This document shows, piece after piece, positions 1 through 64,000 of a stretch of DNA of 64,000 nt. The position numbers and the translations under genes were made by a program. Source of the stretch: Candidatus Nomurabacteria bacterium (GTDB taxonomy: Bacteria > Patescibacteriota > Patescibacteriia > UBA1558 > GWA2-36-10). The stretch is taken from assembly GCA_020632415.1 (NCBI GenBank), contig JACKFO010000002.1, forward strand, positions 322,732 through 386,731, given 5' to 3'. Numbering within the stretch: position 1 is the first letter of the stretch; every line of letters begins with the position of its first letter. The notes beneath the pieces are model-generated. The model worked only from the letters and a program-made list of their open reading frames with translations, did not search any database and had not been told where the DNA came from.

Positions 1-591
1 CTTAACTAAAGATTTATGAATAGAAATATAAAGCTGAACGTTTTTTTCTCTTTCTCTCAAAGTATCACCACTGAACTTGACTCGTGGCTTGACCATCTGA
101 TACATCGTTTCAATCACGCTATCTTCAATGTCCTCTGGATTCAAAAGCATGTCGATTTCACAGGCCATCACACCAATGATCCAATCAAAATATTGTTTTC
201 TTTCTTTGCCTTGATAAAGATCATTGAGCATCACAAACAAATCACCGTAGCGACGAATGATCTGCGCCACTTCCAAAATCATTTTTTCTGGAATAGTATT
301 GTTTGGCAAATATTTGGAACGAATCAAATCCTCGATCAAACCTTTGGCAATATGCGGTTTTAAAGTTTCTAGAATCAAACGACGGCGTAAATTTCTTTCA
401 ATTGCAAAACGTCTCAATAAATGAGCCTCTTTAAAATCAACGCTATTGCGTAATTTTTCATAGACAAAAGTCACTCTTGAAGTAATATCTTCAACTTCAA
501 TCTTGTTTTCATCCTCTAAAATTGTACGACGTCTTTGGTAAATTTTGTCCAATTTCTGATACAAATCAACGATACTTGGGGAAATTTCCAT
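1..591 (-). CDS. hypothetical protein, N-terminal 197 codons only (gene runs off left edge)
   Basis: Open reverse frame from ATG (complement of 589-591; MEISPSIVDLYQKLDKIYQRRR...) to position 1 with no stop. It is missing from the ORF track only because it has no in-window stop. Track ORF 16..363(+) is its antisense shadow. Confidence 0.5.
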   Translation of the reverse strand, partial: MEISPSIVDLYQKLDKIYQRRRTILEDENKIEVEDITSRVTFVYEKLRNSVDFKEAHLLRRFAIERNLRRRLILETLKPHIAKGLIEDLIRSKYLPNNTIPEKMILEVAQIIRRYGDLFVMLNDLYQGKERKQYFDWIIGVMACEIDMLLNPEDIEDSVIETMYQMVKPRVKFSGDTLREREKNVQLYISIHKSLVK

Positions 592-661
592 AAAATTTTA
601 TAATATAAATTCAAAGTTAAAATACCATATTTTTCACTTTTTTTCAATCTAGAGAAAAAAT

Positions 662-699
662 AAAAAAATAACCCCCTGAATTAAACTATCAGAGGGGTT
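662..699 (-). terminator. intrinsic terminator after the CxxC protein gene
   Basis: On minus strand AACCCCTCTGA-loop-TCAGGGGGTT (one bulge) followed by a T-run. Confidence 0.6.
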
Positions 700-715
700 A
701 TTTAAATTAACTGAT

Positions 716-1246
716 TTATTTTTTCTTTTTTGCAGCTACTTTTTTAGGAGCTTTCTTAACAGCAGCTACTTTTTTTGTTGTTTTTTTCTTAGGTGTAGTT
801 TTTTCTTCTACTGGAGTAGTTTTTTCTTTTTTTGATTCTACTTTTTCTACTTTAACTTCAGTCTTTGGTTTTGCTTGTAATAAATTAATAATTTGATCAA
901 GCTTGTGATTTAAACCAGACAAAGCATCAGCTAACTGTTTGTTTCCTTGACCACGATCTGATCCACGAGAATCACGAGCTGGTCTACTATCAGATTTTTT
1001 AAAACAATCATTACAATAAATAGGCTTGCCACTTGTTGGGCGAAAGGGAACTTCGCAAGTCGCACCACAACCATCACAAACAGCATTGTGCATTTCTACT
1101 TGACGATCACGATCTCGGCCACCGCCAAAACCACGATCTCTTGAGCCACCAAAATCTCTTCGGCCACCGCCAAAACCACGATCTCTTGAGCCCCGGTCAC
1201 CTCTATCACCACCTGATCTTCTATTATCTCTTTTAAAATTTCCCAT
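716..1246 (-). CDS. CxxC-x17-CxxC zinc-ribbon protein with RGG/RD-rich N-terminus and Lys-rich C-terminus (RNA-binding-like)
   Basis: CDGC followed by exactly 17 residues then CNDC. Repeated DRGFGGG and SRDRG motifs; KKxxKK tail. Directly downstream of a DEAD-box helicase. Confidence 0.7.
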   Translation of the reverse strand: MGNFKRDNRRSGGDRGDRGSRDRGFGGGRRDFGGSRDRGFGGGRDRDRQVEMHNAVCDGCGATCEVPFRPTSGKPIYCNDCFKKSDSRPARDSRGSDRGQGNKQLADALSGLNHKLDQIINLLQAKPKTEVKVEKVESKKEKTTPVEEKTTPKKKTTKKVAAVKKAPKKVAAKKKK

Positions 1247-1312
1247 AAATTTATTTATCTTATTAGACTTTAATTTTATGCTTTTTTTAAAGAAAAAGCA
1301 ATCAAAAAATAA

Positions 1313-2560
1313 TTAATTAGCTCTTCTGCGACGACTAAAATTTCTATTATCTTCGCGAAAATTTCTACTTGAACGATTTCTATTTGCAACATTAGCAAAT
1401 CCTCTACTTGCTCTAGGAATGATTTTTGCTGCTGGTAATTTTGGCACTGCTTTGACTGGAATGGTTTTTTTAATCAATCTTTCAATTTGTTTAATTGATC
1501 TTTTTTCATCATTGCCAACAAAAGAAATTGCTTTACCAAAAGCGCCAGCCCGACCAGTACGGCCAATACGATGAACATAATCATCTGGATTATCTGGTAA
1601 ATCATAATTAATCACCAAGGAAATATCTTTAACATCAATTCCACGAGCCGCAATGTCAGTTGCCACTAAAACTCGATATTTACCATTTTTAAAACCGCTC
1701 AAAGCTTCTTTTCTTTGATTTAAAGTACGATTAGAATGAATTTCGGTCGCTGAGTGCCCTAAGGCTCTGATTAAAATAGCAATTTTCTTTGCGCCATGTT
1801 TGGTACGAGAAAAAATCAAGACACTACCATTGTAGTCAGTCAATAATTTATCTAGTAATTGTCCGCGCATTTCTTTGGAAATAATAAAAATTTCCTGCTC
1901 TACTTTGGCAGCGGCAGTTCCAGCTGGGGCAACTTCGATACGCCAAGGAGTTTTCATAAACTGATTAGCAATTTCAGCAATTGCTTTAGGCATGGTTGCT
2001 GAAAACATCAAAGTCTGTCTTTCTTTAGGAGCCAATTTTAAAATTTGTTTAATCTGAGGCATGAAACCAATGTCGAGCATTCGATCAGCCTCGTCCAAAA
2101 CAATCATTTTAACTTTTGCTAAATTTAAATTTTTCTGTTGCAAATGGTCAATCAAACGTCCGGGAGTAGAAACAATGATTTGTGGATTACGACGCATTGC
2201 GTTGATTTGTTGCTGAGCAGAAGCTCCGCCGATCAAAACTACGGTTTTTAAACCAAATTTTTGACCAAGCTTATTTAAAACTTCTTCGACTTGCAAAGCA
2301 AGTTCGCGAGTAGGCAATAAAATCAAAGCTTGCGCCTTATTTTGTGATAAAAGCTGAACTATTGGCACGCCAAAGGCCAAAGTTTTTCCAGTACCAGTTT
2401 GAGCAATGCCCACAACATCTTTGCCTTGCAAAGTTGCTGGAATACACTGGTGTTGGATGGGAGTTGGAGCCAAAAATTTGAGCCTAGTTAAAAGCTCCAA
2501 TAAATTGGGGCTAATCCCTAAATTATCAAAATTAGAGGCAATTGTTGTTGTTTTTGTCAT
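1313..2560 (-). CDS. DEAD-box ATP-dependent RNA helicase
   Basis: Motifs AQTGTGKT, PTRELA, DEAD, SAT, HRIGRTGRAG. Start moved to the MTKTTT Met at 2558-2560; the 13-codon track extension is unlikely. Confidence 0.9.
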   Translation of the reverse strand: MTKTTTIASNFDNLGISPNLLELLTRLKFLAPTPIQHQCIPATLQGKDVVGIAQTGTGKTLAFGVPIVQLLSQNKAQALILLPTRELALQVEEVLNKLGQKFGLKTVVLIGGASAQQQINAMRRNPQIIVSTPGRLIDHLQQKNLNLAKVKMIVLDEADRMLDIGFMPQIKQILKLAPKERQTLMFSATMPKAIAEIANQFMKTPWRIEVAPAGTAAAKVEQEIFIISKEMRGQLLDKLLTDYNGSVLIFSRTKHGAKKIAILIRALGHSATEIHSNRTLNQRKEALSGFKNGKYRVLVATDIAARGIDVKDISLVINYDLPDNPDDYVHRIGRTGRAGAFGKAISFVGNDEKRSIKQIERLIKKTIPVKAVPKLPAAKIIPRASRGFANVANRNRSSRNFREDNRNFSRRRRAN

Positions 2561-2753
2561 AAAAAAATAATGTGACCAGTTTCTACTGAGCCACATCATG
2601 ACACAAAAGATTCAAGTCTGTTGACTGAAATAATCAGTCAAATTTATTAGATTATCTACTATATCATAAAAAAATAAATTTGTCAACATTAAAAACAAAA
2701 AAGACCCAGCGTAAGCCGCGTCTTAGTAAAAATTTCTACTAGCTTTATTTATT

Positions 2754-2827
2754 TGGCTCGGGGACAGGGGCTCGAACCCCGATTGCCTGGACCAAAACCA
2801 GGTGTCCTACCATTAGACGATCCCCGA
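2754..2827 (-). tRNA. tRNA-Gln (UUG), CCA encoded
   Basis: Reverse complement TCGGGGATCGTCTAATGGTAGGACACCTGGTTTTGGTCCAGG...GGTTCGAGCCCC..TCCCCGAGCCA. Cloverleaf folds by eye with anticodon loop TTTTGGT. Confidence 0.85.
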
Positions 2828-2843
2828 ATGAAATAACGAAAGT

Positions 2844-2872
2844 ATGATAATATTTTTTCTAAAAAATGTCAA
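2844..2872 (-). promoter_or_regulatory. sigma70-type promoter for tRNA-Gln
   Basis: Minus strand TTGACA (2867-2872), 17-nt spacer, TATCAT (2844-2849). Confidence 0.55.
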
Positions 2873-2926
2873 TACTAAAAAACTCCCCAAGCAAAATACT
2901 TAGGAAGTTTTTTCTTTTAATTTATT

Positions 2927-3883
2927 CTAATCTATCAAATTCTGTTTAGTGGCTGAATTATTTTTGTATAATTCTGGGTCAATTGTTCGTTCAAAACAAG
3001 TTTTTTCTGACTTGTGCTCCCAATTTTGCGAATCAATACTAGGATAATAATAACGAGCCGCTTGACTACCGTTTACAAAATCTTCACTGTTGGTTGTAAA
3101 ATCAGCACAAAGTTCAAATGATAAATCGCCTAATACTTGATACTGATAATCAGCTTTTGTTTCTGGATCATTAGCAACTTGATAACCAGATATGTCATTT
3201 TCCAATTGGCTTAGTTCTGTTGGTAGCACTTCTTTGTTTTGCCAATAATTAATAATCTGACTCTGGAGAAGTTGCAAATCCTGCACTCTTTGTTCATCAA
3301 AACGATGATCACGTTGTTGACTTGGAGCGCCAATCAAGAAGAAACCCCAAACAATACTAGCCACCATAATCACCAACAAAGTTGCAGCAATAGTTACTGG
3401 TAACTTGCTTTTAATATTTTCATTTTTTAAATCCCAAAAATAATATAAAAATAAAGCTGCTGCCACCAATAAAACTACTAAAATCTTTAAGAAAAATTGA
3501 GTGCTTAATTCCCCGTTCAAAAAATTATAAACCAAAATCATCAAGTCAATAATCACTGTCACGGCCGAAACAAATAAAGTCAAATAAACTAGCCATTTTC
3601 TGATTTTGATTTCTCGATGTAAAATGTTTTTTTGGTCATCTTTTTTCAAAAACCAAGAGCTAATTAAATAAGCGGGCAAAGCAATCAGCAAAATAGCCAT
3701 TGAAACCCTAATCCCCTCGCTGACTGAACGATAATAAAAAGTCAAAGGATCGGGAAAAATAACATTAATGTACTGCACATACAAAGTCATAAAAGATACC
3801 ACGCTCAAATAAAGAGTGACAATTGCAAACAAATGTAAAAATACATCTTTTGGTGTGGTTTTGGGGATGTTTGAATTTTCCAT
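2927..3883 (-). CDS. DUF5671-like multi-pass membrane protein
   Basis: N-terminal PKDVFLHLFAIVTLYLSVVSFMTLYVQYINVIFPD pattern and 5-6 hydrophobic helices, then a soluble C-terminal domain. Family call is from memory. Confidence 0.55.
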   Translation of the reverse strand: MENSNIPKTTPKDVFLHLFAIVTLYLSVVSFMTLYVQYINVIFPDPLTFYYRSVSEGIRVSMAILLIALPAYLISSWFLKKDDQKNILHREIKIRKWLVYLTLFVSAVTVIIDLMILVYNFLNGELSTQFFLKILVVLLVAAALFLYYFWDLKNENIKSKLPVTIAATLLVIMVASIVWGFFLIGAPSQQRDHRFDEQRVQDLQLLQSQIINYWQNKEVLPTELSQLENDISGYQVANDPETKADYQYQVLGDLSFELCADFTTNSEDFVNGSQAARYYYPSIDSQNWEHKSEKTCFERTIDPELYKNNSATKQNLID

Positions 3884-3994
3884 AAAATTTTTGATTATTT
3901 TTAAACTACTCTAATTATCCTATTTTTATTAAGAAAAGTCAAAAGGCTCGCCGATTTTTACTCTTTGAGCCTTTTTCCTAAATCATGCATGACT

Positions 3995-4234
3995 TCACTC
4001 TCCCAAGGCTTTTTTGGCCTGTTGATACTGACGAATCAACCAGAGACTGGCCAACACTCCCAAAACAAAACCGCCGCTCAGGAGCATCGCCAATTCAAGA
4101 TCTAGCACATCTTTGGTCATCGACCAAAACACACCACCCAAACAGCTGAGAGTGGCTATAACCGCCACAACGGAAAAGCCAAACCAATTGCTTTTGACCT
4201 GCTCCAGGTCTTTGAGTTCAGATGCACGTGACAT
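3995..4234 (-). CDS. orphan small membrane protein, 79 aa, two predicted TM helices (G+C-elevated cassette A)
   Basis: ATG at 4232-4234 preceded by GGAGGA with about 7-nt spacing; the track start at 4249 is a TTG extension. Local G+C is clearly above the flanks. Confidence 0.5.
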   Translation of the reverse strand: MSRASELKDLEQVKSNWFGFSVVAVIATLSCLGGVFWSMTKDVLDLELAMLLSGGFVLGVLASLWLIRQYQQAKKALGE

Positions 4235-4343
4235 CAGTCTATCCTCCAAATTGAAGAACCGTCATCTTGCTTTAAGTTTGACACAGAGCAAAAAATTTGT
4301 AAAATAAAAAATCCTCTGAGACCTCAAAGGATTTTTTGCTAAA

Positions 4344-5096
4344 TTATTTAACTTTATAATTTAAATTTACCTCAACCACTAAATCATATTCACCGCTTGG
4401 CAGATAAGCTGGCGCTGCCTCAGCAGACAACATTGCGCCGCCTTTGCCATAAACATCATTGGCCGGATAATAATTTTCCCACCAACCAATGGTCTTTCCT
4501 AAACGCACACCAGTGGCTTTAGACATTTCTTTAGCTTTCATTTTAGCATCTGTAATTGCCTTTAATCTAGCTTCTTGTTTTAAATTTTCTAAATCAGCAG
4601 CTTCAAAATTTACACTGTTTACTTGATTAGCTCCGGCCTTGGTAGCCGCAGAAATCAAATTTCCAACAATGTTCTCTTGAGCTGAAAAATTATTAACAGT
4701 TATTATAACTGACTGATTGGCACTATAGCCGGCTAATTTTGAACTTCCTTCAAAATAATCATACTGCGGATAAAGATTGTAATTTCTGGTTTGAATATCT
4801 TTTTCTTCAATACCCTGATCTTTGATCGCCTGCAAAACTTGATTCATTTTTTGATTTAAGTTTTCTAGAGCCAAATTAGCATTAGCCGCTCGATCTACTT
4901 GCACGCCTAAATCAATTTTTGCTGTGTCAGGTAAATACGAAACCTCTCCTCGTCCAGTCACTGAAACTTGATACTGCGGATCATTGATAATTCGGTCTCT
5001 TAACAAAGCAACCACCAAAACAATAGTGATCAAGACCATCATGGTGATTTTTACCCACAAACGATGTGGCTGATAAACTTTTTGTTCGTTTTCCAT
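4344..5096 (-). CDS. SIMPL (DUF541) domain protein with N-terminal membrane anchor
   Basis: VSVTGRGEVSYLPDTAKIDLGVQV and the C-terminal EYDLVVEVNLNYKV pattern are typical of the SIMPL/26-kDa periplasmic immunogenic protein family. Confidence 0.7.
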   Translation of the reverse strand: MENEQKVYQPHRLWVKITMMVLITIVLVVALLRDRIINDPQYQVSVTGRGEVSYLPDTAKIDLGVQVDRAANANLALENLNQKMNQVLQAIKDQGIEEKDIQTRNYNLYPQYDYFEGSSKLAGYSANQSVIITVNNFSAQENIVGNLISAATKAGANQVNSVNFEAADLENLKQEARLKAITDAKMKAKEMSKATGVRLGKTIGWWENYYPANDVYGKGGAMLSAEAAPAYLPSGEYDLVVEVNLNYKVK

Positions 5097-5123
5097 ATAA
5101 TTAATTTATTATTTTTTAATCAT

Positions 5124-6746
<1,623 letters not shown>

Positions 6747-6787
6747 TTAAGATTTTTCAAAACAGAGACATTATAACAAATTTTATT

Positions 6788-6820
6788 TAAAAAAACAAAA
6801 ATGCCTCAACTTGTGAGGCA
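6788..6820 (-). terminator. intrinsic terminator after rplI
   Basis: Minus strand ATGCCTCA-loop-TGAGGCAT followed by a long T-run. Confidence 0.7.
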
Positions 6821-6826
6821 TTTCTT

Positions 6827-7273
6827 CTACTCTTCTAAAATAGTAATAAAAATGTTAATTTTTTCTTTATTTGGTAATTGTAAATTGACTTGATGCTTGC
6901 CCAAGTCTTTCAAGGCAGTAAAATTATCAAACCATTTTTCTTCTACATCTAAATTAAATTTATCTTTTATCTCTCTGATAATATCTGCTTGGTGAATAGC
7001 TTGAAACAAATTTCCTTTTTCTGAAGCTTTGCCTTTAAATTGCAGGCCCTGTTTATTTAAAGTTTTTATTATTTTTTGTTGAGCATTAATTTTTGTTTGC
7101 TCTTGTTTAATAATCTTTTGTTTTCCTTGCTGAATTTTATTGACATTTTGGTTACTAGCCAAAATTGCTTTCTTATTTGGCAACAAAAAATTATTAGCAT
7201 AACCAAAACTAACTTCTTTAATATCCCCTTTTTTACCCAAAGAGCTAATATCTTCCAATAAAACAACTTTCAT
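6827..7273 (-). CDS. rplI: 50S ribosomal protein L9
   Basis: MKVVLLEDISSLGKKGDIKEVSFGYANNFLLP N-terminal domain, 148 aa. Confidence 0.9.
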   Translation of the reverse strand: MKVVLLEDISSLGKKGDIKEVSFGYANNFLLPNKKAILASNQNVNKIQQGKQKIIKQEQTKINAQQKIIKTLNKQGLQFKGKASEKGNLFQAIHQADIIREIKDKFNLDVEEKWFDNFTALKDLGKHQVNLQLPNKEKINIFITILEE

Positions 7274-7276
7274 AAA

Positions 7277-8563
7277 CTATTCTTTAATTATCTCTTTTGC
7301 ACGATCCAATTGTGGGTCTAAGTCATTGTTATAATCTTCAGTAGTGTATTCTATTTTTTCATCAGGCTCAACTCCCACATCGTCAATTGTTCTGCCTTTA
7401 GGAGTAATCCAATTAGCCACCGTTACTTTCAAGGCTGAACCATCTTTAAGCTCAAACAACTGTTGGACAGAACCCTTACCAAAAGTAGTTTGACCAATTA
7501 CCGTACCAAAACCATAGTCCTGTAAAGCGCCAGCCAAAATCTCCGCTGCTGAAGCCGATCCTTCATTAACTAAAATGACCATCTTATATTGACTCAAATC
7601 TAGTTCTTTTGGCGCTTTATAATCTTTACTATCTTTTTGATTTGAAAAAATTTCTCTGACCACCACTTGTCCATCTTGCAACCAAGAGCCGGCAATGTCC
7701 ACTGCTACATCCAAAAATCCACCAGGATTGTTTCTTAGATCCAAAATAATACCATCCGGATTATCTCGTAAAACTTGCTGAGCAATTTTAATAAAACGAC
7801 TGTCCGTGTCACTATTAAAGTGACTAATCTTAATTACTGCAAGATTATCTTCTAATTTATAAGTGACACTAGGAATAGCGATTTTATCACGCTTGATTTT
7901 AATTTCTTTTGGCGTATTTTCATCTTTAGACAAAACAGTCAAAACAAGCTCTGTTCCTTTGTCACCACGAATCAAATTAACCGCTCCGTCAACTGACAAA
8001 CTACTAGCATCTTGTTCATCAATGCCTAAAATCTTGTCCCCTGCTCTCAAGCCAGCAATTTCTGCTGGAGAATCTGGCAAGGGAGCGATAATCACCAAAG
8101 CGCCATTTTTACGACCAATCTCTGCACCGATTCCAAAAAAGCTACCATTTAATTCTTGAGTAAATTCATCAGTAACTTCTGGATTCAAAAAAATAGTATA
8201 AGGGTCATTAACCGCTGCCACCATACCAGAAATTGCTCCGTAGAATAAATCTGATTCTGAAATTTGATTTCGCTTAAAATAATATTGGTGTAAAGTTTCC
8301 CAAGCATCTTTGAATAAAGCTGGATCAATATTTTCTGTTCCAGAAAAAATGCCTAAAATTTCATCAGCAGTAGTTGCAAAAACGTTTTCCTGAGCGGTTT
8401 TATTATTTAAATTACTAGTAAAAACCCCTGCTCCAAAAGCAACTAAAATTAAAAAAAACAAAGCGTAAATTTTAATTACCCTTTTAAACAAATTTTTCTT
8501 CTTTTTCAAAACATCTTCAGTTTGCTCATTGGTAAACTGACTCTTATTTTCAAATTGATACAT
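7277..8563 (-). CDS. S41 family C-terminal processing peptidase with PDZ domain
   Basis: PDZ segment SPAEIAGLRAGDKILGID, catalytic region NEGSASAAEILAGALQD and TFGKGSVQ, N-terminal TM anchor. Confidence 0.85.
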   Translation of the reverse strand: MYQFENKSQFTNEQTEDVLKKKKNLFKRVIKIYALFFLILVAFGAGVFTSNLNNKTAQENVFATTADEILGIFSGTENIDPALFKDAWETLHQYYFKRNQISESDLFYGAISGMVAAVNDPYTIFLNPEVTDEFTQELNGSFFGIGAEIGRKNGALVIIAPLPDSPAEIAGLRAGDKILGIDEQDASSLSVDGAVNLIRGDKGTELVLTVLSKDENTPKEIKIKRDKIAIPSVTYKLEDNLAVIKISHFNSDTDSRFIKIAQQVLRDNPDGIILDLRNNPGGFLDVAVDIAGSWLQDGQVVVREIFSNQKDSKDYKAPKELDLSQYKMVILVNEGSASAAEILAGALQDYGFGTVIGQTTFGKGSVQQLFELKDGSALKVTVANWITPKGRTIDDVGVEPDEKIEYTTEDYNNDLDPQLDRAKEIIKE

Positions 8564-8569
8564 AATTTA

Positions 8570-9865
8570 TTAATCGTTTACTCTTTTTATCTTAGCGCCC
8601 AAAGCTGCTAATCTTTGATCTAAAAATTGATAACCACGATCGACTTGATAGATGTTATCGATCACACTTTCACCACGAGCAGATAAGGCAGCCAAAATTA
8701 AAGTCGCGCCTGCTCTCAAATCAAAACTACTCATTTCTTTACCAAATAAAGGAGAAGGGCCAATAACAATCACTCGGTGTGGATCAGAAACAATAATGTT
8801 AGCTCCCATTTTCTTTAGTTCTGCCACATATTTCATCCGACCATCATACATCCAGTCATGAATTAAGGTTGTGCCATGAGCCTGAGTCATCAAAGCAGTC
8901 ATCGGCTGAATTAAATCAGCAGCAAAACCAGGATAAGGCATGTCATGAATTTTTTCTACTGCTTTCAAATCCACTCTACCGTCAACTTTAATATTTGCCA
9001 ACTGATAATGTTTATTTGGCGATAAATCTAAATAATTAATTTCTATTTTTAAACCAACTTCTTTAAATTTTTCTAACTCCAAAGCCAAAAAATAAGGAGC
9101 AGTATTTAAAATAGTGATTTCAGATCTAGTGCAACCGGCCAAAGAAATAAAAGTTCCCGTCTCAATTGGATCCGGCATAATATGATATTCGCCACCGCCC
9201 AAAGACTTTGCGCCTTTGATCGTTAATTCGTGTGTGCCAATGCCTTGGATCTCTAAACCTAGAGTTTCCAAAAACCAACAAAGATCCTGAACACTTGGAT
9301 CAGAAGCAGCGATTCTTATTTTGATTTCTCCTTGATTGATCGCTGAAGCTAAAATAATATTTTCTGTACCAGTGACAGAAAATTCATCCATCACAATCTC
9401 TGTGTTGGCGGCTCGTTTTTTTTCTAAAATATAATATTTGCCATCAAACTCTACATCTACACCCAAACGAGCAAAAGCTTTAAAGTGGGTATCCATTGAA
9501 CGAGCGCCGATCTGACAACCACCGGGCGCTTTGGTTTTAATTTTACCAAAACGACCAACCATTGCCCCCATCAATAAAATTGAGGAGCGCATCGTACTCA
9601 TCAGGTCCATATCCAACTTTTCTGGATCAAGCTCAGCGGCATCAATAGTTAGACTATGTTTATCCAACCAAACAACTTTAACTCCCAAAGAAGTTAAAAT
9701 TTGAATCATTTTTTTCACATCCTCAATTAAAGGAACGTTGTGTAAAGTGATCTTTTCTTTTGACAAAACAGAAGCTGCTAAAATTGGTGTCGTAGCGTTT
9801 TTAAAACCAGCAACCTCGATTGTTCCTTTGAGCGCATTGCCTCCTTGAATAATAAATTTAGACAT
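8570..9865 (-). CDS. murA: UDP-N-acetylglucosamine 1-carboxyvinyltransferase
   Basis: 431 aa with active-site region PGGCQIGARSMDTH and EPSP-synthase-like fold motifs throughout. Confidence 0.93.
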   Translation of the reverse strand: MSKFIIQGGNALKGTIEVAGFKNATTPILAASVLSKEKITLHNVPLIEDVKKMIQILTSLGVKVVWLDKHSLTIDAAELDPEKLDMDLMSTMRSSILLMGAMVGRFGKIKTKAPGGCQIGARSMDTHFKAFARLGVDVEFDGKYYILEKKRAANTEIVMDEFSVTGTENIILASAINQGEIKIRIAASDPSVQDLCWFLETLGLEIQGIGTHELTIKGAKSLGGGEYHIMPDPIETGTFISLAGCTRSEITILNTAPYFLALELEKFKEVGLKIEINYLDLSPNKHYQLANIKVDGRVDLKAVEKIHDMPYPGFAADLIQPMTALMTQAHGTTLIHDWMYDGRMKYVAELKKMGANIIVSDPHRVIVIGPSPLFGKEMSSFDLRAGATLILAALSARGESVIDNIYQVDRGYQFLDQRLAALGAKIKRVND

Positions 9866-9930
9866 AGTATTATAGCTTATAGCTAGTAATCATTAGCTAT
9901 ATCATACCCTAAATCTTAACATAAAACAAG

Positions 9931-11199
9931 ATGAGCATCATCTTACGACGTTTAACTTACCTCAGTTTTTTCTTGGCCTTCATCATTGTTGCCCCTTTGT
10001 TAATTTTTTATTCTTTGGGCTATCGTTATAATTTTGATAAACATTTGATTGAAAAAAATGGAGCTTTTTTTGTAAAGTCTTATCCAAGAAATTCCAATAT
10101 TTTTATTGATGGCGAAAAAACAAAATTCAAAACCCCCGCTCAAGTTACCAATGTTAAAACTGGTACGCATTTAGTAGAAATAAAAAAAGAAGGTTTTGAT
10201 ACTTGGCAAAAAAATCTAAACATTATTGCCGGAGAAACTACTTTTATTGAAGACGTGACTTTATTTTTAAACGAACAAAAAATCGTTGATTTAGGACCTG
10301 GCTCAGAAGATTACTTAATTAACAAAAATAAAGATAAATACAGCTACCTCCGAGACAATACCCTTTGGCTCGTCAATACTGAAACAGAACAAATTTTTGA
10401 CGTCTATCAATTTCCACAAAAAACTGAATTAATTGACTGGTCAAAAAATGATCAACAAATTTTGATTAAACAAAATAATTATAAAATTTTTGACATTAGT
10501 CAACAAAAAATTACCGACTTAAATATCCTTAACCCAGATAAAATAATTTGGGACAATCAAGATGAAAATATCATTTGGTTTTTACGTAATCAAAAATTAT
10601 ATAAATATAACATTGTCTTGAATAGCACCACTTTAAAAGCTGATGATTTATCAGATTTTGATCTAACCGGAGAATATATAATTTTACAAAACAACCAAGC
10701 AGGCATCAGCAATCTAGCTCAGATTCAAAAAGACTCTACTGACGAAGTCAGGAGTTTGGAAAATCTAAAACTTGGAAAATTAAAAATTATTTTGGCTGAC
10801 AAAGACTATTTAATTTTCATGCTTGGTTCACACCTTTACTTACAAAAACAAGAACAAGAATTGATCGAAATCCCCGCTTCCTTAGTAGAGATCTATGGTA
10901 AATTTTTGTTAATCAACGATGGTTACCAAACAATTCTTTATGATTATAATGATGATTACAAAGAAATAATTGATCGTTCTTCACAAGTTGTCTCTGATTT
11001 AAAATGGCATCCTAATGGCAGCTACTTCATCAACGAAGTAAATGGCAAAAGCACCATCTACGAGTTAGACGGTCGGGATTATCGCAACAACACTCAAGTC
11101 TTAAATGACCCGCTAAAGAAAATGTATCTGTTTAACAAAAAAGGAGATAAATTATTTATTCTAACAGCCGAAAGAAATTTTTATCTTCAAGTTCAATAA
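9931..11199 (+). CDS. PEGA domain protein, N-terminal TM anchor
   Basis: SNIFIDGEKTKFKTPAQVTNVKTGTHLVEIKKEGFDTW matches the PEGA pattern. The remainder is repeat-like beta-rich sequence. Confidence 0.6.
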   Translation: MSIILRRLTYLSFFLAFIIVAPLLIFYSLGYRYNFDKHLIEKNGAFFVKSYPRNSNIFIDGEKTKFKTPAQVTNVKTGTHLVEIKKEGFDTWQKNLNIIAGETTFIEDVTLFLNEQKIVDLGPGSEDYLINKNKDKYSYLRDNTLWLVNTETEQIFDVYQFPQKTELIDWSKNDQQILIKQNNYKIFDISQQKITDLNILNPDKIIWDNQDENIIWFLRNQKLYKYNIVLNSTTLKADDLSDFDLTGEYIILQNNQAGISNLAQIQKDSTDEVRSLENLKLGKLKIILADKDYLIFMLGSHLYLQKQEQELIEIPASLVEIYGKFLLINDGYQTILYDYNDDYKEIIDRSSQVVSDLKWHPNGSYFINEVNGKSTIYELDGRDYRNNTQVLNDPLKKMYLFNKKGDKLFILTAERNFYLQVQ

Positions 11200-11281
11200 A
11201 AAATAAATCAAACAAAATAAAAAATAATAGTACAAAATACTATTATTTTTTGTTGTTTTTAACTTATCCACAGTCCAGCTC

Positions 11282-11311
11282 TTGACGTTCGGTTTTTGTT
11301 CGGTATATAAT
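11282..11311 (+). promoter_or_regulatory. lexA promoter with embedded candidate LexA operator (GTTC-N7-GTTC direct repeat)
   Basis: TTGACG 11282-11287; GTTCGG 11287-11292 and GTTCGG 11298-11303 (GTTC-N7-GTTC); TATAAT 11306-11311. Confidence 0.5.
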
Positions 11312-11345
11312 AAAGATATAATAAAGCTCAATAATTATTAATCTT

Positions 11346-11945
11346 ATGTCAAATCTAACAAAAAAACAAAAAGAAATTTTAGACTTTGTCACTGAATTTA
11401 TTCAAAGCAATGATTATGCTCCTAGCTATCGAGAAATAGCTGACTACTTTGGTCTCTCCTCTACTGCTACAGTCCACGAGCACCTCAAAGCTTTGGAAGA
11501 TAAAGGTCTAATTACCTCCAATCATAACGCGGCGCGTTCTTTAGAGCTTGTTACTCAACGTTTTGGCAAATCAATTGAATTGCCCTTAGTTGGTTTAATC
11601 GCTGCCGGAGAGCCGATTGAGGCGATTCAACAAAATGAATCAATCGATGTGCCTCAAAGCTTTGTTCGCGATGAAAATAGCTATGTTCTAAAAGTCAAAG
11701 GAGAATCAATGATTGAAGAAGGAATTTTGGATGGTGACTATGTAATTGTTGAACGTAATTTTTATCCACGCAATGGTGATGTGGTAGTCGCTCTACTTGA
11801 TAATACTTATGCTACTCTCAAAAAATATTTCCGAGAAGAAAACCGCATTCGTCTTCAGCCAGCCAACCACACCATGAAACCAATCTATGCCAAAAATCCA
11901 GCAATCCAAGGAATAGTCCGAGCAGTATTAAGAAAATTTGTTTAA
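11346..11945 (+). CDS. lexA: LexA repressor (S24 peptidase)
   Basis: N-terminal winged HTH (YREIADYFGLSSTATVHEHLKALEDKG), Ala-Gly cleavage site (IAAGEP), catalytic Ser (VKGESM) and Lys (ATLKKY). Confidence 0.9.
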   Translation: MSNLTKKQKEILDFVTEFIQSNDYAPSYREIADYFGLSSTATVHEHLKALEDKGLITSNHNAARSLELVTQRFGKSIELPLVGLIAAGEPIEAIQQNESIDVPQSFVRDENSYVLKVKGESMIEEGILDGDYVIVERNFYPRNGDVVVALLDNTYATLKKYFREENRIRLQPANHTMKPIYAKNPAIQGIVRAVLRKFV

Positions 11946-11946
11946 T

Positions 11947-12090
11947 ATGTCAAACTTTAGAAAAATAAAAATTTGGTATCGCAATATTCCGATTCTGAAA
12001 AAAAGTATTATCACTAGATATTACCAACGTTTGTTTCCCAAAAATAAACAAAGAATAGTTATTCGTTATCGAAAATTAGGTTTATTATAA
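11947..12090 (+). CDS. possible small highly basic protein, 47 aa, translationally coupled to lexA
   Basis: ATG is 1 nt after the lexA stop. 47 stop-free codons in very A+T-rich DNA (MSNFRKIKIWYRNIPILKKS...). No homology recognised. Confidence 0.3.
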   Translation: MSNFRKIKIWYRNIPILKKSIITRYYQRLFPKNKQRIVIRYRKLGLL

Positions 12091-12672
12091 TCAATTAAAC
12101 AAAGCTTTTATTTTTGCAAGATAAGCCGCAGATAAACCATGTTCTTCAGCGCCACTTAAAACAACTTGATAATATTCTTCGCTCGGCTGAGCAAAAGTTT
12201 GATCATTTTCAACAAGATAAACTTGAGCTAAAATATTTTTCTGATCAAAATTTACTTTGACAATTCGGCGCTGATAAACATTTGGGTAGCCCTCTACCTG
12301 ATCTAAAGCTCTTAAACAAGTATCGCTGATTCTAAACAAAACACCCTCTACTTCTTGACTAGCTTTTTCTTTAATATTGGCATAACCTCGACCATAAAAA
12401 TAAAAATCATAGTCCGCAAGTTTTGCCTGACCTAAATCCAAAAAATTATCCTCCCCACAACGTTGTAACATGCGAGAAGTGCTCATGTTTGACCCATAAG
12501 CAAAATAAAAAATATTTACTTCCGAATCTAATTTCAAGAACTGACTATCGTTATTTTTTGAATCGGAAATAGCTATTTCTTGCTGATTTTCAATCGGAAC
12601 AGTTTTTTGGCTAGCACAAGCAGTCAAAGAGCCTAAAGCCAAAAGCATTAAGAGAATCTTCAATTTTTTCAT
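12091..12672 (-). CDS. gamma-glutamylcyclotransferase (AIG2/GGACT-like) family lipoprotein
   Basis: Lipobox LGSLTAC, then FYFAYGSNMSTSRMLQRC and EGYP motifs typical of the GGCT-like fold. Confidence 0.65.
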   Translation of the reverse strand: MKKLKILLMLLALGSLTACASQKTVPIENQQEIAISDSKNNDSQFLKLDSEVNIFYFAYGSNMSTSRMLQRCGEDNFLDLGQAKLADYDFYFYGRGYANIKEKASQEVEGVLFRISDTCLRALDQVEGYPNVYQRRIVKVNFDQKNILAQVYLVENDQTFAQPSEEYYQVVLSGAEEHGLSAAYLAKIKALFN

Positions 12673-12834
12673 AAAAAATAAGCTTAATTAATAGCTTAAG
12701 TATAACATATCCAAAAATAAAGTGAAAAAAGCCTAAAAAATAAGCTTTTGCTAAGTAGGGTTGACAAAAGCAAAAAAATTAGCTATTATATTGATACTTT
12801 TTAGAATACTTAAGGAAAAAATTAAAAATAGTAT

Positions 12835-13122
12835 ATGGCACATAAGAAAGCAGGCGGCTCCACAAGTTTAGGCCGCGATTCCGTTAGTAAACGTCTAGGC
12901 GTAAAATTATTTGCTGGCCAATTTGCAAAGGCTGGTAATATTTTGGTTCGCCAAAGAGGTAGTAAATTTCATCCTGGATTAAACGTAAAAAAAGGTAGTG
13001 ATGATACTTTATTTGCTGCTATTTCTGGCTTCATCAAATTTAGAAAACTAAAAAAGAGAAAATTTGATGGTTCACTAAAAGAAACTAGATTTATCGACAT
13101 TCTTCCAGAAGATCAAAAATAA
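12835..13122 (+). CDS. rpmA: 50S ribosomal protein L27
   Basis: [29 protein letters not shown]...[13 protein letters not shown]. Confidence 0.95.
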
Positions 13123-13130
13123 CAAATATT

Positions 13131-13164
13131 AAATCCCGCCGCGTTTGACGCGGCGGGATTTTTA
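13131..13164. terminator. bidirectional intrinsic terminator between rpmA and ftsX
   Basis: ATCCCGCCGCG-TTTGA-CGCGGCGGGAT flanked by an A-run and a T-run. Confidence 0.8.
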
Positions 13165-13184
13165 GTTTAAAAAATTTATCTTAA

Positions 13185-14102
13185 CTAAACTTTCAAATAT
13201 TTACGAATAGCAATTGAAGTACTCAAAATATTTAATAAGGCTAGAACTGCAAATTGAGTGCCAAAAATTAAGAAAAAATTGGACTGAAAATACTCTGAAA
13301 TATTAATCACATTGACATCTTGAAAATACATTGTTAATGACGGCTGAATAAAATTAATGATCGGGTAAATAATAGCAATTAATAACACTACTGCCGTAAA
13401 AGCATACAGAACGCCTTCCAAAATAAAAGGCATCTTAACAAACCAATTTCCAGCACCCACTAGCTTCATGATCATGATTTCATTTTTGCGACTATAAATA
13501 CTAATTCTGATTGTATTAAAAATGACAACGATCGAAATCAACAAAAATGCACCGATAATATACCAGCTATATTTATTTAATACTTTTGAGAAATTTTCAA
13601 TTTTTCCTACAAAACTATCAAAATCATTAAAATCACTACTATCTACTAAATCCTGATATTTTTCTTGAGAAATTTTATCTAAAATCGTCGTATACTGAGA
13701 AAGCTCATTGCCTTGCACAGCCAAAGAAAAACTAAAAGGATTTTCATCTTCGTCAAAAATATCCAAAACTTTTTTAGCCTTTTCGTCTAAATTTGATTGT
13801 TCATACAAAACTTTATTTTCCTCTGGAGTAATAATTGTCACTTTTTTTACCTCTGCTTGAGAATCCAAATCTGTTGCCAATAGCTCCACTTCTTCTCGGC
13901 TAGCTCCAGGCTTCAAAGAAACTAAAATATCAACTTTTTTATTAACTCCCTCTAGCGTAGCTTCTTTGATATAATCAATTCCAATCAATAAAGTAGTTGA
14001 AAACAAAGCCATCAACATCATTGTAATTGTCACCAAAGATAACCAAAAATTTCTAAAAAATCCTTGGAAAGCAAACTTGATGACTCTAAAAAAACTGATC
14101 AT
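13185..14102 (-). CDS. ftsX: cell division permease-like protein FtsX
   Basis: 305 aa with TM1, an extracytoplasmic domain, then three C-terminal TM helices. Immediately downstream of ftsE. Confidence 0.8.
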   Translation of the reverse strand: MISFFRVIKFAFQGFFRNFWLSLVTITMMLMALFSTTLLIGIDYIKEATLEGVNKKVDILVSLKPGASREEVELLATDLDSQAEVKKVTIITPEENKVLYEQSNLDEKAKKVLDIFDEDENPFSFSLAVQGNELSQYTTILDKISQEKYQDLVDSSDFNDFDSFVGKIENFSKVLNKYSWYIIGAFLLISIVVIFNTIRISIYSRKNEIMIMKLVGAGNWFVKMPFILEGVLYAFTAVVLLIAIIYPIINFIQPSLTMYFQDVNVINISEYFQSNFFLIFGTQFAVLALLNILSTSIAIRKYLKV

Positions 14103-14122
14103 ATTTTTTATTTTAAACTATT

Positions 14123-14803
14123 TTATAATAAATAACGTCCTTGAGCTTGATCGGAAATCAAAACTCCATTATCCAAAGTAATTACCCTGCCTTTTAAACT
14201 ATTCACCACATCTTTATTATGAGTAACCAAGACAATGGTTGTCCCTAAATTATTAATCTTTTTTAATAAATCAATAATTTCTCGTGTATTAATCGAATCT
14301 AAGTTTCCAGTCGGTTCGTCAGCAACTAATAATTTTGGTTTATGGACCAAAGCTCGCGCAATAGCCACTCTTTGCTGTTCTCCTCCTGACAGCTGATTTG
14401 GATAGCGATCTTCCTTATCTTTTAAACCAACCAAAGCTAGCATCTGTCTAACTGTTTTTTTGATGTCTTTTTTTGCAAAACCACAAGCTTCCATCGCAAA
14501 AGCTACGTTTTCAAAGACAGTTTTTTTGGCAAGTAACTTATAATCTTGGAAGATAACGCCTAATTGACGACGCAAAGTTGGGACTTCTCTTTCTTTGATA
14601 TCGCTAATATCCCAGCCACCAACCAGAAGCTCTCCTTGATCAGCTTTTAACTCAGCAATAATGATTTTGATTAATGTCGATTTTCCTGAGCCACTCTGAC
14701 CAACAATAGAAACAAATTCTCCCGGCTGAATATGAAAACTGATATCATTTAAAGCCTGAATTTTTTTACCGTATTTTTTTGATAAATTAGTTACTTTGAT
14801 CAT
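14123..14803 (-). CDS. ftsE: cell division ATP-binding protein FtsE
   Basis: Walker A GQSGSGKST, ABC signature LSGGEQQRV, Walker B LLVADEPT. Confidence 0.9.
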   Translation of the reverse strand: MIKVTNLSKKYGKKIQALNDISFHIQPGEFVSIVGQSGSGKSTLIKIIIAELKADQGELLVGGWDISDIKEREVPTLRRQLGVIFQDYKLLAKKTVFENVAFAMEACGFAKKDIKKTVRQMLALVGLKDKEDRYPNQLSGGEQQRVAIARALVHKPKLLVADEPTGNLDSINTREIIDLLKKINNLGTTIVLVTHNKDVVNSLKGRVITLDNGVLISDQAQGRYLL

Positions 14804-15764
14804 AAAATTCTACTTTGACATAAATTAAACCAGCTCCTAAAGAGCTCAATTGCTTAAAAGCTTCGGTATCCAAGTCAATGATTCGTCCTGTTTGTAATTC
14901 TGGACCATAATCATTAACTTCGATAATAATTGATTTCCCAGTTTTTAACCTGGTCACTTTTAGTTTTGTGCCCTTGGGATAATCACGAGAAGCAGCGAAA
15001 TTTCCATTTTGATAATTAAAATAGCGATAACGACTTTGGTCATAAAAACTAGCAATTCCATCTTCAGCTTTTGGATCAGCAAAAATTGCTACTACCAAGT
15101 CCTGATCGTTATTTCTAACTTGAGCGCTAATAAATTTTTCCTCAACATCATTGTAGCCAACAAGTGCGGTCCATTTATTATTTGAATAATCATAATAATA
15201 AATATTTTTTGAACGAAAATCTTCTACTTGATAATGAAACTTAAGATTAGCATTTTGAAAGTTAGCTATTTTATAAAACTTCGATATTCTTTCTAAATCT
15301 CCATTTTGAATCGGCGCCATTACTTTGCTAATGATCAAATTCTGATCAGCTTCCACCTCCAAAAAAGAATCTTCTGATCTAAATTCTTGAGAAAAATTTT
15401 GATTATCTCTAACTATTTCAATATTCTCTGAAGTTAAATTTAAAACTTCTTCTGTTTTTGGTTTAACTTGCACTAAAATTTGATGATCAGTGGTTTTTTC
15501 AGCATCTTGCAAAAGCTGATTATTTTGGTCAACTAAAGAATACTTTAAATATTTTTGACTAGGATAAATCTTAAGCAGACCCGTTTTTTCTTCCCAACTT
15601 AAAACCCAATTTTTACTAGCATCATCAATTTCTAAAATATTAACAAAAATTCCATCGGTGACTTGAATTTTTTCTTGATCATTTTGAAAAGGAATCAGCT
15701 TAGCCTCAACTTTGAAAGCTATAAAAAATAAACTAAAACTTAAGATAAATAAATATTTTTTCAT
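14787..15764 (-). CDS. secreted RlpA-like double-psi beta-barrel (DPBB) domain protein
   Basis: Signal peptide. C-terminal GIASFYD...FAASRDYPKGTKLKVTRLKTGKSIIIEVNDYGP...GRIIDLDTEAF. Confidence 0.7.
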   Translation of the reverse strand: MKKYLFILSFSLFFIAFKVEAKLIPFQNDQEKIQVTDGIFVNILEIDDASKNWVLSWEEKTGLLKIYPSQKYLKYSLVDQNNQLLQDAEKTTDHQILVQVKPKTEEVLNLTSENIEIVRDNQNFSQEFRSEDSFLEVEADQNLIISKVMAPIQNGDLERISKFYKIANFQNANLKFHYQVEDFRSKNIYYYDYSNNKWTALVGYNDVEEKFISAQVRNNDQDLVVAIFADPKAEDGIASFYDQSRYRYFNYQNGNFAASRDYPKGTKLKVTRLKTGKSIIIEVNDYGPELQTGRIIDLDTEAFKQLSSLGAGLIYVKVEFYDQSN

Positions 15765-16633
15765 TAATAAAATTTATTAATTTTTGCAATTGTAAAATAC
15801 TGTTCAAAAAACTGATCCATTGTTTTGGCCTGAACTATAATCGATCTTACTTTCCAAGCCTTTTCCCCATTATCGTCATCAACCAAATCATCAACTCGCC
15901 AAATGATATAAGCTTCTGGGACAATAACAATTTTACTAAAATCATTCTTTTCTAGCTCAAGAATTGGCTCATAAATACCAACTAAATCCTCTGTTTTTAA
16001 CCAAACAGCTTCTTCAGCGGCCTGTGGGATATTCGAATAAGTTTCGGCAACGGCAAGAAAATCTTGACCATCTTCTAAGGCAGCATAAGCGTCTTGAGCT
16101 TTTACGATCCCTTCTTTGTCGTTGTAATTTTCTAATAACTGTTGATAAACTTTGATTTCTAAAAGATAAAGTCTAACAATATCGTTTTTAAAATCTTTCA
16201 AAGATGAACCGTAATTATCTTTCGCAAAATCAGTCAATTCTTTCAAATCTTCATCTTGAAAGGTTTCTTGCATGTAAGCCTCTAATTCTTCATCACTAAC
16301 ACTCAAAGAAAAATTCTGAGCCAAATTTTTGATCCATAAATCTCTAATGGTCTTCTGCCAAGCTAAGTCAGTAAGATCAAGCTCTGCCATTGCCTCTGGA
16401 TTGCTTTCTAAATATTTATTTAAAGATTGATAATAGCGAAGATAGTCAGCTAAATAAATCGGATAAGTCTGCTTGTTTTCAACCAACTCCCCTGCTTTTA
16501 AATTATAAACTTTAGCTAAAGATTTTGTAAAAGCAACTGGAAATTTATGAGCATAAATCATTTTGGTACTCACCCAAAAAGCTAGAGCCAAAACTCCAAT
16601 GACAGTTAATATAATTTTTAATTTATTTTTCAT
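15764..16633 (-). CDS. membrane-anchored SurA-N/parvulin-like (PpiC-type) chaperone candidate
   Basis: N-terminal TM, helical region, then ALEDGQDFLAVAETYSN resembling a parvulin domain. Weak call. Confidence 0.45.
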   Translation of the reverse strand: MKNKLKIILTVIGVLALAFWVSTKMIYAHKFPVAFTKSLAKVYNLKAGELVENKQTYPIYLADYLRYYQSLNKYLESNPEAMAELDLTDLAWQKTIRDLWIKNLAQNFSLSVSDEELEAYMQETFQDEDLKELTDFAKDNYGSSLKDFKNDIVRLYLLEIKVYQQLLENYNDKEGIVKAQDAYAALEDGQDFLAVAETYSNIPQAAEEAVWLKTEDLVGIYEPILELEKNDFSKIVIVPEAYIIWRVDDLVDDDNGEKAWKVRSIIVQAKTMDQFFEQYFTIAKINKFY

Positions 16634-16636
16634 ATT

Positions 16637-17020
16637 TTATTTAAAAAAGTAAGCAAACCATTTTTGCCAGTTAGACAAATCACTAGAAGCATCTCCTAAT
16701 TGATCTAGTGTTTTTGCTTGCTCTGACAAATCAATTCTTTTTTCTCCTGGCTTGCTTAAATTAAGCTGAGTTCTAGCTTGTTCTTCGATATATTGATCAC
16801 TTTGCAAATAAGAGATCAGATCTTCTAATTTATCTCGATTTAGCTCTGCCTCTGCTAGTTGCTGATTTAAATGGCTAATTTCTTTATTGATCTGATGACG
16901 ACGTGCTAATTCTTTGCCAACTTTTAAAATTGATAAAATCAAAACTACCAATAAAATGGCAATAAAAATATTTGAACTATAAACGGCACTCCAGAAAGTT
17001 TTTTTTTGTTTTTCTCTCAT
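16637..17020 (-). CDS. septum formation initiator (FtsB/DivIC family)
   Basis: Single TM, then a coiled coil and YIEEQARTQLNLSKPGE motif. In a division gene cluster. Confidence 0.65.
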   Translation of the reverse strand: MREKQKKTFWSAVYSSNIFIAILLVVLILSILKVGKELARRHQINKEISHLNQQLAEAELNRDKLEDLISYLQSDQYIEEQARTQLNLSKPGEKRIDLSEQAKTLDQLGDASSDLSNWQKWFAYFFK

Positions 17021-17143
17021 TCAAAAATAAGAAATTAAGTAAGATAATTATAACATAAATTAAATAGTTTTTCCAAAACAGAAAAATAGGTTTACCAATC
17101 TACCAAAAAAGATTATAATGATAAAGGATAATTTTAAAAAATT

Positions 17144-18064
17144 ATGTCTATCCAACAAATAAAAACAAAAAAATTAACTTGGATTCATCTTAATAAAGCA
17201 ACTCGTAAAGAGATTGAGGAACTAGAAAATGAATATGGTTTTCATCGTCTAGATTTAGAAGACTGCCTAGTCAAAGTCCAAAGGCCACAAATCAGTGAGT
17301 ATCATAATTATATTTTTTTTATTCTTACTTTTCCGGTCTACAATCCTCATACTAGAGAAATAGAATCTAGTGAAGTGGATTTTTTTGTTGGCTCAAAATA
17401 CGTAATTACTCTTACCGATGGTCTAAATCCAACAGTTAATGATTTTTTTCAAGAATTAAAAAATAATGACCAAGACCTGGATCACTACATGTCCGGCTAT
17501 CAGGTAAATTTACTCTACGAAATCTTGCATCGTTTACAAAATCATACCATGCCGATGCTTGACCATGTTTCAGAAGATATTGAAGATGTTGAAAAAAGAA
17601 TTTTTAAAGGCGAAGAACGAAAAGTAGTCAAAGAAATATTACATATCAAGAGAAACATTGTTAACTTGCGAAAAATCATGCAAGCTCACAAAAACATCAT
17701 CAAAAAACTAATGCTGACCAAAAATAAATTCTTCATGCCCGATCAAACCAATATTTATTTTACAAACATCTTAGATCGAACCAAAGATATCTGGGATATC
17801 TTAGAAACTCAAAAAGAAAATATCAATGCCTTTCAAGAAACAAACGAATCTTTGATCTCAAATAAATTAAACGAGATTATGAAAATCTTGACTATTATTT
17901 CTGTGATCATGATCCCGGCCAACTTAGTTGCTTCTGTTTTTGGAATGAACGCCCGTTTTATGCCAATAGTTAATAAACCCGGCGATTTTCAAATTATCGT
18001 TTCCTTGATGCTAGTAATGATGCTCTCTTTTATCTGGTATTTTAGAAAAAAAGAATGGCTCTAG
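17144..18064 (+). CDS. corA: magnesium/cobalt transporter CorA
   Basis: C-terminal two TM helices with the VFGMN signature; 306 aa. Confidence 0.85.
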   Translation: MSIQQIKTKKLTWIHLNKATRKEIEELENEYGFHRLDLEDCLVKVQRPQISEYHNYIFFILTFPVYNPHTREIESSEVDFFVGSKYVITLTDGLNPTVNDFFQELKNNDQDLDHYMSGYQVNLLYEILHRLQNHTMPMLDHVSEDIEDVEKRIFKGEERKVVKEILHIKRNIVNLRKIMQAHKNIIKKLMLTKNKFFMPDQTNIYFTNILDRTKDIWDILETQKENINAFQETNESLISNKLNEIMKILTIISVIMIPANLVASVFGMNARFMPIVNKPGDFQIIVSLMLVMMLSFIWYFRKKEWL

Positions 18065-18092
18065 GCTTTTCAAAAATTAAAATTTATGTTAT

Positions 18093-18121
18093 AAACCCCG
18101 TATTAAACGGGGTTTAATTTT
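18093..18121 (+). terminator. intrinsic terminator after corA
   Basis: AAACCCCG-loop-CGGGGTTT then a T-rich run, ending at the dus start codon. Confidence 0.6.
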
Positions 18122-19093
18122 ATGGATAATTTCTGGCAAAAACTAAATAAACCAATTTTATCAATGACGCCAATGGCTGGAATCACTGATACTGCTTGGC
18201 GCCAAATTTGTAAAATGTGGGGAGCTGATGTTGTTTTTACTGAATTTGTTTCAGCTGACGCTTTAAATTATGATAGTAAAAAAACCCTCAAAATGCTAGA
18301 ATATCATGCTTCTGAACAGCCAGTTGTCGTTCAAATTTTCGGACGACGAATAGATATGTACCCCAAAGCAGCAAAAGTTGTAGAATCTTTGGGTGTCGCT
18401 GGAATTGATATTAATTTTGGTTGTCCGGCAAAAAAAGTAGCTGGACACGGCGGTGGAATCTGCCTTTTAAGAGACTTGGATACTGTCAAAAAAATCGTCT
18501 CCACAACCATTGAATCGGTCAATATTCCAGTCTCCGTAAAAAGTAGAATTGCTTTAAATACTGTCCAAGGCCATCCTGAAAAAGGCAAAACTACTGTCTT
18601 TGACTTGATTGAAACCTTAGCTGATTTGCCAGTAGCTTCGATGATTATTCATGGGCGTACTTACGAAACACCTTTTACTGGTCCAGTTGATTTAGAAAAT
18701 TTAAAAAAAGCCAAACTTGCTTTCAAAACCGGAACATTTTTGATCAATGGTTCGTTCCAAACTATTGAATCTGTTGCTGCTGATTTAAAATATACTCAAG
18801 CCGATGGAATCGCCTTGTCTCGTGCCTTGTATGGACAACCATGGCTTTTTAAACAAATTAGGGATTACTTAGAAACGGGAACTTATCAAGAAATCACTTG
18901 GCCAGAAATCAAAGATACCGCCATTAAACACGCTCATCTTTTGTATCAATCAAAAGGTGAAAAAGGATTTAAAGAAATGCGTAAGCATTTACTATTTTAC
19001 GTCAAAGGCAGACCAGATGCTTCAACTTTAAGAAAAGAATTGGTTCAAGTAGAAAATCCAGAGCAAGTTGAAAAAATATTTAAAAATATTTAA
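18122..19093 (+). CDS. dus: tRNA-dihydrouridine synthase
   Basis: MAGITD, INFGCPAKKV, HGRT motifs; 323 aa. Confidence 0.85.
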   Translation: MDNFWQKLNKPILSMTPMAGITDTAWRQICKMWGADVVFTEFVSADALNYDSKKTLKMLEYHASEQPVVVQIFGRRIDMYPKAAKVVESLGVAGIDINFGCPAKKVAGHGGGICLLRDLDTVKKIVSTTIESVNIPVSVKSRIALNTVQGHPEKGKTTVFDLIETLADLPVASMIIHGRTYETPFTGPVDLENLKKAKLAFKTGTFLINGSFQTIESVAADLKYTQADGIALSRALYGQPWLFKQIRDYLETGTYQEITWPEIKDTAIKHAHLLYQSKGEKGFKEMRKHLLFYVKGRPDASTLRKELVQVENPEQVEKIFKNI

Positions 19094-19124
19094 AAACTCC
19101 GGACATTAAGTCCGGAGTTTTTTA
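19094..19124. terminator. bidirectional terminator between dus and the 851-aa surface protein gene
   Basis: AAACTCCGGA-CATTAAG-TCCGGAGTTT with flanking A and T runs. Confidence 0.75.
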
Positions 19125-19132
19125 TTTAGTTT

Positions 19133-21688
19133 TTAATCAACTAATTGATAAGGCAACAAATCCGCTTCAAAGCGAGAAATGCTACTGCCAGTTGGATAAA
19201 CGGACAAATCCGTTTTAATCACCACGTCTTTCATTCTAAAATAATTAGCGCTAAAGGCTGCTAAATTAGAAAAAGGTCTTTTTCTTCCGTTTTCAATATA
19301 ATAAATCGTGTCATTATCAGGCTCTTTAGCTAAAATTCCGCTTGGCAATAGATTATAAATATCATCTCCTTTTTCATAAGTAGTAGCAAAATAACCAGGA
19401 ATTACATCTTGTACCAAACGAAACCAATTATCGCCATACAAATGTCTAGCCATTTCCTCTGAAGGGATATATCTTAAAAATCCATTTGGTTCAACTGCAT
19501 AAATTTTATTTGAATCCACAGTAGTAACCAATTTTATTCCCGGACGATAAGTTATCACTCCTCCATCTGGATATAAATCTAATTCTGCAACATCAACTTT
19601 TACTACACGATCAAAATTATCATACCAAGTATAGTAGGTTTTTGGATCTGGAAAAGCATATTTCTTACCATCTTGGCCAATATAATAAACAGTTGCGTCT
19701 TTGACTCCAGCTTGAGCAAGTAATAAACCCGAGTCAGCAAACTCTTGAATACCTAAAACTTGTCCCACAGAAACTTGAATTGAATCATTGACAATAGAAC
19801 TAGTTCCTCTTCTATTTTTGAATTGAGCATAAACCGTTCTTGTGCCATTACCAGCAAGCAAAGCCCAAGGAGTGGTAGTACTATAAGCTCGCCAAGCAAC
19901 ATTATCAAAATTAGAAAAATTACTAATTCTCATTTCCAAAGGAGCATAGGCAGAAGTCATGTTATTAGCAAATAGATTCAAAGTTACCACGCTACTATTA
20001 CTAGTTGCTGCGTTATTATTAATCAAAACTTGTGGATTGCGAGGATTGGAGCTAATTCCTCCTCCGCCGCCTCCTCCGCCGCCTCCTCCGCCGCCACCGG
20101 AAATAGCATTAACAGTAATTGTGCTGGTAGCAAAATCAGAATAAGCTAAACCATCAAAAGCACGATAAGTAAACTGATCGGCACCAACAAATCCACTTTC
20201 TGGTGAATAAGTAAATGAACCATCGTCATTTAAGGTCAATTGTCCATGACTAACATTTGTTCCTAGAACACTAGATAGATCGTGTGGACCTTGATCACTA
20301 TCACTGTCATTGGCTAAAACACCATCTCCAGCTGAAATATTTAACTGAACATTTGCATTTGTCTGATAGCTATCATTATTGGCGACTGGATTTTCGTTTA
20401 GATTTTCTCCAACTGCCAAAATTACTTTGGCAAGATTAGAATAAGCTAAACCATCAAAAGCACGGTAAGTAAAAGCATCTTTTCCTTCAAAATCTGTATC
20501 TGGTACGTATTTAAAATTACCATTTACACCCATGATCAAAACTCCATGTTCAACCCAATTTTCAACTTTAACAGTCATAGGCTCTGGACGATTGTCTGGA
20601 TCTTTATCATTGTCCAAAATACTTTCCGGAGAAAGAATGAATGTTTCATTTTTATCTAATTGATAAGCATCACCTTTAGCAATTGGTGAGCGATTAGAAC
20701 CGGTATCTTTAACAACAACCTTAACTGTTGCAATGTCAGAATAATCAAGACCATCAAAGGCTTGATACCTAAAATAAGCATTGCCAACATAACCCTTTTC
20801 TGGCTTATAAATAAAAGACCCATTATTATTTAATTCTAAATGTCCATGAGTCAAATCTTCATTACCCATATCCCACAAACGAGCTGTTAAATGCTGCGGA
20901 CCATCTTGATCTTGGTCATTTGCCAAAACTCCATTTAAACGATCAATAGTTAAAAGATTACCGGAAACAACTGAATATAAATCTCCTTTAGCAATTGGCT
21001 TTTGATTATCAACCGGATCATTTCCGCGGCCAATTTCTATTTTGATGATAATTTCTTCAGTGTCCGTACCATTTACTGCCTTTAATCTTCCAGAGAACTT
21101 ATAGGTTCCTTCTGGCCAATCACCACGTATCTTAAAACTTTTTGTATCATCTAAAGCATCCTTAAAAACCAAACCATTTTGACCATTGGCATAAAGATAA
21201 AATATCGGTGCTCGATCATAAATAATATGATGCATCGGCTCAGTCATGTCACCAAGATAACGTAAAAAAGTACTTGGATAATCAACTATTGCAAAAGGAT
21301 AGTCGCCACGCAATACTTCGACGTTAGTGGAGCTCTCAATAGAATTAATATAATAAATTTCTATTTCTTCTTTGGTATTTAATTGATAACCGTGATCTAA
21401 ATCGCCACGCAATCTTTGCCATTCACGACCATCAAGTGAAGAAGCCAGGGTTAAACTCTCCAAGGTCAATCTTTCATTTTGATAACCAAAGCCACCATAA
21501 GGAGAGGTGTTATTTGGTTTTTTTGATGCTGTGCTCGCTGAATCTTGCTTAGTATTTTGATTGATCAAAACTTTAGCGCTGAGATTAGACACGTCTTCAC
21601 TGATCATCGCCAAAGCTGGCAATGAATAACTAAAGCTACTGCTCAACAAAATACTGGAAATAGTAAAAATACTAATAAATTTTTTCAT
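19133..21688 (-). CDS. large secreted protein with four tandem Ig/cadherin-like repeats and a Gly14 tract
   Basis: Signal peptide. Four repeats of the pattern PIAKGD.Y....N..L.I....VL.ND.D.D...L......V.HG.L.LN.DGSF.Y.P...F.G.D.F.YRAFDGL.YS. GGGGGGGGGGGGGG linker, then a C-terminal domain. Confidence 0.65.
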   Translation of the reverse strand: MKKFISIFTISSILLSSSFSYSLPALAMISEDVSNLSAKVLINQNTKQDSASTASKKPNNTSPYGGFGYQNERLTLESLTLASSLDGREWQRLRGDLDHGYQLNTKEEIEIYYINSIESSTNVEVLRGDYPFAIVDYPSTFLRYLGDMTEPMHHIIYDRAPIFYLYANGQNGLVFKDALDDTKSFKIRGDWPEGTYKFSGRLKAVNGTDTEEIIIKIEIGRGNDPVDNQKPIAKGDLYSVVSGNLLTIDRLNGVLANDQDQDGPQHLTARLWDMGNEDLTHGHLELNNNGSFIYKPEKGYVGNAYFRYQAFDGLDYSDIATVKVVVKDTGSNRSPIAKGDAYQLDKNETFILSPESILDNDKDPDNRPEPMTVKVENWVEHGVLIMGVNGNFKYVPDTDFEGKDAFTYRAFDGLAYSNLAKVILAVGENLNENPVANNDSYQTNANVQLNISAGDGVLANDSDSDQGPHDLSSVLGTNVSHGQLTLNDDGSFTYSPESGFVGADQFTYRAFDGLAYSDFATSTITVNAISGGGGGGGGGGGGGGISSNPRNPQVLINNNAATSNSSVVTLNLFANNMTSAYAPLEMRISNFSNFDNVAWRAYSTTTPWALLAGNGTRTVYAQFKNRRGTSSIVNDSIQVSVGQVLGIQEFADSGLLLAQAGVKDATVYYIGQDGKKYAFPDPKTYYTWYDNFDRVVKVDVAELDLYPDGGVITYRPGIKLVTTVDSNKIYAVEPNGFLRYIPSEEMARHLYGDNWFRLVQDVIPGYFATTYEKGDDIYNLLPSGILAKEPDNDTIYYIENGRKRPFSNLAAFSANYFRMKDVVIKTDLSVYPTGSSISRFEADLLPYQLVD
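20058..20099. repeat. 12-nt tandem repeat CCTCCTCCGCCG x3 (+CCACCG) encoding the poly-Gly tract
   Basis: Three exact 12-nt units read directly at 20058-20093. In frame (4 codons per unit). Confidence 0.9.
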
Positions 21689-21721
21689 ATACTTAAAAAG
21701 TTACAAACTTTATTTACAAAT

Positions 21722-23395
21722 TTAAAAAATAATTAAAAACCCTAACAACAATAGTAATAAAACCGCTGAACCAATTACTTTGTAATTTTGCTTTTTAATG
21801 TGTACAAAGATATTTAAAATCAAAGCAATACTTAATAACAAACCAAAAATCTTATAATAAATCAAAGAAATATTAAACAAAGTTTTTGTACCATCAAGTT
21901 GATTATGTCGCAAAAAGAAATATTGATTCAACAAAGAAGTCTTAACTGGCTTGATTTGATCAAAAGAAAGATCAACTGTATTTTGATTACCAGCAAAATC
22001 AATAATTTGCAAACTTGGTAAAATGATTGGATTAAAAAATTTTTCTGCTTGTTCTTTTGAAAAAGTTGTATAAGCTAGCCAATGTCCAGGATCATTTTGT
22101 TCTAAATCAACAAATACCCCACCGATATTAACCATTGCTGTTTCTACGTCTTCACTCAAATAAGCATCAATTTTAACAATTGCTTCATTTTTTCCTTCTG
22201 GTTGATCAATGATAATTTTTGTCTTTTCCAAATCAACGCTAGGCGCTGTCAAATCTACCTGATAATAATATTTTTCGGAACTAATTTGCTCTTGATCTTT
22301 GAAGGCAAGTAAATAAATCTCGTGCTCGCCTTCAGTTAAAGTAAGTGGCAAAATAAAATTATTCAAATTCTCCGCTTTGTTTTTATCGAGTAAAACTTGA
22401 CCATTGTCATAAACAATTATTTTATTTGAAGCTACGGATTCAATTTCTAAATCAATTTGGCTAAAGTTTGCCAAAAATCCAGTTTCCGGAGAGATGATTT
22501 TTGCTGGCAACAAAGGCTGGTTCAATTCTTGCTCAGCCAAAACCTGTGAATCAGAGATGATTTCTAAATCAGGAATATTTTCTTCTACTACAAAATCAAA
22601 GTTTTCTTCTGGCAAATCTAAAACTTCCGGTTGATTTTCTGCTTCGATAATCTGTGAATTGTTTAAATCATTTGTCTTGATTTCTGGAACAATACTTTCT
22701 GGAACTTTTACTTCAGTCACCTCCTTGATTTCTTCTGTTGTTTCTGTAATCGGCTGAACAACAACTCTTGGTTTGGCAAAAAACTGCGCTGCCAAAGTTG
22801 TGTCTCCACCATTATAAAGTCCATTAGCCATACTGACGCCAATTTCTGAATATAAAGGATCGATCAAGTTAGCATAGTGAGTAGGACTATTTTGCCAAGC
22901 TGCTACTACATCTTCGGCACTAGCAAAACCCATGGCCAGATTTTCACCAGCAACATGATAAGTGTAACCCAGTGCTCTTAGCCAAGAAGAGACTCGCTTG
23001 CCATCAGGACCAACATGCGCAAAATACTGCTCCAAAAGCATATCTTCCACTTTATTGTAAGCTGCTTGATCCAAAATCGCACTTTCGGTCAAGGGATTTA
23101 AATTTAAATTTACTCGAACTTGATTGGTCAAAGTGATGATTTTTTTACTTTCACCAGTCAAAACATCTGGAGTCAACCAAGCGGTAATTGGCAATAAAAC
23201 TACAAAAATAGCCACAATTACCTTCATGGCCACTGCTGAACTGGCATAAAAAAATAAACGACGATACTGCAAAGAATGAGGATGATAATCATTCTCAATG
23301 CTTGGAATAAAAAAATCCTTGACTTTAGTCCGCCAAGACTTATTTCCCTCTTTAAATTGTGGACCTAAATCTTCAAACATAAGTTTATGTTTCAT
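21722..23395 (-). CDS. CAP (SCP/PR1-like) domain protein with N- and C-terminal membrane anchors
   Basis: CAP core YFAHVGPDGKRVSSWL...HVAGENLAMGF...AAWQNSPTHYANLIDP.YSEIGVS. Confidence 0.7.
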   Translation of the reverse strand: MKHKLMFEDLGPQFKEGNKSWRTKVKDFFIPSIENDYHPHSLQYRRLFFYASSAVAMKVIVAIFVVLLPITAWLTPDVLTGESKKIITLTNQVRVNLNLNPLTESAILDQAAYNKVEDMLLEQYFAHVGPDGKRVSSWLRALGYTYHVAGENLAMGFASAEDVVAAWQNSPTHYANLIDPLYSEIGVSMANGLYNGGDTTLAAQFFAKPRVVVQPITETTEEIKEVTEVKVPESIVPEIKTNDLNNSQIIEAENQPEVLDLPEENFDFVVEENIPDLEIISDSQVLAEQELNQPLLPAKIISPETGFLANFSQIDLEIESVASNKIIVYDNGQVLLDKNKAENLNNFILPLTLTEGEHEIYLLAFKDQEQISSEKYYYQVDLTAPSVDLEKTKIIIDQPEGKNEAIVKIDAYLSEDVETAMVNIGGVFVDLEQNDPGHWLAYTTFSKEQAEKFFNPIILPSLQIIDFAGNQNTVDLSFDQIKPVKTSLLNQYFFLRHNQLDGTKTLFNISLIYYKIFGLLLSIALILNIFVHIKKQNYKVIGSAVLLLLLLGFLIIF

Positions 23396-23466
23396 ATTAA
23401 AATAACATATAAACTAAGAAAAGTCAACTCTAGATAGCTTACAAGCTTATTGTAAATAATTTTAAA

Positions 23467-23508
23467 TAAAAAAGAAAGCGGTGATCACGTTAGACGCGAC
23501 CACCGCTT
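23467..23508 (-). terminator. terminator of cassette B1
   Basis: Minus strand AAGCGGTG-17 nt-CACCGCTT followed by TCTTTTTT. Confidence 0.5.
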
Positions 23509-23529
23509 GAGAACATCGAAACCAGAAGA

Positions 23530-24513
23530 TCAGGGACGCCAGTAGTAGCGCACAGCCGCGACTGCCTGCTCGAGACGACTGTCGTAGCCGACCTGGAAGC
23601 TCAAAGAGCCGATCAGCTCCCCAGAATTCTTCCAGCCAAGAAAAGCCTGCCAGGCTTCAGCTTGCTCACCGAAGTCAAATCCTGAGGTCAAGAAGAACTT
23701 CTGCTTTGCTCCCAGACGGAGAAAATCCCAGTTTCCCTTCAAGACGTAGAGATTGTCCGGAGCGATCCATCCGTCCGGATGGAAGCGATAGCTCCAGCCA
23801 CCGGCCAAAGCCAAAGACTGCCAGGGTCGAGTGTAGAGCGAGACGTTATGACCAATCTCTTCTTCCCAGCTCAAGTGAAGATCGAAAATGCTCCAGTAGC
23901 CATTGAGGTGGTAGTTGCCGACCCAAACATCACTATCCAGCATCGGAAAAGCGCTGAACAAACTATCCAGACCTCGTGCTGGCCATGTACGACGAGCGCC
24001 ATAGCCCAAAGCAGCAGAAGCGCCAAAAGGTCGACCTCCCAACTGATCATACCAAGCGACTTGCAAGGCTGCTCCTGAGATACTCCCGGTAAAAGGCAGC
24101 TCAGCGTCATTTGGTCGCAAGAGAGTTGCTTCGTAGGCCTGAGGAAAGCTTTCCAAAGCCAGGTTTCGATACTGTCCAGCGCGCAGACTGAAATTCCCAT
24201 TGGAATTTCGCCAATCGTGCTGAACAAAGGCCTCGCTCAAGAAAGCCTCAGCCTGATCACCGTAAGCAATCTGACCTTCAGCCTTGAACGAAAAAACCTT
24301 GTTTTGACCACTTGAAACCCAAGCTTGTCCTCCTAGAAGGCTGTATGACCAGCGGGCTTGCAAGCTATCTTCGAAGCTGGTATTCAAACCAGCGCCTCCA
24401 TAGAAGTCCAGCTGGAAACGTTCCACCTGATCATCACTGGAAGCAGCAGCAAAAGCTGTGGACTGGGTCCAGAGGATCAACAGACCCAACAGCCAAAAAC
24501 TCAAAGTTTTCAT
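23530..24513 (-). CDS. orphan secreted protein with outer-membrane beta-barrel-like sequence pattern (G+C-rich cassette B1)
   Basis: GGAGGA SD. Signal peptide MKTLSFWLLGLLILWTQSTAFA/AASS. Many short alternating hydrophobic/aromatic strands (FQLDFYGGAG, RWSYSLLGG, FSFKAEGQIAYG, LQVAWYDQ, SLSFQVGYD) and an aromatic C-terminus VRYYWRP. G/C-ending codons. Confidence 0.6.
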   Translation of the reverse strand: MKTLSFWLLGLLILWTQSTAFAAASSDDQVERFQLDFYGGAGLNTSFEDSLQARWSYSLLGGQAWVSSGQNKVFSFKAEGQIAYGDQAEAFLSEAFVQHDWRNSNGNFSLRAGQYRNLALESFPQAYEATLLRPNDAELPFTGSISGAALQVAWYDQLGGRPFGASAALGYGARRTWPARGLDSLFSAFPMLDSDVWVGNYHLNGYWSIFDLHLSWEEEIGHNVSLYTRPWQSLALAGGWSYRFHPDGWIAPDNLYVLKGNWDFLRLGAKQKFFLTSGFDFGEQAEAWQAFLGWKNSGELIGSLSFQVGYDSRLEQAVAAVRYYWRP

Positions 24514-24620
24514 CGCCTTTTCCTCCGCGTTGCTTGATTTTGTTGTTATTTTCTGATTTCGTTTGTGTCAAAGATCGGGAGAACTTCATGTTTAAAAAAA
24601 CATGAAATATCCAACTGTAA

Positions 24621-24649
24621 ACCATACACCAAAATCTATTATTTGTCAA
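24621..24649 (-). promoter_or_regulatory. promoter of cassette B1
   Basis: Minus strand TTGACA (24644-24649), 17 nt, TATGGT (24621-24626). A 5' UTR of about 110 nt contains the palindrome at 24585-24606. Confidence 0.55.
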
Positions 24650-24679
24650 GTCTAGCTTATTTTAGCCCAAAAATAACTC

Positions 24680-24708
24680 TTGACAAATATTTTAAAATAG
24701 TATATAAT
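24680..24708 (+). promoter_or_regulatory. promoter of cassette B2
   Basis: TTGACA 24680-24685, 17-nt spacer, TATAAT 24703-24708. Confidence 0.65.
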
Positions 24709-24753
24709 ACTTTGTTACGTACACTGACAACCAAAACCACACGGAGGAACACC

Positions 24754-25500
24754 ATGAACCGCATTCACAGCTTCTGCCTGCTGATGCTCCTGTGCATCAG
24801 CGCCGCCTTCGCCGACGCCTACGAAGAACCCATCAAGAACACCAACCCCGACACCACGGCCACCACGGCGTCCTGGGAAGCGAACACGCTTCCGATGGAA
24901 CCCTGGCTGATCAAGTGGGACGCCAACGGCCAGCCGGTCAAGACGCATCGTCTGAGCTTCGAAATTTCCGGCAGCGACACCCTGTACTACAAGGGTGACT
25001 GCCTGATCGAAGATCAGCGCGTCCGCTGGTATCCGAAGTCCCTGCAGGACAACCGGATGCACTCGGCCTACTGGACCGCTCGTCGCAGCATGTACGCGGC
25101 ACTGCTCGTCGCCGGCTACCAAGCGCGCGAAGCCGACTCGCTCTGCCGCACGCTACAACCCGTGATCGATGGCCAGAAGGACAGTCGTCCCCTGCTCAAC
25201 CAGATCATGGCCGCCGCCCCGAACATCCACAAGCTGAACATGCTGGAACATGAGCTCCTGGCAATGCAACAGCAGATGGTCACCGTCGACATGCTCAACG
25301 AGTTCGCCGGAGACATCGACGCCGCCCTGTCCGAACACGTCAACTTCGCCGAAACGGTGGATGACTTCCTCAATCAGACACGAGGAAAGAAGTGGGGACG
25401 CGCCAAACGTGCTCACTCCCTCTTCCTGACATCGGCGCCGCCGAGCGAGGAACGATGCCTTCCGTCAACGGAAGAGATGCCCATGCCGAGCAAGTTCTGA
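24754..25500 (+). CDS. orphan secreted protein, 248 aa (G+C-rich cassette B2)
   Basis: GGAGGA 5 nt upstream of ATG 24754. Signal peptide MNRIHSFCLLMLLCISAAFA/DAYEE. Strongly G/C-ending codons. The track start at 24565 runs through the promoter and is rejected. Confidence 0.6.
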   Translation: MNRIHSFCLLMLLCISAAFADAYEEPIKNTNPDTTATTASWEANTLPMEPWLIKWDANGQPVKTHRLSFEISGSDTLYYKGDCLIEDQRVRWYPKSLQDNRMHSAYWTARRSMYAALLVAGYQAREADSLCRTLQPVIDGQKDSRPLLNQIMAAAPNIHKLNMLEHELLAMQQQMVTVDMLNEFAGDIDAALSEHVNFAETVDDFLNQTRGKKWGRAKRAHSLFLTSAPPSEERCLPSTEEMPMPSKF

Positions 25501-25529
25501 CCTCCTCCGTGAAGCGCAATTTCAGCGCA

Positions 25530-25571
25530 AGCCCGCCCCAAACTACAGCAGTAGCAAAGGCGGGCTTTTTC
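25530..25571 (+). terminator. terminator of cassette B2
   Basis: AGCCCGCC-21 nt-GGCGGGCT followed by TTTTT. The large loop lowers confidence. Confidence 0.45.
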
Positions 25572-25575
25572 TTTG

Positions 25576-25609
25576 ATTAAAAAACACCTCGCAGCTTAGC
25601 TGCGAGGTG
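25576..25609 (-). terminator. terminator of the giant-protein operon
   Basis: Minus strand CACCTCGCAGC-loop-GCTGCGAGGTG followed by TTTTTT. Confidence 0.8.
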
Positions 25610-25622
25610 AAATTTTATTTAT

Positions 25623-28600
25623 TTATTTTTTATACAAATTGTCTAAATCTACTTGATTACGAACTTCAATTGTTGGATCACCCAAAGGATCTAATCTAAA
25701 TAATTTACCGGCTTCTTTAACAAAGGTATTTCCTTCAGTATCAGTAAAAGTAGCGCCATCATTCATTTGTGATAATTGATCAAAACCACGGTGTACTTCA
25801 CCAGCTATTTCTGTGCTTGTCTGAGCTGCCTCAGCAACATTCTCGCTAACTGGAACTTGTTCAGGTATCGCCTCAGCTGACACTGGCTCTACCGGCTCTT
25901 CAATTGGCGTCTCAAAACTTTCTGGTTCCATAGCCCCAGCTGTCTCCCTAGCTTTCCTAGCTTGATCCAGACTTTCACTTAAACCAGACGCTTTTGGTTC
26001 TGGAATATTATCTGCTACTGGCGGCAAATTTTCAGACGCAGCTTTTGCCGCTGTTTTTACTGGCTCTGATAAAACTGAATTATCCAACCAAGATTCTAAA
26101 ACTTTTTCTTTCAAAGTCCAAGTATTGCCACTCAAGTCGTCTAACATATATTCTTCTTGACCAAATAAATGTTTTTTTACTAAATGCACAAAAGCATAAA
26201 ATTGACGACCATTTTCATCTTTGACTAAACGCGCCTCCCAAGCTTTACCAGGCAAAGAATCGCTAGTAGCTACTTTATCAAAAGCGGAAGTGTATCTTTC
26301 TACTGTTTCCAAATCATTTAGATCAGAAATCTTTACATTTGGCGCTTGTTCTACATATTTCAAAAATATCGCTGCTTTATTACTATCTGGTGTAAAAGAA
26401 TTTGGATAATAATCCTCCAAAAATTGCCTTTGTACCTCTGGAGAACTTTCAAAAACATGATTAACTAAAGCGTCAATTTCTTGTGGATTATTTTCTACTG
26501 CTCTTAAGAGCTCTTCTGAATAAGGAGTCTTACCAGCTAAAAATCCATCCAAATTAGCGGTAGCTACTTCTGCTGAGCCTGTTGTTTCTGGAACAAAATT
26601 ATGTCCACTATGATCTACCATTTTACTCAAATCATCTACTGTAACATCATGATTGTCTGCAAGACGATAAATTGTTTGACCATTGATTTCTACCTGCTCA
26701 ACTGGCTGATGATCAAAAGACCAATTATGCACTTCTCCATCATGAGACAACCAATCCGTACCATGTGCTCTAACTTCAGCAGCGATTTGGTCAACGCTTT
26801 CCGTACTGATTCTCACTCCATGTTTTGCTGCCTCGGCAATTGCTTCATTATTGGCAACAATATTTTGCATTTGCTCAGCAGTCAAAGCGCCTGATTTTTG
26901 CGCAGCTTCACTAATGTTTTCTGGATTAAATAAATTACCAAAATTTAACTTCGTGCCAAGCTTTAGCTGATCAACATCACCGTCAATACCAAAAGCTTTT
27001 GGATCAGCGACAATTTTATCTTTAAAATAATCAATAAAATAAGTACGCTGAGCTTCATTTAGATTGTTCCAATTTGGCACTCTAGCTCTTAACTGATCTT
27101 CTGTTAGATTCCAAACATTATCTCCTTTACTAACTACGGCTTCAACACTAATTCCTCCTTGATCTGGGATATTCTCTGCCACACCATGTGGTACTGGAGC
27201 GTCTGATTCTAAAGTTGGTCTTAAATAAGCTGTTTCTGGAGCGCCAGGATCAGCAACTTCCTGAGCGTGCTCTGCTGCGCCTTGCACCTGATCTGCGCCA
27301 TCAGCGTGACTTAATTTATCCAAAACTCTTGAACCAGCTATTGCTCCAACTGTCAAACCTAAAACCGCTGAGACGCCATATCGTCTCATAGCCTTCATAC
27401 GTGATTTATCTTGTGCGCTAGATAAAGTCTCTACCGTCTTCTGTTCTGTTTTTAAAGTCTCGCTGACAATATCAATTTTAACAGAATTAATTCTTTCATT
27501 ACCATTAACTATAGGCTCTCCTATAATTTCATCGAGAGCGATTTTATCTTGGAATTCCGACTTTAATCTTCGAAAATACTCTTCTTGAATCAAGTTCACA
27601 AAAGCTGCTTGCTCATCACCAAAACGACCAGCCTCAGCTAAACCAACTCTTTTATCTAAACTCAAAATTCTTAATCGCGCTAATTCTTTAGCTAATTCCT
27701 CTGTTGGATATTGCTCTTGATTTCCTAACACCTCTCTCCATTCAACGATATCTTCGTCTGTAATTTTTCCTGCTTCTGATTTTTTGCTTTTGAATCCAAG
27801 ATTTTTCATCTTGTCAATCAAACCTTTTTGTCCGCCCCATTCACTTCTTTTATCAATTGTTGCTTCAGCAAACATAAAAGTGCCCGTAGAAGACATCACG
27901 CCACGTGCTGTCAAAATACCAGCAACAACTCCAGTTGTACCACCGCTAAACAACAAACTAGCGCCAAACAAACCAACACCTAAACCTAATCTAATTTTTC
28001 CGGTTTTACGCCAAAATTCTTTAAATTTTCCAATAAAATTTTTATCCAAACCACTGGCTTCAGCGTCAATCGCCACTTCTTCGGCTTGTAACAAAGAAAT
28101 GTATTCGCTGGCCAATATGTTTTTAAGCTGTTCTATCGTAATCTTACCCTCAGTAAAATCTTGTAATAATTCTCCTTTTTTATTTTCCAAACTATCATGA
28201 ACATGCTTGTCTTTGGCCTCTTGGTAAGCTTGAGCTATTTTTTCAAATTTGCTTTTACCTCCACGAACAACCTGGCCTCTTTTATATAAAGCTTTTACAA
28301 AGGCTGAACGCAACTCATCTAAATTACCAGGAACAACATCTTCATAAGACTCATTTTCAATCTCCTCTGAAATTCCTCCGTCAATCACCTCCTCAACGCC
28401 TTCTTCAGTGCGATGGCTTTCTTCTGAATCTTCTTCAGTGGCGCCTTCTGCTGCTTTTTCAATTTCTTGACTAAAACGAGCAATAATATCATCCAACTTA
28501 TCTTCTAATTCCTCTCTTGGCAAACTTCTGTCTAAACTACTGATTTCATCAAGAAACTTAGCTTGAATTTCTGGATGTTTTTGACCGTCTTCATAATGAT

Positions 28601-30722
28601 TAATATATTCTTCATAGTCTTCAAATAATTTAACCATTTCATCATTTACCGGCTGTTTTTCTTGATCATTATCTCGTAATAATTCTAATTTCTGATCCAA
28701 AGCCTGATTAATCTCTCCAATTCTTTGATTTAGTTCTGCGATAGTTAAATTTTGATCAAGGGCTTTTATTTCGGCAATTTTAGCCGCAACTAAACCCGCT
28801 GCTTGTTCAGCTTTATTTCCATAATCATCAGCTCTCAATTCAGCAAATGTCTGATCTAATTCTTTAGCTGCTTTAGTAATTAATTTGGTTTGTTCATTAT
28901 TAGATTCAACTTGAGTTTCTACTTGTTCGGCTCCCTCTGCCACTTGACCATCTGCAGAATCCGATGCCGCTGTAGTGGCAGCTTCTCTATTTCTGTGATC
29001 TAAAGCTTCCTGAATAGTATAAACTTTTTCATTTGTTGTATTTGTATCCATTCCACGATCATTAAAAACAAAATCTGGATATGCAGTGGCAATCTTTTGT
29101 TCTAATTCGCTTAACTCTTCTCCCTCGATAATTTTGATCATTACTCTTCTAACCGCATTAATTAGTTCAACTTGAATCACATAATCTGACATGCTTTCGA
29201 TCGGATCACCAAACTTCCAACCACCCGGATTAGTTAATTGATCATTGACAATTTTAGCAAATAATCTTTCATCATAAGCAAATCTCATGCGATCATAAAC
29301 CCCTGCGGTTGGTACCGAATCTGGAGCTTCTTCTTCCGCTGCTTCAGGAGCATCATCGATATTTGAATCTACTTCTTTAGGTTCTAATTTAGCAACTAAA
29401 TCTGGAGACAAAAGCTTCCAAATAACAAATGGCTCTTGGCCTTCAATTTTGACTTCAAATTTTACTTTTTTCCAACCCTTATATGCGTCTTTGATTTCTG
29501 CTGAAGTGATCAAAGCTGCTGGGCGTACTTCATTGCGCAAACCCAACTGTAACTCTCCAGAAAGCTCGGTTAATTCATTACCCATTAATTGATTTACAGC
29601 GTCTACTATACCATCAAGATGCTCTTTGGCATCAAACTCAACCTGACCATCACCCATGATCATCAAATCGACTACTTTTGCTGCAAAGTCTTTTGGCATT
29701 AAAAAACTTTCCATCCCAGGTAGACCCTTAACAAAAGCTGAATCTACTTTAACTAATTCGTCAGTACCAAATTCTTCCATCGCACCTTCTTTTTCTGGAT
29801 CAAAATTTTCTATGCCTTGAAATTTAAACTCTGTTGGTATATTTATAATCACCTCCATCATTGCTCCGCTGCGCTCACCCAAACCTCTTTCAAATTCTTC
29901 AAGAGAAAAATCTAGCCTCCTTAAATCCTCTGGAACTTCGACAACAGGACTAACAGGCTTTTGACCAACGATTTTTGATGCTTCTTGATCAACAGGATTA
30001 GTACCAGTAACAGCACTATCTGGACGCAAGGCTGCTAAAAACTTCGGAAATTTATCAACCACATCTTCTATTTCTGCTGCTTTCAATCTTTTTAAACCAG
30101 ACAAATTACTTGCTAGCTTATCTTGTGCTTTTTTAAGAATTTCCTCATCAACACCCGAAGCTCTAAATTTTCTAAAATCACCACGCAAAATAGGCTCTGC
30201 TGCTTTTTCAATCGCAGCAAGAAATTCACGGCCGATATTTTGCATTTTTTCTTCAACGGCAGCTGAATCATCAAAAAAATGAGGATCATTAATTTGCTTC
30301 AATAAATCCTCTCTCTTGCTTTCAGCTAATAAATTGCTGTCTTTAATAGCCCTTTCTAATCTATCAAGCTCCTCTGCTAAGCGCTCCTGATCTGCATCAA
30401 AATCAGCTTCTTTTCCAAATACAGCATGTGCTAAATTATCAACTAATTCTTTAGTGGATTTGCCCGCTTGCTCTGCTTCAAGCCGCAAGCTAGGATCTTT
30501 AACTTCTGCTTTAAACTCATCAACATTTTGATCAACTTTTTGCTCAGTTTCTTGCGCAACTTGCAAAACTTGATCTGGTCGAGCTTCTGTCTCTGCTCCT
30601 GCTGTTAAATTTTCTTGACGATCTTGAGCTAAAAGCGCATCAATTCTTTCTGGATCAATTGCGCCAGGAATATTCTCTCCATTCCTTTTTTCTCTTAAAT
30701 GCCTGGATTGTTTATCACCCAT
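25623..30722 (-). CDS. giant orphan protein, 1699 aa, acidic coiled-coil-rich with central hydrophobic segments
   Basis: Single uninterrupted frame in backbone-type A+T-rich DNA. Hydrophobic stretches LGLGVGLFGASLLFSGGTTGVVAGIL and YGVSAVLGLTVGAIAG. No family recognised with confidence. Confidence 0.8.
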   Translation of the reverse strand: MGDKQSRHLREKRNGENIPGAIDPERIDALLAQDRQENLTAGAETEARPDQVLQVAQETEQKVDQNVDEFKAEVKDPSLRLEAEQAGKSTKELVDNLAHAVFGKEADFDADQERLAEELDRLERAIKDSNLLAESKREDLLKQINDPHFFDDSAAVEEKMQNIGREFLAAIEKAAEPILRGDFRKFRASGVDEEILKKAQDKLASNLSGLKRLKAAEIEDVVDKFPKFLAALRPDSAVTGTNPVDQEASKIVGQKPVSPVVEVPEDLRRLDFSLEEFERGLGERSGAMMEVIINIPTEFKFQGIENFDPEKEGAMEEFGTDELVKVDSAFVKGLPGMESFLMPKDFAAKVVDLMIMGDGQVEFDAKEHLDGIVDAVNQLMGNELTELSGELQLGLRNEVRPAALITSAEIKDAYKGWKKVKFEVKIEGQEPFVIWKLLSPDLVAKLEPKEVDSNIDDAPEAAEEEAPDSVPTAGVYDRMRFAYDERLFAKIVNDQLTNPGGWKFGDPIESMSDYVIQVELINAVRRVMIKIIEGEELSELEQKIATAYPDFVFNDRGMDTNTTNEKVYTIQEALDHRNREAATTAASDSADGQVAEGAEQVETQVESNNEQTKLITKAAKELDQTFAELRADDYGNKAEQAAGLVAAKIAEIKALDQNLTIAELNQRIGEINQALDQKLELLRDNDQEKQPVNDEMVKLFEDYEEYINHYEDGQKHPEIQAKFLDEISSLDRSLPREELEDKLDDIIARFSQEIEKAAEGATEEDSEESHRTEEGVEEVIDGGISEEIENESYEDVVPGNLDELRSAFVKALYKRGQVVRGGKSKFEKIAQAYQEAKDKHVHDSLENKKGELLQDFTEGKITIEQLKNILASEYISLLQAEEVAIDAEASGLDKNFIGKFKEFWRKTGKIRLGLGVGLFGASLLFSGGTTGVVAGILTARGVMSSTGTFMFAEATIDKRSEWGGQKGLIDKMKNLGFKSKKSEAGKITDEDIVEWREVLGNQEQYPTEELAKELARLRILSLDKRVGLAEAGRFGDEQAAFVNLIQEEYFRRLKSEFQDKIALDEIIGEPIVNGNERINSVKIDIVSETLKTEQKTVETLSSAQDKSRMKAMRRYGVSAVLGLTVGAIAGSRVLDKLSHADGADQVQGAAEHAQEVADPGAPETAYLRPTLESDAPVPHGVAENIPDQGGISVEAVVSKGDNVWNLTEDQLRARVPNWNNLNEAQRTYFIDYFKDKIVADPKAFGIDGDVDQLKLGTKLNFGNLFNPENISEAAQKSGALTAEQMQNIVANNEAIAEAAKHGVRISTESVDQIAAEVRAHGTDWLSHDGEVHNWSFDHQPVEQVEINGQTIYRLADNHDVTVDDLSKMVDHSGHNFVPETTGSAEVATANLDGFLAGKTPYSEELLRAVENNPQEIDALVNHVFESSPEVQRQFLEDYYPNSFTPDSNKAAIFLKYVEQAPNVKISDLNDLETVERYTSAFDKVATSDSLPGKAWEARLVKDENGRQFYAFVHLVKKHLFGQEEYMLDDLSGNTWTLKEKVLESWLDNSVLSEPVKTAAKAASENLPPVADNIPEPKASGLSESLDQARKARETAGAMEPESFETPIEEPVEPVSAEAIPEQVPVSENVAEAAQTSTEIAGEVHRGFDQLSQMNDGATFTDTEGNTFVKEAGKLFRLDPLGDPTIEVRNQVDLDNLYKK

Positions 30723-30723
30723 A

Positions 30724-30891
30724 TTATAATTGTTTATGAATTTTATCTAAAACCTTGTCTATTTCTTTTTGTTCAATAGACTTAATTTCCGCGCGAACCT
30801 TTTCGTTTGCGCGGTCTTTTAATTTATCTAATTCCTGCAAAAAATCTTGATAAATTTCTCTGATTTTTTTGATTTTTTCGTTGTTGGTCAT
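30724..30891 (-). CDS. small coiled-coil protein, 55 aa, translationally coupled to the giant gene
   Basis: ATG at 30889-30891 (MTNNEKIKKIREIYQDFLQELDKLKDRANEK...). Its stop at 30724-30726 lies 1 nt before the giant-gene ATG at 30720-30722. Below the track size cut-off. Confidence 0.45.
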   Translation of the reverse strand: MTNNEKIKKIREIYQDFLQELDKLKDRANEKVRAEIKSIEQKEIDKVLDKIHKQL

Positions 30892-30901
30892 AGCTTAAAA
30901 A

Positions 30902-31201
30902 CTAGGCATTAAAAACCTTGTCTTTCATGTTTAGCATTTCTTGCTTTAAATCATCAATGATTTGTTTGTGTAAGTCAGCAAAATTCGGCACTTTGCTTTT
31001 TATAAATTCATCAATGCCCTCGCCTTTTTCTAACACTTTGTCAAATTCAAGCTTATCTTCTTCAGACATTGCACCCAATAAAGCTCTGTTAAAACGACTT
31101 TCAATGACGTCAATGATTTGCTCACGCAAAGCTTGTTTTTTTTCTTCTGCTAAATCATTTAAGCCAAACTCTGTTAAAATATCAAATTGTTCTTCTGCCA
31201 T
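30902..31201 (-). CDS. small acidic helical protein, 99 aa (resembles a small conserved CPR family)
   Basis: MAEEQFDILTEFGLNDLAEEKKQALREQIIDVIESRF... First gene of the three-gene unit ending in the giant protein. Confidence 0.65.
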   Translation of the reverse strand: MAEEQFDILTEFGLNDLAEEKKQALREQIIDVIESRFNRALLGAMSEEDKLEFDKVLEKGEGIDEFIKSKVPNFADLHKQIIDDLKQEMLNMKDKVFNA

Positions 31202-31274
31202 AATTTTATTTGTTCCACTACTAGTGGCTAGTTAATTTTATTGACTTAATTATACAATAAATCAACAATTTAGC

Positions 31275-31320
31275 AAAATAAAAAGCCCACCACTATTCCC
31301 GAAGGATTTCGTGGTGGGCT
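31275..31320 (-). terminator. terminator of cassette C
   Basis: Minus strand AGCCCACCAC-17 nt-GTGGTGGGCT followed by TTTTTATTTT. Confidence 0.65.
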
Positions 31321-31338
31321 TGAGAAAACAAGACCGAA

Positions 31339-32688
31339 CTAGTCGACGTTCACTGTGCCAACAGCGCCACCGCCTCTGACCTTGATATTGGAGTTTTTCT
31401 TCTCAGCCAAATCTCCAATCTCTTGCAGACAACGCAGACGCTGTTCATAGGTTGCTGTTTCGGGGTTCAGGCCTAAAGCCGCCAAAGCAGCATCAATCTC
31501 TGCTGTGAAAGCCTCGCCATCTGCCTTGCGAAGACGAATCTTACGCTTGGATTCAGACTCAGCGGCGGCCTCAGCATTTTGAGCTTTTTCGATCTCTGGA
31601 TCTCTAGTGGGATCACCAAAGTCCAAAGTATCGAAAGCATGCCCAACGGCCTCCAGCAACTTGCCATTAAGTTCGGTTTGCTTCGAATGATCAAAGGTTA
31701 CGTCCAAACCCTTGACCTGATCGAAACTCATAGAGCTCATGACACTTATCACATCATTGACAATTACTGTGCCAGCTACCTCAACCGAAGTCGACTGATC
31801 CTCAGACGACATCCGCAGAAAACGAGAAGGATGCTGACAAGTAATCACGCCAACTCGAAGATCAATATTGGCAGTAGAGTTGTCTCCTAGCGGCACAAAA
31901 CCAGTCTTGTATTTGCGTTCTATGGCCTCATAACGCAACAGAGTGACGCTATAGAGAAACATCCAAACTGGAATTCCTACTCGGCCCAGATACCAAGGCA
32001 AGATTGGCGCATTTATGTCACTATCACGATGATTGCCGTGATTAGATCCATAAAAATACCAATCGCCAAATTTCTTCCTGATCGGACCTCTCGGAATCAG
32101 AAATGGCCTATTCATGAACTTCGGAACCCAGCGCTCGGTCACTTCCGGCACCATGATCGAACCAATACTCCAGAAAATTGGTAAAGCCAAGAGAAAGACT
32201 GGCTGCCAGATACCAACCATAGCGCAGGTGAAAAAGCCGACAGCAGAAATTACTCCGAACCCGTAAGGTCTGGCCGGAGGCGGAGCTGGTTTTTGACCCT
32301 TGACTACATCACGCTTATCAATGAAAAAGCTGCCGGTCCAAGCTCGGCGGAAAGCGATCACGCCGAAGCCTAGCAAAACAAGGCTGGCGATCAGCTTCCA
32401 CCAAGGGAATTCTCCGTTGAAATTAAGCCAGGAGAAAAGCTGCCAGTTCCACGGCTTCAGCAACAAAGCTGCGTACCAAAGAACAAGTCCAAGCTGCAAA
32501 GCGATCCGAGTCCTCTTATCCTTAGATGTTTTAGGCTTCTTATCCTTGTCCAGATCAACGAGCCAGCTATTCAAGCTCCAGTAGATACTGAGCGGCAAGG
32601 CAAAGAAGATCAGGAAAATAGCGATGCCGTGAACAAATTGTGGGTCTTTCCATCCCACACGGCTGATGATTTTCTCCAAGGCTTCCAT
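31339..32688 (-). CDS. orphan polytopic membrane protein with soluble C-terminal domain, 449 aa (G+C-elevated cassette C)
   Basis: AAGGAG SD 7 nt from the ATG. About 6-7 Trp/Phe-rich hydrophobic helices in the first 250 aa, a PAPPPARP linker, and a charged Ala/Glu-rich C-terminus. G+C is visibly above the flanks. Confidence 0.65.
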   Translation of the reverse strand: MEALEKIISRVGWKDPQFVHGIAIFLIFFALPLSIYWSLNSWLVDLDKDKKPKTSKDKRTRIALQLGLVLWYAALLLKPWNWQLFSWLNFNGEFPWWKLIASLVLLGFGVIAFRRAWTGSFFIDKRDVVKGQKPAPPPARPYGFGVISAVGFFTCAMVGIWQPVFLLALPIFWSIGSIMVPEVTERWVPKFMNRPFLIPRGPIRKKFGDWYFYGSNHGNHRDSDINAPILPWYLGRVGIPVWMFLYSVTLLRYEAIERKYKTGFVPLGDNSTANIDLRVGVITCQHPSRFLRMSSEDQSTSVEVAGTVIVNDVISVMSSMSFDQVKGLDVTFDHSKQTELNGKLLEAVGHAFDTLDFGDPTRDPEIEKAQNAEAAAESESKRKIRLRKADGEAFTAEIDAALAALGLNPETATYEQRLRCLQEIGDLAEKKNSNIKVRGGGAVGTVNVD

Positions 32689-32786
32689 GGTCGTTCTCCT
32701 TCATTTCGTTTTTTATTCAATCTTGTTTTCGTTGTCGATGAACAGTCGAACAATCGAGCTTGAAAGCTCAAATTATTCAATATAGA

Positions 32787-32815
32787 ATTATATCACATTT
32801 TTACATTTTTGTCAA
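32787..32815 (-). promoter_or_regulatory. promoter of cassette C
   Basis: Minus strand TTGACA (32810-32815), 17 nt, TGaTATAAT extended -10 (32787-32792). 5' UTR of about 100 nt. Confidence 0.65.
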
Positions 32816-32873
32816 ACATAAAAGCCCCTATTCACAAAGATTAGAGGCTTTTTGGCTAATACTAGAGAAAATT

Positions 32874-33515
32874 TTATTTTCGCTCTTTTTTAAATAAGAA
32901 ATAAGAATAAATAACTGGAATCAACAATAAAACAATCAAAAGCACAAAAGCAGGGCTCATCAAACCCTCTGGCAAATAGCTGATAAAAATAAACATTGCG
33001 CCAGCAATTATAAACATGTACTTAGCTAATTCGTGAGTTTTTTGCCAAACACTATCACTGGACAAAGTCCATGGAGTTCGAATGCCGATAAACCAATTGG
33101 ATTTAAACTTCGGCATTAAAAAGCCAAAGATAATAAACATTACTCCAATCAATGAACTGACAACTGTGCCAATTGGTAAATTCCAACCTAAATTAGCTAA
33201 ACTAGTAACTACAAATAAAATTGCAAAAAATAATAAAAAAACAAATTGCATAATTTTATAAGCCGAGCCAAATTGAGCATAGTTCATTTTCTTGGGATCG
33301 AGGCGTGGTAAAAATTGAAACAAAAGATAAACAGCTAAAGTTAATAAAGGAAGAAAGATGACTTGAAAATTTTTGCTACTCCAGCCATCAACTTCGCCGG
33401 CAAAATTCCAGTGACTTGCTACCTTGGCTGGTAAAAGTGGGTAAAAATAAATCGCTAAAACAATTACCACCATGACCAAAATTGGATTTAAATAATCTAG
33501 TGTTTTTAATTTCAT
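32874..33515 (-). CDS. DUF1648/SdpI-family membrane protein
   Basis: Start moved to MKLKTLDYLNP (33513-33515) to remove the overlap with mutM. LPAKVASHWNFAGEVDGWSSK is the DUF1648 motif, followed by SdpI-like TM helices. Confidence 0.65.
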   Translation of the reverse strand: MKLKTLDYLNPILVMVVIVLAIYFYPLLPAKVASHWNFAGEVDGWSSKNFQVIFLPLLTLAVYLLFQFLPRLDPKKMNYAQFGSAYKIMQFVFLLFFAILFVVTSLANLGWNLPIGTVVSSLIGVMFIIFGFLMPKFKSNWFIGIRTPWTLSSDSVWQKTHELAKYMFIIAGAMFIFISYLPEGLMSPAFVLLIVLLLIPVIYSYFLFKKERK

Positions 33516-33529
33516 ATTTTTAAATTTAA

Positions 33530-34387
33530 TTATTTCTGACAATTTGGGCAAAAAGTAGTACCCCGACCTCCTAATTTTACCTTTTTTAAAGTTTCTCCAC
33601 AAGCAAGACACTTCTCTCCTCCACGTCCATAAACTTTCAGATAATCAACAAAATTTCCTGATCTACCTGAAGCATCTCGATAATCACTAAAAGTTGTGCC
33701 TCGTTTTAAAATTGCTTTCTGAATAATTTTTTCCGTAGCTTGATAAAGTTTTTTTAATTCTACTTCTGATAAAGTATCAATTTTTCTATCCGGTAAAATT
33801 TTTGCTGCGTGACAAATTTCATCCACATAAATATTCCCAAGTCCTGAAATAATTTGTTGATTTAACAAAAATGGTTTTAAGATACTTTTTTTATTAACAA
33901 ATACTTTTTTAAAATTACTAAAAGTAAAATTAGCTTGCAGAGGCTCAATGCCAAAACGCTCTAAAATTTTCTCCAGCTCCATAGCATTGACTAACTGCAT
34001 ATAGCCAAAACGACGCAAGTCATTAAAAAATAACTGAGAATTATCCGCAAAATCTAAAATAATATGCGAATGTTTATTTGGCAAAGCAGAAACATCAGGC
34101 CAATCATGTCCGCCGGCAATGACCTGATCAGACATTTGGTAGATTAATTGACCAGTCATTCGCAAATGACTTAACAAAAAATTTTGCTGATCAGCAAGAT
34201 GAAAAACCAAAAGCTTGCCTTGTCGTCCGATGTCAACAAAGTGCTGACCAGACAAAGTGTCAATAAAATAAGACTTTTTATTTTTAACAGATTTGCTTTG
34301 TTTAACTTGGATCTTCTGGATTTTCTTTCCCAAAATCTTAGTTTTTAAATCTTGTCTAATTGTCTCTACTTCTGGAAGTTCTGGCAT
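33530..34387 (-). CDS. mutM: formamidopyrimidine-DNA glycosylase
   Basis: MPELPEVETIRQDL N-terminus, H2TH region, C-terminal zinc finger CLACG...CPNCQ. Confidence 0.9.
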   Translation of the reverse strand: MPELPEVETIRQDLKTKILGKKIQKIQVKQSKSVKNKKSYFIDTLSGQHFVDIGRQGKLLVFHLADQQNFLLSHLRMTGQLIYQMSDQVIAGGHDWPDVSALPNKHSHIILDFADNSQLFFNDLRRFGYMQLVNAMELEKILERFGIEPLQANFTFSNFKKVFVNKKSILKPFLLNQQIISGLGNIYVDEICHAAKILPDRKIDTLSEVELKKLYQATEKIIQKAILKRGTTFSDYRDASGRSGNFVDYLKVYGRGGEKCLACGETLKKVKLGGRGTTFCPNCQK

Positions 34388-34388
34388 T

Positions 34389-34844
34389 TTATTTTTTTGA
34401 CAAAACTATTTTACCCAATTCTACAACAAATTCAGCGATACTATAATAAAAACCAAAAAGACCTAAATACAACAAAACTACAGTGAGGTATAAATCAAAA
34501 TTCATCGAAAGATTACCGCCTGTTCCTGCTAATGAAAAACCATGAGCAATTAGCATGAAAATACTAGACAAAATCAACGTGAAAGAAATTCTTGGTAAAA
34601 TTTTCTCTTGCCCTGCTATTAAATATTTTTCTCTAATAGATAAAATAAAGGTTCCAACAACAAAAGCAAAAGAAATCAGATACCACAGTTGCATAACAAA
34701 ACTTTCTCCAATTGAAATTTTTAAGACATCATTAGCACCTGAAAAAATCAGAATAGCAAGTAAAATCTTAAACCAAGATTTAAGAATGTAAGCTAATATT
34801 TTTTCTAATTTATCTAAAATCTTCATCGCTGTATTTCGAAACAT
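34389..34844 (-). CDS. hypothetical membrane protein, 151 aa
   Basis: Four hydrophobic helices. Backbone composition. No family recognised. Confidence 0.5.
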   Translation of the reverse strand: MFRNTAMKILDKLEKILAYILKSWFKILLAILIFSGANDVLKISIGESFVMQLWYLISFAFVVGTFILSIREKYLIAGQEKILPRISFTLILSSIFMLIAHGFSLAGTGGNLSMNFDLYLTVVLLYLGLFGFYYSIAEFVVELGKIVLSKK

Positions 34845-34944
34845 TTTTTAGTAAAATAGCATATTTTTAATACTTTTACTACTCAATAGTATATTGCTTT
34901 GATGGTTTTTGTCAAACAAAAAAACAGCCTTTCGGCTGAAAAAG

Positions 34945-35019
<75 letters not shown>

Positions 35020-35029
35020 TTGAAATAAA

Positions 35030-35281
35030 TTATAATAAATTTTTAAGTAACTTTTCTTTTTGAGCTTTGGTCCAAGTTTTAATTTCCGCTTCTCTTTGCA
35101 TTGCTTCAGAAATAGTCTTGAACTCTTCTGAGTAAATAATTTTTACTGGTCTTCTGGCCTTTGTATATTTAGCTCCTTCTCCTACATTGTGTTTTGCTTC
35201 TCTGTCTTTTAAATTAACAGTATACCCAGTATACAAAGAGTTATCTTTACATCTTGCTAAATAAACATGATATTTCTTCAT
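35030..35281 (-). CDS. GIY-YIG nuclease superfamily protein (UPF0213-like), 83 aa
   Basis: MKKYHVYLARCKDNSLYTGYTVNLKDREAKHN...YTKARRPVKIIYSEEF.TISEAMQREAEIK. The track N-terminal extension overlaps tRNA-Tyr and is rejected. Confidence 0.8.
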   Translation of the reverse strand: MKKYHVYLARCKDNSLYTGYTVNLKDREAKHNVGEGAKYTKARRPVKIIYSEEFKTISEAMQREAEIKTWTKAQKEKLLKNLL

Positions 35282-35298
35282 CGCTTTTCTTACTAAAA

Positions 35299-35384
35299 TG
35301 GTGGGCCGGGTAGGATTCGAACCTACGAAGGCGAAAGCCAGCAGATTTACAGTCTGCCCCGGTTGACCGCTTCGGTACCGACCC
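35299..35384 (-). tRNA. tRNA-Tyr (GUA) with long variable arm, CCA encoded
   Basis: Reverse complement GGGTCGGTACCGAAGCGGTCAACCGGGGCAGACTGTAAATCTGC + variable arm + GGTTCGAATCC...CCGGCCCACCA. Confidence 0.85.
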
Positions 35385-35460
35385 ATGAAAAAAAATAAAA
35401 ACCCGTGTTATCCCAAGTAGTTGAGAAAGGGGTGCAAGGGGAAATTCCCCTTGATAAAAA

Positions 35461-36348
35461 TTAAACTAATTCGTCTATTTCTTCGATAAAATGTGCAATT
35501 TTTTGATTATCTGGATTGACTTCCTGTAATTTTGCCAAATATCTATTTGCCAATTCTTTATCTTGGATAATTATACTAATATTTATCAAAAAGTCAAGAA
35601 TCTTTGGATTATTTGGTGAAAGCAATAATGCTCTTTGAGCAGTTTCTAGAGCCTGTTCTTGATCATCGAGATCTAGATAAACTTCTGCGAGTGACAAAAA
35701 ATTTAAGTGATTATCATCAGATAAAGAAATAGACTGCAAATACTCTTCCTCTGCCTGTTTTAAATTACCTCTAACTTTGGAAATTTCTGCTAAAGAAGTA
35801 AAAACGCCAGCGTCAGCATTGTGAGTCAATTTCAAAAGATATTTCAAAGTTTCTTTGGCTTGTTCGTATTCTTTTTTTTCACGATAAACATTGGCTAGCA
35901 ATTTATAAACATCAACGCTATAAGGATCAACTGACAAAGCATCAATCAAAACTTCTTCTGCTTTAGAGTACTCTTCGTTGTTAAACAAAATCTTAGCTTC
36001 AGTCAAAAGCTCATCAACAGTTTGTGATTTACTCAAGGTAGAAGAAAATTGCTCCTGACTACGACGACGCAAATCTCTTTCTAATTCTTTTAGCTTGCCA
36101 TAATTATTTTTGAACCAATCAAAAACTCTATCCCGTGCCGGCAAAGAAACATGACGCCAAAAAGAAAAAACTTTTCCCAAATCTCTTTTTAATCTAGTTT
36201 TTAAAATATCATCTTTCTTTTGCTTATTCTGAATATGTGGCAAACTCTCAACATTGATGTTAGATAAATGAGGTAATTTTTGATACAACAACCAAGCCAA
36301 ATAAGCAAGGCTCAATAAAATTATTAAAATTAGAAAAATATTTAACAT
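35461..36348 (-). CDS. TPR repeat protein with N-terminal TM anchor
   Basis: Several 34-residue TPR-like units (YSKAEEVLIDALSVDPYSVDVYKLLANVY, YEQAKETLKYLLKL...). Confidence 0.7.
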   Translation of the reverse strand: MLNIFLILIILLSLAYLAWLLYQKLPHLSNINVESLPHIQNKQKKDDILKTRLKRDLGKVFSFWRHVSLPARDRVFDWFKNNYGKLKELERDLRRRSQEQFSSTLSKSQTVDELLTEAKILFNNEEYSKAEEVLIDALSVDPYSVDVYKLLANVYREKKEYEQAKETLKYLLKLTHNADAGVFTSLAEISKVRGNLKQAEEEYLQSISLSDDNHLNFLSLAEVYLDLDDQEQALETAQRALLLSPNNPKILDFLINISIIIQDKELANRYLAKLQEVNPDNQKIAHFIEEIDELV

Positions 36349-36366
36349 ACCCAGTTAGAAATTTAT

Positions 36367-37236
36367 TTAAGCTTTGTTGCTGCTGCCAAAAATTTTGATC
36401 ATTTTTTCTACCTCTTTTTGCATCGCATCAATACTTGGTTGCATAATCTTCCGTGGGTCAATTTTGTCCATCTTAGCATTTACTGTCTTTTGCAAAGAAT
36501 TTTTGAAAGCAATGCGTAAATTAGTATCAATATTTATCACGGAAATGCCATTTTTAATGGCTGTTTTAAAGGTTTGTGAAGACAAACCGCTACCACCATG
36601 CAAAACCAGAGGTACCTTAACCGAAGCGGCTATTTTTTGCAAGCGTGCCTGGTCTACTTTTTCCACACCTTTGAAATGTCCATGAATCGTACCGACAGAA
36701 ACAGCCAAAGTATCTACGCCTGTTTTCTGGATAAATTCCGCAGCTTTTCCTGGATCAGTCATCAAATCTTCCATTTTGATTTCGCCCATTTCTAGTTTTA
36801 ACAAACCCTCTGCTCCTAAAATAGTTCCTAATTCTGCTTGCGCCCAAATTTTTTTAGCATGAGCGACTCGAGCGATTTTTTGAGACAAACTAATATTCTT
36901 TTGCCACTTCTCTAAGCTAGCGTCAATGTGAACGGAATTATAACCAATCTTAATGCACTCTTGAATTAATTTTAAGTCTTTACCGTGATCCAAATGAATT
37001 GCAATCGGTACTTTCTTGCCAACAGTATTAGCTAAAGTAGTCATGATCGCAAATAATGTTTCTAAATTGGAGTAGCGAATCGCTGACTCAGAAGTCTGAA
37101 TAATCACCGGGGATTTCTGAGCTACTGCTGCACGGACAATTGCTAAAGTTATTTCTAAATTGGAAGTATTAAAAGCGCCAACAGCATATTTTTGCTTTTT
37201 GGCTTTATTAATAATTTGAGAAATTGGAACAATCAT
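36367..37236 (-). CDS. fba: class II fructose-bisphosphate aldolase
   Basis: KYAVGAFNTSNLE, HLDHG, LVLHGGSG motifs; 289 aa. Confidence 0.9.
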   Translation of the reverse strand: MIVPISQIINKAKKQKYAVGAFNTSNLEITLAIVRAAVAQKSPVIIQTSESAIRYSNLETLFAIMTTLANTVGKKVPIAIHLDHGKDLKLIQECIKIGYNSVHIDASLEKWQKNISLSQKIARVAHAKKIWAQAELGTILGAEGLLKLEMGEIKMEDLMTDPGKAAEFIQKTGVDTLAVSVGTIHGHFKGVEKVDQARLQKIAASVKVPLVLHGGSGLSSQTFKTAIKNGISVINIDTNLRIAFKNSLQKTVNAKMDKIDPRKIMQPSIDAMQKEVEKMIKIFGSSNKA

Positions 37237-38003
37237 AAGACTGATTTTTTAATTAATTCAATAAAAGTACCTGCTTCTAAACTTGCGCCACCAACCAAAG
37301 CGCCATCGATTTCTTTTGTTTTGACAAAAGACTCAATGTTCTCTGGGGTAACTGAGCCACCATACAAAATTTTGACCAAAGGCAAATCCGCGCCTTCCAA
37401 AACATCGATTAAGCTTTGTTTGATGATCAAAGCTGTATGTCGTGCTTCTTCTGGCTGTGTTGCTTGTCCAGAACCGATCGCCCAAACTGGCTCATAAGCA
37501 ATAATCAAATTCTGTTCGGGTTTGATATCCACACCTTTTAGGGCAGTTTGTACTTGCTGCATAATCACTAAATCTTTGCGCCCTTCTTTTCTTTCGTCAA
37601 AAGTCTCGCCAACGCAAAGCACGGGCGTTAAATCATTTTTTAAAGCAGTAATAATCTTTTTGTTAACCTCAACATAATCTTCATGAGCAAACTGGCGTCT
37701 TTCTGAGTGCGCCAAAATTAAATAATGACAAGAAAAATATTTCAAATTTACTGGAGAAATTTGACTAGTAAAAGAGCCAAAATCTTCTGACCAAGCATCT
37801 TGTGCTCCTAGTTTGACGCCAGTGTTTTTTAAAATTTGAGAAACTAAGGGTAAACTCAAAAAATCTGGCGCAATACCAATGTCTACACTTTTAGCTAATT
37901 TCCCGGTAACAAGTTTTTTTAATTGTTTGGCTTGCTTAACAGATTCTTCAACTGTTAATTTCATTTTCCAATTACCAATTACAATTTTTTTCTCCATATT
38001 CAT
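37233..38003 (-). CDS. tpiA: triosephosphate isomerase
   Basis: VIGNWKMK, LAHSERR, AYEPVWAIGSG, GGASL motifs. Confidence 0.92.
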   Translation of the reverse strand: MNMEKKIVIGNWKMKLTVEESVKQAKQLKKLVTGKLAKSVDIGIAPDFLSLPLVSQILKNTGVKLGAQDAWSEDFGSFTSQISPVNLKYFSCHYLILAHSERRQFAHEDYVEVNKKIITALKNDLTPVLCVGETFDERKEGRKDLVIMQQVQTALKGVDIKPEQNLIIAYEPVWAIGSGQATQPEEARHTALIIKQSLIDVLEGADLPLVKILYGGSVTPENIESFVKTKEIDGALVGGASLEAGTFIELIKKSVL

Positions 38004-38491
38004 TATAAATTAAAAAAAGAAAATAGACCGAGAGAAATCAAAGTCACTAAAATACCAGCTAAAATCACCCCAGCAGTAATATAAAAAATTGATTCTTTTT
38101 TGGAAATATCAAACAACCAAGCGGCTATCGATCCGGTCCAAGCGCCAGTTCCTGGCAAAGGAATGGCTACAAAAAACATTAAAGCTATTTTACCCCAAGT
38201 AGCGTAGCCAGAATCAAATCTTCTTCTGGTCTTGGCAAAAAGCCAAGAAAAAAATCGATCAGCTGACTTAAAGTTTTTTCTTAAAACTTGGGAAATAGGT
38301 CCAATAAAATAAATAATCAAAATAGCTGGAATAATATCCCCCAAAATTGACCATAAAAAAGCTGACCAAATTGGTAAATTCAAAACTTGTAAAGCAAAAG
38401 GAATAGAAAACCTCAATTCCGTCACTGGCAACATTGCCAAAATCAAAGTCAATAATTCTGGGCTTAAAGGCAAATTATATAAAAAATCCAT
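38003..38491 (-). CDS. small multidrug-export-like (COG2426) membrane protein
   Basis: LPVTELRFSIPFAL N-terminal motif and four TM helices. Family call is from memory. Confidence 0.5.
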   Translation of the reverse strand: MDFLYNLPLSPELLTLILAMLPVTELRFSIPFALQVLNLPIWSAFLWSILGDIIPAILIIYFIGPISQVLRKNFKSADRFFSWLFAKTRRRFDSGYATWGKIALMFFVAIPLPGTGAWTGSIAAWLFDISKKESIFYITAGVILAGILVTLISLGLFSFFNL

Positions 38492-38523
38492 ATCGTTCTA
38501 ATTATAAGCTAAAACCGGCTTAT

Positions 38524-39426
38524 TTACCAGTTAAAATTATTTAAAGTCCAAGCTAATAAAATTTTTAAATCTTGAAAACGATCTTCATGTGTTTTGGATC
38601 CCAAAACTACACCAATGATTTTATGACCATCTTTTGAACGGGCTTCTGAAACCAAGCAATAACCAGCGGAATTAATGAATCCTGTTTTACCAGCAATAAT
38701 ATCCAAATAACTATCTAACAATTTATTTGTCGAAAATATTTTATGCGCTCTGCCGCTAAAATCATTAAAATTATAAATTCTTTTTTCTGTTGCTGCTTGA
38801 ATATCTTTATTTTCTAAAGCAATTTTTGCTAATTGTAAAATTTCTAAAGCAGTAGAATGATTTTGATCAGTCAAACCAGTCAGGTCTTCAAAATGTGTAT
38901 TTTTTAATCCCAAAGATTCTGCTTTTTGATTCATCAGTTTAATAAAATCATTTTTGGCAATTCCCGTGCTCCGCACCAAAGCATTAATCGCGTTATTATC
39001 TGAGGCAATCAAGCCAGCATAAAACAAATCTTTAACTGTCACTGTTTCGCCACGCAAAATATTTGGCGCTGCTCCACCGACCTCATCAGAAATCTGCATA
39101 GTCACTGATTTGTTCCAACCAGGATTGTGCTCTAGAAAAACCAAAGTTGTCATTAGTTTGGTAATGCTAGCCAGCGATCTAACTTCTTCAGCATTTTTTT
39201 GCCACAAAATTGCTCCACTTGCCAGATCCAAGATTGCTGCTGATTCAGCGGTAATTTTTACTCCCCAGGAATCAAAATTATTTTTCTGCGGCGCCTTACT
39301 AGAGCTACTCAGTTCTTGCTTTGTAAGATTGACATTTTGTTCTTGCAAACTTAAAACCGGCGCAAAATTCAAAGGCGCCGCAATTAAATTTAAACTCAAA
39401 AAAATTGTCGCCAAAACTTCCCACAT
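38524..39426 (-). CDS. D-alanyl-D-alanine carboxypeptidase (S11, PBP5-like)
   Basis: SxxK (SITK), SxN (SDN) and KTG (GKTGF) motifs in the correct order; signal/anchor at the N-terminus. Confidence 0.8.
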   Translation of the reverse strand: MWEVLATIFLSLNLIAAPLNFAPVLSLQEQNVNLTKQELSSSSKAPQKNNFDSWGVKITAESAAILDLASGAILWQKNAEEVRSLASITKLMTTLVFLEHNPGWNKSVTMQISDEVGGAAPNILRGETVTVKDLFYAGLIASDNNAINALVRSTGIAKNDFIKLMNQKAESLGLKNTHFEDLTGLTDQNHSTALEILQLAKIALENKDIQAATEKRIYNFNDFSGRAHKIFSTNKLLDSYLDIIAGKTGFINSAGYCLVSEARSKDGHKIIGVVLGSKTHEDRFQDLKILLAWTLNNFNW

Positions 39427-40103
39427 TAAGCAATCTCCTCTTTCTTAATTTTCTTAAATTTACCAACTGGTAAATTTTTAATGTTTAATTTTCCTTCACT
39501 TAAGCGAATCAAAGTTAACACTTGTAAACCACAAACTTTGAGCATTCTTCTGATTTGTCTTTTCCAGCCTTGATGTAAAACAATTTCTAATTCAAATTTA
39601 TTTTTTATTTTTACTTGATCAGCTTTGGCTATTCCTTCTTCTAGTTTAATACCTTTTTTCAATTTCTTAACTATCTCTTCATCCAAAATCTTATCAACAC
39701 GCACTAAATATGTTTTAGAAACTTTAAATTTAGGATGAGTAAGCTGATAAGTTAAATCTCCGTCATTAGTTAACAATAATAAACCCTGGCTATCCTTATC
39801 CAAACGCCCAACTGGGTAAACTGCCGGCTGTTTTGGTACTAGTTGCAAAACATTTTTTGAATTGTGCGGATCACTAACTGAACAAATATAAGCTACCGGC
39901 TTATTTAACAAATAATAAACTTTCTCAACATCGCCAACTATTTTATTATCAAATTTCACTTCGTCTTCCTCACTTACTTTAGTAGCAAGTTCGGTAATTA
40001 TTTTATTATTTACTTTTATTTTGCCTGACAAAATTAGCTCCTCCGCCTTACGGCGAGAAGCAATTCCGTGATTTGCTAAAAATTTTGCTAAGCGTTCAGC
40101 CAT
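39426..40103 (-). CDS. pseudouridine synthase, RsuA/RluB family
   Basis: N-terminal S4 domain (LAKFLANHGIASRRKAEELI) and catalytic GRLDKDSQGLLLLTNDG. Confidence 0.85.
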   Translation of the reverse strand: MAERLAKFLANHGIASRRKAEELILSGKIKVNNKIITELATKVSEEDEVKFDNKIVGDVEKVYYLLNKPVAYICSVSDPHNSKNVLQLVPKQPAVYPVGRLDKDSQGLLLLTNDGDLTYQLTHPKFKVSKTYLVRVDKILDEEIVKKLKKGIKLEEGIAKADQVKIKNKFELEIVLHQGWKRQIRRMLKVCGLQVLTLIRLSEGKLNIKNLPVGKFKKIKKEEIA

Positions 40104-40750
40104 TATTCTTGCTCTTTATTTTCTACGAGATTTTCTACTTCTGCGCTTTGCTCAAGTTCTTGGTTTTTTGCCGCTGCCGCGGGGGCTGCTTCATCGGAGT
40201 TTTGACTTGCTTCTAATAATTTTTCTAAATTCTCATTGCTATTCAAACTAGCAAATTCTGGCAAAGCCTCTACAGAATCAATGCCTAAATGCCGTAAAAA
40301 ATCTAAAGTTACTGAATATTTTGCTGCTAAATCATTTTTCTCTTCTCGTGATTCAATCAATCCCCGAATCATCAGATTGCGTAAAATCACGCTACAATTT
40401 ACTCCTCTGATTTGCTCTAGCTCTTCTTTGGAAATGGGCTGGCGATAAGCAATAATCGTCAAAGTCTCTAAAGAAGGTTTGCTTAACTCTCCGCTACTTT
40501 CATCTTCAAAAAACTCTCGTAAAAAATCTGCATACTCTGGATTTGTCACAAACTGTATTTTTTCATTGTTGATTGCCAAATGAATGCCACTTTCTGCTTT
40601 GTTATATTTTTCTTGTAATTCAAAAATCACCTGATCAAGCTCTTCTTTGCTACTTTCAAACAAAGTAAGTAATTCTTTTTTAGCAATTGGTTTACCGAGT
40701 GCTAATAACAAACTTTCTAAAGCAGCAATTTTTATTTTTTGTTCTGACAT
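40103..40750 (-). CDS. scpB: segregation and condensation protein B
   Basis: ALESLLLALGKPI, SLETLTIIAYRQPISKEELEQIRGV motifs. Follows scpA. Confidence 0.85.
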   Translation of the reverse strand: MSEQKIKIAALESLLLALGKPIAKKELLTLFESSKEELDQVIFELQEKYNKAESGIHLAINNEKIQFVTNPEYADFLREFFEDESSGELSKPSLETLTIIAYRQPISKEELEQIRGVNCSVILRNLMIRGLIESREEKNDLAAKYSVTLDFLRHLGIDSVEALPEFASLNSNENLEKLLEASQNSDEAAPAAAAKNQELEQSAEVENLVENKEQE

Positions 40751-40761
40751 ATTTTAAAGTC

Positions 40762-41502
40762 TTAAAATTCTATTTCTTGATTTTTGTCTCGCCTCGATTC
40801 GGCGAAGCCGGTCAAAATATTCACTTCGCCAAAAAGAGCATCTTGATTAACAACAATTTCTCGTTGTTTAACTAATTCTAACATCGCTAAAAAACTGACA
40901 ATGATCTCTGTTTTGTCTTTTTTGTCTTTTAACAAATTACCAAAGGTTAATCTTGAACTATTTTTAATTAATTCTTTGATGTGTGAAATTTTTTCACCAA
41001 TTGAAATTGCTTTGGCAATCACTACTTTTGGTAAATCAACAATTCGTTTAATTTTATTTAAGGCAATTTCAAAAAAATCTTTCAAAATTTCTAAAGAAAC
41101 ATTGCTTGGCGGATTAAATCCCTCAGCTTTTTCTAACTTATAAGGATTTTGGCGAGTATAAGTTTGGCGATTCAAAGACCAAAGGGCATCTATCTTTTTA
41201 CTAGCCTCATAATACTGTCGATAAATCTTCAATTGTTTTTCCAAATTCTGAGCATCTTCGTCAGCTTCCAACTCTAGATTTGGTAATAAATATTTTGATT
41301 TCAGATAAATTAATTTGGAGGCAATTAGCAAAAAATCTGCCACTTCTTCACTGGCAATGTCTTCACTGTTATCTATATAATCCAAGTACTGATCAGTAAC
41401 AAGGCTCAAAGAAATTTCAGTGATTTGTAATTTTTGTTTTTCGATTAGTTGCAAAAGAAGATCAAGTGGACCTTCAAATTGCTCCAAAGAAATTTTGTGC
41501 AT
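40762..41502 (-). CDS. scpA: segregation and condensation protein A
   Basis: LEQFEGPLDLLLQLIEKQKLQITEISL N-terminal kleisin motif. Confidence 0.85.
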   Translation of the reverse strand: MHKISLEQFEGPLDLLLQLIEKQKLQITEISLSLVTDQYLDYIDNSEDIASEEVADFLLIASKLIYLKSKYLLPNLELEADEDAQNLEKQLKIYRQYYEASKKIDALWSLNRQTYTRQNPYKLEKAEGFNPPSNVSLEILKDFFEIALNKIKRIVDLPKVVIAKAISIGEKISHIKELIKNSSRLTFGNLLKDKKDKTEIIVSFLAMLELVKQREIVVNQDALFGEVNILTGFAESRRDKNQEIEF

Positions 41503-41510
41503 TATTTATT

Positions 41511-42905
41511 TTATTTTTTCAAACTCAAATGCAATTCATCTAGCTGCGCTTTTGAAACATCGCTTGGTGAATCCATCAAAGGATCACGATTATCTGAAGT
41601 CTTTGGGAAAGCCATGACTTCGCGGATGCTGTCTTCGCCAGCTAAAATCATCAACAAACGATCCAGGCCAATAGCAATGCCGCCGTGTGGTGGCACACCA
41701 TATTTAAAAGCTTCTAATAAATGACCAAATTGAGATTGTACTTCTTCTTCACTATGGCCCAAAGCCTTGAAAACTTTGGCTAAAATCTCAGCACTGTGCG
41801 TTCTAATACTACCGCCAGCAATCTCAGAGCCATTTAAAACTAAATCGTATTGTTTGGCTTTGATCTCACCTAAATCTCCGGCTTCTACTTTAGCCAAATC
41901 AGCCTGATCAAAAGCGGTAAATGGATGATGAACAGCGCCCCATCTTTCGTCACCTTCTTTGTATTCAAACATTGGAAAATCAACTACCCAAGCAAAAGCC
42001 AGTTCATCTTTGTCTTCTTTATTTTTACGCAAATCTGGTTTATCACTTTGATATTTTTCCATCGCCTCTTTATAAGTCAAACGAGGAAATGGAACGCTCA
42101 TGATCTTTTTATCTGGAGCAACAACTTCCACCATTTTGATCATGATGGCTTCTAACATATTGATAATCTCCTCCTGATCAACAAAACTTCGCTCTACATC
42201 AATCTGCGTAAATTCAGCCTGTCTGTCACCACGTTGATCTTCATCTCTAAAACAGCGAACAACTTGAAAATATTTTTCTAAGCCGGCGACCATCAACATT
42301 TGTTTGTATTGCTGTGGACTTTGTGGTAAAGCATAAAATTTACCAGGATAATTTCTCGATGGCACCAAAAAGTCTCTTGCGCCTTCCGGAGTACTCTTGG
42401 AAAGATATGGAGTCTCAATTTCTTTGAAATCCAAAGCGTAAAATTGCTCACGAAAATTTTTAATCACTTGATGACGCAAGTTCATATTTTTGGCCATTCG
42501 TTCGTGACGCAAATCTAAATAGCGATATTTTAATCTAAGTTCTTCATTGGCTTGTCTTTCTTCGTTGACAATTTCAAATGGTGGTGTTTCAGACTCAGAA
42601 AGGATTTCTAATTCTTTGGCTAAAATTTCAATTTTACCAGTAAGTTGATCTTCGCGTTGTTGTTTTACTCCGCGCTCTTGGATCACGCCTTTGATGGAAA
42701 CGACAAATTCACTGCGTACATCGTCCAAAATATCCGCGCCTTGCGTCATTTCATCTGGCACACAAACGACTTGGATAATACCAGTAGAATCTCTTAAGTC
42801 GATAAAGCCTAATTTACCCATCCGACGATAAACATGCACCCAGCCTTTGAGAATAACTTCAGCGCCGGCTTTGAGGTCAACTGTTTCTTTAATGTAATTT
42901 TTCAT
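41511..42905 (-). CDS. aspS: aspartate--tRNA ligase, bacterial-type core but lacking the GAD insertion domain (464 aa)
   Basis: QSPQQYKQMLMVAGLEKYFQVVRCFRDEDQRGDRQAEFTQIDVE, SDKPDLR followed almost directly by WVVDFPMFE, and GGIAIGLDRL. Confidence 0.9.
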   Translation of the reverse strand: MKNYIKETVDLKAGAEVILKGWVHVYRRMGKLGFIDLRDSTGIIQVVCVPDEMTQGADILDDVRSEFVVSIKGVIQERGVKQQREDQLTGKIEILAKELEILSESETPPFEIVNEERQANEELRLKYRYLDLRHERMAKNMNLRHQVIKNFREQFYALDFKEIETPYLSKSTPEGARDFLVPSRNYPGKFYALPQSPQQYKQMLMVAGLEKYFQVVRCFRDEDQRGDRQAEFTQIDVERSFVDQEEIINMLEAIMIKMVEVVAPDKKIMSVPFPRLTYKEAMEKYQSDKPDLRKNKEDKDELAFAWVVDFPMFEYKEGDERWGAVHHPFTAFDQADLAKVEAGDLGEIKAKQYDLVLNGSEIAGGSIRTHSAEILAKVFKALGHSEEEVQSQFGHLLEAFKYGVPPHGGIAIGLDRLLMILAGEDSIREVMAFPKTSDNRDPLMDSPSDVSKAQLDELHLSLKK

Positions 42906-42922
42906 AATATTTTATTTATAAA

Positions 42923-42998
42923 TGGAGCCGAGAACAGGAGTCGAACCTGCGACCCACGGTTTACGATACCGTTGCTCTACCAACTGAGCTATCTCGGC
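42923..42998 (-). tRNA. tRNA-Thr (CGU), CCA encoded
   Basis: Reverse complement GCCGAGATAGCTCAGTTGGTAGAGCAACGGTATCGTAAACCGT...GGTTCGACTCC...TCTCGGCTCCA. Confidence 0.85.
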
Positions 42999-43022
42999 AA
43001 AAACTCGCTTAAAGCGAGTAAA

Positions 43023-43235
43023 TTATTCACCTAAATATTTTTCAATCTGACTTTTAAGCAGCCCTAAACCTTCTTTCCCTTCAGGAGAAAGCTCTACACC
43101 CTTTGCTCTTAATTCATTTAGATTAGCCATCATTCTAGTAGCATCACCAATCCTTTGATTTGCTATTTCATTAGCCAAATCCTGTTCTTCACTTCTTTCT
43201 GGATTAAGATGGTCACCTTGTCTTTCAAAGCCCAT
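43023..43235 (-). CDS. hypothetical small protein, 70 aa
   Basis: Intact frame between asnS and tRNA-Thr, charged and helical. No family recognised. Confidence 0.4.
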   Translation of the reverse strand: MGFERQGDHLNPERSEEQDLANEIANQRIGDATRMMANLNELRAKGVELSPEGKEGLGLLKSQIEKYLGE

Positions 43236-43261
43236 AAATTTATTTGTTAATATTTTATTAA

Positions 43262-44551
43262 TTAAGGATTTAAACGACTAATTGTTCTTGGAAAAGGAAT
43301 CGTCTCTCTAATATGAGGAATACCGCAAACCCAAGCGACAATGCGCTCCAAGCCAAAACCAAAACCACCATGAGGCACCGAGCCATATTTACGCAAATCC
43401 AAATACCAAGAAAATGCATCTTCTGGCAAGCGATGCTCTTTGATTCTCTTTAATAGTTCTTGGTAATCATCTTCTCTTTGAGAACCACCAATAATCTCTC
43501 CATAACCCTCAGGAGCTAACAAGTCCGCACATAAAGCCTTTGATTCATCTTCAGCGTCTCGCTTCATATAAAAAGCTTTGATCTTGCTTGGATAATGGGT
43601 GACAAACAAAGGATTGTCATACTGTTTGGTCAAAATTGTTTCGTCATCAGCGCCTAAATCTTCACCATCTTTGATATCAGAACCAAGCTCTTGCAATTTT
43701 TTCACAGCTTCAACATGAGTAATTTTATAAAATGGCTTAGTAATGTTTTCTAAGGCTTTAATATCTCTTTCTAAAATTTCTAACTCTGCTTTATTTTTTT
43801 CTAAAACTGCCGAAACCATAAAACGAATTAAATCTTCTTGGACTTTCAAATTTTCTGCCAAGTCAACAAAAGCCATTTCTGCATCCATCATCCAGAACTC
43901 CGTCAAATGACGACGAGTTTTAGATTTTTCTGCTCTGAAAACTGGACCAAAATCAAAGACGCGTCCATGAGCAGCAATTGCTGCTTCTAAATAAAGCTGT
44001 CCGCTTTGTGATAAGTAAGCCTTGGTATCAAAATAATCCAATTCAAAAAGCTCAGTTGTGCCTTCACAAGCATTTGGTGTCAAAATAGGAGAATCAATTT
44101 TGATAAAATTATGTTCTCTGAAAAAATCATAAGTAGCGGAAATTAAAGTGTTGCGTACACGCATGATTGCCCACTGATGACTGGAACGCAACCATAGATG
44201 ACGATTGTCCATTAAAAAATCTACACCATGTTCTTTTTTGGCAATCGGATATTCCTCGGCAATTTGATAAAACTCAAAGTCTGAAACTTGAATTTCATAC
44301 TCTTCTTTCTTTGGATGTTTAGAAACTTTGCCGATTATTTTAACCGAACTTTCTAAACTGACTTTTTGTAGCTCTTGCCACTTTGTTTCGTCTAATTCTG
44401 TTGAACTCAAAATAGCTTGCGCAAAGCCACTTCCGTCTCGCAACTGCCAAAAGGCAATTTTTCCAGATGAACGAAAATTAGCCACCCAAGCCTTGATTTC
44501 TACTTCTTGATCGACGAATTTCGCTAAATCTTTGATTAAAACTGTTTCCAT
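43262..44551 (-). CDS. asnS: asparagine--tRNA ligase
   Basis: FGPVFRAEKSKTRRHLTEFWMMDAEMAF (class II motif 2, AsnRS-type), GGSQRE, HGGFGFGLERIVAW; 429 aa. Confidence 0.92.
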   Translation of the reverse strand: METVLIKDLAKFVDQEVEIKAWVANFRSSGKIAFWQLRDGSGFAQAILSSTELDETKWQELQKVSLESSVKIIGKVSKHPKKEEYEIQVSDFEFYQIAEEYPIAKKEHGVDFLMDNRHLWLRSSHQWAIMRVRNTLISATYDFFREHNFIKIDSPILTPNACEGTTELFELDYFDTKAYLSQSGQLYLEAAIAAHGRVFDFGPVFRAEKSKTRRHLTEFWMMDAEMAFVDLAENLKVQEDLIRFMVSAVLEKNKAELEILERDIKALENITKPFYKITHVEAVKKLQELGSDIKDGEDLGADDETILTKQYDNPLFVTHYPSKIKAFYMKRDAEDESKALCADLLAPEGYGEIIGGSQREDDYQELLKRIKEHRLPEDAFSWYLDLRKYGSVPHGGFGFGLERIVAWVCGIPHIRETIPFPRTISRLNP

Positions 44552-44611
44552 AATTTTTATAACAATTGTTTAAATAATACCTAAATTTAAAGAAAAAAAC
44601 AAGGGAAAATA

Positions 44612-44686
44612 TGGCTGCCAGGACAGGATTCGAACCTGTAACATCTGCATTAACAGTGCAGCGTTCTACCATTGAACTACCTGGCA
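44612..44686 (-). tRNA. tRNA-Asn (GUU), CCA encoded
   Basis: Reverse complement TGCCAGGTAGTTCAATGGTAGAACGCTGCACTGTTAATGCAG...GGTTCGAATCC..CCTGGCAGCCA. Confidence 0.85.
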
Positions 44687-44695
44687 AAAAATATC

Positions 44696-44846
44696 AAAAA
44701 ACCGGTCCTTTTGGGACCGGTTTGGAAATTTGAATTAAACACCAAAAATTACCGGTCCAAGAATCGGTTATTATCATTATTATTTGAGTTGTTGTATTTT
44801 TGGTAACCCATATTTATACTTAACTATAAAACTACAATTTTGTCAA
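44696..44846 (-). promoter_or_regulatory. candidate leader-peptide transcription attenuator upstream of tRNA-Asn and asnS
   Basis: On the minus strand: TTGACA (44841-44846); a 20-codon ORF with 7 Asn codons; GGACCGGT (44751-44758) overlapping its stop; ACCGGTCC (44714-44721); GGACCGGT (44701-44708) plus a T-run. The middle element can pair with either neighbour. Confidence 0.5.
44749..44811 (-). CDS. candidate Asn-rich leader peptide MGYQKYNNSNNNDNNRFLDR
   Basis: ATG at 44809-44811, stop at 44749-44751. Codons 7, 8, 10, 11, 12, 14 and 15 are Asn. No SD; possibly leaderless. Confidence 0.4.
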   Translation of the reverse strand: MGYQKYNNSNNNDNNRFLDR

Positions 44847-44852
44847 ATATCC

Positions 44853-44957
44853 CTACCCTTTCTTTAAAAACATGTCCTTAAAACTAAACTCAACTTCATT
44901 TCTTTTAACGTTTGCAAACTCACTTGCTAAATTGACAATAGGTATAATTTTCTTCAT
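44853..44957 (-). CDS. possible leaderless small ORF, 34 aa
   Basis: Minus strand TTGCCA (44988-44993), 17 nt, TAAAAT (44965-44970), 7 nt, then ATG (44955-44957). MKKIIPIVNLASEFANVKRNEVEFSFKDMFLKKG. Confidence 0.3.
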   Translation of the reverse strand: MKKIIPIVNLASEFANVKRNEVEFSFKDMFLKKG

Positions 44958-45001
44958 ATTTTACATTTTACTAGATAAACGACTAATTGGCAAAAGTAAA
45001 T

Positions 45002-45028
45002 AAAAAAAGGTCGACCCGAGGATCGACC
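45002..45028 (-). terminator. terminator of cassette D
   Basis: Minus strand GGTCGA-TCCTCGGG-TCGACC followed by TTTTTTT. Confidence 0.65.
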
Positions 45029-45047
45029 GTGGAAACAATTCAGAAGT

Positions 45048-45119
45048 CAAGATTACACCCCGCCGCGAATAAACCCATAAATCCTATATGGATAACCGTT
45101 AGCAAGATTACACCCCGCC
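45048..45119. repeat. 17-nt perfect direct repeat CAAGATTACACCCCGCC (45048-45064 and 45103-45119)
   Basis: Read directly. One copy contains the stop codon of the cassette D ORF. The other lies 55 nt inside the ORF in a different frame. Confidence 0.9.
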
Positions 45120-45439
45120 AAAATATGCACAAGTACAAGAGCGGGATCATTAAGTAATTTCTGCAAAAAACGCTCAAAATATTCCGGCGTATTTTGATTC
45201 AAACCATCACTTTTCATATCCCTCTCAATCTGATCAAACCTATCATGATGCCACTGAAATAGACGATCAGAATAAACGTACTCCGCATCATCAACACAAT
45301 CCATTCCGAAAGAAAATTTCACTTCAACACCTGAGCTCAAAAAAATAGTCTGTGGCTTCTTGAAACGACGATCAGTGTAATGAGGTTCAAGGCAACCGCT
45401 TTGAAACAATGCCTTTTTGTCGGTGATGCTCAAACTCAT
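45053..45439 (-). CDS. orphan cytoplasmic protein, 128 aa (cassette D, moderately G+C-elevated)
   Basis: GAGGAGG SD 5 nt from ATG 45437-45439 (MSLSITDKKALFQSG...). The track N-terminal extension runs through the promoter and is rejected. Confidence 0.55.
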   Translation of the reverse strand: MSLSITDKKALFQSGCLEPHYTDRRFKKPQTIFLSSGVEVKFSFGMDCVDDAEYVYSDRLFQWHHDRFDQIERDMKSDGLNQNTPEYFERFLQKLLNDPALVLVHILAGCNLANGYPYRIYGFIRGGV

Positions 45440-45500
45440 CTCTACCTCCTCAAAAAATCTTGTGCATTTTTTCTTTTGCTGTGTTAAGAACGAATATATT

Positions 45501-45529
45501 ATAATAACACAAGAATATAAATATGTCAA
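45501..45529 (-). promoter_or_regulatory. promoter of cassette D
   Basis: Minus strand TTGACA (45524-45529), 17 nt, TATTAT (45501-45506). Confidence 0.55.
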
Positions 45530-45534
45530 GAATA

Positions 45535-45563
45535 ACAAAAAACAACCCCCGGTTTGGGGGCTG
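45535..45563 (-). terminator. terminator after the 746-aa surface protein gene
   Basis: Minus strand CAGCCCCC-AAACC-GGGGGTTG followed by TTTTTT. Confidence 0.6.
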
Positions 45564-45576
45564 TTTAAAAGTTTAT

Positions 45577-47817
45577 TTATTCACTAATTTCTATTTTTTC
45601 TTCAATTGCCTTGATTTCTACCGGTTTAACTTCAGCAGGTTTTTCAACTTTGACTTCCACTTTTGCCTCTGGCTTTAATTCTAATGGCTCTACTTTTACC
45701 GACTCTTTTTCTACTTTTTTAACTTCTTTAATCAACTTAACCGGACTTACTGAACCACCACCAAAACTAGGCTTGATCAAATTGATCTGCAAGGCATAAA
45801 AAGCTTGTTCGCCATTTTCAGCAGTCACTTTGACTACCAAAGTATCCTGATTAACAAATTGATATTTAGCTTCTGAAATCATCGGCTTGAGTTGCTCTTG
45901 ATTTTCTGGATAAACTTGCTTATCTGCGCGGTAAACCAACAATTCAACTTGAGCTTGCTGATCTGTGGTTGCAACTTTTACTTGAGATAAATCATAATTA
46001 CCAAATAATTTTACTTGTGCTGGTTTACTTAAGTCCAATTCTTTTCCTAAATACAAGCCGGCTAATTTTACAAAATCATTATTGGCAATTGTCAATGAAG
46101 TCAAAGTATTATCAGCGCTATAGACAATCGCTTGATAAGTCACTGTTACTTTATAAAGTTTTTGCTCACCGTTTTCTGCTGTCACTCTAATCACGATAAC
46201 ATCATTTGGCAAAAGGGGTTCTCTGCCTACTATATCTAAACCAAGATCATATTTCCAAGTAGTCCAAACTCCATCACGATAAATCAAAACTTCCACGTCA
46301 GCATTTTCCCGATCATTAGCAAAGGCTTGTACGCCTTTGAAATTATCAAAATCTTCTACTTCCAAAATAGCTCCTGTACTAGTAGCACTTTCTACCTCTA
46401 CACCTGGTAGATCCAAAACGTTTTGATTGCCAACTGCAAAATATTGCAAGGTATTATCACTACCTAATTCACTACTTTGTTCAACTAGAGTATCTCCTTG
46501 TAATAAATTTAATCGGTATAAATATTTATTACCACTAATGTCTTCTAACCACAAAATCATTACTTCGCCAGCATGTAAATCCATTTCCGCTAATAACTCA
46601 TCAGTACCCGGGTAAAGCAAGCTCCAAGGCACCCAATAATCATTCCAAGTATACAAAACAGCCTTTTCTAAATTTTCAATGTTATCTAATTCAATAGTAA
46701 TTCCTTGGGCTGTTTCAAAATCAAGAATTTCTAAATTAGCTCCAAAGTCAATCATGTTCATACTTGGGTACTGCATTTTCAAACCAGGCAAACCCAGCAC
46801 ACTTTGTCCATTTACTTCAAAATCGATCAAATAATCAGAAGATAATCTTGGCTCGTCTACATATATTTTTACCTTGTACCAGCTATTAGTTTGACCATCT
46901 TCAGCAGTAATGCCTAAAGCCAAAACATCATTAGCTTCAAAAGATAAAGAATCTAAAACTTCTTCAGATCCTGGATATAAAATATCATAAGGAATCCAAT
47001 AACCTCTAAAAATATAAAGAATTCCTCTGCTGATTTTATCACTATTTGTAGTAATCTGAGTACCAATAAAATTATCTATATCATCAACCATTAAAGCAAC
47101 TCCTGGAAGAGAACTAAGCCAACCCTGGCTAGTTGCTGGCTCTGAACCTGGCAAACCAATGATCTCCTGACCGCCAACAACCCAACTTAATAAAGTAGAA
47201 TCAGTACTAGTAGTGTATTGATTTCCTTCTGGGTCAACACTTTCGTTGCCGCCATTTCCTCCGCCATTGGAAGAGCCCCCAGAATTAGATCCTCCACCTC
47301 CGCCAGAAATAAATCCTTGATTATTATTTTGATTATCAGTATTTTCATCTACTGGTAAATTTTCATTATCAAGATCAACTAAACATTGCCCGACGTCAAA
47401 ACCAGTAGCCGCAGCAACAATCACATCGGCACAGGGATCGTATTCTTCTTCAACAAGTGGGATTTCTTCTACGACCGGCTCTTGAATTGCTAAATCTTTT
47501 CCGGAAAGATCGTAATCTTTTTCTTTAGTATCTGTATAAGGAGCTGTACCAAACAAACCATAAGTGTCTGCTGGCACTCCTGAAACTTGCCATTCTGGAC
47601 CAAATTCTTGATCACCCAAAACTTGCTGAATTGGTTCAAGATTCTGTTCAATGACCGTTGTGTCTCCCAAAGCCAAAGGATCGGTTTCGGTTTTTCCAAA
47701 GCTAATTACGCTTTGAATAGAGGCGTAAGCACCTAGCACAAATAAAAGAAACAAAAGAAGATACTTGCGCTGCTTCTTTTTTTCCTGATAAATGCTTTCA
47801 TTAAAATCTTCCTGCAT
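45577..47817 (-). CDS. membrane-anchored surface protein with repeated cadherin-like beta-sandwich domains, Gly/Ser/Asn tract and KVE-repeat tail (746 aa)
   Basis: N-terminal anchor KKQRKYLLLFLLFVLGAYASIQ. Repeated domain ends VIRVTAENGEQKLYKVTVTY, VVKVTAENGEQAFYALQINL, LGITAEDGQTNSWYKVKIYV. GGGGGSNSGGSSNGGGNGGN tract. Confidence 0.65.
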   Translation of the reverse strand: MQEDFNESIYQEKKKQRKYLLLFLLFVLGAYASIQSVISFGKTETDPLALGDTTVIEQNLEPIQQVLGDQEFGPEWQVSGVPADTYGLFGTAPYTDTKEKDYDLSGKDLAIQEPVVEEIPLVEEEYDPCADVIVAAATGFDVGQCLVDLDNENLPVDENTDNQNNNQGFISGGGGGSNSGGSSNGGGNGGNESVDPEGNQYTTSTDSTLLSWVVGGQEIIGLPGSEPATSQGWLSSLPGVALMVDDIDNFIGTQITTNSDKISRGILYIFRGYWIPYDILYPGSEEVLDSLSFEANDVLALGITAEDGQTNSWYKVKIYVDEPRLSSDYLIDFEVNGQSVLGLPGLKMQYPSMNMIDFGANLEILDFETAQGITIELDNIENLEKAVLYTWNDYWVPWSLLYPGTDELLAEMDLHAGEVMILWLEDISGNKYLYRLNLLQGDTLVEQSSELGSDNTLQYFAVGNQNVLDLPGVEVESATSTGAILEVEDFDNFKGVQAFANDRENADVEVLIYRDGVWTTWKYDLGLDIVGREPLLPNDVIVIRVTAENGEQKLYKVTVTYQAIVYSADNTLTSLTIANNDFVKLAGLYLGKELDLSKPAQVKLFGNYDLSQVKVATTDQQAQVELLVYRADKQVYPENQEQLKPMISEAKYQFVNQDTLVVKVTAENGEQAFYALQINLIKPSFGGGSVSPVKLIKEVKKVEKESVKVEPLELKPEAKVEVKVEKPAEVKPVEIKAIEEKIEISE

Positions 47818-47881
47818 ATATTTTAAGATAATTTATTTTATAATCTGACAATTTTCCATCTTTACTATACCATAATTCACG

Positions 47882-47911
47882 AAAAAATAAAAACCCCTGC
47901 GCGTCAGGGAT
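47882..47911 (-). terminator. terminator after the 559-aa surface protein gene
   Basis: Minus strand CCCTG-ACGCG-CAGGG followed by GTTTTTATTTTTT. Confidence 0.5.
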
Positions 47912-47929
47912 TTTTATCTAGTATATATT

Positions 47930-49609
47930 TTATCTATTTTCTAAAACTGGAATGTTTTCCGGTTTAATTTCTTCCACTGACTTTTGAGCGTCTTGCTCGA
48001 TCATTTGCGGTTTTTCTTCAATTTCTACTAATTCTTCACTATCTTGAAATTCAATTACTTCTATCTCTACTGGTTTAATTTCTTCCTTGATCTGAATTGG
48101 TGAAATACGGGCTGTGCCGCCACCAGAACGAATTGGCTTGATAATTTGTTCTTTTTTAGTAATTTCTTCTTTGCCTACTATCAAAACTTCAACATCTTCT
48201 TTGCTTAATTCAGTTACTGGAACTTTTGGTAAAATAGTAACTTTATACAAAGTTTCAGTTAAACCATTTTCAGAAACCACCCTGACGACAATCACATCGT
48301 TTAAAGTAAATTCTTTTTTGCTTAACTCATCAATGTCTTTGTTTTCCCATAATTGCCATTTTTTGTCTCTTAACAAAGAAACTCCCAAATAACTAGCATC
48401 TGGATCATTAGCTTCTACAAATAAGCTATTTAAATCGATGGAATCAACACAAGCATGATCTGACCATTCATGACAATTTTCTTCGCTGATTACTGGTACA
48501 AATAAACTCGCGCCTTCATCTTCCATTTTGGCAACTTTGACATTGTCTAATTTTAAAATATCATTTTGACCGATGCTAAATTTCTGCAAACTTGCATCAT
48601 TAACTTGATTGCCGATGATATTTAATTTATAAAAAGCTTGAGTTGTGCCATCTTCGGCAACTACCGTTACCTGGATAACATCACCGGGCAAAATATTTTC
48701 TTTATGTAAAGATAAAATCTTTTCGTTTTCCCAAATAAAAGTTGGTGCTGGGTAAACCAAAATTGCACTTGGACGGACAATTTCTACTTTAATATAACTA
48801 ATGTTTTGATCTTCTGGCTCTAAAAATAAACCAAGAAAATTTTTGTTTGGATCTAAACAAGTTTGACTAGAAACTTCTGTTTCTGAACAAAAATAATCAT
48901 CAATTAACAAATTTGCTCCTGTTTCAGTAAAATCTTTGACTGTTAAATTAGCAAAAGGCAAAACATCAACGAAATCAACTTTAAAAATGTTTAAGTTAGC
49001 ATTATCAGACAAAACGATTTCCGATCCGCCTCCGCCACCATTACCGCCTCCGCCATAAATAGGTCTAGTGGAAGTAGGGGTTGAAGTAGCCTCTTCATCT
49101 TGCAATAAATCTTGTAAATCTTCCCACATCAACAAACACTGATTAACAACGTCATCATTAATATCTTCTGGATTTAAAGCAGCCATCACAATATCAGCCT
49201 CAATACAATCGTCTAAAGTTAAATCTGTCAAAAGATCTTCAGTTGAAGTAGATAAGTCTTCTGCTGGAGCAACAGGAACTTTTGGTGGAGCTACAAAATT
49301 TGGTCTTTGACCACCAATTCCACCGACAAAGTCATCGGTACTAGTGCTTGACTCATCGGCCACTTCTTCTACCAAAAGCTGTTCAGATGCAACTTCTTGA
49401 TTATTATCGCTAATTTCTGGTGCTTCATCACGACCAAAAACGATAATACTTTGAATTAAGGCATAAACACCTAAAGCAAACAAAAACCAAAAAAAGAATT
49501 TCTTTTTCTTCTTTTCTTCTGGCTGAGGATTTTGATCCAAATTTTCAGTTGGCGTTTGAGCAACTTGATTGTCTGGTGATTGATCTAAATTATTTTGATT
49601 TTCTTCCAT
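47930..49609 (-). CDS. paralogous membrane-anchored surface protein with cadherin-like beta-sandwich domains (559 aa)
   Basis: Same architecture as the downstream gene: anchor KKKKKFFFWFLFALGVYALIQ, GGGGNGGGGGS tract, domain ends VIQVTVVAEDGTTQAFYKLNII and VVRVVSENGLTETLYKVTIL. Confidence 0.65.
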   Translation of the reverse strand: MEENQNNLDQSPDNQVAQTPTENLDQNPQPEEKKKKKFFFWFLFALGVYALIQSIIVFGRDEAPEISDNNQEVASEQLLVEEVADESSTSTDDFVGGIGGQRPNFVAPPKVPVAPAEDLSTSTEDLLTDLTLDDCIEADIVMAALNPEDINDDVVNQCLLMWEDLQDLLQDEEATSTPTSTRPIYGGGGNGGGGGSEIVLSDNANLNIFKVDFVDVLPFANLTVKDFTETGANLLIDDYFCSETEVSSQTCLDPNKNFLGLFLEPEDQNISYIKVEIVRPSAILVYPAPTFIWENEKILSLHKENILPGDVIQVTVVAEDGTTQAFYKLNIIGNQVNDASLQKFSIGQNDILKLDNVKVAKMEDEGASLFVPVISEENCHEWSDHACVDSIDLNSLFVEANDPDASYLGVSLLRDKKWQLWENKDIDELSKKEFTLNDVIVVRVVSENGLTETLYKVTILPKVPVTELSKEDVEVLIVGKEEITKKEQIIKPIRSGGGTARISPIQIKEEIKPVEIEVIEFQDSEELVEIEEKPQMIEQDAQKSVEEIKPENIPVLENR

Positions 49610-49733
49610 ATTTTTATATAAATTATTGACGTTTCATTATAACATATTTAAATTTTAAGGCAAATCATCTCTGATATGATACCAAAAAATTACATAATTC
49701 AACTTTTGCGGATAATAACATATTTTATATATT

Positions 49734-49775
49734 CTGTCAATATGTATTGACAGAAAAGTAAATATATGATATAAA
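49734..49775 (+). promoter_or_regulatory. promoter of cassette E with 20-bp perfect palindrome over the -35 box
   Basis: CTGTCAATA-TG-TATTGACAG at 49734-49753. TTGACA 49747-49752, 17 nt, TGaTATAAA (-10 at 49770-49775). The palindrome also creates a TTGACA on the opposite strand. Confidence 0.6.
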
Positions 49776-49893
49776 AATACATTAATTACGTTCCTTACAA
49801 AGGAGATTGTTATAGTGTCTAGATTAACTAGATCATAGTTAGTTTGCACACTGTAACAGTCTTTCAACAATCCTCAAACAGGAGAACAAAGCC

Positions 49894-49962
49894 ATGTTCA
49901 AAAAGTGGTTTCCTAATCAAAGCAACCAGAGAGAGTCGACGTCTTCAACGCGAGTTGAGTAA
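49894..49962 (+). CDS. possible upstream micro-ORF, 22 aa (MFKKWFPNQSNQRESTSSTRVE)
   Basis: AGGAG 9 nt upstream of the ATG. It ends 17 nt before the main cassette E ORF. Confidence 0.3.
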   Translation: MFKKWFPNQSNQRESTSSTRVE

Positions 49963-49979
49963 GCCTTAAGGAGGGAACA

Positions 49980-50429
49980 ATGAGTCCCAAGACCAAATTT
50001 TACTGCTGGCTGGCGGCGATGACCGTCATCACTCTGACGACTCTTTTTGTTGTCAACGCAGTGAGTGGTAATCCCACATTAGCCATATCCGCCGCATTCG
50101 GCGCGTTCGCTATCACCGTAATAGTCGCGCTCGCTGTCGCCACATCATCTGTCGTGCTCGCCGGACTCATCGCACTCCTGATCGCCAGCGGAGGCGGAGT
50201 GGTCGCGTGCGCTGTCGCACTCCTGATCACCGCCAGAGCCGGAGTGGTCGCGAACGTCGACGCATTCGCCGGACTCGCCGCCGCATCCTTAGCATTCGCC
50301 ATATCCGTCGTAATTATCTTCATCCTTTCTGCTTATAAGAGCACTCTTTCCAAGAGGCATATCCTTCTTTCAATGACGGTGGTATCCATTGTCATCGCCA
50401 CCCCGATGCTCTACCTCGCACTGCAGTAG
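49980..50429 (+). CDS. orphan Ala/Val/Ile-rich polytopic membrane protein, 149 aa (G+C-rich cassette E)
   Basis: AAGGAGGG SD. Almost entirely hydrophobic sequence with an internal duplicated segment. The antisense ORF 50000..50323 is an artefact of high G+C. Confidence 0.55.
   Translation: MSPKTKFYCWLAAMTVITLTTLFVVNAVSGNPTLAISAAFGAFAITVIVALAVATSSVVLAGLIALLIASGGGVVACAVALLITARAGVVANVDAFAGLAAASLAFAISVVIIFILSAYKSTLSKRHILLSMTVVSIVIATPMLYLALQ
50170..50252. repeat. internal tandem duplication (about 45-nt period) inside the cassette E ORF
   Basis: TCGCACTCCTGATC at 50170 and 50215; GGAGTGGTCGCG at 50196 and 50241. Gives peptide IALLIASGGGVVAC / ALLITARAGVVAN. Confidence 0.8.
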
Positions 50430-50463
50430 AACATTGAAACATTGACTGTTTGAAGACCAAAGT

Positions 50464-50499
50464 CCCTCACGTGCACTATGACGTGAGGGCTTTTATTTT
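50464..50499 (+). terminator. terminator of cassette E, T-run overlapping the stop codon of the convergent SDR gene
   Basis: CCCTCACGT-8 nt-ACGTGAGGG followed by CTTTTATTTT. Confidence 0.75.
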
Positions 50500-51203
50500 C
50501 TTTCTAAATGTTGGAACGGATCAACCACTGCTCCGCTTTTGTATTTTTGCTGTTGACTAATTGTTTCGCCAATAATTTGAGCTGTCTCCTCTGGCTGATA
50601 CAAAGCCTGACGTCCTTGTTTAAAAGCTTTTTTAAACAAAGCAGTATTAGTTGCTCCTGGAGTAACTGTCAAAACTTTGACAGTTTTCAAATCTTTGGCC
50701 AAAGATTGACCAAAACCAACCACACCAAATTTTGAAGCACAATACACGGAAAATTCTTTTTTACCTTCCAAGCCAGCGCCAGAGGAAATATTCACAATCA
50801 ATCCTCTGCTCTTTTTTAAATTTGGCAAAAAATATTTTGACATCAAGATTGTTGCCTGCAAATTAACAACTAAGGTTTTGACAATTGCCTGATCTTGATA
50901 AGTTTCTAAAAGACCTGCCAGTGGCACGCCGGCGTTATTTAACAAAACATCAATTCTCTGATTCTTGAGTTTAGTGGCGATTTTTTTTATTTGTTGAACT
51001 TTTTCTAAATCAATGACAAAAGTCTGAATTGTTATCTTTTCTTTTTCGGCTAAAGTTTTGGCTTTTTTTTGCCAAGTTCCTCTTTTTTTATCCAATAGAA
51101 TCAAATCAAAATTATTTTTGGCCAGCCAACAAGCCGTAGCCCAACCAATCCCTTGAGCCGCTCCGGTGATCAAAACTGTTTTGGAAGCTTTTGAAAAAAT
51201 CAT
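50493..51203 (-). CDS. SDR family oxidoreductase
   Basis: VLITGAAQGIGWA cofactor motif, NNAG, and the catalytic S...YCASK pattern. Confidence 0.85.
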   Translation of the reverse strand: MIFSKASKTVLITGAAQGIGWATACWLAKNNFDLILLDKKRGTWQKKAKTLAEKEKITIQTFVIDLEKVQQIKKIATKLKNQRIDVLLNNAGVPLAGLLETYQDQAIVKTLVVNLQATILMSKYFLPNLKKSRGLIVNISSGAGLEGKKEFSVYCASKFGVVGFGQSLAKDLKTVKVLTVTPGATNTALFKKAFKQGRQALYQPEETAQIIGETISQQQKYKSGAVVDPFQHLERK

Positions 51204-53881
51204 AAGTTTTTAACTTTAACTTTTTTATAATAAAAAATAAAAATAGTTTTAATGATTTCAATTGCTAAAATTACTCCCACTAAAAAGACCAAAATTACTC
51301 GCCACTCAGACCAAGTCAAAGGTACGGTGTGCAAAGCTTGATTTAAAAACGGTAGATAAATTGCTGCTAATTGTAAAAATAAACCAAAAACTACAGCTAA
51401 ATTTAAATATTGATTTTGAAAAGGATGGGAAGTAAAAATACTGTGTTTTAAACTACGAATACTAAAAACATAAAATAAAGTATCAAGGCCCAAGGCTGTA
51501 AAGACCACAGTACGAGCTAAGTCTTCGTCACCATGTCGCCAAAACCACCAAAAAATCCACAAACTAGATAAAGCGGTAATCAAACTAATAATAAAAATCA
51601 AAAATTTTCCTTCAAAATCAAGCAAAGTTTTTTTGTTTAATTTAGACTTGGCATTCATCGCCTCTTCATCTTCTGGTTCCATAGTCAAAGCCAAATTTGG
51701 CAAACCATCGCTGACCAAGTTGATCCACAAAATCTGCGCTGTGGCAATCGGCAAAGGCCAACCCAAAAGCATCGCTAAAAAAATTATAATAATCTCTGAA
51801 AAACTATCAGACAATAAATATAAAATAACTTTGCGAACATTATCAAAAATAACTCGTCCTTGCCTGATTGCTGTAACGATAGTTTTAAAATTATTGTCCA
51901 ACAAAACTAGATCTGCTACTTCTTTGGCAACATCCGAGCCAGAAGAAACTGCTACGCCGATGTCGGCTGCTTTCAAAGCCGGTGCATCATTGACGCCATC
52001 GCCAGTCATCGAAACGATCTCTCCTTTTTTTTGCCAAGCTTTAACAATTCTTAATTTATCAGCCGGAGTTACCCGAGCATAGACTTGCACTTCATCGATC
52101 TTTTTTTCTAGCTCAAGATCGCTCATTTTTAATAAATCTTCACCGCCCAAAATATTTTTCTGCTCTATTTTTAAACCCAAATCTTCGGCAATTTTACTGG
52201 CTGTAAATTTATTGTCTCCAGTGATAATAATTGTCTTAATCCCGGCTTTTAAAGCAATTTCAATCGTCTCTTTAGTATCTTGACGCAAAGGATCAGAAAG
52301 ACCCCAAAGGCCAACAAAAATCAAATCATGCGGATTTGTCTGACAAATTTTGATATCTTTTTCTTTCCGAGGAATTAATTTATAAGCTCCAGCTAATACT
52401 CGCAAACCTTCGGAACTTAAATCTTGCCAAACCTTCAAAAAATGATCGCGCTTTGCTTTGTTTAGTTTAACTACTTTATTCTGATTTAAATAAAAGTCTG
52501 AAAATTGAAAAACTTTTTCTGGTGCACCTTTGAAAAAAATAATGTCATGTTGATGGTCATAGCTATGTCTAGTGACCATGTACTTGTATTTTGAATCAAA
52601 AGGAATTTCTTCTTTTCTTCTAAAACGATGTTCTAAATCTTTAATTTTTGCCAGCTGTGAACCAAATAATAACAAGGCTTTTTCTGTTGGGCTGCCCAAG
52701 ACCAACCAATCATCGATCGCATCATTAGGATTTTGCACAGCGGCATCATTACACATCATAGCAATTTGCATCAAACGCTCAATTTCTTTATCTTGTTTTT
52801 GATCTTTCCAAGAGCTGTCGCTTAAGCTAAATAAATGCTGACTAGTAAAAATCTTAGTCACTCGCATCTCTCCTTCAGTCAAAGTACCGGTTTTATCGGT
52901 ACAAATCAAAGTCGTTGAACCCAAAGTTTCTGCTGAAACAAGCTTCCTAACCAAACCGTTGTTTTTCAAAATTCGCTGCATGCCAATCGTCAAAATCATT
53001 GTCACGCCGATCACCAAACCTTCAGGGATTGCTGAAACCGCTAAAGCTACGGCGACAGTAAACATCTCTACTATTGGCTGTCCTTCAACTAAACCTAAAA
53101 AGAAAACAAGCAAAGCAATGACAACAATGATTTTGGTAATATTTTTAGCAAATTGATCAAGATTTTTTTGTAAAGGAGTTTTCTCATCTTCTGTTTCTTT
53201 GAGCAAACTAGTAATTTGACCTATTTCTGTTGCCAAGCCAGTATTTGTCACTATTACTCGCGCGCGACCTTCCACAACCAAAGTGCCCATAAAAACAGAA
53301 TTACTACGTTCAGCTAAAACCGTTCCTTTTTCTAAAACTTTTAGATTTTTTTCCTGCGGCCAAGACTCTCCAGTCAAAGTTGCCTCATTGACTCTAAAAT
53401 TATTTATCTCTAACAATCTTCCATCAGCCGGAACTCTGTCTCCGGCTTGTAAAACAATCAGATCACCAGGAACCAAAAATCTGCTTTCAATTTTTTGTTC
53501 CTGTCCGTCACGAATCACTACACTTTCTTGTTTAACTACTTTGTTTAGTTTTTGTAGCGACTGATTAGCTTTTTTCTCCTGCCAAAAACCAATCACCACA
53601 TTCAAAAGTACTGCCGCAAAAATAACATAAGCGTCTACAAACTCTCCAAAAACAAAGCTAATCAAAGCTGCAATTATCAAAACATAAACCAAAGCACTTT
53701 TGAATTGCGACCAAAACAAACGCCAAGCAGAAAATTTTTCTGCTTGCGCTAAAACATTAAGGTCATGACTATCTTGGCGCTTTTCTGCTTCTTTTTGTTT
53801 AAGGCCAAATTTTGTAGCTTCTAAATTCTGAAAAATTTTATCTAAAGCCAAATGATGCCAAACGATTTTTGTTTTGTGCAT
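51200..53881 (-). CDS. cation-transporting P-type ATPase (Ca2+-ATPase-like, type II)
   Basis: TGES, ICTDKTGTLT, MTGDGVNDAPALK motifs and 10 TM-type topology. Start moved to MHKTKIV (53879-53881). Confidence 0.88.
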   Translation of the reverse strand: MHKTKIVWHHLALDKIFQNLEATKFGLKQKEAEKRQDSHDLNVLAQAEKFSAWRLFWSQFKSALVYVLIIAALISFVFGEFVDAYVIFAAVLLNVVIGFWQEKKANQSLQKLNKVVKQESVVIRDGQEQKIESRFLVPGDLIVLQAGDRVPADGRLLEINNFRVNEATLTGESWPQEKNLKVLEKGTVLAERSNSVFMGTLVVEGRARVIVTNTGLATEIGQITSLLKETEDEKTPLQKNLDQFAKNITKIIVVIALLVFFLGLVEGQPIVEMFTVAVALAVSAIPEGLVIGVTMILTIGMQRILKNNGLVRKLVSAETLGSTTLICTDKTGTLTEGEMRVTKIFTSQHLFSLSDSSWKDQKQDKEIERLMQIAMMCNDAAVQNPNDAIDDWLVLGSPTEKALLLFGSQLAKIKDLEHRFRRKEEIPFDSKYKYMVTRHSYDHQHDIIFFKGAPEKVFQFSDFYLNQNKVVKLNKAKRDHFLKVWQDLSSEGLRVLAGAYKLIPRKEKDIKICQTNPHDLIFVGLWGLSDPLRQDTKETIEIALKAGIKTIIITGDNKFTASKIAEDLGLKIEQKNILGGEDLLKMSDLELEKKIDEVQVYARVTPADKLRIVKAWQKKGEIVSMTGDGVNDAPALKAADIGVAVSSGSDVAKEVADLVLLDNNFKTIVTAIRQGRVIFDNVRKVILYLLSDSFSEIIIIFLAMLLGWPLPIATAQILWINLVSDGLPNLALTMEPEDEEAMNAKSKLNKKTLLDFEGKFLIFIISLITALSSLWIFWWFWRHGDEDLARTVVFTALGLDTLFYVFSIRSLKHSIFTSHPFQNQYLNLAVVFGLFLQLAAIYLPFLNQALHTVPLTWSEWRVILVFLVGVILAIEIIKTIFIFYYKKVKVKNL

Positions 53882-53922
53882 GTTTATATTATACCATAAA
53901 ATGCAGTAATTCATATCTACTA

Positions 53923-53951
53923 TTGACAAATAAATACTTTTATGATAATAT
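53923..53951 (+). promoter_or_regulatory. promoter of cassette F
   Basis: TTGACA 53923-53928, 17 nt, TGaTAATAT (-10 at 53946-53951). Confidence 0.5.
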
Positions 53952-54015
53952 TCAAAATCTAAAATTGTCCTTTTCGCTTTTCAATAACCAATCACCTCAA
54001 GCAACCGGAGCAAAA

Positions 54016-54558
54016 ATGCAAGCCTTTCATGAGTGGTTCGTCCACGAACTCGAGCAACGGCAGAACACGATCGACAATCCCTGTCCGATCGAAGTCGAAG
54101 TCAATGAATCGGGTACGGTACTCGGTACCCTACCCGACAACCTGAAGCCCCTCTTCTTCCTGATGCTCGACCTGATCGATGAGCGCAACGAGTCCGCCAC
54201 CGCGCTCCACGACTGGATCGTGGAACACCCCGGATTCCACCCGGCACACCCCGAAGATGCCAAGCCGGAACTGATCGGGGAATTCCAGGAGAAGAAGATC
54301 AATCACCGAGTCGCCTGCGACAAGCTGAAGACGATCACGTCCTACTTCTGGAGCAGCATCCACCACATCTTCCCCGACAGCCACAACCACAACAAGATGG
54401 AGGTCTGCAAGGACTGGCAGATCGTCTGCGGAGATGATGAAGGTGACATCAAGATCGATATCATCGGCATCGGCGGCATTCCCTCCGACTTCGTCGGTGG
54501 CTCCACCGTCGATCCCTTCGGCGACCTCCTCGGCAGCTTCTTCCGTCGAGGACACTGA
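54016..54558 (+). CDS. orphan acidic His-rich cytoplasmic protein, 180 aa (G+C-rich cassette F)
   Basis: GGAG 5 nt upstream of ATG 54016 (MQAFHEWFVHELEQ...). G/C-ending codons. Three antisense track ORFs here are artefacts of high G+C. Confidence 0.55.
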   Translation: MQAFHEWFVHELEQRQNTIDNPCPIEVEVNESGTVLGTLPDNLKPLFFLMLDLIDERNESATALHDWIVEHPGFHPAHPEDAKPELIGEFQEKKINHRVACDKLKTITSYFWSSIHHIFPDSHNHNKMEVCKDWQIVCGDDEGDIKIDIIGIGGIPSDFVGGSTVDPFGDLLGSFFRRGH

Positions 54559-54590
54559 CGCCTCAACGCAGCAGAAATGATTGGCCACAG

Positions 54591-54627
54591 CCCCAAGTGC
54601 ATCACGCGCTTGGGGTTATTTTTTTAA
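54591..54627 (+). terminator. terminator of cassette F
   Basis: CCCCAAG-11 nt-CTTGGGG followed by TTATTTTTTT. Confidence 0.7.
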
Positions 54628-54691
54628 AACAAAATATAATACATTGATTTTTTTCTTAAAAATAAGTAAGATTAGCTTATAAATTTTAATT

Positions 54692-56515
54692 ATGTCTACT
54701 TTAGAACAAATAAAATTAGTTTTACAGAAAAATATTTCTGAAATCCTAAATCAACAGCTAGAATTGGATCAAATAGGACTTGATCTTCCGCCAAATGAAA
54801 TGTTTGGTGATTATGCTTTTTCTTGTTTTGAATTAGCAAAAATTCTAAAAATCAACCCTCAAGAAGTCGCTGAAAAATTAAACAACAAGTTTATTGCTGA
54901 TCAAACTATTCTAGCCACCAAAAATGCCGGGCCATATTTAAATTTAGAACTAAATCCACAATTTTTAGCCAAAGAAACACTCCAGGAAATCAGTCAAACA
55001 AAAAACTTTGGCCAAAACACTTTTGGTCATGGTAAAAAAGTCTTGATTGAATTTTCCGGACCAAACACCAACAAACCTCAACATTTGGGTCATGTCCGTA
55101 ACGATATTTTAGGACAAGCAATGGTCAATCTTTATCGTGCTTGTGGTTTTGAAGTAATTGCTTGCAATATTATCAATGATCGTGGAATTCATATTGTCAA
55201 AAGCATGTTGGCTTACCAAAAATGGGGCGACAATCAAACTCCAGAAAGTAGTAAAATTAAAGGTGATCATTTTGTAGGTAATTTTTATGTCAAATTTGAG
55301 CAAGCTTTAAAAGCTGAACGAGATGATTATTATCAAAAAAATAAAATCGATCTGACCAAACTAAAAGCCCAAGAACAACGTCAAGCAGAAGATGCTTTCT
55401 TACAACAATCGCCACTAATGCAAGAAGCTCACGAAATGCTAAAAAAATGGGAAGCCGAAGATCCAGAAACACGAAATCTTTGGTCAAAAATGAATTCTTG
55501 GGTTTATCAAGGTTTTGAGGAAACCTATCAAGCTCTTGGCATTAAATTTGACCAAGTTTATTATGAAAGCCAAACTTATCTTTTGGGCAAAGAAATTATC
55601 AAACTTGGTTTAGAAAAAAAAGTTTTCTTTCAAAAAGAAGATAATTCAATTTGGATTGATTTAAGCTCAGAAAACTTAGATCAAAAATTGGTTTTACGTG
55701 CTGATGGCACTTCTGTTTATATTACTCAAGATTTAGGCATGGCAAAACAACGCCATGATCAATACAAGTTTGATCAAATGATCTATGTCGTGGCCAATGA
55801 GCAAAATTATCATTTTCAAGTACTATTTGCGACTCTCAAAGCGATTGGTTTTCCTTGGGCAGAAAATTTACACCATTTAAGCTACGGAATGGTCAATCTT
55901 CCTGATGGTAAAATGAAATCTCGTGAAGGCAAAGTTGTTGATGCTGATGATCTTATTTTGGAAATGAAAAATAAAGCCAGCGAAGTAATGGCAAAAGCTA
56001 CTAAACAAGTAGCAAGCTCTGTTGAACAAAAAATAAAAAGTTCCGAACAAGTTGGTTTGGGCGCTCTCAAATTTTTCTGTCTTTCAACTAGCCCACAAAA
56101 AGATATCACTTTTAATCCAACAGAAAGCATTTCTTTTGATGGTTATACTGGACCGTTTATTCAATACACGCACGCTAGAATTAATAATATTTTAACTAAA
56201 GCTGAAAAAATCCCACAATTTGCAGATTTAAATTTTAATCTAGAAATCTCCGCTGAAGAAAAAAAATTATTAAAAATTTTACTCAATTTTCCAGATAGCA
56301 TCAAAAATAGCGCTCTTGATCACAACCCAGCGACCCTTACTCAATACCTATTTGACTTAGCTAAAACTTTTAACAATTTCTACCAACAACATTCGGTTTT
56401 ACAAGCCGAGAGTCCTGATTTACAACAATTCAGATTATTTTTGGCAAATGCTACCAAACAAATCTTAAGCTCTGGCTTAGAACTCTTAGGCATCGAAGCC
56501 CCAGAGACAATGTAA
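54692..56515 (+). CDS. argS: arginine--tRNA ligase
   Basis: PNTNKPQHLGHVRN (HIGH region), GKMKSREG (KMSK-like), C-terminal anticodon-binding domain; 607 aa. Confidence 0.92.
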   Translation: MSTLEQIKLVLQKNISEILNQQLELDQIGLDLPPNEMFGDYAFSCFELAKILKINPQEVAEKLNNKFIADQTILATKNAGPYLNLELNPQFLAKETLQEISQTKNFGQNTFGHGKKVLIEFSGPNTNKPQHLGHVRNDILGQAMVNLYRACGFEVIACNIINDRGIHIVKSMLAYQKWGDNQTPESSKIKGDHFVGNFYVKFEQALKAERDDYYQKNKIDLTKLKAQEQRQAEDAFLQQSPLMQEAHEMLKKWEAEDPETRNLWSKMNSWVYQGFEETYQALGIKFDQVYYESQTYLLGKEIIKLGLEKKVFFQKEDNSIWIDLSSENLDQKLVLRADGTSVYITQDLGMAKQRHDQYKFDQMIYVVANEQNYHFQVLFATLKAIGFPWAENLHHLSYGMVNLPDGKMKSREGKVVDADDLILEMKNKASEVMAKATKQVASSVEQKIKSSEQVGLGALKFFCLSTSPQKDITFNPTESISFDGYTGPFIQYTHARINNILTKAEKIPQFADLNFNLEISAEEKKLLKILLNFPDSIKNSALDHNPATLTQYLFDLAKTFNNFYQQHSVLQAESPDLQQFRLFLANATKQILSSGLELLGIEAPETM

Positions 56516-56522
56516 CTTTTTC

Positions 56523-56555
56523 ACCAAGGGGAACAAATTTCCCCTTGGCATCCCC
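56523..56555 (+). terminator. hairpin after argS (CCAAGGGGAA-CAAAT-TTCCCCTTGG)
   Basis: 10-bp GC-rich stem. The T-run is separated from the stem by CATCCCC, so efficiency is uncertain. Confidence 0.5.
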
Positions 56556-56560
56556 TTTTT

Positions 56561-56589
56561 ATTGACAAGAAAAGAGAAATACCTTATAA
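56561..56589 (+). promoter_or_regulatory. promoter for tRNA-Lys
   Basis: TTGACA 56561-56566, 17 nt, TATAAT 56584-56589. The tRNA starts 21 nt later. Confidence 0.7.
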
Positions 56590-56610
56590 TCAAGTTCGTA
56601 ATTTTATAAT

Positions 56611-56687
56611 GCGCCTATAGCTCAGCCTGGTAGAGCAGTTGCCTTTTAAGCAAACGGTCGAGGGTTCGAATCCCCCTGGGCGCACCA
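56611..56687 (+). tRNA. tRNA-Lys (UUU), CCA encoded
   Basis: GCGCCTATAGCTCAGCCTGGTAGAGCAGTTGCCTTTTAAGCAAA...GGTTCGAATCC...TGGGCGCACCA. One mismatch each in the anticodon and T stems. Confidence 0.8.
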
Positions 56688-56703
56688 CTCACTTAAAATT
56701 AAT

Positions 56704-56728
56704 CAAGGTGCTCTGACCTTGTTTTTTT
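56704..56728 (+). terminator. terminator after tRNA-Lys
   Basis: CAAGGT-GCTCTG-ACCTTG followed by TTTTTTT. Confidence 0.7.
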
Positions 56729-56729
56729 A

Positions 56730-56757
56730 TTGACAAAATAAATAAGTAGTATAAACT
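56730..56757 (+). promoter_or_regulatory. promoter of micro-cassette G1
   Basis: TTGACA 56730-56735. Best -10 is TAAACT at 56752-56757 (16-nt spacer). Weaker than the other cassette promoters. Confidence 0.4.
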
Positions 56758-56811
56758 TAATAAGTAAAATAAGTCCTTCCACCCGTCCATCTTAAACCAA
56801 GGAGGTATGCC

Positions 56812-56898
56812 ATGCATGCCAACCACGCCCCGCCCACGATGAGCACCGATCTCGTTTCGCCCCTGCGCCGTCAGCTCAAGAGCACCGAAATCGTCTAG
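56812..56898 (+). CDS. micro-ORF G1, 28 aa (MHANHAPPTMSTDLVSPLRRQLKSTEIV)
   Basis: AAGGAGG 6 nt upstream. G+C-rich. Shares KSTEIV and the flanking DNA with G2. May instead be a small RNA. Confidence 0.4.
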   Translation: MHANHAPPTMSTDLVSPLRRQLKSTEIV

Positions 56899-56935
56899 AG
56901 CCACCAAGGCAGACGAGGCTATTGAGCTTCACCTA

Positions 56936-56966
56936 CGGCTCGCGCCACGCGCGAGCCGCTTTTTTT
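56936..56966 (+). terminator. terminator of G1
   Basis: CGGCTCGCGC-CAC-GCGCGAGCCG followed by CTTTTTTT. 39-nt block nearly identical to the G2 terminator. Confidence 0.85.
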
Positions 56967-56975
56967 ATCCAAAGT

Positions 56976-57004
56976 TTGACAAAATTAGAAATATATCATA
57001 AAAT
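56976..57004 (+). promoter_or_regulatory. promoter of micro-cassette G2
   Basis: TTGACA 56976-56981, 17 nt, TAAAAT 56999-57004. Confidence 0.55.
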
Positions 57005-57102
57005 AAAAACTCAAGGAGTGTGAGTATTCTCAAGACTGACTTGGGAATCTCCCTCAACAACCATCAACCGTGGCTGTCCGCAAGGACGAAAGGAGCCGGT
57101 CT

Positions 57103-57201
57103 ATGAAGACCCCCTGCACCGCCATCATCACCCAGAAGAGCACGGAGATCGTGCAGACCACCGAGAAGAACGGCCAGCTCAAGGCCATCGAGCAGATCTA
57201 G
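57103..57201 (+). CDS. micro-ORF G2, 32 aa (MKTPCTAIITQKSTEIVQTTEKNGQLKAIEQI)
   Basis: AAAGGAG 6-7 nt upstream. G+C-rich with G/C-ending codons. 5' UTR of about 95 nt. Confidence 0.45.
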   Translation: MKTPCTAIITQKSTEIVQTTEKNGQLKAIEQI

Positions 57202-57247
57202 CTCCAGCGGGAGTAAATCACTCGAAGCCAAGAAGCTGAAACACCCA

Positions 57248-57278
57248 CGGCTCGCGCCACGCGCGAGCCGCTTTTTTT
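57248..57278 (+). terminator. terminator of G2
   Basis: Same CGGCTCGCGC-CAC-GCGCGAGCCG + T-run as G1 (one mismatch over 39 nt including flanks). Confidence 0.85.
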
Positions 57279-57366
57279 ATTGCATAAATTGTGTTTAAAC
57301 TGTCAATAAAATTGCCTTGAAAAAAGCTAAAAAATAAGGTAAGCTAACTCTACTAAAACAGGCTTT

Positions 57367-58782
57367 ATGGACAAAATGCCCCCACAAAATCTAGAAGCAG
57401 AAAGCTCATTATTGGGTGCTTTGTTGATCGACAAAGAAGCAATTATCAAGGTTGCAGACGTAATTAATGCTCGTGATTTTTATAGCAACAAACACGGCAT
57501 GATTTATGAAACCATTTTAGACCTATTAGAACAACATGAGCCAGTTGACATTGTTTCGGTTTCCAATCGTTTAAATGAAAAAAAACAACTAGAAACTATC
57601 GGCGGAAAAACTTATATTGCCGAACTTACTGCTGCGGTTCCAAATTCTTCACACGTCAAATCTTACGCTAATATCATTCGCAAAAAATCTATTTTGCGTC
57701 AGCTAGAATCTGCTGCTGCTGAAATTTCAGAAATTTCTTTTTCGGAAGTTGATGACGTTGATAAAACTTTGGATAAAGCTGAACAAAAACTTTTTGCTAT
57801 CTCTCAAAATTCACTCAAACAAAATTTTGTTCAAGTCAAAAATATTTTGACCGACACTTTTAATCGTATCGATGAATTACATAAATCTGGTGGTGCCGGT
57901 GTCCGCGGCGTTCCTTCTGGCTACCCAGACATTGATCGACTTTTATCTGGCTTCCAAAAATCAGACTTAATAATTTTAGCTGCTCGACCTTCGGTCGGTA
58001 AAACAACTTTTGCTCTTGATTTGGTCAGAAATATTGCGATCAAATCCAAAGTACCAGTCGGCATGTTTTCTTTGGAAATGTCCAAAGAACAGCTAGTAGA
58101 CAAATTACTTGCCGCTGAAGCTGGCGTTGATCTCTGGCGAATGCGTACTGGAAAACTTTCTGACAAAGAGGAAAACGATGATTTTCCGCGCATTGGACGA
58201 GCAATGGGAGTCTTATCTGAAGCACCAATTTTTATTGATGATTCCGCTAATTCAAATATCTTAGAAATTCGAACCAAGGCTAGACGTCTAAAAATGGAAC
58301 ATGGTTTAGGTTTTTTGGTGATTGACTATTTACAATTAATGGAAGGGCGAGACAGAGAAAATCGAGTTAATGAAATCTCTGAAATTTCTCGAGCTTTAAA
58401 ACAATTAGCCAAAGAGATTGACGTACCAGTACTTGCTTTGTCTCAATTATCTCGTGCTGTGGAAAACCGAAGTCCTGCTATTCCAAAACTAGCTGATTTA
58501 AGAGAATCAGGCTCAATTGAACAAGACGCTGACATTGTCATGTTTATCTATCGTAAATCAAAAGATAAGAGTCGTGACTGTCCAGAAGATGAAAAAAATT
58601 TGGCAGAAATTCACGTTGAAAAACATCGTAACGGACCAACTGGCATTGTCAATTTATTCTTTGATGAAAACAAGGTTACTTTCCGTAGCGTCGAAAGGGC
58701 CCAAAATGTCGGTACTCCGCCACCAGAAGAAATTGGCCCACCAATACAAACCAATGGCTGGCAAGATGCTCCTAATCAATAA
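57367..58782 (+). CDS. dnaB: replicative DNA helicase
   Basis: PPQNLEAESSLLGALLID N-terminus, Walker A ARPSVGKTTFAL, LVIDYLQLM, SQLSR motifs. Confidence 0.93.
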   Translation: MDKMPPQNLEAESSLLGALLIDKEAIIKVADVINARDFYSNKHGMIYETILDLLEQHEPVDIVSVSNRLNEKKQLETIGGKTYIAELTAAVPNSSHVKSYANIIRKKSILRQLESAAAEISEISFSEVDDVDKTLDKAEQKLFAISQNSLKQNFVQVKNILTDTFNRIDELHKSGGAGVRGVPSGYPDIDRLLSGFQKSDLIILAARPSVGKTTFALDLVRNIAIKSKVPVGMFSLEMSKEQLVDKLLAAEAGVDLWRMRTGKLSDKEENDDFPRIGRAMGVLSEAPIFIDDSANSNILEIRTKARRLKMEHGLGFLVIDYLQLMEGRDRENRVNEISEISRALKQLAKEIDVPVLALSQLSRAVENRSPAIPKLADLRESGSIEQDADIVMFIYRKSKDKSRDCPEDEKNLAEIHVEKHRNGPTGIVNLFFDENKVTFRSVERAQNVGTPPPEEIGPPIQTNGWQDAPNQ

Positions 58783-58812
58783 ACATTAATTAGCAAAATA
58801 ATAAATAAAATT

Positions 58813-59103
58813 ATGTTCAATAAATTAAAACAATTCAACGACTTAAGAAAACAAGCTAACGATCTAAAAAGCATGTTAGCCAAAGAAAGTGTTGAAGTAG
58901 AAAATAAAGGCGTCAAGATTATCATGGATGGTAATCAAGAAATAAAAACTTTTGAAATAAAACCTGAAATGCTAAAAGCTGAACACAAAGCTGATTTGGA
59001 AAAACAAATTAAAGAAGCTTTCGCTGAAAGCATCAAAAAAGTCCAGCGTAAGATGGCCATGAAAATGCAACAATCTGGCAATTTTAATTTACCAGGAATG
59101 TAA
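58813..59103 (+). CDS. ybaB: YbaB/EbfC family nucleoid-associated protein
   Basis: 96 aa. Conserved position directly upstream of recR. Typical helical N-terminus and KVQRKMAMKMQ tail. Confidence 0.8.
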   Translation: MFNKLKQFNDLRKQANDLKSMLAKESVEVENKGVKIIMDGNQEIKTFEIKPEMLKAEHKADLEKQIKEAFAESIKKVQRKMAMKMQQSGNFNLPGM

Positions 59104-59117
59104 ATAACAAAAAAACA

Positions 59118-59714
59118 ATGGCTCATTTGCCAAACTTTATCCAAAAACTAATCGATGAGTTCGATAAACTTCCGGGAATTGGTCCTAAAACCGCTTCCCG
59201 TTTAGTTTTTGATTTGTTGCACCGGAAAGAAGATATCAAAATTTTAGCAGACAACCTCAATGCTGCTTATCAACAAATTCATTTGTGCCCCAAATGTTTT
59301 AATCTCTCCGACGATGGTTTATGTAAAATATGTCGCAATCCAGAAAGAAATACCAAGCTAATTGCTGTTGTTGCTCACAACCAAGATGTTGAAGCTGTTG
59401 AAAAAACCAGCAAATTTACTGGCACCTATCATTTACTCAATGGCCTACTTAGTCCACTAGAAGGAATCACTCCTGATCGTCTAAAAATCAATGAACTGGA
59501 AAAAAGAATCAGCGAAGAAGAAGTAGCAGAAGTAATTTTGATTTTAGATCAAAGTATGGAAGGAGAGGCAACGGCTATTTATTTGAGCAAGCTTCTCAAA
59601 AAATATCCTCTAAAAATCAGCCAACTGGCTCGCGGCATTCCAATGGGAGCCAACATTGAATATACTGATGAAGTTACGCTCTCCTCGGCCTTGGAAAACA
59701 GAAAAGAATTATAA
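59118..59714 (+). CDS. recR: recombination protein RecR
   Basis: LPGIGPKTASRL HhH motif, C4 zinc finger CPKC...CKIC, Toprim domain. Confidence 0.92.
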   Translation: MAHLPNFIQKLIDEFDKLPGIGPKTASRLVFDLLHRKEDIKILADNLNAAYQQIHLCPKCFNLSDDGLCKICRNPERNTKLIAVVAHNQDVEAVEKTSKFTGTYHLLNGLLSPLEGITPDRLKINELEKRISEEEVAEVILILDQSMEGEATAIYLSKLLKKYPLKISQLARGIPMGANIEYTDEVTLSSALENRKEL

Positions 59715-59743
59715 CAAAAAACCACTCTTGCGAGTGGTTTTTA
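59715..59743. terminator. bidirectional terminator between recR and rplU
   Basis: AACCACTC-TTGC-GAGTGGTT flanked by an A-run and a T-run. Confidence 0.75.
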
Positions 59744-59756
59744 AATTGAATTTAAA

Positions 59757-60074
59757 CTAAGCGCTAATCTTTTCAATCTTAATTTCTGCTTTATGTTGAC
59801 GATGGCCAACGGTTTTCTTATAACGAGTTTTAGCTTTATACTTAACGACCGTTACTTTACGATCTTTAAAATTCTTGACCAAAGTAGCTTCTACTTTAGC
59901 GCCTTTAATAATTGGATCGCCTAAAGTAACATTATCTTTATCATCAGCGATTAACAAAACATCATCAAAAACTACTTTTTCACCATCTTGTTTGGTTGGT
60001 AATTTTTCAATGCTTAAAACATCACCTTGTTTTACTTGATATTGTTTCCCGCCGGTTTTAATTACTGCTAACAT
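59757..60074 (-). CDS. rplU: 50S ribosomal protein L21
   Basis: MLAVIKTGGKQYQVKQGDVL start at 60072-60074. The track extension of 14 codons is rejected. Confidence 0.9.
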   Translation of the reverse strand: MLAVIKTGGKQYQVKQGDVLSIEKLPTKQDGEKVVFDDVLLIADDKDNVTLGDPIIKGAKVEATLVKNFKDRKVTVVKYKAKTRYKKTVGHRQHKAEIKIEKISA

Positions 60075-60182
60075 ATTTTTTATAATTTTTCTAAAAAAGT
60101 ACTCATAGATTAGCAAAAAATCATTATATTGTCAACCTCAGGTATAAAAATATCCCAATTGCCCTGCATAAAATCAAATGGG

Positions 60183-60211
60183 TTGACAAAATATATATTA
60201 TATGATATAAT
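60183..60211 (+). promoter_or_regulatory. promoter of cassette H
   Basis: TTGACA 60183-60188, 17 nt, TGaTATAAT (-10 at 60206-60211). Confidence 0.65.
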
Positions 60212-60260
60212 ACCAAAGAATTGGACATTTTCACAACAAAAGCAGCAGTTGGAGGAAATC

Positions 60261-60737
60261 ATGAATTGGCGAAAAATTGCACTTCTGTGCCTACTTCTTG
60301 CTTTGCCGATGTGGATGCTGATCCGTTCTATGCTGCCTTCGCAGTCAGTTATGGAACAGCTCCAGGAGATCGCCGATCGAACTCCCATTCACTTCGCTTT
60401 GTTGGTCGATGGACAGAGAATCGAGTATTTCGGCTTTGCCATCGATACCAGCACAGCAGCGGATACGAGTTTCGTCGAAAATCTCTACTTCTACGATCAA
60501 GTCGTGATCTGCAACATTCCAGGAGAGAACCAGTACCTCGAAGTACTCAAGGACACCCTGGATACGATCGACCCTCTGGGCACAGTCAAAGATCACGCTC
60601 CATTGGTCGGAGGCGACTACATCATCGAAGCCTACGATGCTTGGACGGATTCCCTCAAGTTCAGAGCGCGAATTCGCGCCGAACACATTGACGGAGAACC
60701 GTACATCTTCGATGATCAGAACCTTGTCAACAACTGA
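60261..60737 (+). CDS. orphan secreted or membrane-anchored protein, 158 aa (G+C-rich cassette H)
   Basis: GGAGGA SD 6 nt from ATG 60261. N-terminal hydrophobic segment MNWRKIALLCLLLALPMWML. G/C-ending codons. Overlapping track ORFs 60221..60691(+) and 60345..60746(-) are rejected. Confidence 0.55.
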   Translation: MNWRKIALLCLLLALPMWMLIRSMLPSQSVMEQLQEIADRTPIHFALLVDGQRIEYFGFAIDTSTAADTSFVENLYFYDQVVICNIPGENQYLEVLKDTLDTIDPLGTVKDHAPLVGGDYIIEAYDAWTDSLKFRARIRAEHIDGEPYIFDDQNLVNN

Positions 60738-60758
60738 CGCCCCCAATCCCCCCGGATC

Positions 60759-60810
60759 GATCCCGGCACAACACAGCAGCAGCTGTCGCGTGTCGGGATC
60801 ATTTTTATTT
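60759..60810 (+). terminator. terminator of cassette H abutting the sufU stop codon
   Basis: GATCCCGGCAC-20 nt-GTGTCGGGATC (one G-U pair) followed by ATTTTTATTT. Confidence 0.6.
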
Positions 60811-61207
60811 ACATCAAATCATCCCAAGTTCGCAAGGGATTTTTTTGTTCGGCTAAAATAATATTTTGCACTGTGATCAGGCCCAACAAAACACATTTAT
60901 AGCGCCGCTCACCAACTGGTAACCCCAACATATCCAGTAAGCTCTGATAATTAATAGCTAAAACTTCTGTAATATTTTGACCAATCAACTTTTCACTTAA
61001 AATTGACATTGCCGCGACCGAAATCGCACAACCATTAGCTTCAAATTTTAAGTCCTCTATCTGATCATCTTTAATTCTCAGATCAACGGCAAGTTGGTCG
61101 CCACAAGAGCGATTCATTTGTTTGCCAGAAATTTTTGGCTCAGCAAGACGACCGTGATTGCGTGGCTGTTTATAATGTTCGATAATATTTTGAGCGTAAA
61201 GATCCAT
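60809..61207 (-). CDS. sufU: SUF-system Fe-S cluster scaffold (SufU/NifU-like)
   Basis: LYAQNIIEHYKQPRNHG, CGDQLAVDL, ANGCAIS and KC motifs (three Cys ligands). Confidence 0.88.
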   Translation of the reverse strand: MDLYAQNIIEHYKQPRNHGRLAEPKISGKQMNRSCGDQLAVDLRIKDDQIEDLKFEANGCAISVAAMSILSEKLIGQNITEVLAINYQSLLDMLGLPVGERRYKCVLLGLITVQNIILAEQKNPLRTWDDLM

Positions 61208-61212
61208 ATGCG

Positions 61213-62430
61213 TTAAATAAATTTCTGATTAATTTTTTCTAATTCCCTAATAAAAATATCAATTTCTTCTTTAGTGTTATAAAAAGCAAGACTTGCTCTC
61301 ACAGTCGCGGGCACTTGCAAAAAATCATGTAAAGGTTGTGTGCAGTGCTGACCAGCTCGAAGAATAATTCCTGCCTCTCCTAATAAATCACCAACATCAT
61401 GAGCATGTACATTTTTTAAATTAAAAGCAAGGCTGGACAAATGATTTTCTACTATTTGTGGACCATAAATTTCCACGAAATCTAAATTTTGTAATTGTTG
61501 CAATAAATATTCTGTCAGTTCTTTTTCAATTTTTGCAATCTGATCCAAACCAAAATCATTGACAAAATCTATCGTCGCCCCATAAGCCACTACATCAGCA
61601 ATATTTGGCGTACCAGCCTCAAACTTATGTGGTAATTCATTAAGTGTAAAGTGATCTAAAAATACATCGGCAATCATATCACCGCCACCCAAAAATTCTG
61701 GCATTTCTTTTAACAATTCTTCACCGGCATATAAAACGCCAACGCCAGTTGGACCAAACATTTTATGAGCTGAAAAAGCTACGAAATTTGCACCTAAATT
61801 TTGGACATCAATTTTCTGATGAGCGATAACTTGCGCCGCGTCTAACAAAACTTTAATTCCTTTGCTTTGCGCTAGCTTGATTAGATCACTGATCTCATGA
61901 ACATTGCCCAAAGTATTTGAAGCCATTTGCAGGCTCAAAAATTTCACACCTGCTTGAGAAATTAATTCTTTGGCCTGTTTTAAGTCTAAATTTCCTTCTG
62001 GATCCAAAGTAATAAAAACTAATTCAATGCCAATTTCTTTTTTTAATTGTAACCAAGGTACGATATTTGAATGATGCTCAAGTATCGACAAAACTACCTT
62101 ATCACCTGCTTTTAAAAAATGCTGGCCATAAGTTTTGGCTACCAAATTAATACTCTCGGTAGTATTACGAGTAAAAACTATTTCCTTTTTATTTTTAGCG
62201 TTGATAAATTTTGCTACTTTTTCTCTAGTTGCCTCATGCATTTCAGTAGCTCTATCAGCTAAAGGATTTAAACCGCGATGAATATTAGAATTGTGCTTCT
62301 GATAAAAATCAACTAAAGCATCGATCATCACCTGTGGTTTTTGGGTAGTTGCAGCATTATCAAAATAAACCAGAGGCCGATCATTAATCTTGGTTTCTAA
62401 AATCGGAAACAGACTACGAATTTTGTTCAT
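61213..62430 (-). CDS. sufS: cysteine desulfurase, SufS subfamily
   Basis: PLP lysine FSAHKMFGPTG, catalytic RAGQHCTQP; 405 aa. Confidence 0.92.
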   Translation of the reverse strand: MNKIRSLFPILETKINDRPLVYFDNAATTQKPQVMIDALVDFYQKHNSNIHRGLNPLADRATEMHEATREKVAKFINAKNKKEIVFTRNTTESINLVAKTYGQHFLKAGDKVVLSILEHHSNIVPWLQLKKEIGIELVFITLDPEGNLDLKQAKELISQAGVKFLSLQMASNTLGNVHEISDLIKLAQSKGIKVLLDAAQVIAHQKIDVQNLGANFVAFSAHKMFGPTGVGVLYAGEELLKEMPEFLGGGDMIADVFLDHFTLNELPHKFEAGTPNIADVVAYGATIDFVNDFGLDQIAKIEKELTEYLLQQLQNLDFVEIYGPQIVENHLSSLAFNLKNVHAHDVGDLLGEAGIILRAGQHCTQPLHDFLQVPATVRASLAFYNTKEEIDIFIRELEKINQKFI

Positions 62431-63238
62431 AAAATTTTATTTTATTCAATAAATTATCTAATCTATTCTTAATTTCCGGATGATTAATTTTTACAGTTAA
62501 TTTATCTAGCAAACTTTGCCAGATTAATTTTTTGATCTGAGCTTCTGTCAAAGCACGATTTTGTAAATAAAAACTTTGTTCTGGACTTAAATGACTAATT
62601 TTTGCGGCATGCGAGGCTTTGACTTGATTTGGCTCAACGGACAAACCAGGCGTTAAATTAACTTTAGCCTCTTTTGACCAAATAAAAGCTTCCATTTCCA
62701 AACGGGCTTCTGTATTAATCGCTGCTTTTTTAATCAATAAATCACTAAAATAATTAATCCTGGCTCGATCATCAGCCAAAGTTATGATTTTAATACTTCC
62801 TTCGCCAGCCGGATAAAGAAAATTATTATTTTCTTGCAAACTAAAATGCAAATCATTATTCAAATAAACAAAAACTTGATGCTCTAAATGACTATGACTA
62901 TCTAAATACTGATTTAAACTAAGCTCAGCTGGACTTTGTAAATAAAAATAATAATTATGTAAAACACTATTAATTCCTAATTTGATAACTCTTGCTTCAG
63001 AAAAAAGACTGCCTTGTTGATTTAAAACAAAAACATAGTCTACCAAAACATTATCTTTGATAATAATTTCTGTTTTAAGTTTTTGCTTAAGCTGACTTTC
63101 TTGATCAATCAATTCAAAAACTAAACAGTCTTCACTTAAAACAATTTGTTCTTGCTGTTTTCTGCTACTCTGATCAATGATAATTATTTTTTTATTCAAC
63201 ATATAATTATCCAACGCTCCCTTCCATTTCCAGTTCAA
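62414..63238 (-). CDS. sufD: Fe-S cluster assembly protein SufD (short form)
   Basis: Position between sufB and sufS. C-terminal ISHLSPEQSFYLQNRALTEAQIKKLI motif. Confidence 0.75.
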   Translation of the reverse strand: MNWKWKGALDNYMLNKKIIIIDQSSRKQQEQIVLSEDCLVFELIDQESQLKQKLKTEIIIKDNVLVDYVFVLNQQGSLFSEARVIKLGINSVLHNYYFYLQSPAELSLNQYLDSHSHLEHQVFVYLNNDLHFSLQENNNFLYPAGEGSIKIITLADDRARINYFSDLLIKKAAINTEARLEMEAFIWSKEAKVNLTPGLSVEPNQVKASHAAKISHLSPEQSFYLQNRALTEAQIKKLIWQSLLDKLTVKINHPEIKNRLDNLLNKIKFYEQNS

Positions 63239-64000
63239 TCATTCGATTCATTTCTACTGCGTATTCTAGTGGCAATTCTCGAGTAATTGGCTCAATAAAA
63301 CCATTGACAATCATCTTAGCTGCCTCTTCTTCAGAAAGCCCGCGTGAACGTAAATAAAAAATATCTGTTTCTGAAATTTTTCCAGCCCTTGCTTCGTGAG
63401 CAATGGTTGCCGTTGGATTATCAATCTTCATTTGCGGTATAGTTTCTGTTTTTGAATCATCATCAAGAAGCAAAGCATCGCAATTAACCGTTGCTTTGAT
63501 ATTATCTGCTTTGCCTTTAACTTCTAACAAACCGCGGTAAATAGATTTTCCACCGCCACGGCTAATACTTTTCATCACTATATTTGAACTGGTTTCTGAT
63601 GCTAGGTGAATTACTTTTGCGCCAGTGTCTTGAATTTGCCCAGAGTTAGCAAAGGCCAAGCCCAAATGATCAGCCGAAGCTCCTCGGCCAAGTAAAACAG
63701 AACAAGGATAAAGCATGGTCACATTGGAGCCAAAATTTCCGCCAACCCATTCCATGTGAGCATTTTCAGAAACCATTGCTCGTTTGGTATTCAAATTATA
63801 AGCATCTTTACTCCAACTTTCGACACTACTATAACGAAATCGTGCATTATCTTTGACGTAAATTTCTACACAACCAGCATGTAAAGAATCAACACCATAA
63901 CGTGGCGCCGAACAACCCTCGATATAATGTCCTTGAGCATCACTTTCGATGATAATTAAAGTATGTTCAAATTGTCCCATACCTTTGGCATTCATTCGAA
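63207..64000 (-). CDS. sufB: Fe-S cluster assembly protein SufB, C-terminal part (gene continues beyond right edge)
   Basis: GQFEHTLIIIE..., FYLRSRGLSEEEAAKMIVNGF. The frame stays open to position 64000, so the track Met at 63995 is not the true start. Confidence 0.88.
   Translation of the reverse strand, partial: RMNAKGMGQFEHTLIIIESDAQGHYIEGCSAPRYGVDSLHAGCVEIYVKDNARFRYSSVESWSKDAYNLNTKRAMVSENAHMEWVGGNFGSNVTMLYPCSVLLGRGASADHLGLAFANSGQIQDTGAKVIHLASETSSNIVMKSISRGGGKSIYRGLLEVKGKADNIKATVNCDALLLDDDSKTETIPQMKIDNPTATIAHEARAGKISETDIFYLRSRGLSEEEAAKMIVNGFIEPITRELPLEYAVEMNRMIELEMEGSVG

Follow-up and report, generated by a model that had tools for sequence, protein, structure and literature searches.

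An orphan membrane protein encoded by a probable moron-like accessory cassette at a variable intergenic site in Candidatus Nomurabacteria

Here, we describe cassette E, which on balance we take to be an autonomous, moron-like accessory expression unit occupying a variable intergenic slot in the chromosome of an ultra-small, AT-rich Candidatus Nomurabacteria (CPR) bacterium. A moron is a single open reading frame (ORF) with its own promoter and terminator, lying between two genes that neighbour each other in related genomes (PMC4378225). From a promoter set back-to-back with a distal promoter for a surface-protein gene, the unit would be transcribed from ~49782 into an mRNA carrying a 5′ hairpin, a micro-ORF and a 149-codon ORF before reaching its terminator. 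Such a unit may have been acquired or exchanged horizontally from a higher-GC gene pool, probably other Patescibacteria or their mobile elements. An earlier note on this DNA had described a cassette with a promoter, a micro-ORF, a very hydrophobic small protein whose composition is foreign, and a terminator; all of these are present and form an autonomous transcription unit, and every feature it listed was found, with coordinates exact or within 1 nt. Positions are those of the window, the whole 64-kb stretch analysed.

49663–49636, minus strand: proximal promoter-like site, closer to the surface-protein gene, TTGCCT-16-TATAAT
49712–49740, minus strand: distal promoter-like site towards the 559-aa surface-protein gene, TTGACA (49740–35)-17 nt-TATTAT (49717–12)
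49732–49755, no strand: palindrome 1, TTCTGTCAATA-TG-TATTGACAGAA (11+2+11 nt), with both divergent −35 hexamers inside
49747–49775, plus strand: cassette E promoter, TTGACA (49747–52)-17 nt-TATAAA (49770–75), with an extended −10 TG at 49767–68
49802–49864, plus strand: 5′UTR hairpin of 28 bp (17 + 11) with 5 G·U pairs and a 5-nt loop, −32.3 kcal/mol
49880–49962, plus strand: micro-ORF (49894–49962, 22 codons, peptide MFKKWFPNQSNQRESTSSTRVE) with Shine-Dalgarno (SD) AGGAG at 49880–84
49968–49975, plus strand: main-ORF SD AAGGAGGG, its GGAGG core 5 nt from the ATG
49980–50429, plus strand: main ORF, encoding the 149-aa orphan membrane protein E149 (NCBI H6761_01860)
50170–50259, plus strand: in-frame 45-nt tandem duplication, copies 50170–50214 and 50215–50259, 36/45 identical
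50430–50456, plus strand: 3′UTR segment, AACATTGA twice and then CUGUUUGA
50464–50499, plus strand: intrinsic terminator, a hairpin at 50464–50489 (9 bp, 6 G-C) followed by CTTTTATTTT

The cassette E promoter is, by its sequence, a strong, near-consensus promoter of the sigma-70 type. A scan located both this promoter and the minus-strand TTGACA-N17-TATTAT (11/12 matches, with a TG), in agreement with the proposal that a palindrome overlaps the −35 box and generates a second promoter on the opposite strand. That palindrome had been described as a perfect 20-mer: CTGTCAATA-TG-TATTGACAG indeed lies at 49734–49753, and occurs once in the whole window, but it is not perfect because the TG centre is asymmetric, and its symmetry runs further out, to 11-nt arms. 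Perfect inverted repeats (arms of at least 9 nt, loop of at most 6) number 21 in the window against 3.1 expected from local shuffles; most are terminators, and palindrome 1 is a non-terminator. Most of it is made up of the consensus −35 hexamers of two divergent promoters, set back-to-back. The −35 context TATTGACA is also found at the window promoters at 53923, 56562 and 56730 and at the isl177 promoters of two related loci (L004 and L005).

The leader contains a hairpin that is strand-specific (z = −7.05 on the plus strand versus −3.3 on the minus strand) and has a probability of 0.999 in the predicted fold of the full-length mRNA, where it may stabilise the mRNA or serve as a processing site. 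The 22-codon micro-ORF with its AGGAG, followed after 17 nt by the main ATG at 49980, reads as the earlier note had it. Its peptide is hydrophilic, carries neither a leader motif nor a GG motif, and gave no homolog and no family match in Pfam/PHROGs, NCBIfam or PADLOC; the compositional boundary of the locus (~49920) falls inside it. Opening the main-ORF translation-initiation region is predicted to cost ~10 kcal/mol, and because of this cost we propose translational coupling, in which ribosomes finishing the micro-ORF 6 nt before the SD would help open the region. The predicted energy (10.0 kcal/mol) compares with 10.8 ± 2.6 kcal/mol in synonymous-codon permutations, and 46% of these close the region to the same degree or more, which gives no indication that occlusion was selected. 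Long-range sequestration of the main SD as a selected feature was likewise rejected, as the pairings shift between leader-only and full-length folds and the energy is permutation-like.

The 149-aa ORF is very probably translated, judging from its strong SD and its nucleotide and codon patterns. Its period-3 nucleotide asymmetry is strong (chi-square 94, p = 5e-18), and its GC content of 0.56 rises to 0.65 at third positions (GC3), far above the 0.22–0.29 of native genes, which bears out the foreign composition ascribed to it. Third-position C reaches 0.46 in the main ORF, 0.37–0.56 in isl229, isl311 and isl202, and 0.08–0.18 in native genes including that of ribosomal protein L21. We rejected translational selection on a highly expressed gene as the source of the high GC3, because the L21 gene keeps the AT-rich native codons. 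The earlier note had allowed that the antisense frame might be the conserved one. However, the 107-aa antisense ORF has no homolog and G-rich third positions unlike any other cassette, 38% of shuffles give an ORF as long, and synonymous codon usage leans towards the island table more in the sense frame (+0.82 log2 units per codon) than in the antisense frame (+0.29), the sense usage being cassette-like; of the two, the sense frame is the better candidate for coding. A structured non-coding RNA in place of a gene was also rejected: only tRNAs in the window pass the Rfam gathering threshold, the best E-values across 49550–50560 are 1.8 or higher, and the body of the ORF has no excess of RNA structure (z = −0.56 and +0.07).

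Within the ORF, the tandem duplication of about 45 nt that had been noted is in frame and significant: it encodes residues 64–78 (IALLIASGGGVVACA) and 79–93 (VALLITARAGVVANV), and its 36/45 identity was reached by none of 500 codon shuffles (maximum 31). TRF does not call this repeat, which sits in a GC peak (0.65–0.72). A further recurrence, that of GCCGGACTC, stands at 50160, while its second copy begins at 50268 and not, as had been given, at 50269. The duplication does not extend to the whole protein, as the self-alignment score of E149 equals the shuffle mean and the idea of two homologous halves was dropped.

E149 is composed almost entirely of Ala, Val, Ile, Leu, Gly, Thr and Ser, as described earlier (A30, L20, V20, I14, S13, T12, G8; GRAVY 1.56). 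Structure prediction, which had been suggested as a check, gave a low-confidence AlphaFold model (pLDDT 66) with six helices (3–28, 32–54, 57–69, 73–87, 93–118 and 125–148), which in the model probably form five membrane spans; we infer that E149 is a small polytopic protein of the cytoplasmic membrane. All charged residues fall within three clusters (4–6, 86–94 and 120–127), and a five-span topology with the N-terminus in and the C-terminus out would place the Lys/Arg clusters at 4–6 and 120–127 both inside. Random placement of the charges gives P = 0.016 for the 79-residue stretch without any; the clustering could partly stem from the GC gradient along the ORF. The model matches generic helix bundles only, with no specific fold match.

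We searched E149 against a word-indexed set of 5.8 billion proteins and, by exhaustive HMMER (phmmer), against 1.84 billion representatives. The sole match in both was the protein itself, H6761_01860, on its 842-kb contig. Pfam, PHROGs, NCBIfam, PADLOC and PDB sequences returned no match, and neither the window nor the loci of the relatives contain a paralog. As E149 lacks a detectable relative, its gene is a real accessory gene but a functionally opaque one, with nothing by which to recognise a toxin, an immunity protein or a holin. A 9-kb contig assembled independently (Logan) shows 100% identity, which indicates that the locus is genuine; two short contigs both stop at 50514.

At the 3′ end, the terminator T-run overlaps the end of the convergent SDR gene, as had been noted: the SDR stop codon (50493–95) lies inside it, and the T-run is the complement of that gene's last codons and stop codon.

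The surroundings point to a slot with changing content. Interspersed with the housekeeping genes of this 36% GC window are eight or more units, cassette E included, each built of promoter, ORF and terminator; the flanking genes include tRNA synthetases, DnaB, RecR, L21 and SUF genes. Scanning for TTGACA plus a −10 element showed every GC-rich cassette of the window to be preceded by such a site.

24680, 32815, 56562 (tRNA promoter) and 60183: promoters with a full TATAAT
24649 (TATGGT), 53923 (TAATAT) and 56730 (TAAACT): sites with a weaker −10

Two relatives (L004/L008 and L005/L009) retain the ArgS, ATPase, SDR and surface-protein genes, and their SDR/surface-protein slot holds a 277-aa secreted protein and a 177-aa protein of 45–49% GC, whose homologs are window genes at other places and which are unrelated to E149. 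The NifU/L21 and tRNA-Lys/DnaB slots are also conserved and filled by non-homologous cassettes. A metagenome scan with an SDR profile yielded only two close loci, with the identities and neighbourhood of L004 and L005. We claim no homology between the promoter or leader of cassette E and the promoter of the relatives' slot, because the alignment is weak and the −35 boxes are out of register. Scanning the ORFs between 40.7 and 63.2 kb turned up no mobility genes, and we found no insertion scars, recombinase genes or donor lineage for cassette E. Frequent gene transfer and genomic islands have been described in Patescibacteria (PMC12455944). An integron gene cassette was considered and rejected: the unit has its own promoter and an ordinary 3′ terminator hairpin, there are no shared core motifs, and no integrase lies nearby.

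Cassette E resembles phage morons in being a promoter-ORF-terminator unit of deviant composition whose flanks are the same in relatives without the gene, in lacking a recombinase target sequence, and in carrying a small membrane protein as cargo. In contrast to phage morons, it sits in a cellular chromosome amid housekeeping genes and not in a (pro)phage, and blastn against phages and plasmids and a search of viral contigs gave no match. It also differs in that the units number at least eight in 64 kb and the relatives' slot is filled with other cassettes, and in its extra upstream ORF and large 5′ hairpin. By analogy, our guess is that E149 serves an accessory envelope function, such as one at the host interface or in phage exclusion, a role often filled by the small membrane proteins that morons encode. 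It shares with lambda RexB and superinfection-exclusion proteins the size class, multiple spans and an autonomous accessory unit, but no sequence or specific fold similarity, and it has no partner gene.

CPR/Patescibacteria have tiny genomes in which about half of the genes are without known function, and how these bacteria vary what they carry at the surface and in the membrane is a key question for their episymbiotic way of life. A lone hypothetical membrane protein with a palindromic promoter would by itself be of moderate interest only. The locus offers a clean case in which a strain-specific, strongly promoted orphan membrane protein replaces other accessory genes in a slot that is conserved and adjoins large surface-protein genes. 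If the cassette pattern holds genome-wide, it would provide a simple compositional handle on fast-turnover accessory genes and tractable candidates for host-interaction or phage-resistance functions.

A wider reading, which we think improbable although worth stating, takes this pattern as a previously undescribed architecture of this Nomurabacteria clade. Conserved slots between housekeeping genes would be repeatedly refilled with GC-rich, lineage-specific orphans, mostly secreted or membrane proteins, arriving as high-expression units from an essentially unsampled pool, with twin palindromes marking a regulator or an exchange mechanism. If true, the slots may hold an interface or defence toolkit of an episymbiont. 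The make-up of a unit under this reading is a consensus promoter, a 5′ stem-loop, a CA-rich leader, a strong SD and a GC-rich terminator.

The moron-like account leaves one feature unexplained, a second palindrome beyond the terminator.

50664–50685, no strand: palindrome 2, AACTGTCAAA-AC-TTTGACAGTT, in the SDR coding region (residues TVKVLTV)

Palindromes 1 and 2 share identical 7-nt half-sites and lie 931 bp apart. They could be operators: a putative dimeric DNA-binding protein would recognise the CTGTCAA/TTGACAG half-sites at 49734–53 and, because that site overlaps both −35 boxes, repress cassette E jointly with the distal surface-gene promoter; the same protein at an auxiliary site (50666–83) in the SDR gene could loop out the 931-bp cassette. 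We regard this as doubtful. The pattern CTGTCAA-N(0–12)-TTGACAG occurs exactly twice in 64 kb, flanking cassette E, and never in 100 shuffles, and because degenerate copies are no commoner than chance predicts, the perfect pair is conspicuous. Palindrome 2 is not present in the relatives, where the corresponding KVKVLS(V/L) would need two amino-acid changes plus specific codons, including the rare GTC, to produce it, and the outer symmetry of palindrome 1 reaches 3–5 positions past the −35 hexamers. However, a pair of consensus −35 hexamers, together with a TA context also seen at other promoters, explains most of palindrome 1; half-site spacing is unequal (6 nt versus 4 nt), which makes one rigid dimer awkward; and the ~9 kb to each side contain no regulator gene. 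Palindrome 2 was noticed post hoc and shares a 92-nt stretch with two further unrelated perfect palindromes, a cluster that suggests a local mutational or RNA-structure phenomenon instead of an operator. The shared operator for divergent transcription that the earlier note had put forward thus fares unevenly: both relatives keep the orthologous surface-protein gene with an upstream region devoid of palindrome 1, a finding that note had named as counting against it, whereas the second perfect palindrome 931 bp away is a reason not to discard it.

Operators with a second site in a coding region have precedents in lac O1–O2 and gal OE–OI. As with lac O2 in lacZ and gal OI in galE, identical half-sites here lie at a promoter and in a neighbouring gene, and the sites of those systems are likewise a few hundred bp to 1 kb apart; unlike them, the half-site spacing is unequal and the promoter site is largely made of −35 hexamers. 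A LexA box was rejected, as the genome's own lexA (11346–11945) has an unrelated upstream palindrome, AATAGTA-N5-TACTATT (11219–11251). By reasoning, Xer/dif or invertase sites were rejected too: the palindrome centres differ in length and sequence, one palindrome lies inside an intact gene, and a GC-skew switch is absent.

An alternative that we consider quite unlikely is that the main ORF is young or free of protein-level selection, a frame arisen de novo or expanding fast, with little or no protein function. The lack of stop codons in GC-rich DNA would have opened the frame, which would have grown by internal duplication of a GC-rich unit and be transcribed from a strong promoter. Consistent with this, the ORF is an absolute orphan of low-complexity Ala/Val/Leu composition, its GC content peaks where the internal repeats lie, the 45-nt copies differ in 7 codons, each time non-synonymously, and 4.4% of dinucleotide shuffles yield 154 codons without a stop, with the 107-aa antisense ORF coexisting. 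The strong period-3 signal argues otherwise, as do C-ending codons like those of cassettes with clearly non-repetitive proteins, a good SD at ideal spacing, and a promoter-terminator unit that the ORF fills exactly. The hydrophobic helices, moreover, are separated by short polar loops in a consistent positive-inside pattern, and a young ORF would not account for where the GC-rich DNA came from in a genome of 36% GC.

The earlier note had speculated that the cassette might be a membrane-active toxin, holin or immunity module. E149 is unlikely to be a toxin, and we give the module as a whole, in which E149 would permeabilise or protect the membrane while the micro-ORF and structured leader act like mok/hok control or the micro-ORF supplies a partner peptide, very little credence. 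In favour of the module are the small size and marked hydrophobicity of the protein, the frequency of membrane proteins among moron products, and a structured leader, with the micro-ORF stopping just ahead of a predicted-occluded SD. Yet holin, toxin and defence families gave no match (Pfam/PHROGs at E ≤ 0.1; NCBIfam; PADLOC). At 149 aa and six predicted helices, E149 is too large and polytopic for a type I toxin, a class under ~60 aa with a single membrane span. Holins have one to four spans and a highly charged hydrophilic C-terminal tail; E149 instead ends in a hydrophobic helix (...PMLYLALQ) without a charged tail. Bacteriocin precursors carry a leader (double-glycine or Sec) and depend on a dedicated exporter, and among the ORFs scanned none beside the cassette encodes an endolysin, a bacteriocin precursor, an ABC exporter or an antitoxin: the neighbours are the surface protein and an SDR oxidoreductase, and the scan from 40.7 to 63.2 kb shows no lysin. 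The micro-ORF peptide, hydrophilic and with neither leader motif nor homolog, also argues against the module, and a lethal toxin behind a strong, constitutive-looking promoter would be hard to tolerate.

The likeness to hok/mok/sok and leader-peptide coupling lies in a short upstream frame that ends beside a predicted-occluded SD in front of a gene for a hydrophobic protein, and in the predicted 5′–3′ pairing of the full-length mRNA. Here, by contrast, there is no overlap between the micro-ORF and the main ORF, the protein is 149 aa long and polytopic, the occlusion lies within synonymous controls and there is no sequence similarity. No convincing antisense RNA promoter was found for the leader: the scan shows no promoter-like site on the minus strand between 49741 and 50671, and a weak one at 50672–50643 (10/12), in the SDR gene, faces the cassette. 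The 3′UTR element CUGUUUGA is predicted to pair with leader positions 49874–81 at a probability of 0.97, only marginal against chance, a pairing that recalls hok fold-back inhibition.

Cassette E is best described as a moron-like accessory cassette carrying a lineage-specific accessory gene, located in a variable slot of a CPR bacterial chromosome. It lies in a 36% GC chromosome segment of Candidatus Nomurabacteria (CPR/Patescibacteria), between an SDR oxidoreductase gene and a surface-protein gene, where we located the following features:

49732-49755, palindrome 1, over the divergent promoters
49802-49864 (+), 28-bp leader hairpin
49894-49962 (+), 22-codon upstream ORF
49980-50429 (+), main ORF, encoding the 149-aa protein E149
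50464-50489 (+), terminator hairpin
50664-50685, palindrome 2, within the SDR gene

E149 is identical to NCBI H6761_01860, carried on an 842-kb contig. The cassette is adjoined by two large surface proteins, both anchored at the N-terminus and with weak cadherin-like matches; the SDR gene and a 909-aa ORF, read from its sequence rather than by profile search as a P-type ATPase, are also near. A scan of 40.7-63.2 kb found housekeeping ORFs (two class II aminoacyl-tRNA synthetases, ArgS, DnaB, YbaB, RecR, L21, NifU, SufS, SufBD and ScpA) and, among the ORFs scanned, no integrase, transposase or transcription factor. Two short contigs, L002 (window 49608-50514) and L003 (window 49749-50514), which come from other metagenome assemblies, carry cassette E only, at 100% identity; they share an exact end point 22 nt inside the SDR gene, which branching at strain level or an effect of coverage might explain, and may not be independent samples.

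All elements listed in an earlier note were present at the locus, with small corrections, and its interpretation is supported in part: we regard the unit as a real, self-contained gene of foreign composition, whose orphan product is predicted to be a polytopic membrane protein. Codon and signal statistics make translation of the sense ORF very probable. Its period-3 asymmetry is very strong (chi-square 94, p = 5e-18), and its third-position C is 0.46, against 0.37-0.56 in other GC-rich cassettes with ordinary non-repetitive proteins and 0.08-0.18 in native genes including ribosomal protein L21. An AAGGAGG lies 5 nt 5' of the first ATG in the open stretch, and the ORF occupies the unit between promoter and terminator. 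In the 107-aa antisense ORF, third positions are G-rich and the island-codon score is lower than in the sense frame; it had no homolog in a homology search, and its length is matched in 38% of shuffles. A structured-RNA reading of the GC-rich body was rejected because neither strand showed excess folding (z = -0.56 and +0.07) and Rfam gave no match.

E149 is rich in hydrophobic residues (Ala 30, Leu 20, Val 20, Ile 14; GRAVY 1.56), and its single-sequence AlphaFold model (pLDDT 66, pTM 0.55) places helices at residues 3-28, 32-54, 57-69, 73-87, 93-118 and 125-148. All eight charged or His residues fall within positions 4-6, 86-94 and 120-127, leaving an uncharged run of 79 residues (P = 0.016 under random placement). 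From this we infer a five-span protein in which helices 57-87 form one span kinked around GGG and both Lys/Arg clusters lie inside. The 45-nt duplication noted earlier is in frame, with 36 of 45 positions identical (none of 500 codon shuffles exceeded 31), and was not called by Tandem Repeats Finder; it lies within the island's GC maximum (0.65-0.72) and encodes residues 64-78 and 79-93, the central helix-turn-helix. The repeat GCCGGACTC does recur, its second position being 50268 and not 50269. Comparing the two halves of E149 gave no significant similarity. A word-indexed search of 5.8 billion clustered proteins and an exhaustive phmmer search of 1.84 billion representatives recovered nothing but E149 itself. 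There was likewise no match in phage or plasmid DNA, in viral contigs, among PDB sequences or in the Pfam, PHROGs, NCBIfam and PADLOC libraries, and fold searches returned generic helix bundles only. The speculation that E149 is a toxin, immunity or holin-like protein failed wherever membership could be tested.

We compared the slot in two related organisms, each represented in two collections (L004/L008 and L005/L009). Their SDR proteins are 70% and 64% identical to that of the window, synteny between the window and L005 spans 20 kb, and the order ArgS, ATPase, SDR, slot, surface proteins is kept. In both relatives a signal-peptide protein of 277-278 aa shares the slot with a protein of about 177 aa; their genes have 45-49% GC, against about 30-35% for the genomes. 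These proteins have no homology to E149; their distant homologs in the window are encoded at other places, 23530-24513 (E = 1e-5) and 54016-54555 (E = 6e-11). Other slots likewise have conserved positions and non-homologous occupants: those of the NifU/L21 slot compare at E = 0.48, and the tRNA-Lys/DnaB slot holds a different 21-codon cassette in L005. A homolog of the window's 180-aa cassette protein (H6761_01875, self-match only in the word-indexed search) is split in L005 at 11792-12327 (-) between two ORFs that overlap, of 116 and 76 aa; it is a frameshift pseudogene there, or else misassembled. The L004 version, of 177 aa, is intact.

The window contains five further GC-rich single-gene units:

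23530-24513 (-)
24754-25500 (+)
31339-32688 (-)
54016-54558 (+)
60261-60737 (+)

Their GC3 is 0.51-0.71, versus 0.22-0.29 in native genes. None has a family in Pfam, PHROGs, NCBIfam or PADLOC, a 449-aa cassette protein giving only sub-threshold matches to Band_7 and a PHROG lipoprotein family, and most carry signal peptides or membrane anchors. In every GC-rich unit of the window, a TTGACA -35 is followed after 16-17 nt by a match to the -10 box. A promoter scan showed TATAAT in full at 24680, 32815 and 60183; the matches at 24649, 53923, 56730 and 56976 were weaker. Each has a Shine-Dalgarno sequence and a GC-rich hairpin terminator, the latter read in three of the five further single-gene units. 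The interval between tRNA-Lys and dnaB (56700-57290) contains two mini-cassettes in tandem, each with a promoter (-35 at 56730 and 56976), a Shine-Dalgarno sequence and a small GC-rich ORF:

56812-56898, ORF, MHANHAPPTMSTDLVSPLRRQLKSTEIV
57103-57201, ORF, MKTPCTAIITQKSTEIVQTTEKNGQLKAIEQI

Both peptides contain KSTEIV, and the terminators, at 56936 and 57248, are identical (CGGCTCGCGCCACGCGCGAGCCG followed by a T-run).

This architecture of promoter, ORF and terminator matches that defining phage morons (PMC4378225); in contrast to morons, the window units reside in a cellular chromosome, at high density. Patescibacteria are reported to have abundant genomic islands and to exchange genes among themselves (PMC12455944), and our literature search found no published description of this cassette pattern. 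We consider it unlikely, on present evidence, that the clade has a systematic, fast-turnover accessory repertoire made up of GC-rich cassettes in fixed slots; if it does, this would be of considerably greater interest.

The plus-strand promoter of cassette E is TTGACA-17-TATAAA with an extended -10 TG, and a minus-strand promoter-like site, TTGACA-17-TATTAT, matches consensus at 11 of 12 positions; the surface-protein gene has an additional proximal promoter-like site at 49663-49636. Palindrome 1, proposed in the earlier note as a shared operator, is present and is not a perfect 20-mer because its TG centre is non-symmetric. Its outward symmetry extends to 11-nt arms (TTCTGTCAATA-TG-TATTGACAGAA), and its core is two back-to-back consensus -35 hexamers 6 bp apart, a spacing at which both divergent promoters presumably could not hold RNA polymerase simultaneously. 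The arm-extending TA also precedes TTGACA at window promoters 53923, 56562 and 56730 and at promoters of the GC-rich unit isl177 in L004 and L005.

Palindrome 2, on the far side of cassette E and 931 bp from palindrome 1, is perfect (AACTGTCAAA-AC-TTTGACAGTT) and has the same 7-nt half-sites. The pattern CTGTCAA-N(0-12)-TTGACAG occurs in the window at these two places only and in none of 100 shuffles, as would suit paired regulator sites acting through an operator or looping. However, the half-sites are spaced 4 nt apart in palindrome 2 and 6 nt in palindrome 1, and palindrome 2 is one of three perfect palindromes (arms 9-10 nt) within 92 nt (50616-39, 50664-85, 50690-707). Such a cluster (at least three) arose in none of 2000 synonymous resamplings of the SDR gene, native coding sequence has only five such palindromes in 15.7 kb, and the stretch folds moderately on the mRNA strand (z = -2.9). 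The promoters of the relatives' orthologous surface-protein gene contain TGTCAA and lack palindrome 1, which argues against a conserved operator; the relatives' SDR reads KVKVLS(V/L) at the palindrome 2 position, with no palindrome there. Regulation through the two palindromes, whether by a shared operator or by looping, seems possible but improbable. Elsewhere, a perfect 14+5+14 A/T-rich palindrome (AAAAAATAATAGTA-CAAAA-TACTATTATTTTTT, 11219-11251) about 95 nt 5' of lexA (11346-11945; LexA_DNA_bind and Peptidase_S24) may be the LexA operator in this CPR lineage or a terminator of unusual form.

After the cassette E terminator hairpin comes a T-run complementary to the last SDR codons and stop codon, and the window SDR gene, with no terminator of its own, abuts this hairpin. 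In the relatives (L004 8670-8820; L005 10694-10837), the SDR gene does carry a terminator (AAAACCGTGTTAATACGCGGTTTTT), and beyond it lie a TTGACA-type promoter and the CA-rich leader of the slot's first gene.

The leader (49782-50000) folds at -61.4 kcal/mol (z = -5.1), a signal that comes from the 28-bp hairpin (-32.3 kcal/mol, z = -7.05; probability 0.999 in the full-length mRNA fold). The hairpin has no second copy in the window and is strand-specific, reaching only -15.3 kcal/mol on the minus strand because every one of its five non-Watson-Crick positions is a G.U on the plus strand. It probably acts at the level of the mRNA, as a stabiliser of the 5' end or as a processing site of the RNase III type. 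For the main initiation region, folding predicts a closed state, with partners that vary with the transcript folded: a 5' UUCCUU segment in the leader alone, and CUCCU plus GGACUCAU within the duplicated region at full length. Opening this region would cost 10.0 kcal/mol, as much as in synonymous-codon permutations (10.8 +/- 2.6); occlusion is therefore a generic effect of a GC-rich, Leu/Ala-rich ORF behind AGGAGG, and not demonstrably a selected structure. As the upstream ORF stops 6 nt 5' of the main Shine-Dalgarno sequence, a ribosome terminating there would plausibly unwind the closed region, coupling translation of the two ORFs. A further predicted pairing joins leader positions 49874-81 to 3'UTR positions 50446-53 (probability 0.97), only marginally above chance by our estimate.

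Stem-loops begin four of eight leaders of the GC-rich units. In the leaders of three cassettes other than cassette E, 32680-32780(-), 24505-24614(-) and 57011-57112(+), a stem-loop lies within a few nucleotides of the predicted start site (examples are UUGAAUAAUUUGAGCUUUCAAGCUCGAUUGUUCGA and a 9+4+9 hairpin at 24585-24606), which suggests that 5' stabiliser hairpins are a feature common to these units.

Follow-up and report, generated by a model that had tools for sequence, protein, structure and literature searches.

A candidate pair of moron-like micro-genes, tandemly duplicated between tRNA-Lys and dnaB in a Candidatus Nomurabacteria genome

Two consecutive units in the tRNA-Lys/dnaB spacer

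The spacer between tRNA-Lys and dnaB (57367-58782) is 679 bp long in the stretch of DNA analysed here, a 64-kb window of a Candidatus Nomurabacteria MAG with 36% G+C, recovered from activated sludge. Its neighbours are core chromosome genes (argS, tRNA-Lys, dnaB, ybaB, recR and the suf operon), and neither mobile-element genes nor a recombinase or integrase were found among the neighbouring genes examined in the window. No gene is called in the spacer by PGAP annotation; annotation pipelines pass over ORFs of about 30 codons. Within the spacer lie two consecutive units, unit 1 (56730-56968) and unit 2 (56976-57280), collectively called cassette G, with micro-ORFs G1 and G2 (Table 1). The original prediction described each unit as having a TTGACA promoter, a Shine-Dalgarno site, a tiny ORF and the same terminator, and all of these sequence statements were verified. 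An assembly artefact was ruled out, as an independent Illumina (short-read) assembly is 100% identical over G1 and confirms the junctions; the Illumina contigs break off inside both repeat copies, which is expected with a repeated 30-mer.

Judged by hexamers and spacing, both units carry a predicted σ70-type promoter. Sites of the form TTGACA-N16-18-TAnnnT occur 18 times in the window, and 12 of the 18 are within the 10% of the DNA that is non-coding. The extended TTGACAAA promoter type is also present upstream of tRNA-Lys and of other host genes. Both micro-ORFs have a start codon and a Shine-Dalgarno site at proper spacing.

Each unit ends in a copy of a 39-nt block, in which a 10-pair stem (9 pairs being G-C) and a 3-nt loop are followed by a CTTTTTTTAT tail; by sequence criteria, the block is a predicted intrinsic (Rho-independent) terminator. 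The two copies had been said to differ at a single position, and 38 of 39 positions are indeed identical. The core pattern of the block is found at just these two sites in 64 kb (shuffled sequences give an expectation of 0), and never beside the other cassettes of the window described below, which carry different terminators of their own. A wider search for further copies, which the original prediction had called for, yielded none: there is no copy in IMG/VR, and the two matches among GTDB species representatives, a set from which the source genome was evidently absent, lie in Gemmatimonadaceae and Variovorax genomes. These two were ruled out as relatives of the block, being ordinary terminators of G+C-rich, unrelated bacteria with unrelated flanks. 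The 9 nt that close the tRNA-Lys terminator (TTTTTTTAT) are the same 9 nt that close both G units, and the -35 box of unit 1 begins at the final base of the tRNA-Lys terminator.

Table 1. Features of the tRNA-Lys/dnaB spacer and its edges, in window coordinates
Feature	Position	Strand	Basis
tRNA-Lys(UUU), upstream edge of the insertion spot	56611..56687	+	ARAGORN; Rfam tRNA, 64.2 bits
tRNA-Lys terminator, ending TTTTTTTAT	56704..56730	+	terminator scan; sequence
Unit 1 promoter-like site, TTGACA-16-TAAACT	56730..56757	+	10/12 consensus matches
Shine-Dalgarno AAGGAGG, 6 nt upstream of the G1 ATG	56799..56805	+	sequence
G1 ORF, 28 aa (MHANHAPPTMSTDLVSPLRRQLKSTEIV), decayed paralogue of G2	56812..56898	+	ORF list; alignment to G2
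Former 3' part of the G1 frame	56899..56929	+	three-frame translation; DNA alignment with 1-nt gap
39-nt block copy 1: terminator-like hairpin (56936-56958) and T7	56930..56968	+	terminator scan; sequence
Unit 2 promoter-like site, TTGACA-17-TAAAAT	56976..57004	+	11/12 consensus matches
Predicted 5' hairpin in the unit 2 leader	57022..57051	+	minimum-free-energy and centroid structures
Shine-Dalgarno AAGGAG, 7 nt upstream of the G2 ATG	57090..57095	+	sequence
G2 ORF, 32 aa (MKTPCTAIITQKSTEIVQTTEKNGQLKAIEQI), intact micro-gene	57103..57201	+	ORF list; codon-position G+C
39-nt block copy 2: terminator-like hairpin (57248-57270) and T7	57242..57280	+	terminator scan; sequence
Conserved dnaB-proximal non-coding block; presumed dnaB promoter and leader	57281..57366	+	73-78% identity, L005-L008

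Paralogy and codon composition of G1 and G2

The two units are also related outside the block, where their best local alignment scores 31, against 17.6 ± 2.5 for shuffled sequences (0 of 1000 shuffles reach 31). The similarity is limited to the 3' halves of the units; no alignment was found between their leaders or between the N-termini of G1 and G2. As predicted, the motif KSTEIV is common to both peptides, and the three DNA differences within it are all at synonymous third positions. G1 also contains another version of the motif with conservative substitutions, MSTDLV, starting at 56839 (KSTEIV itself begins at 56878). The proposal that G1 is a truncated paralogue of G2 is borne out by the alignment. 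Just past KSTEIV, a CAG codon of G2 corresponds to TAG in G1 and is accompanied by a 1-nt insertion, beyond which G1 would read IVQTTKADEAIE against IVQTTEKNGQLKAIE in G2. When the frame is shifted by 1 nt, the former 3' part of G1 reads ATKADEAIEL, which matches G2 TTEKNGQLKAIEQI.

The block is better conserved than the ORFs. Against its 38/39, the homologous part of the ORFs has 40 identical columns of 56 (p = 0.0009), or 40 of 48 when gaps are left out (p = 0.04). Such conservation is not predicted by simple duplication and drift, and needs gene conversion or selection for the exact sequence.

The G+C content of G2 by codon position is 0.39/0.36/1.00: all 33 of its 33 codons have G or C in the third position (P about 2e-8), while the corresponding value for host genes is about 0.25. 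In G1 the values are 0.59/0.45/0.83 (binomial p = 0.014). Core genes have a third-position G+C content (GC3) of 0.15-0.36, with argS at 0.24 and dnaB at 0.27, and thus the foreign composition ascribed to the units is confirmed. By its codon-position composition, G2 looks like coding sequence. Its first and second positions imply an amino-acid make-up that does not resemble that of proteins from a donor very rich in G+C.

The peptides are not hydrophobic: their GRAVY values are -0.38 and -0.39 and hydrophobic stretches are absent, in agreement with the earlier view that a type I toxin is unlikely. A single-sequence AlphaFold2 model of G2 consists of one helix, residues 4-30, with pLDDT 91.5, which for one short sequence is weak evidence. 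An amphipathic helix was ruled out, the hydrophobic moment of G2 being not above that of shuffled sequences.

The insertion spot in relatives and other GC3-rich ORFs of the window

Related loci (designated L followed by a number) with DnaB 55-82% identical were compared with the window. In many relatives tRNA-Lys adjoins dnaB, and the spacer between them is short: 152 bp in L008, 183 bp in L007, 244 bp in L012 and 122 bp in L040. The spot is empty in L007, L008 and L012; in L008 and L007 the tRNA is followed by a hairpin, a T-run and AT, and then directly by the dnaB-proximal block. This conserved block marks the downstream edge of the insertion, and the G sequences have no match in L005-L008. 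None of the 80 related loci contains the G sequence. Two relatives have something else at the same spot. In L005 (DnaB 82% identical) there is a different unit, composed of a promoter, a Shine-Dalgarno site, a 21-codon ORF and a terminator, and in L006 about 3 kb with four ORFs. Because the spacers of relatives are short and L005 and L006 hold different content, comparison of these sequences indicates that the spacer is probably an insertion hotspot and the G pair apparently lineage-specific.

The micro-cassette of L005 was considered as a homologue of G and rejected, since alignments of the bodies do not score above shuffles. A match between the block region and the L005 ORF was reached by 2 of 500 shuffles, and is too short and exposed to multiple testing. 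Among 16 window promoters, that of unit 2 is the closest to the promoter of the L005 micro-cassette (29/40). A tRNA-targeted integrative element was also ruled out: the 3' end of the tRNA does not recur within positions 56500-57420, and no integrase was found among the neighbouring genes examined. The sole sequence common to both borders of the insertion is the terminator tail TTTTTTTAT.

Homologues of G2 were sought widely. None was found in a word-indexed search of 5.8 billion clusters, in an exhaustive HMMER search of 1.84 billion representatives, among PDB sequences, or in Pfam, PHROGs, PADLOC and NCBIfam, and tblastn against 84 loci and the window gave chance-level matches only. Because ORFs this short are seldom called, protein databases are nearly blind to them. 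A small ORF is usually proved to be a gene by its conservation; with no homologue of G2 found in these searches, its reading frame can be compared with that of a sole paralogue, G1, which is frame-broken. At the DNA level, whole cassette G had no match in phage and plasmid records, and no relatives were found in viral contigs or phage records. Rfam was searched with the gathering score as threshold over the whole window, and with E up to 10 over 56500-57400; tRNA was the only match, all other hits scoring far below threshold. Nothing suggestive of peptide processing or export is encoded close to the cassette.

Seven larger GC3-rich ORFs stand out in the window, 16-363 and cassettes A-F. The six that were checked, A-F, share the design of the G units: every one has an adjoining promoter site, and a terminator can be seen at D, E and F. 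No Pfam family scores above its curated cut-off in A-F; cassette C has a weak Band_7 match only, at 17 bits against a cut-off of 23.6. Phage origin was considered for cassettes E, A and F and rejected, as the viral collections searched gave no relatives. A donor was sought for cassette E, which is an orphan except for a 26%-identical protein in L005; its AlphaFold2 model (pLDDT 51.7) is too low in quality for a fold search.

Interpretation of cassette G

The balance of the evidence tilts towards reading cassette G as a tandemly duplicated pair of moron-like, self-contained accessory micro-genes, inserted in this lineage only. A lineage-specific insert of ~550 bp would thus occupy a short tRNA-Lys/dnaB spacer and would comprise two tandem units, each with a host-type σ70 promoter, a leader, a Shine-Dalgarno site, a micro-ORF and an intrinsic terminator, both having presumably arisen by tandem duplication of a single ancestral unit. 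Unit 2 would retain an intact 32-codon gene for a small, hydrophilic and probably helical protein, and unit 1 would be in decay, its copy of the gene being interrupted by a nonsense change and a frameshift past KSTEIV. Because it has its own promoter and a strong terminator, a G unit should be expressible alone, and its expression need not entail readthrough into dnaB or disturbance of tRNA-Lys. Several spots between conserved core genes of this genome may acquire, exchange and lose orphan genes with high GC3, the spacer being one of them, and the likeliest route would be recombination following DNA uptake. The anatomy of the units, their paralogy, their coding-type composition, their insertion as seen against relatives and the lack of homologues are direct observations; that the units are transcribed and translated, how they were inserted and what they do in the cell are inferences.

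The original prediction offered small regulatory RNAs, micro-proteins, or precursor or signalling peptides as possible products. The micro-protein part of this proposal is favoured by codon-position composition and by the synonymous-only differences; the other parts fared less well, as the RNA bodies show a modest folding excess (z about -2) and no processing or export functions lie nearby. We favour a dispensable accessory micro-protein as the role of the units. The original prediction also pointed to the position beside dnaB, which implies no functional link: empty spacers occur in relatives, and past the G2 terminator the dnaB-proximal ~85 nt are conserved.

Genomes of Candidate Phyla Radiation bacteria are tiny, and most of the strain-specific genes in them are unknown. 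If G2 is expressed, it adds a family-less micro-protein to an unculturable organism. The combination of third-position G+C periodicity, a promoter and a terminator can expose hidden micro-genes in an A+T-rich genome, and the locus illustrates how insulated add-on units may come and go in such genomes at fixed positions among essential genes.

Such units had been described as not explained by any known feature class. That claim is not supported, since the definition of morons (PMC4378225) and the description of turnover spots (PMC5635113) cover them; the G units look like strain-specific add-on genes and not like a new kind of system. A phage moron, a concept of Juhala, Hendrix and colleagues summarised in PMC4378225, is defined as a promoter-ORF-terminator unit of deviant composition lying between genes that are adjacent in relatives (PMC4378225). 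The G units, together with cassettes D, E and F, resemble morons on three points: a single short coding region lies between a promoter and a factor-independent terminator of its own, the unit is inserted between two genes that adjoin in relatives, and its nucleotide composition departs from that of its neighbours. In contrast to morons, which are defined in phage and prophage genomes, cassette G resides in the core chromosome without phage genes and has no PHROG matches; its ORFs are much shorter than usual morons, and its compositional shift is towards higher G+C, concentrated at third codon positions. By analogy, we consider cassette G moron-like in its apparent working, and, as it does not reside in a phage or prophage, do not class it as a moron.

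It has been described that strain-specific genes turn over in spots bordered by core genes (Oliveira et al. 2017, PMC5635113). The G locus resembles it in that a fixed interval between core genes, beside a tRNA, is empty, or holds one or two micro-cassettes, or 3 kb, without recognisable mobile-element genes. The formal definition of such hotspots requires a set of genomes from one species and counts of gain events, whereas the loci compared here are 55-82% identical in DnaB, and the cargo of G consists of two ~30-codon ORFs rather than ordinary genes. Unannotated bacterial micro-proteins (<50 codons) offer a further parallel in their size, in the presence of a Shine-Dalgarno site and an ATG, in a transcription unit of their own that annotation misses, and in the single helix predicted for G2. 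Known micro-proteins are, however, backed by conservation or experiment, and many are membrane-inserted, whereas G2 is hydrophilic, is not amphipathic and had no homologue in our searches.

Two other known systems are less similar. Integron cassettes likewise contain short, often orphan, co-oriented ORFs with a conserved imperfect-palindrome 3' element (attC) and non-host composition, but they are promoterless and IntI-dependent, and their attC sites have R and L boxes. The G units have their own promoter and a perfect palindrome followed by T7, no integrase was found in the part of the window examined, and the G blocks were checked for R and L boxes by eye alone. Type I toxin-antitoxin modules also include tandemly duplicated tiny intergenic ORFs with strong expression signals. 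In those modules the toxin is a hydrophobic peptide of the membrane and has an antisense or overlapping RNA as its partner, whereas G1 and G2 are hydrophilic (GRAVY about -0.38) and the G region has a single weak antisense promoter-like site (9/12).

An unlikely alternative is that the units are inert debris, that is, captured foreign G+C-rich DNA decaying in a tolerant spacer, with signals that have no selected role. G1 is visibly a pseudogene, homologues were found nowhere among the databases searched, and the spot is empty in several relatives, so the content of the spacer is dispensable. Against this interpretation, both units combine near-consensus promoters, correctly spaced Shine-Dalgarno sites and perfect 10-bp hairpins, which is unlikely under drift at 36% G+C; G2 is still open with its GC3 signal intact; and the same design recurs in L005 and at other GC3-rich ORFs, with terminators seen for D, E and F.

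We also consider it doubtful that the units are small RNA genes, regulatory or dual-function, with transcripts of about 200 and 270 nt in which the ORFs would be incidental or secondary. Each promoter-to-terminator unit is discrete and sRNA-sized, whole transcripts fold better than shuffled sequences (z = -3.6 and -3.95), the 92-nt leader of unit 2 is long and contains a predicted 5' hairpin, and the best-conserved part of the units is the non-coding terminator block. Most of the folding excess, however, comes from the terminator hairpin, the bodies alone giving the modest value quoted above, and Rfam returned no match to the units at E up to 10. Traits of coding sequence are also present: G+C in G2 has a perfect three-base periodicity, the Shine-Dalgarno sites of both units are well spaced, and the shared motif differs at synonymous positions only.

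It is very improbable that the 39-nt block is itself a repeat or mobile element (REP-like, a MITE end, attC-like or a protein-binding site) and the ORFs merely adjacent to it. The block is a perfect palindrome and is 38/39 identical while the remainder diverged, and in the cassette arrays of chromosomal integrons, too, small ORFs that are unrelated to each other come with conserved 3' hairpins. Yet the block occurs only twice in 64 kb and not beside any other cassette, IMG/VR holds no copy and GTDB representatives give only two ordinary, unrelated terminators, no recombinase gene is nearby, and a hairpin followed by T7 is a textbook intrinsic terminator. The sequence 5' of the blocks is homologous between the units as well, which means that the unit was copied with its block included.

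That the units are cis-regulatory leader peptides or attenuators controlling dnaB or processing tRNA-Lys is suggested by their place immediately upstream of dnaB, in its orientation, and by the order of small ORF and terminator, which attenuators share. This reading can practically be dismissed, because a promoter and a strong, unconditional-looking terminator belong to each unit itself, no alternative anti-terminator pairing stands out, dnaB retains its conserved upstream block past the last terminator, and relatives regulate dnaB without such a unit.

Returning to the favoured reading of accessory micro-genes, a broader proposal places cassette G as the smallest visible member of a distinct class in Nomurabacteria, consisting of self-contained promoter-ORF-terminator slots between core genes, in which the payload is replaced or diverges much faster than the signals and high GC3 is actively maintained, as opposed to fading after a recent transfer. 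We regard this proposal as speculative and improbable on present evidence. If true, it implies a specific process that shapes the accessory genome of reduced episymbiont bacteria, for example repeated recombination with a gene pool of intermediate G+C or hotspots of biased gene conversion, and a maintained GC3-rich cassette pattern would inform on gene flow in reduced symbionts. Three observations point towards such a class: the G block, near-identical despite the divergence of the ORFs, the conserved signals of slot F and the GC3 of cassette C. At slot F, the promoter, leader and terminator are kept between the window and L005, while BLASTP shows no relationship between the two ORFs. For cassette C there is a syntenic orthologue in L085, with an identity of 66% in BLASTP and 69% in a global alignment. 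GC3 of the two orthologues is about 0.5 in both genomes, against 0.21-0.25 in flanking genes, and individual third positions have largely turned over between them.

Source DNA and anatomy of the two units

The dnaB gene at 57367-58782 encodes NCBI protein MCB9802751.1 of Candidatus Nomurabacteria bacterium, from an 842,326-bp contig with locus tags H6761_; the G+C content of the window is 36.1%. Protein accessions run consecutively from argS to dnaB without a gap, and there is therefore no annotated gene between tRNA-Lys and dnaB, where the G units lie. The same DNA was present in an independent short-read assembly (Logan, SRR12358676), with 100% identity over G1. One contig of that assembly runs from argS across tRNA-Lys and G1 and ends within the first 39-nt terminator-like block, and another begins within the second block and continues through dnaB; such breaks are the expected outcome of a repeated 30-mer. 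The matching contigs show that the joins of A+T-rich to G+C-rich DNA are real.

The whole description of cassette G in the original prediction, two tandem units each with a promoter, a Shine-Dalgarno site, a tiny ORF and the same terminator, was confirmed when these elements were re-located (see table). Both blocks contain a 10-pair hairpin (9 G-C pairs) with a loop of 3 nt, followed by T7. Judging by sequence, the TTGACA promoter type belongs to the host. A promoter of this type also precedes tRNA-Lys, and 12 of the 18 TTGACA-N16-18-TAnnnT sites in the window lie within the non-coding 10%, with several of the remaining six falling in over-extended ORF starts.

Coordinates of the G units and of the GC3-rich ORFs in the window
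Feature	Position	Strand	Details
Unit 1 promoter-like site	56730		TTGACA, 16-nt spacer, TAAACT
G1 ORF	56812-56898	+	AAGGAGG 6 nt upstream
39-nt block, copy 1	56930-56968		38/39 identical to copy 2
Unit 2 promoter-like site	56976		TTGACA, 17-nt spacer, TAAAAT
G2 ORF	57103-57201	+	AAGGAG 7 nt upstream
39-nt block, copy 2	57242-57280		38/39 identical to copy 1
ORF without a letter	16-363		GC3-rich
Cassette A	23530-24513
Cassette B	24565-25500	+
Cassette C	31339-32688
Cassette D	49980-50429	+
Cassette E	54016-54558	+
Cassette F	60261-60737	+

Coding signal and paralogy of G1 and G2

We read the locus as an insulated, dispensable accessory gene for a putative micro-protein, G2, accompanied by a decaying duplicate, G1. 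The G+C content of G2 is 0.39 and 0.36 at first and second codon positions, and all 33 third positions are G or C, an outcome with a probability of ~2e-8 given the ORF's own G+C. Corresponding values for G1 are 0.59/0.45/0.83, and G+C at third codon positions (GC3) in the core neighbours argS and dnaB is 0.24 and 0.27. The motif KSTEIV, common to G1 and G2, differs at three bases, all synonymous; a second copy inside G1, MSTDLV, has conservative replacements (repeat family D3). Taken without terminators, the RNA bodies exceed shuffles in folding only modestly (z ~ -2), and no Rfam family matched the G units; a small RNA is an alternative to the micro-protein. Based on the codon-position bias, the synonymous differences, the modest folding and the lack of an Rfam match, we read both ORFs as protein-coding by descent. 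Codon-position composition is decisive for their origin, though not for present function, and inert debris is a further alternative.

In a global alignment of the two units, the promoter and the block are the only parts that align. Local alignment of the unit bodies revealed one colinear segment, CCCCTG, then AAGAGCAC(C/G)GA(A/G)ATCGT, then CCACC(A/G)AG, with a score of 31 (shuffle control, 17.6 +/- 2.5; 0 of 1000 dinucleotide shuffles reached 31). The codon right after KSTEIV is TAG in G1 versus CAG in G2, one extra base follows just past the TAG, and G1 in the shifted frame reads ATKADEAIEL, matching TTEKNGQLKAIEQI of G2. These three features mark G1 as a tandem paralogue, now decayed, of a gene resembling G2; the earlier proposal that G1 is a truncated paralogue of G2 is thus upheld by the local alignment, the TAG/CAG change and the 1-nt insertion.

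Identity is 38/39 in the terminator block versus 40 of 56 aligned columns in the bodies (p 0.0009), or 40 of 48 in an ungapped count (p 0.04). This excess conservation calls for gene conversion or for selection that keeps the sequence exact, with neither preferred over the other. A repeat element is an unlikely alternative; no third copy of the block core was found elsewhere in the 64-kb window.

As for the putative product, G2 is predicted to form a single helix (residues 4-30, pLDDT 91.5; weak evidence, coming from a single short sequence), and the peptide is hydrophilic without being amphipathic. A signal sequence is absent, no processing or export genes were found in the neighbourhood, and the protein and structure resources searched contained no homologues.

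Turnover in the spacer between tRNA-Lys and dnaB

Scanning metagenome contigs with DnaB yielded 80 related loci (55-82% identity). A tRNA-Lys adjoining dnaB is common among them, and the G sequence was found in none. In the same orientation, the gap between the two genes is 152 bp in L008, 183 in L007, 244 in L012 and 122 in L040, versus 679 bp in the window. The last ~85 nt upstream of dnaB are 73-78% identical in L005-L008, and where the site is empty this dnaB-proximal block comes immediately after the tRNA terminator (hairpin, T-run, AT). A dnaB leader is an unlikely alternative for the G units. In the window, TTTTTTTAT forms the end of the tRNA terminator and of both units, which suggests that insertion and duplication of the units took place at the terminator tail.

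In the closest relative, L005 (DnaB 82% identical), the spacer is 536 bp long and holds a different unit, with a TTTACA-17-TAAGAT promoter, AAGGAGG, a 21-codon ORF and its own terminator. GC3 of that ORF is ~0.64 (hand count) versus ~0.2 in its host genes. The body of this unit has no homology to G1 or G2 detectable by alignment, and its promoter resembles that of G2 (29 of 40 positions) more than it resembles any of 15 other promoters (18-25). In L006, the argS/tRNA-Lys-dnaB interval (6951-10000) contains ~3 kb with four ORFs, one for a PD-(D/E)XK nuclease and one G+C-rich (GC3 0.63). The different content in L005 and L006 points to the spacer as a spot of gene turnover. The tRNA-Lys is inverted in L006. 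In L005, ~114 nt of moderately G+C-rich sequence (9465-9596, no Rfam match) separate the tRNA-Lys end from the terminator hairpin, so that this tRNA would have a long 3' trailer.

CPR bacteria are known to take up DNA. Hotspots without mobile-element genes have been linked to homologous recombination and natural transformation (Oliveira et al., PMC5635113), and the G pair likewise sits in a spot flanked by core genes. The units also share the build of phage morons (PMC4378225). As both are known, the view that the G units represent an unknown feature class does not hold; the class is a known one, and the peptides themselves are orphans.

GC3-rich cassettes across the window

The GC3 of window ORFs is bimodal, with core genes at 0.15-0.36 versus nine ORFs at 0.46-1.00, of which the seven larger ones (16-363 and cassettes A-F) have 0.46-0.79. 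We consider this genome-wide cassette pattern a more interesting lead than the G locus. A-F, G1 and G2 matched no Pfam family above the curated cut-off and nothing in PHROGs, PADLOC or NCBIfam, and ORF 16-363 matched no family above cut-off in a Pfam scan; the one hit of cassette C, to Band_7, is weak (17 bits versus a cut-off of 23.6). Several of the seven look secreted or membrane-bound. TTGACA promoter sites lie beside each of A-F, and none was found beside ORF 16-363; D, E and F each combine such a promoter with a private hairpin-T terminator. Cassette E is missing from the equivalent interval of L005, L006 and L008, and no integrase, transposase or phage genes were found beside the cassettes examined. 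In related Parcubacteria of 55-58% G+C, codon-position G+C of dnaB (~0.6/0.38/0.67-0.78) is near that of cassettes E, B and F, which makes higher-G+C relatives or their mobile elements plausible donors.

In the slot of cassette F, between the L21 gene and nifU (window 60117-60870, L005 12825-13470), promoter, leader and terminator are conserved. The ORFs, of 158 aa in the window and 140 aa in L005, both have hydrophobic N-termini and are not significantly similar (best BLASTP E 0.39), with a GC3 of 0.60 versus 0.36. Either the payload was replaced or it would have diverged very fast. Cassette C has a syntenic orthologue at L085 1717-3081 (66% identity by BLASTP, 69% by global alignment), and identity in the neighbouring fpg and DUF5663 is 81% and 77%. 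The GC3 of cassette C is ~0.5 at both loci versus 0.21-0.25 in flanking genes, despite turnover at most individual third positions. This unusual composition thus seems to be maintained, beyond mere inheritance from a recent transfer.

The long leader of cassette D contains a 22-codon ORF that has a Shine-Dalgarno site to itself (49894-49962); the main ORF encodes a multi-pass membrane protein and carries a 45-nt tandem duplication, 80% identical (50170-50259). ORF B, with a GTG start and 311 aa, overlaps divergent TTGACA promoters at 24649 (-) and 24680 (+), and its NCBI product is 248 aa; the true start is therefore probably downstream of the + promoter. An adjoining 1699-aa ORF (25623-30722), next to the G+C-rich pair A/B, has host-like composition and no Pfam domain. 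GC skew is negative in all 4-kb bins (1-64000), and the + strand is therefore probably the lagging strand across the whole window; B, D, E, G1, G2 and F lie on it, head-on to replication, and the - strand carries most core genes. The gene at 716-1246 (GC3 only 0.15) has a 45-nt tandem repeat at 1115-1204; its 176-aa product is rich in arginine and glycine at the N-terminus and contains a treble-clef zinc finger (PF23477, E 1e-16).
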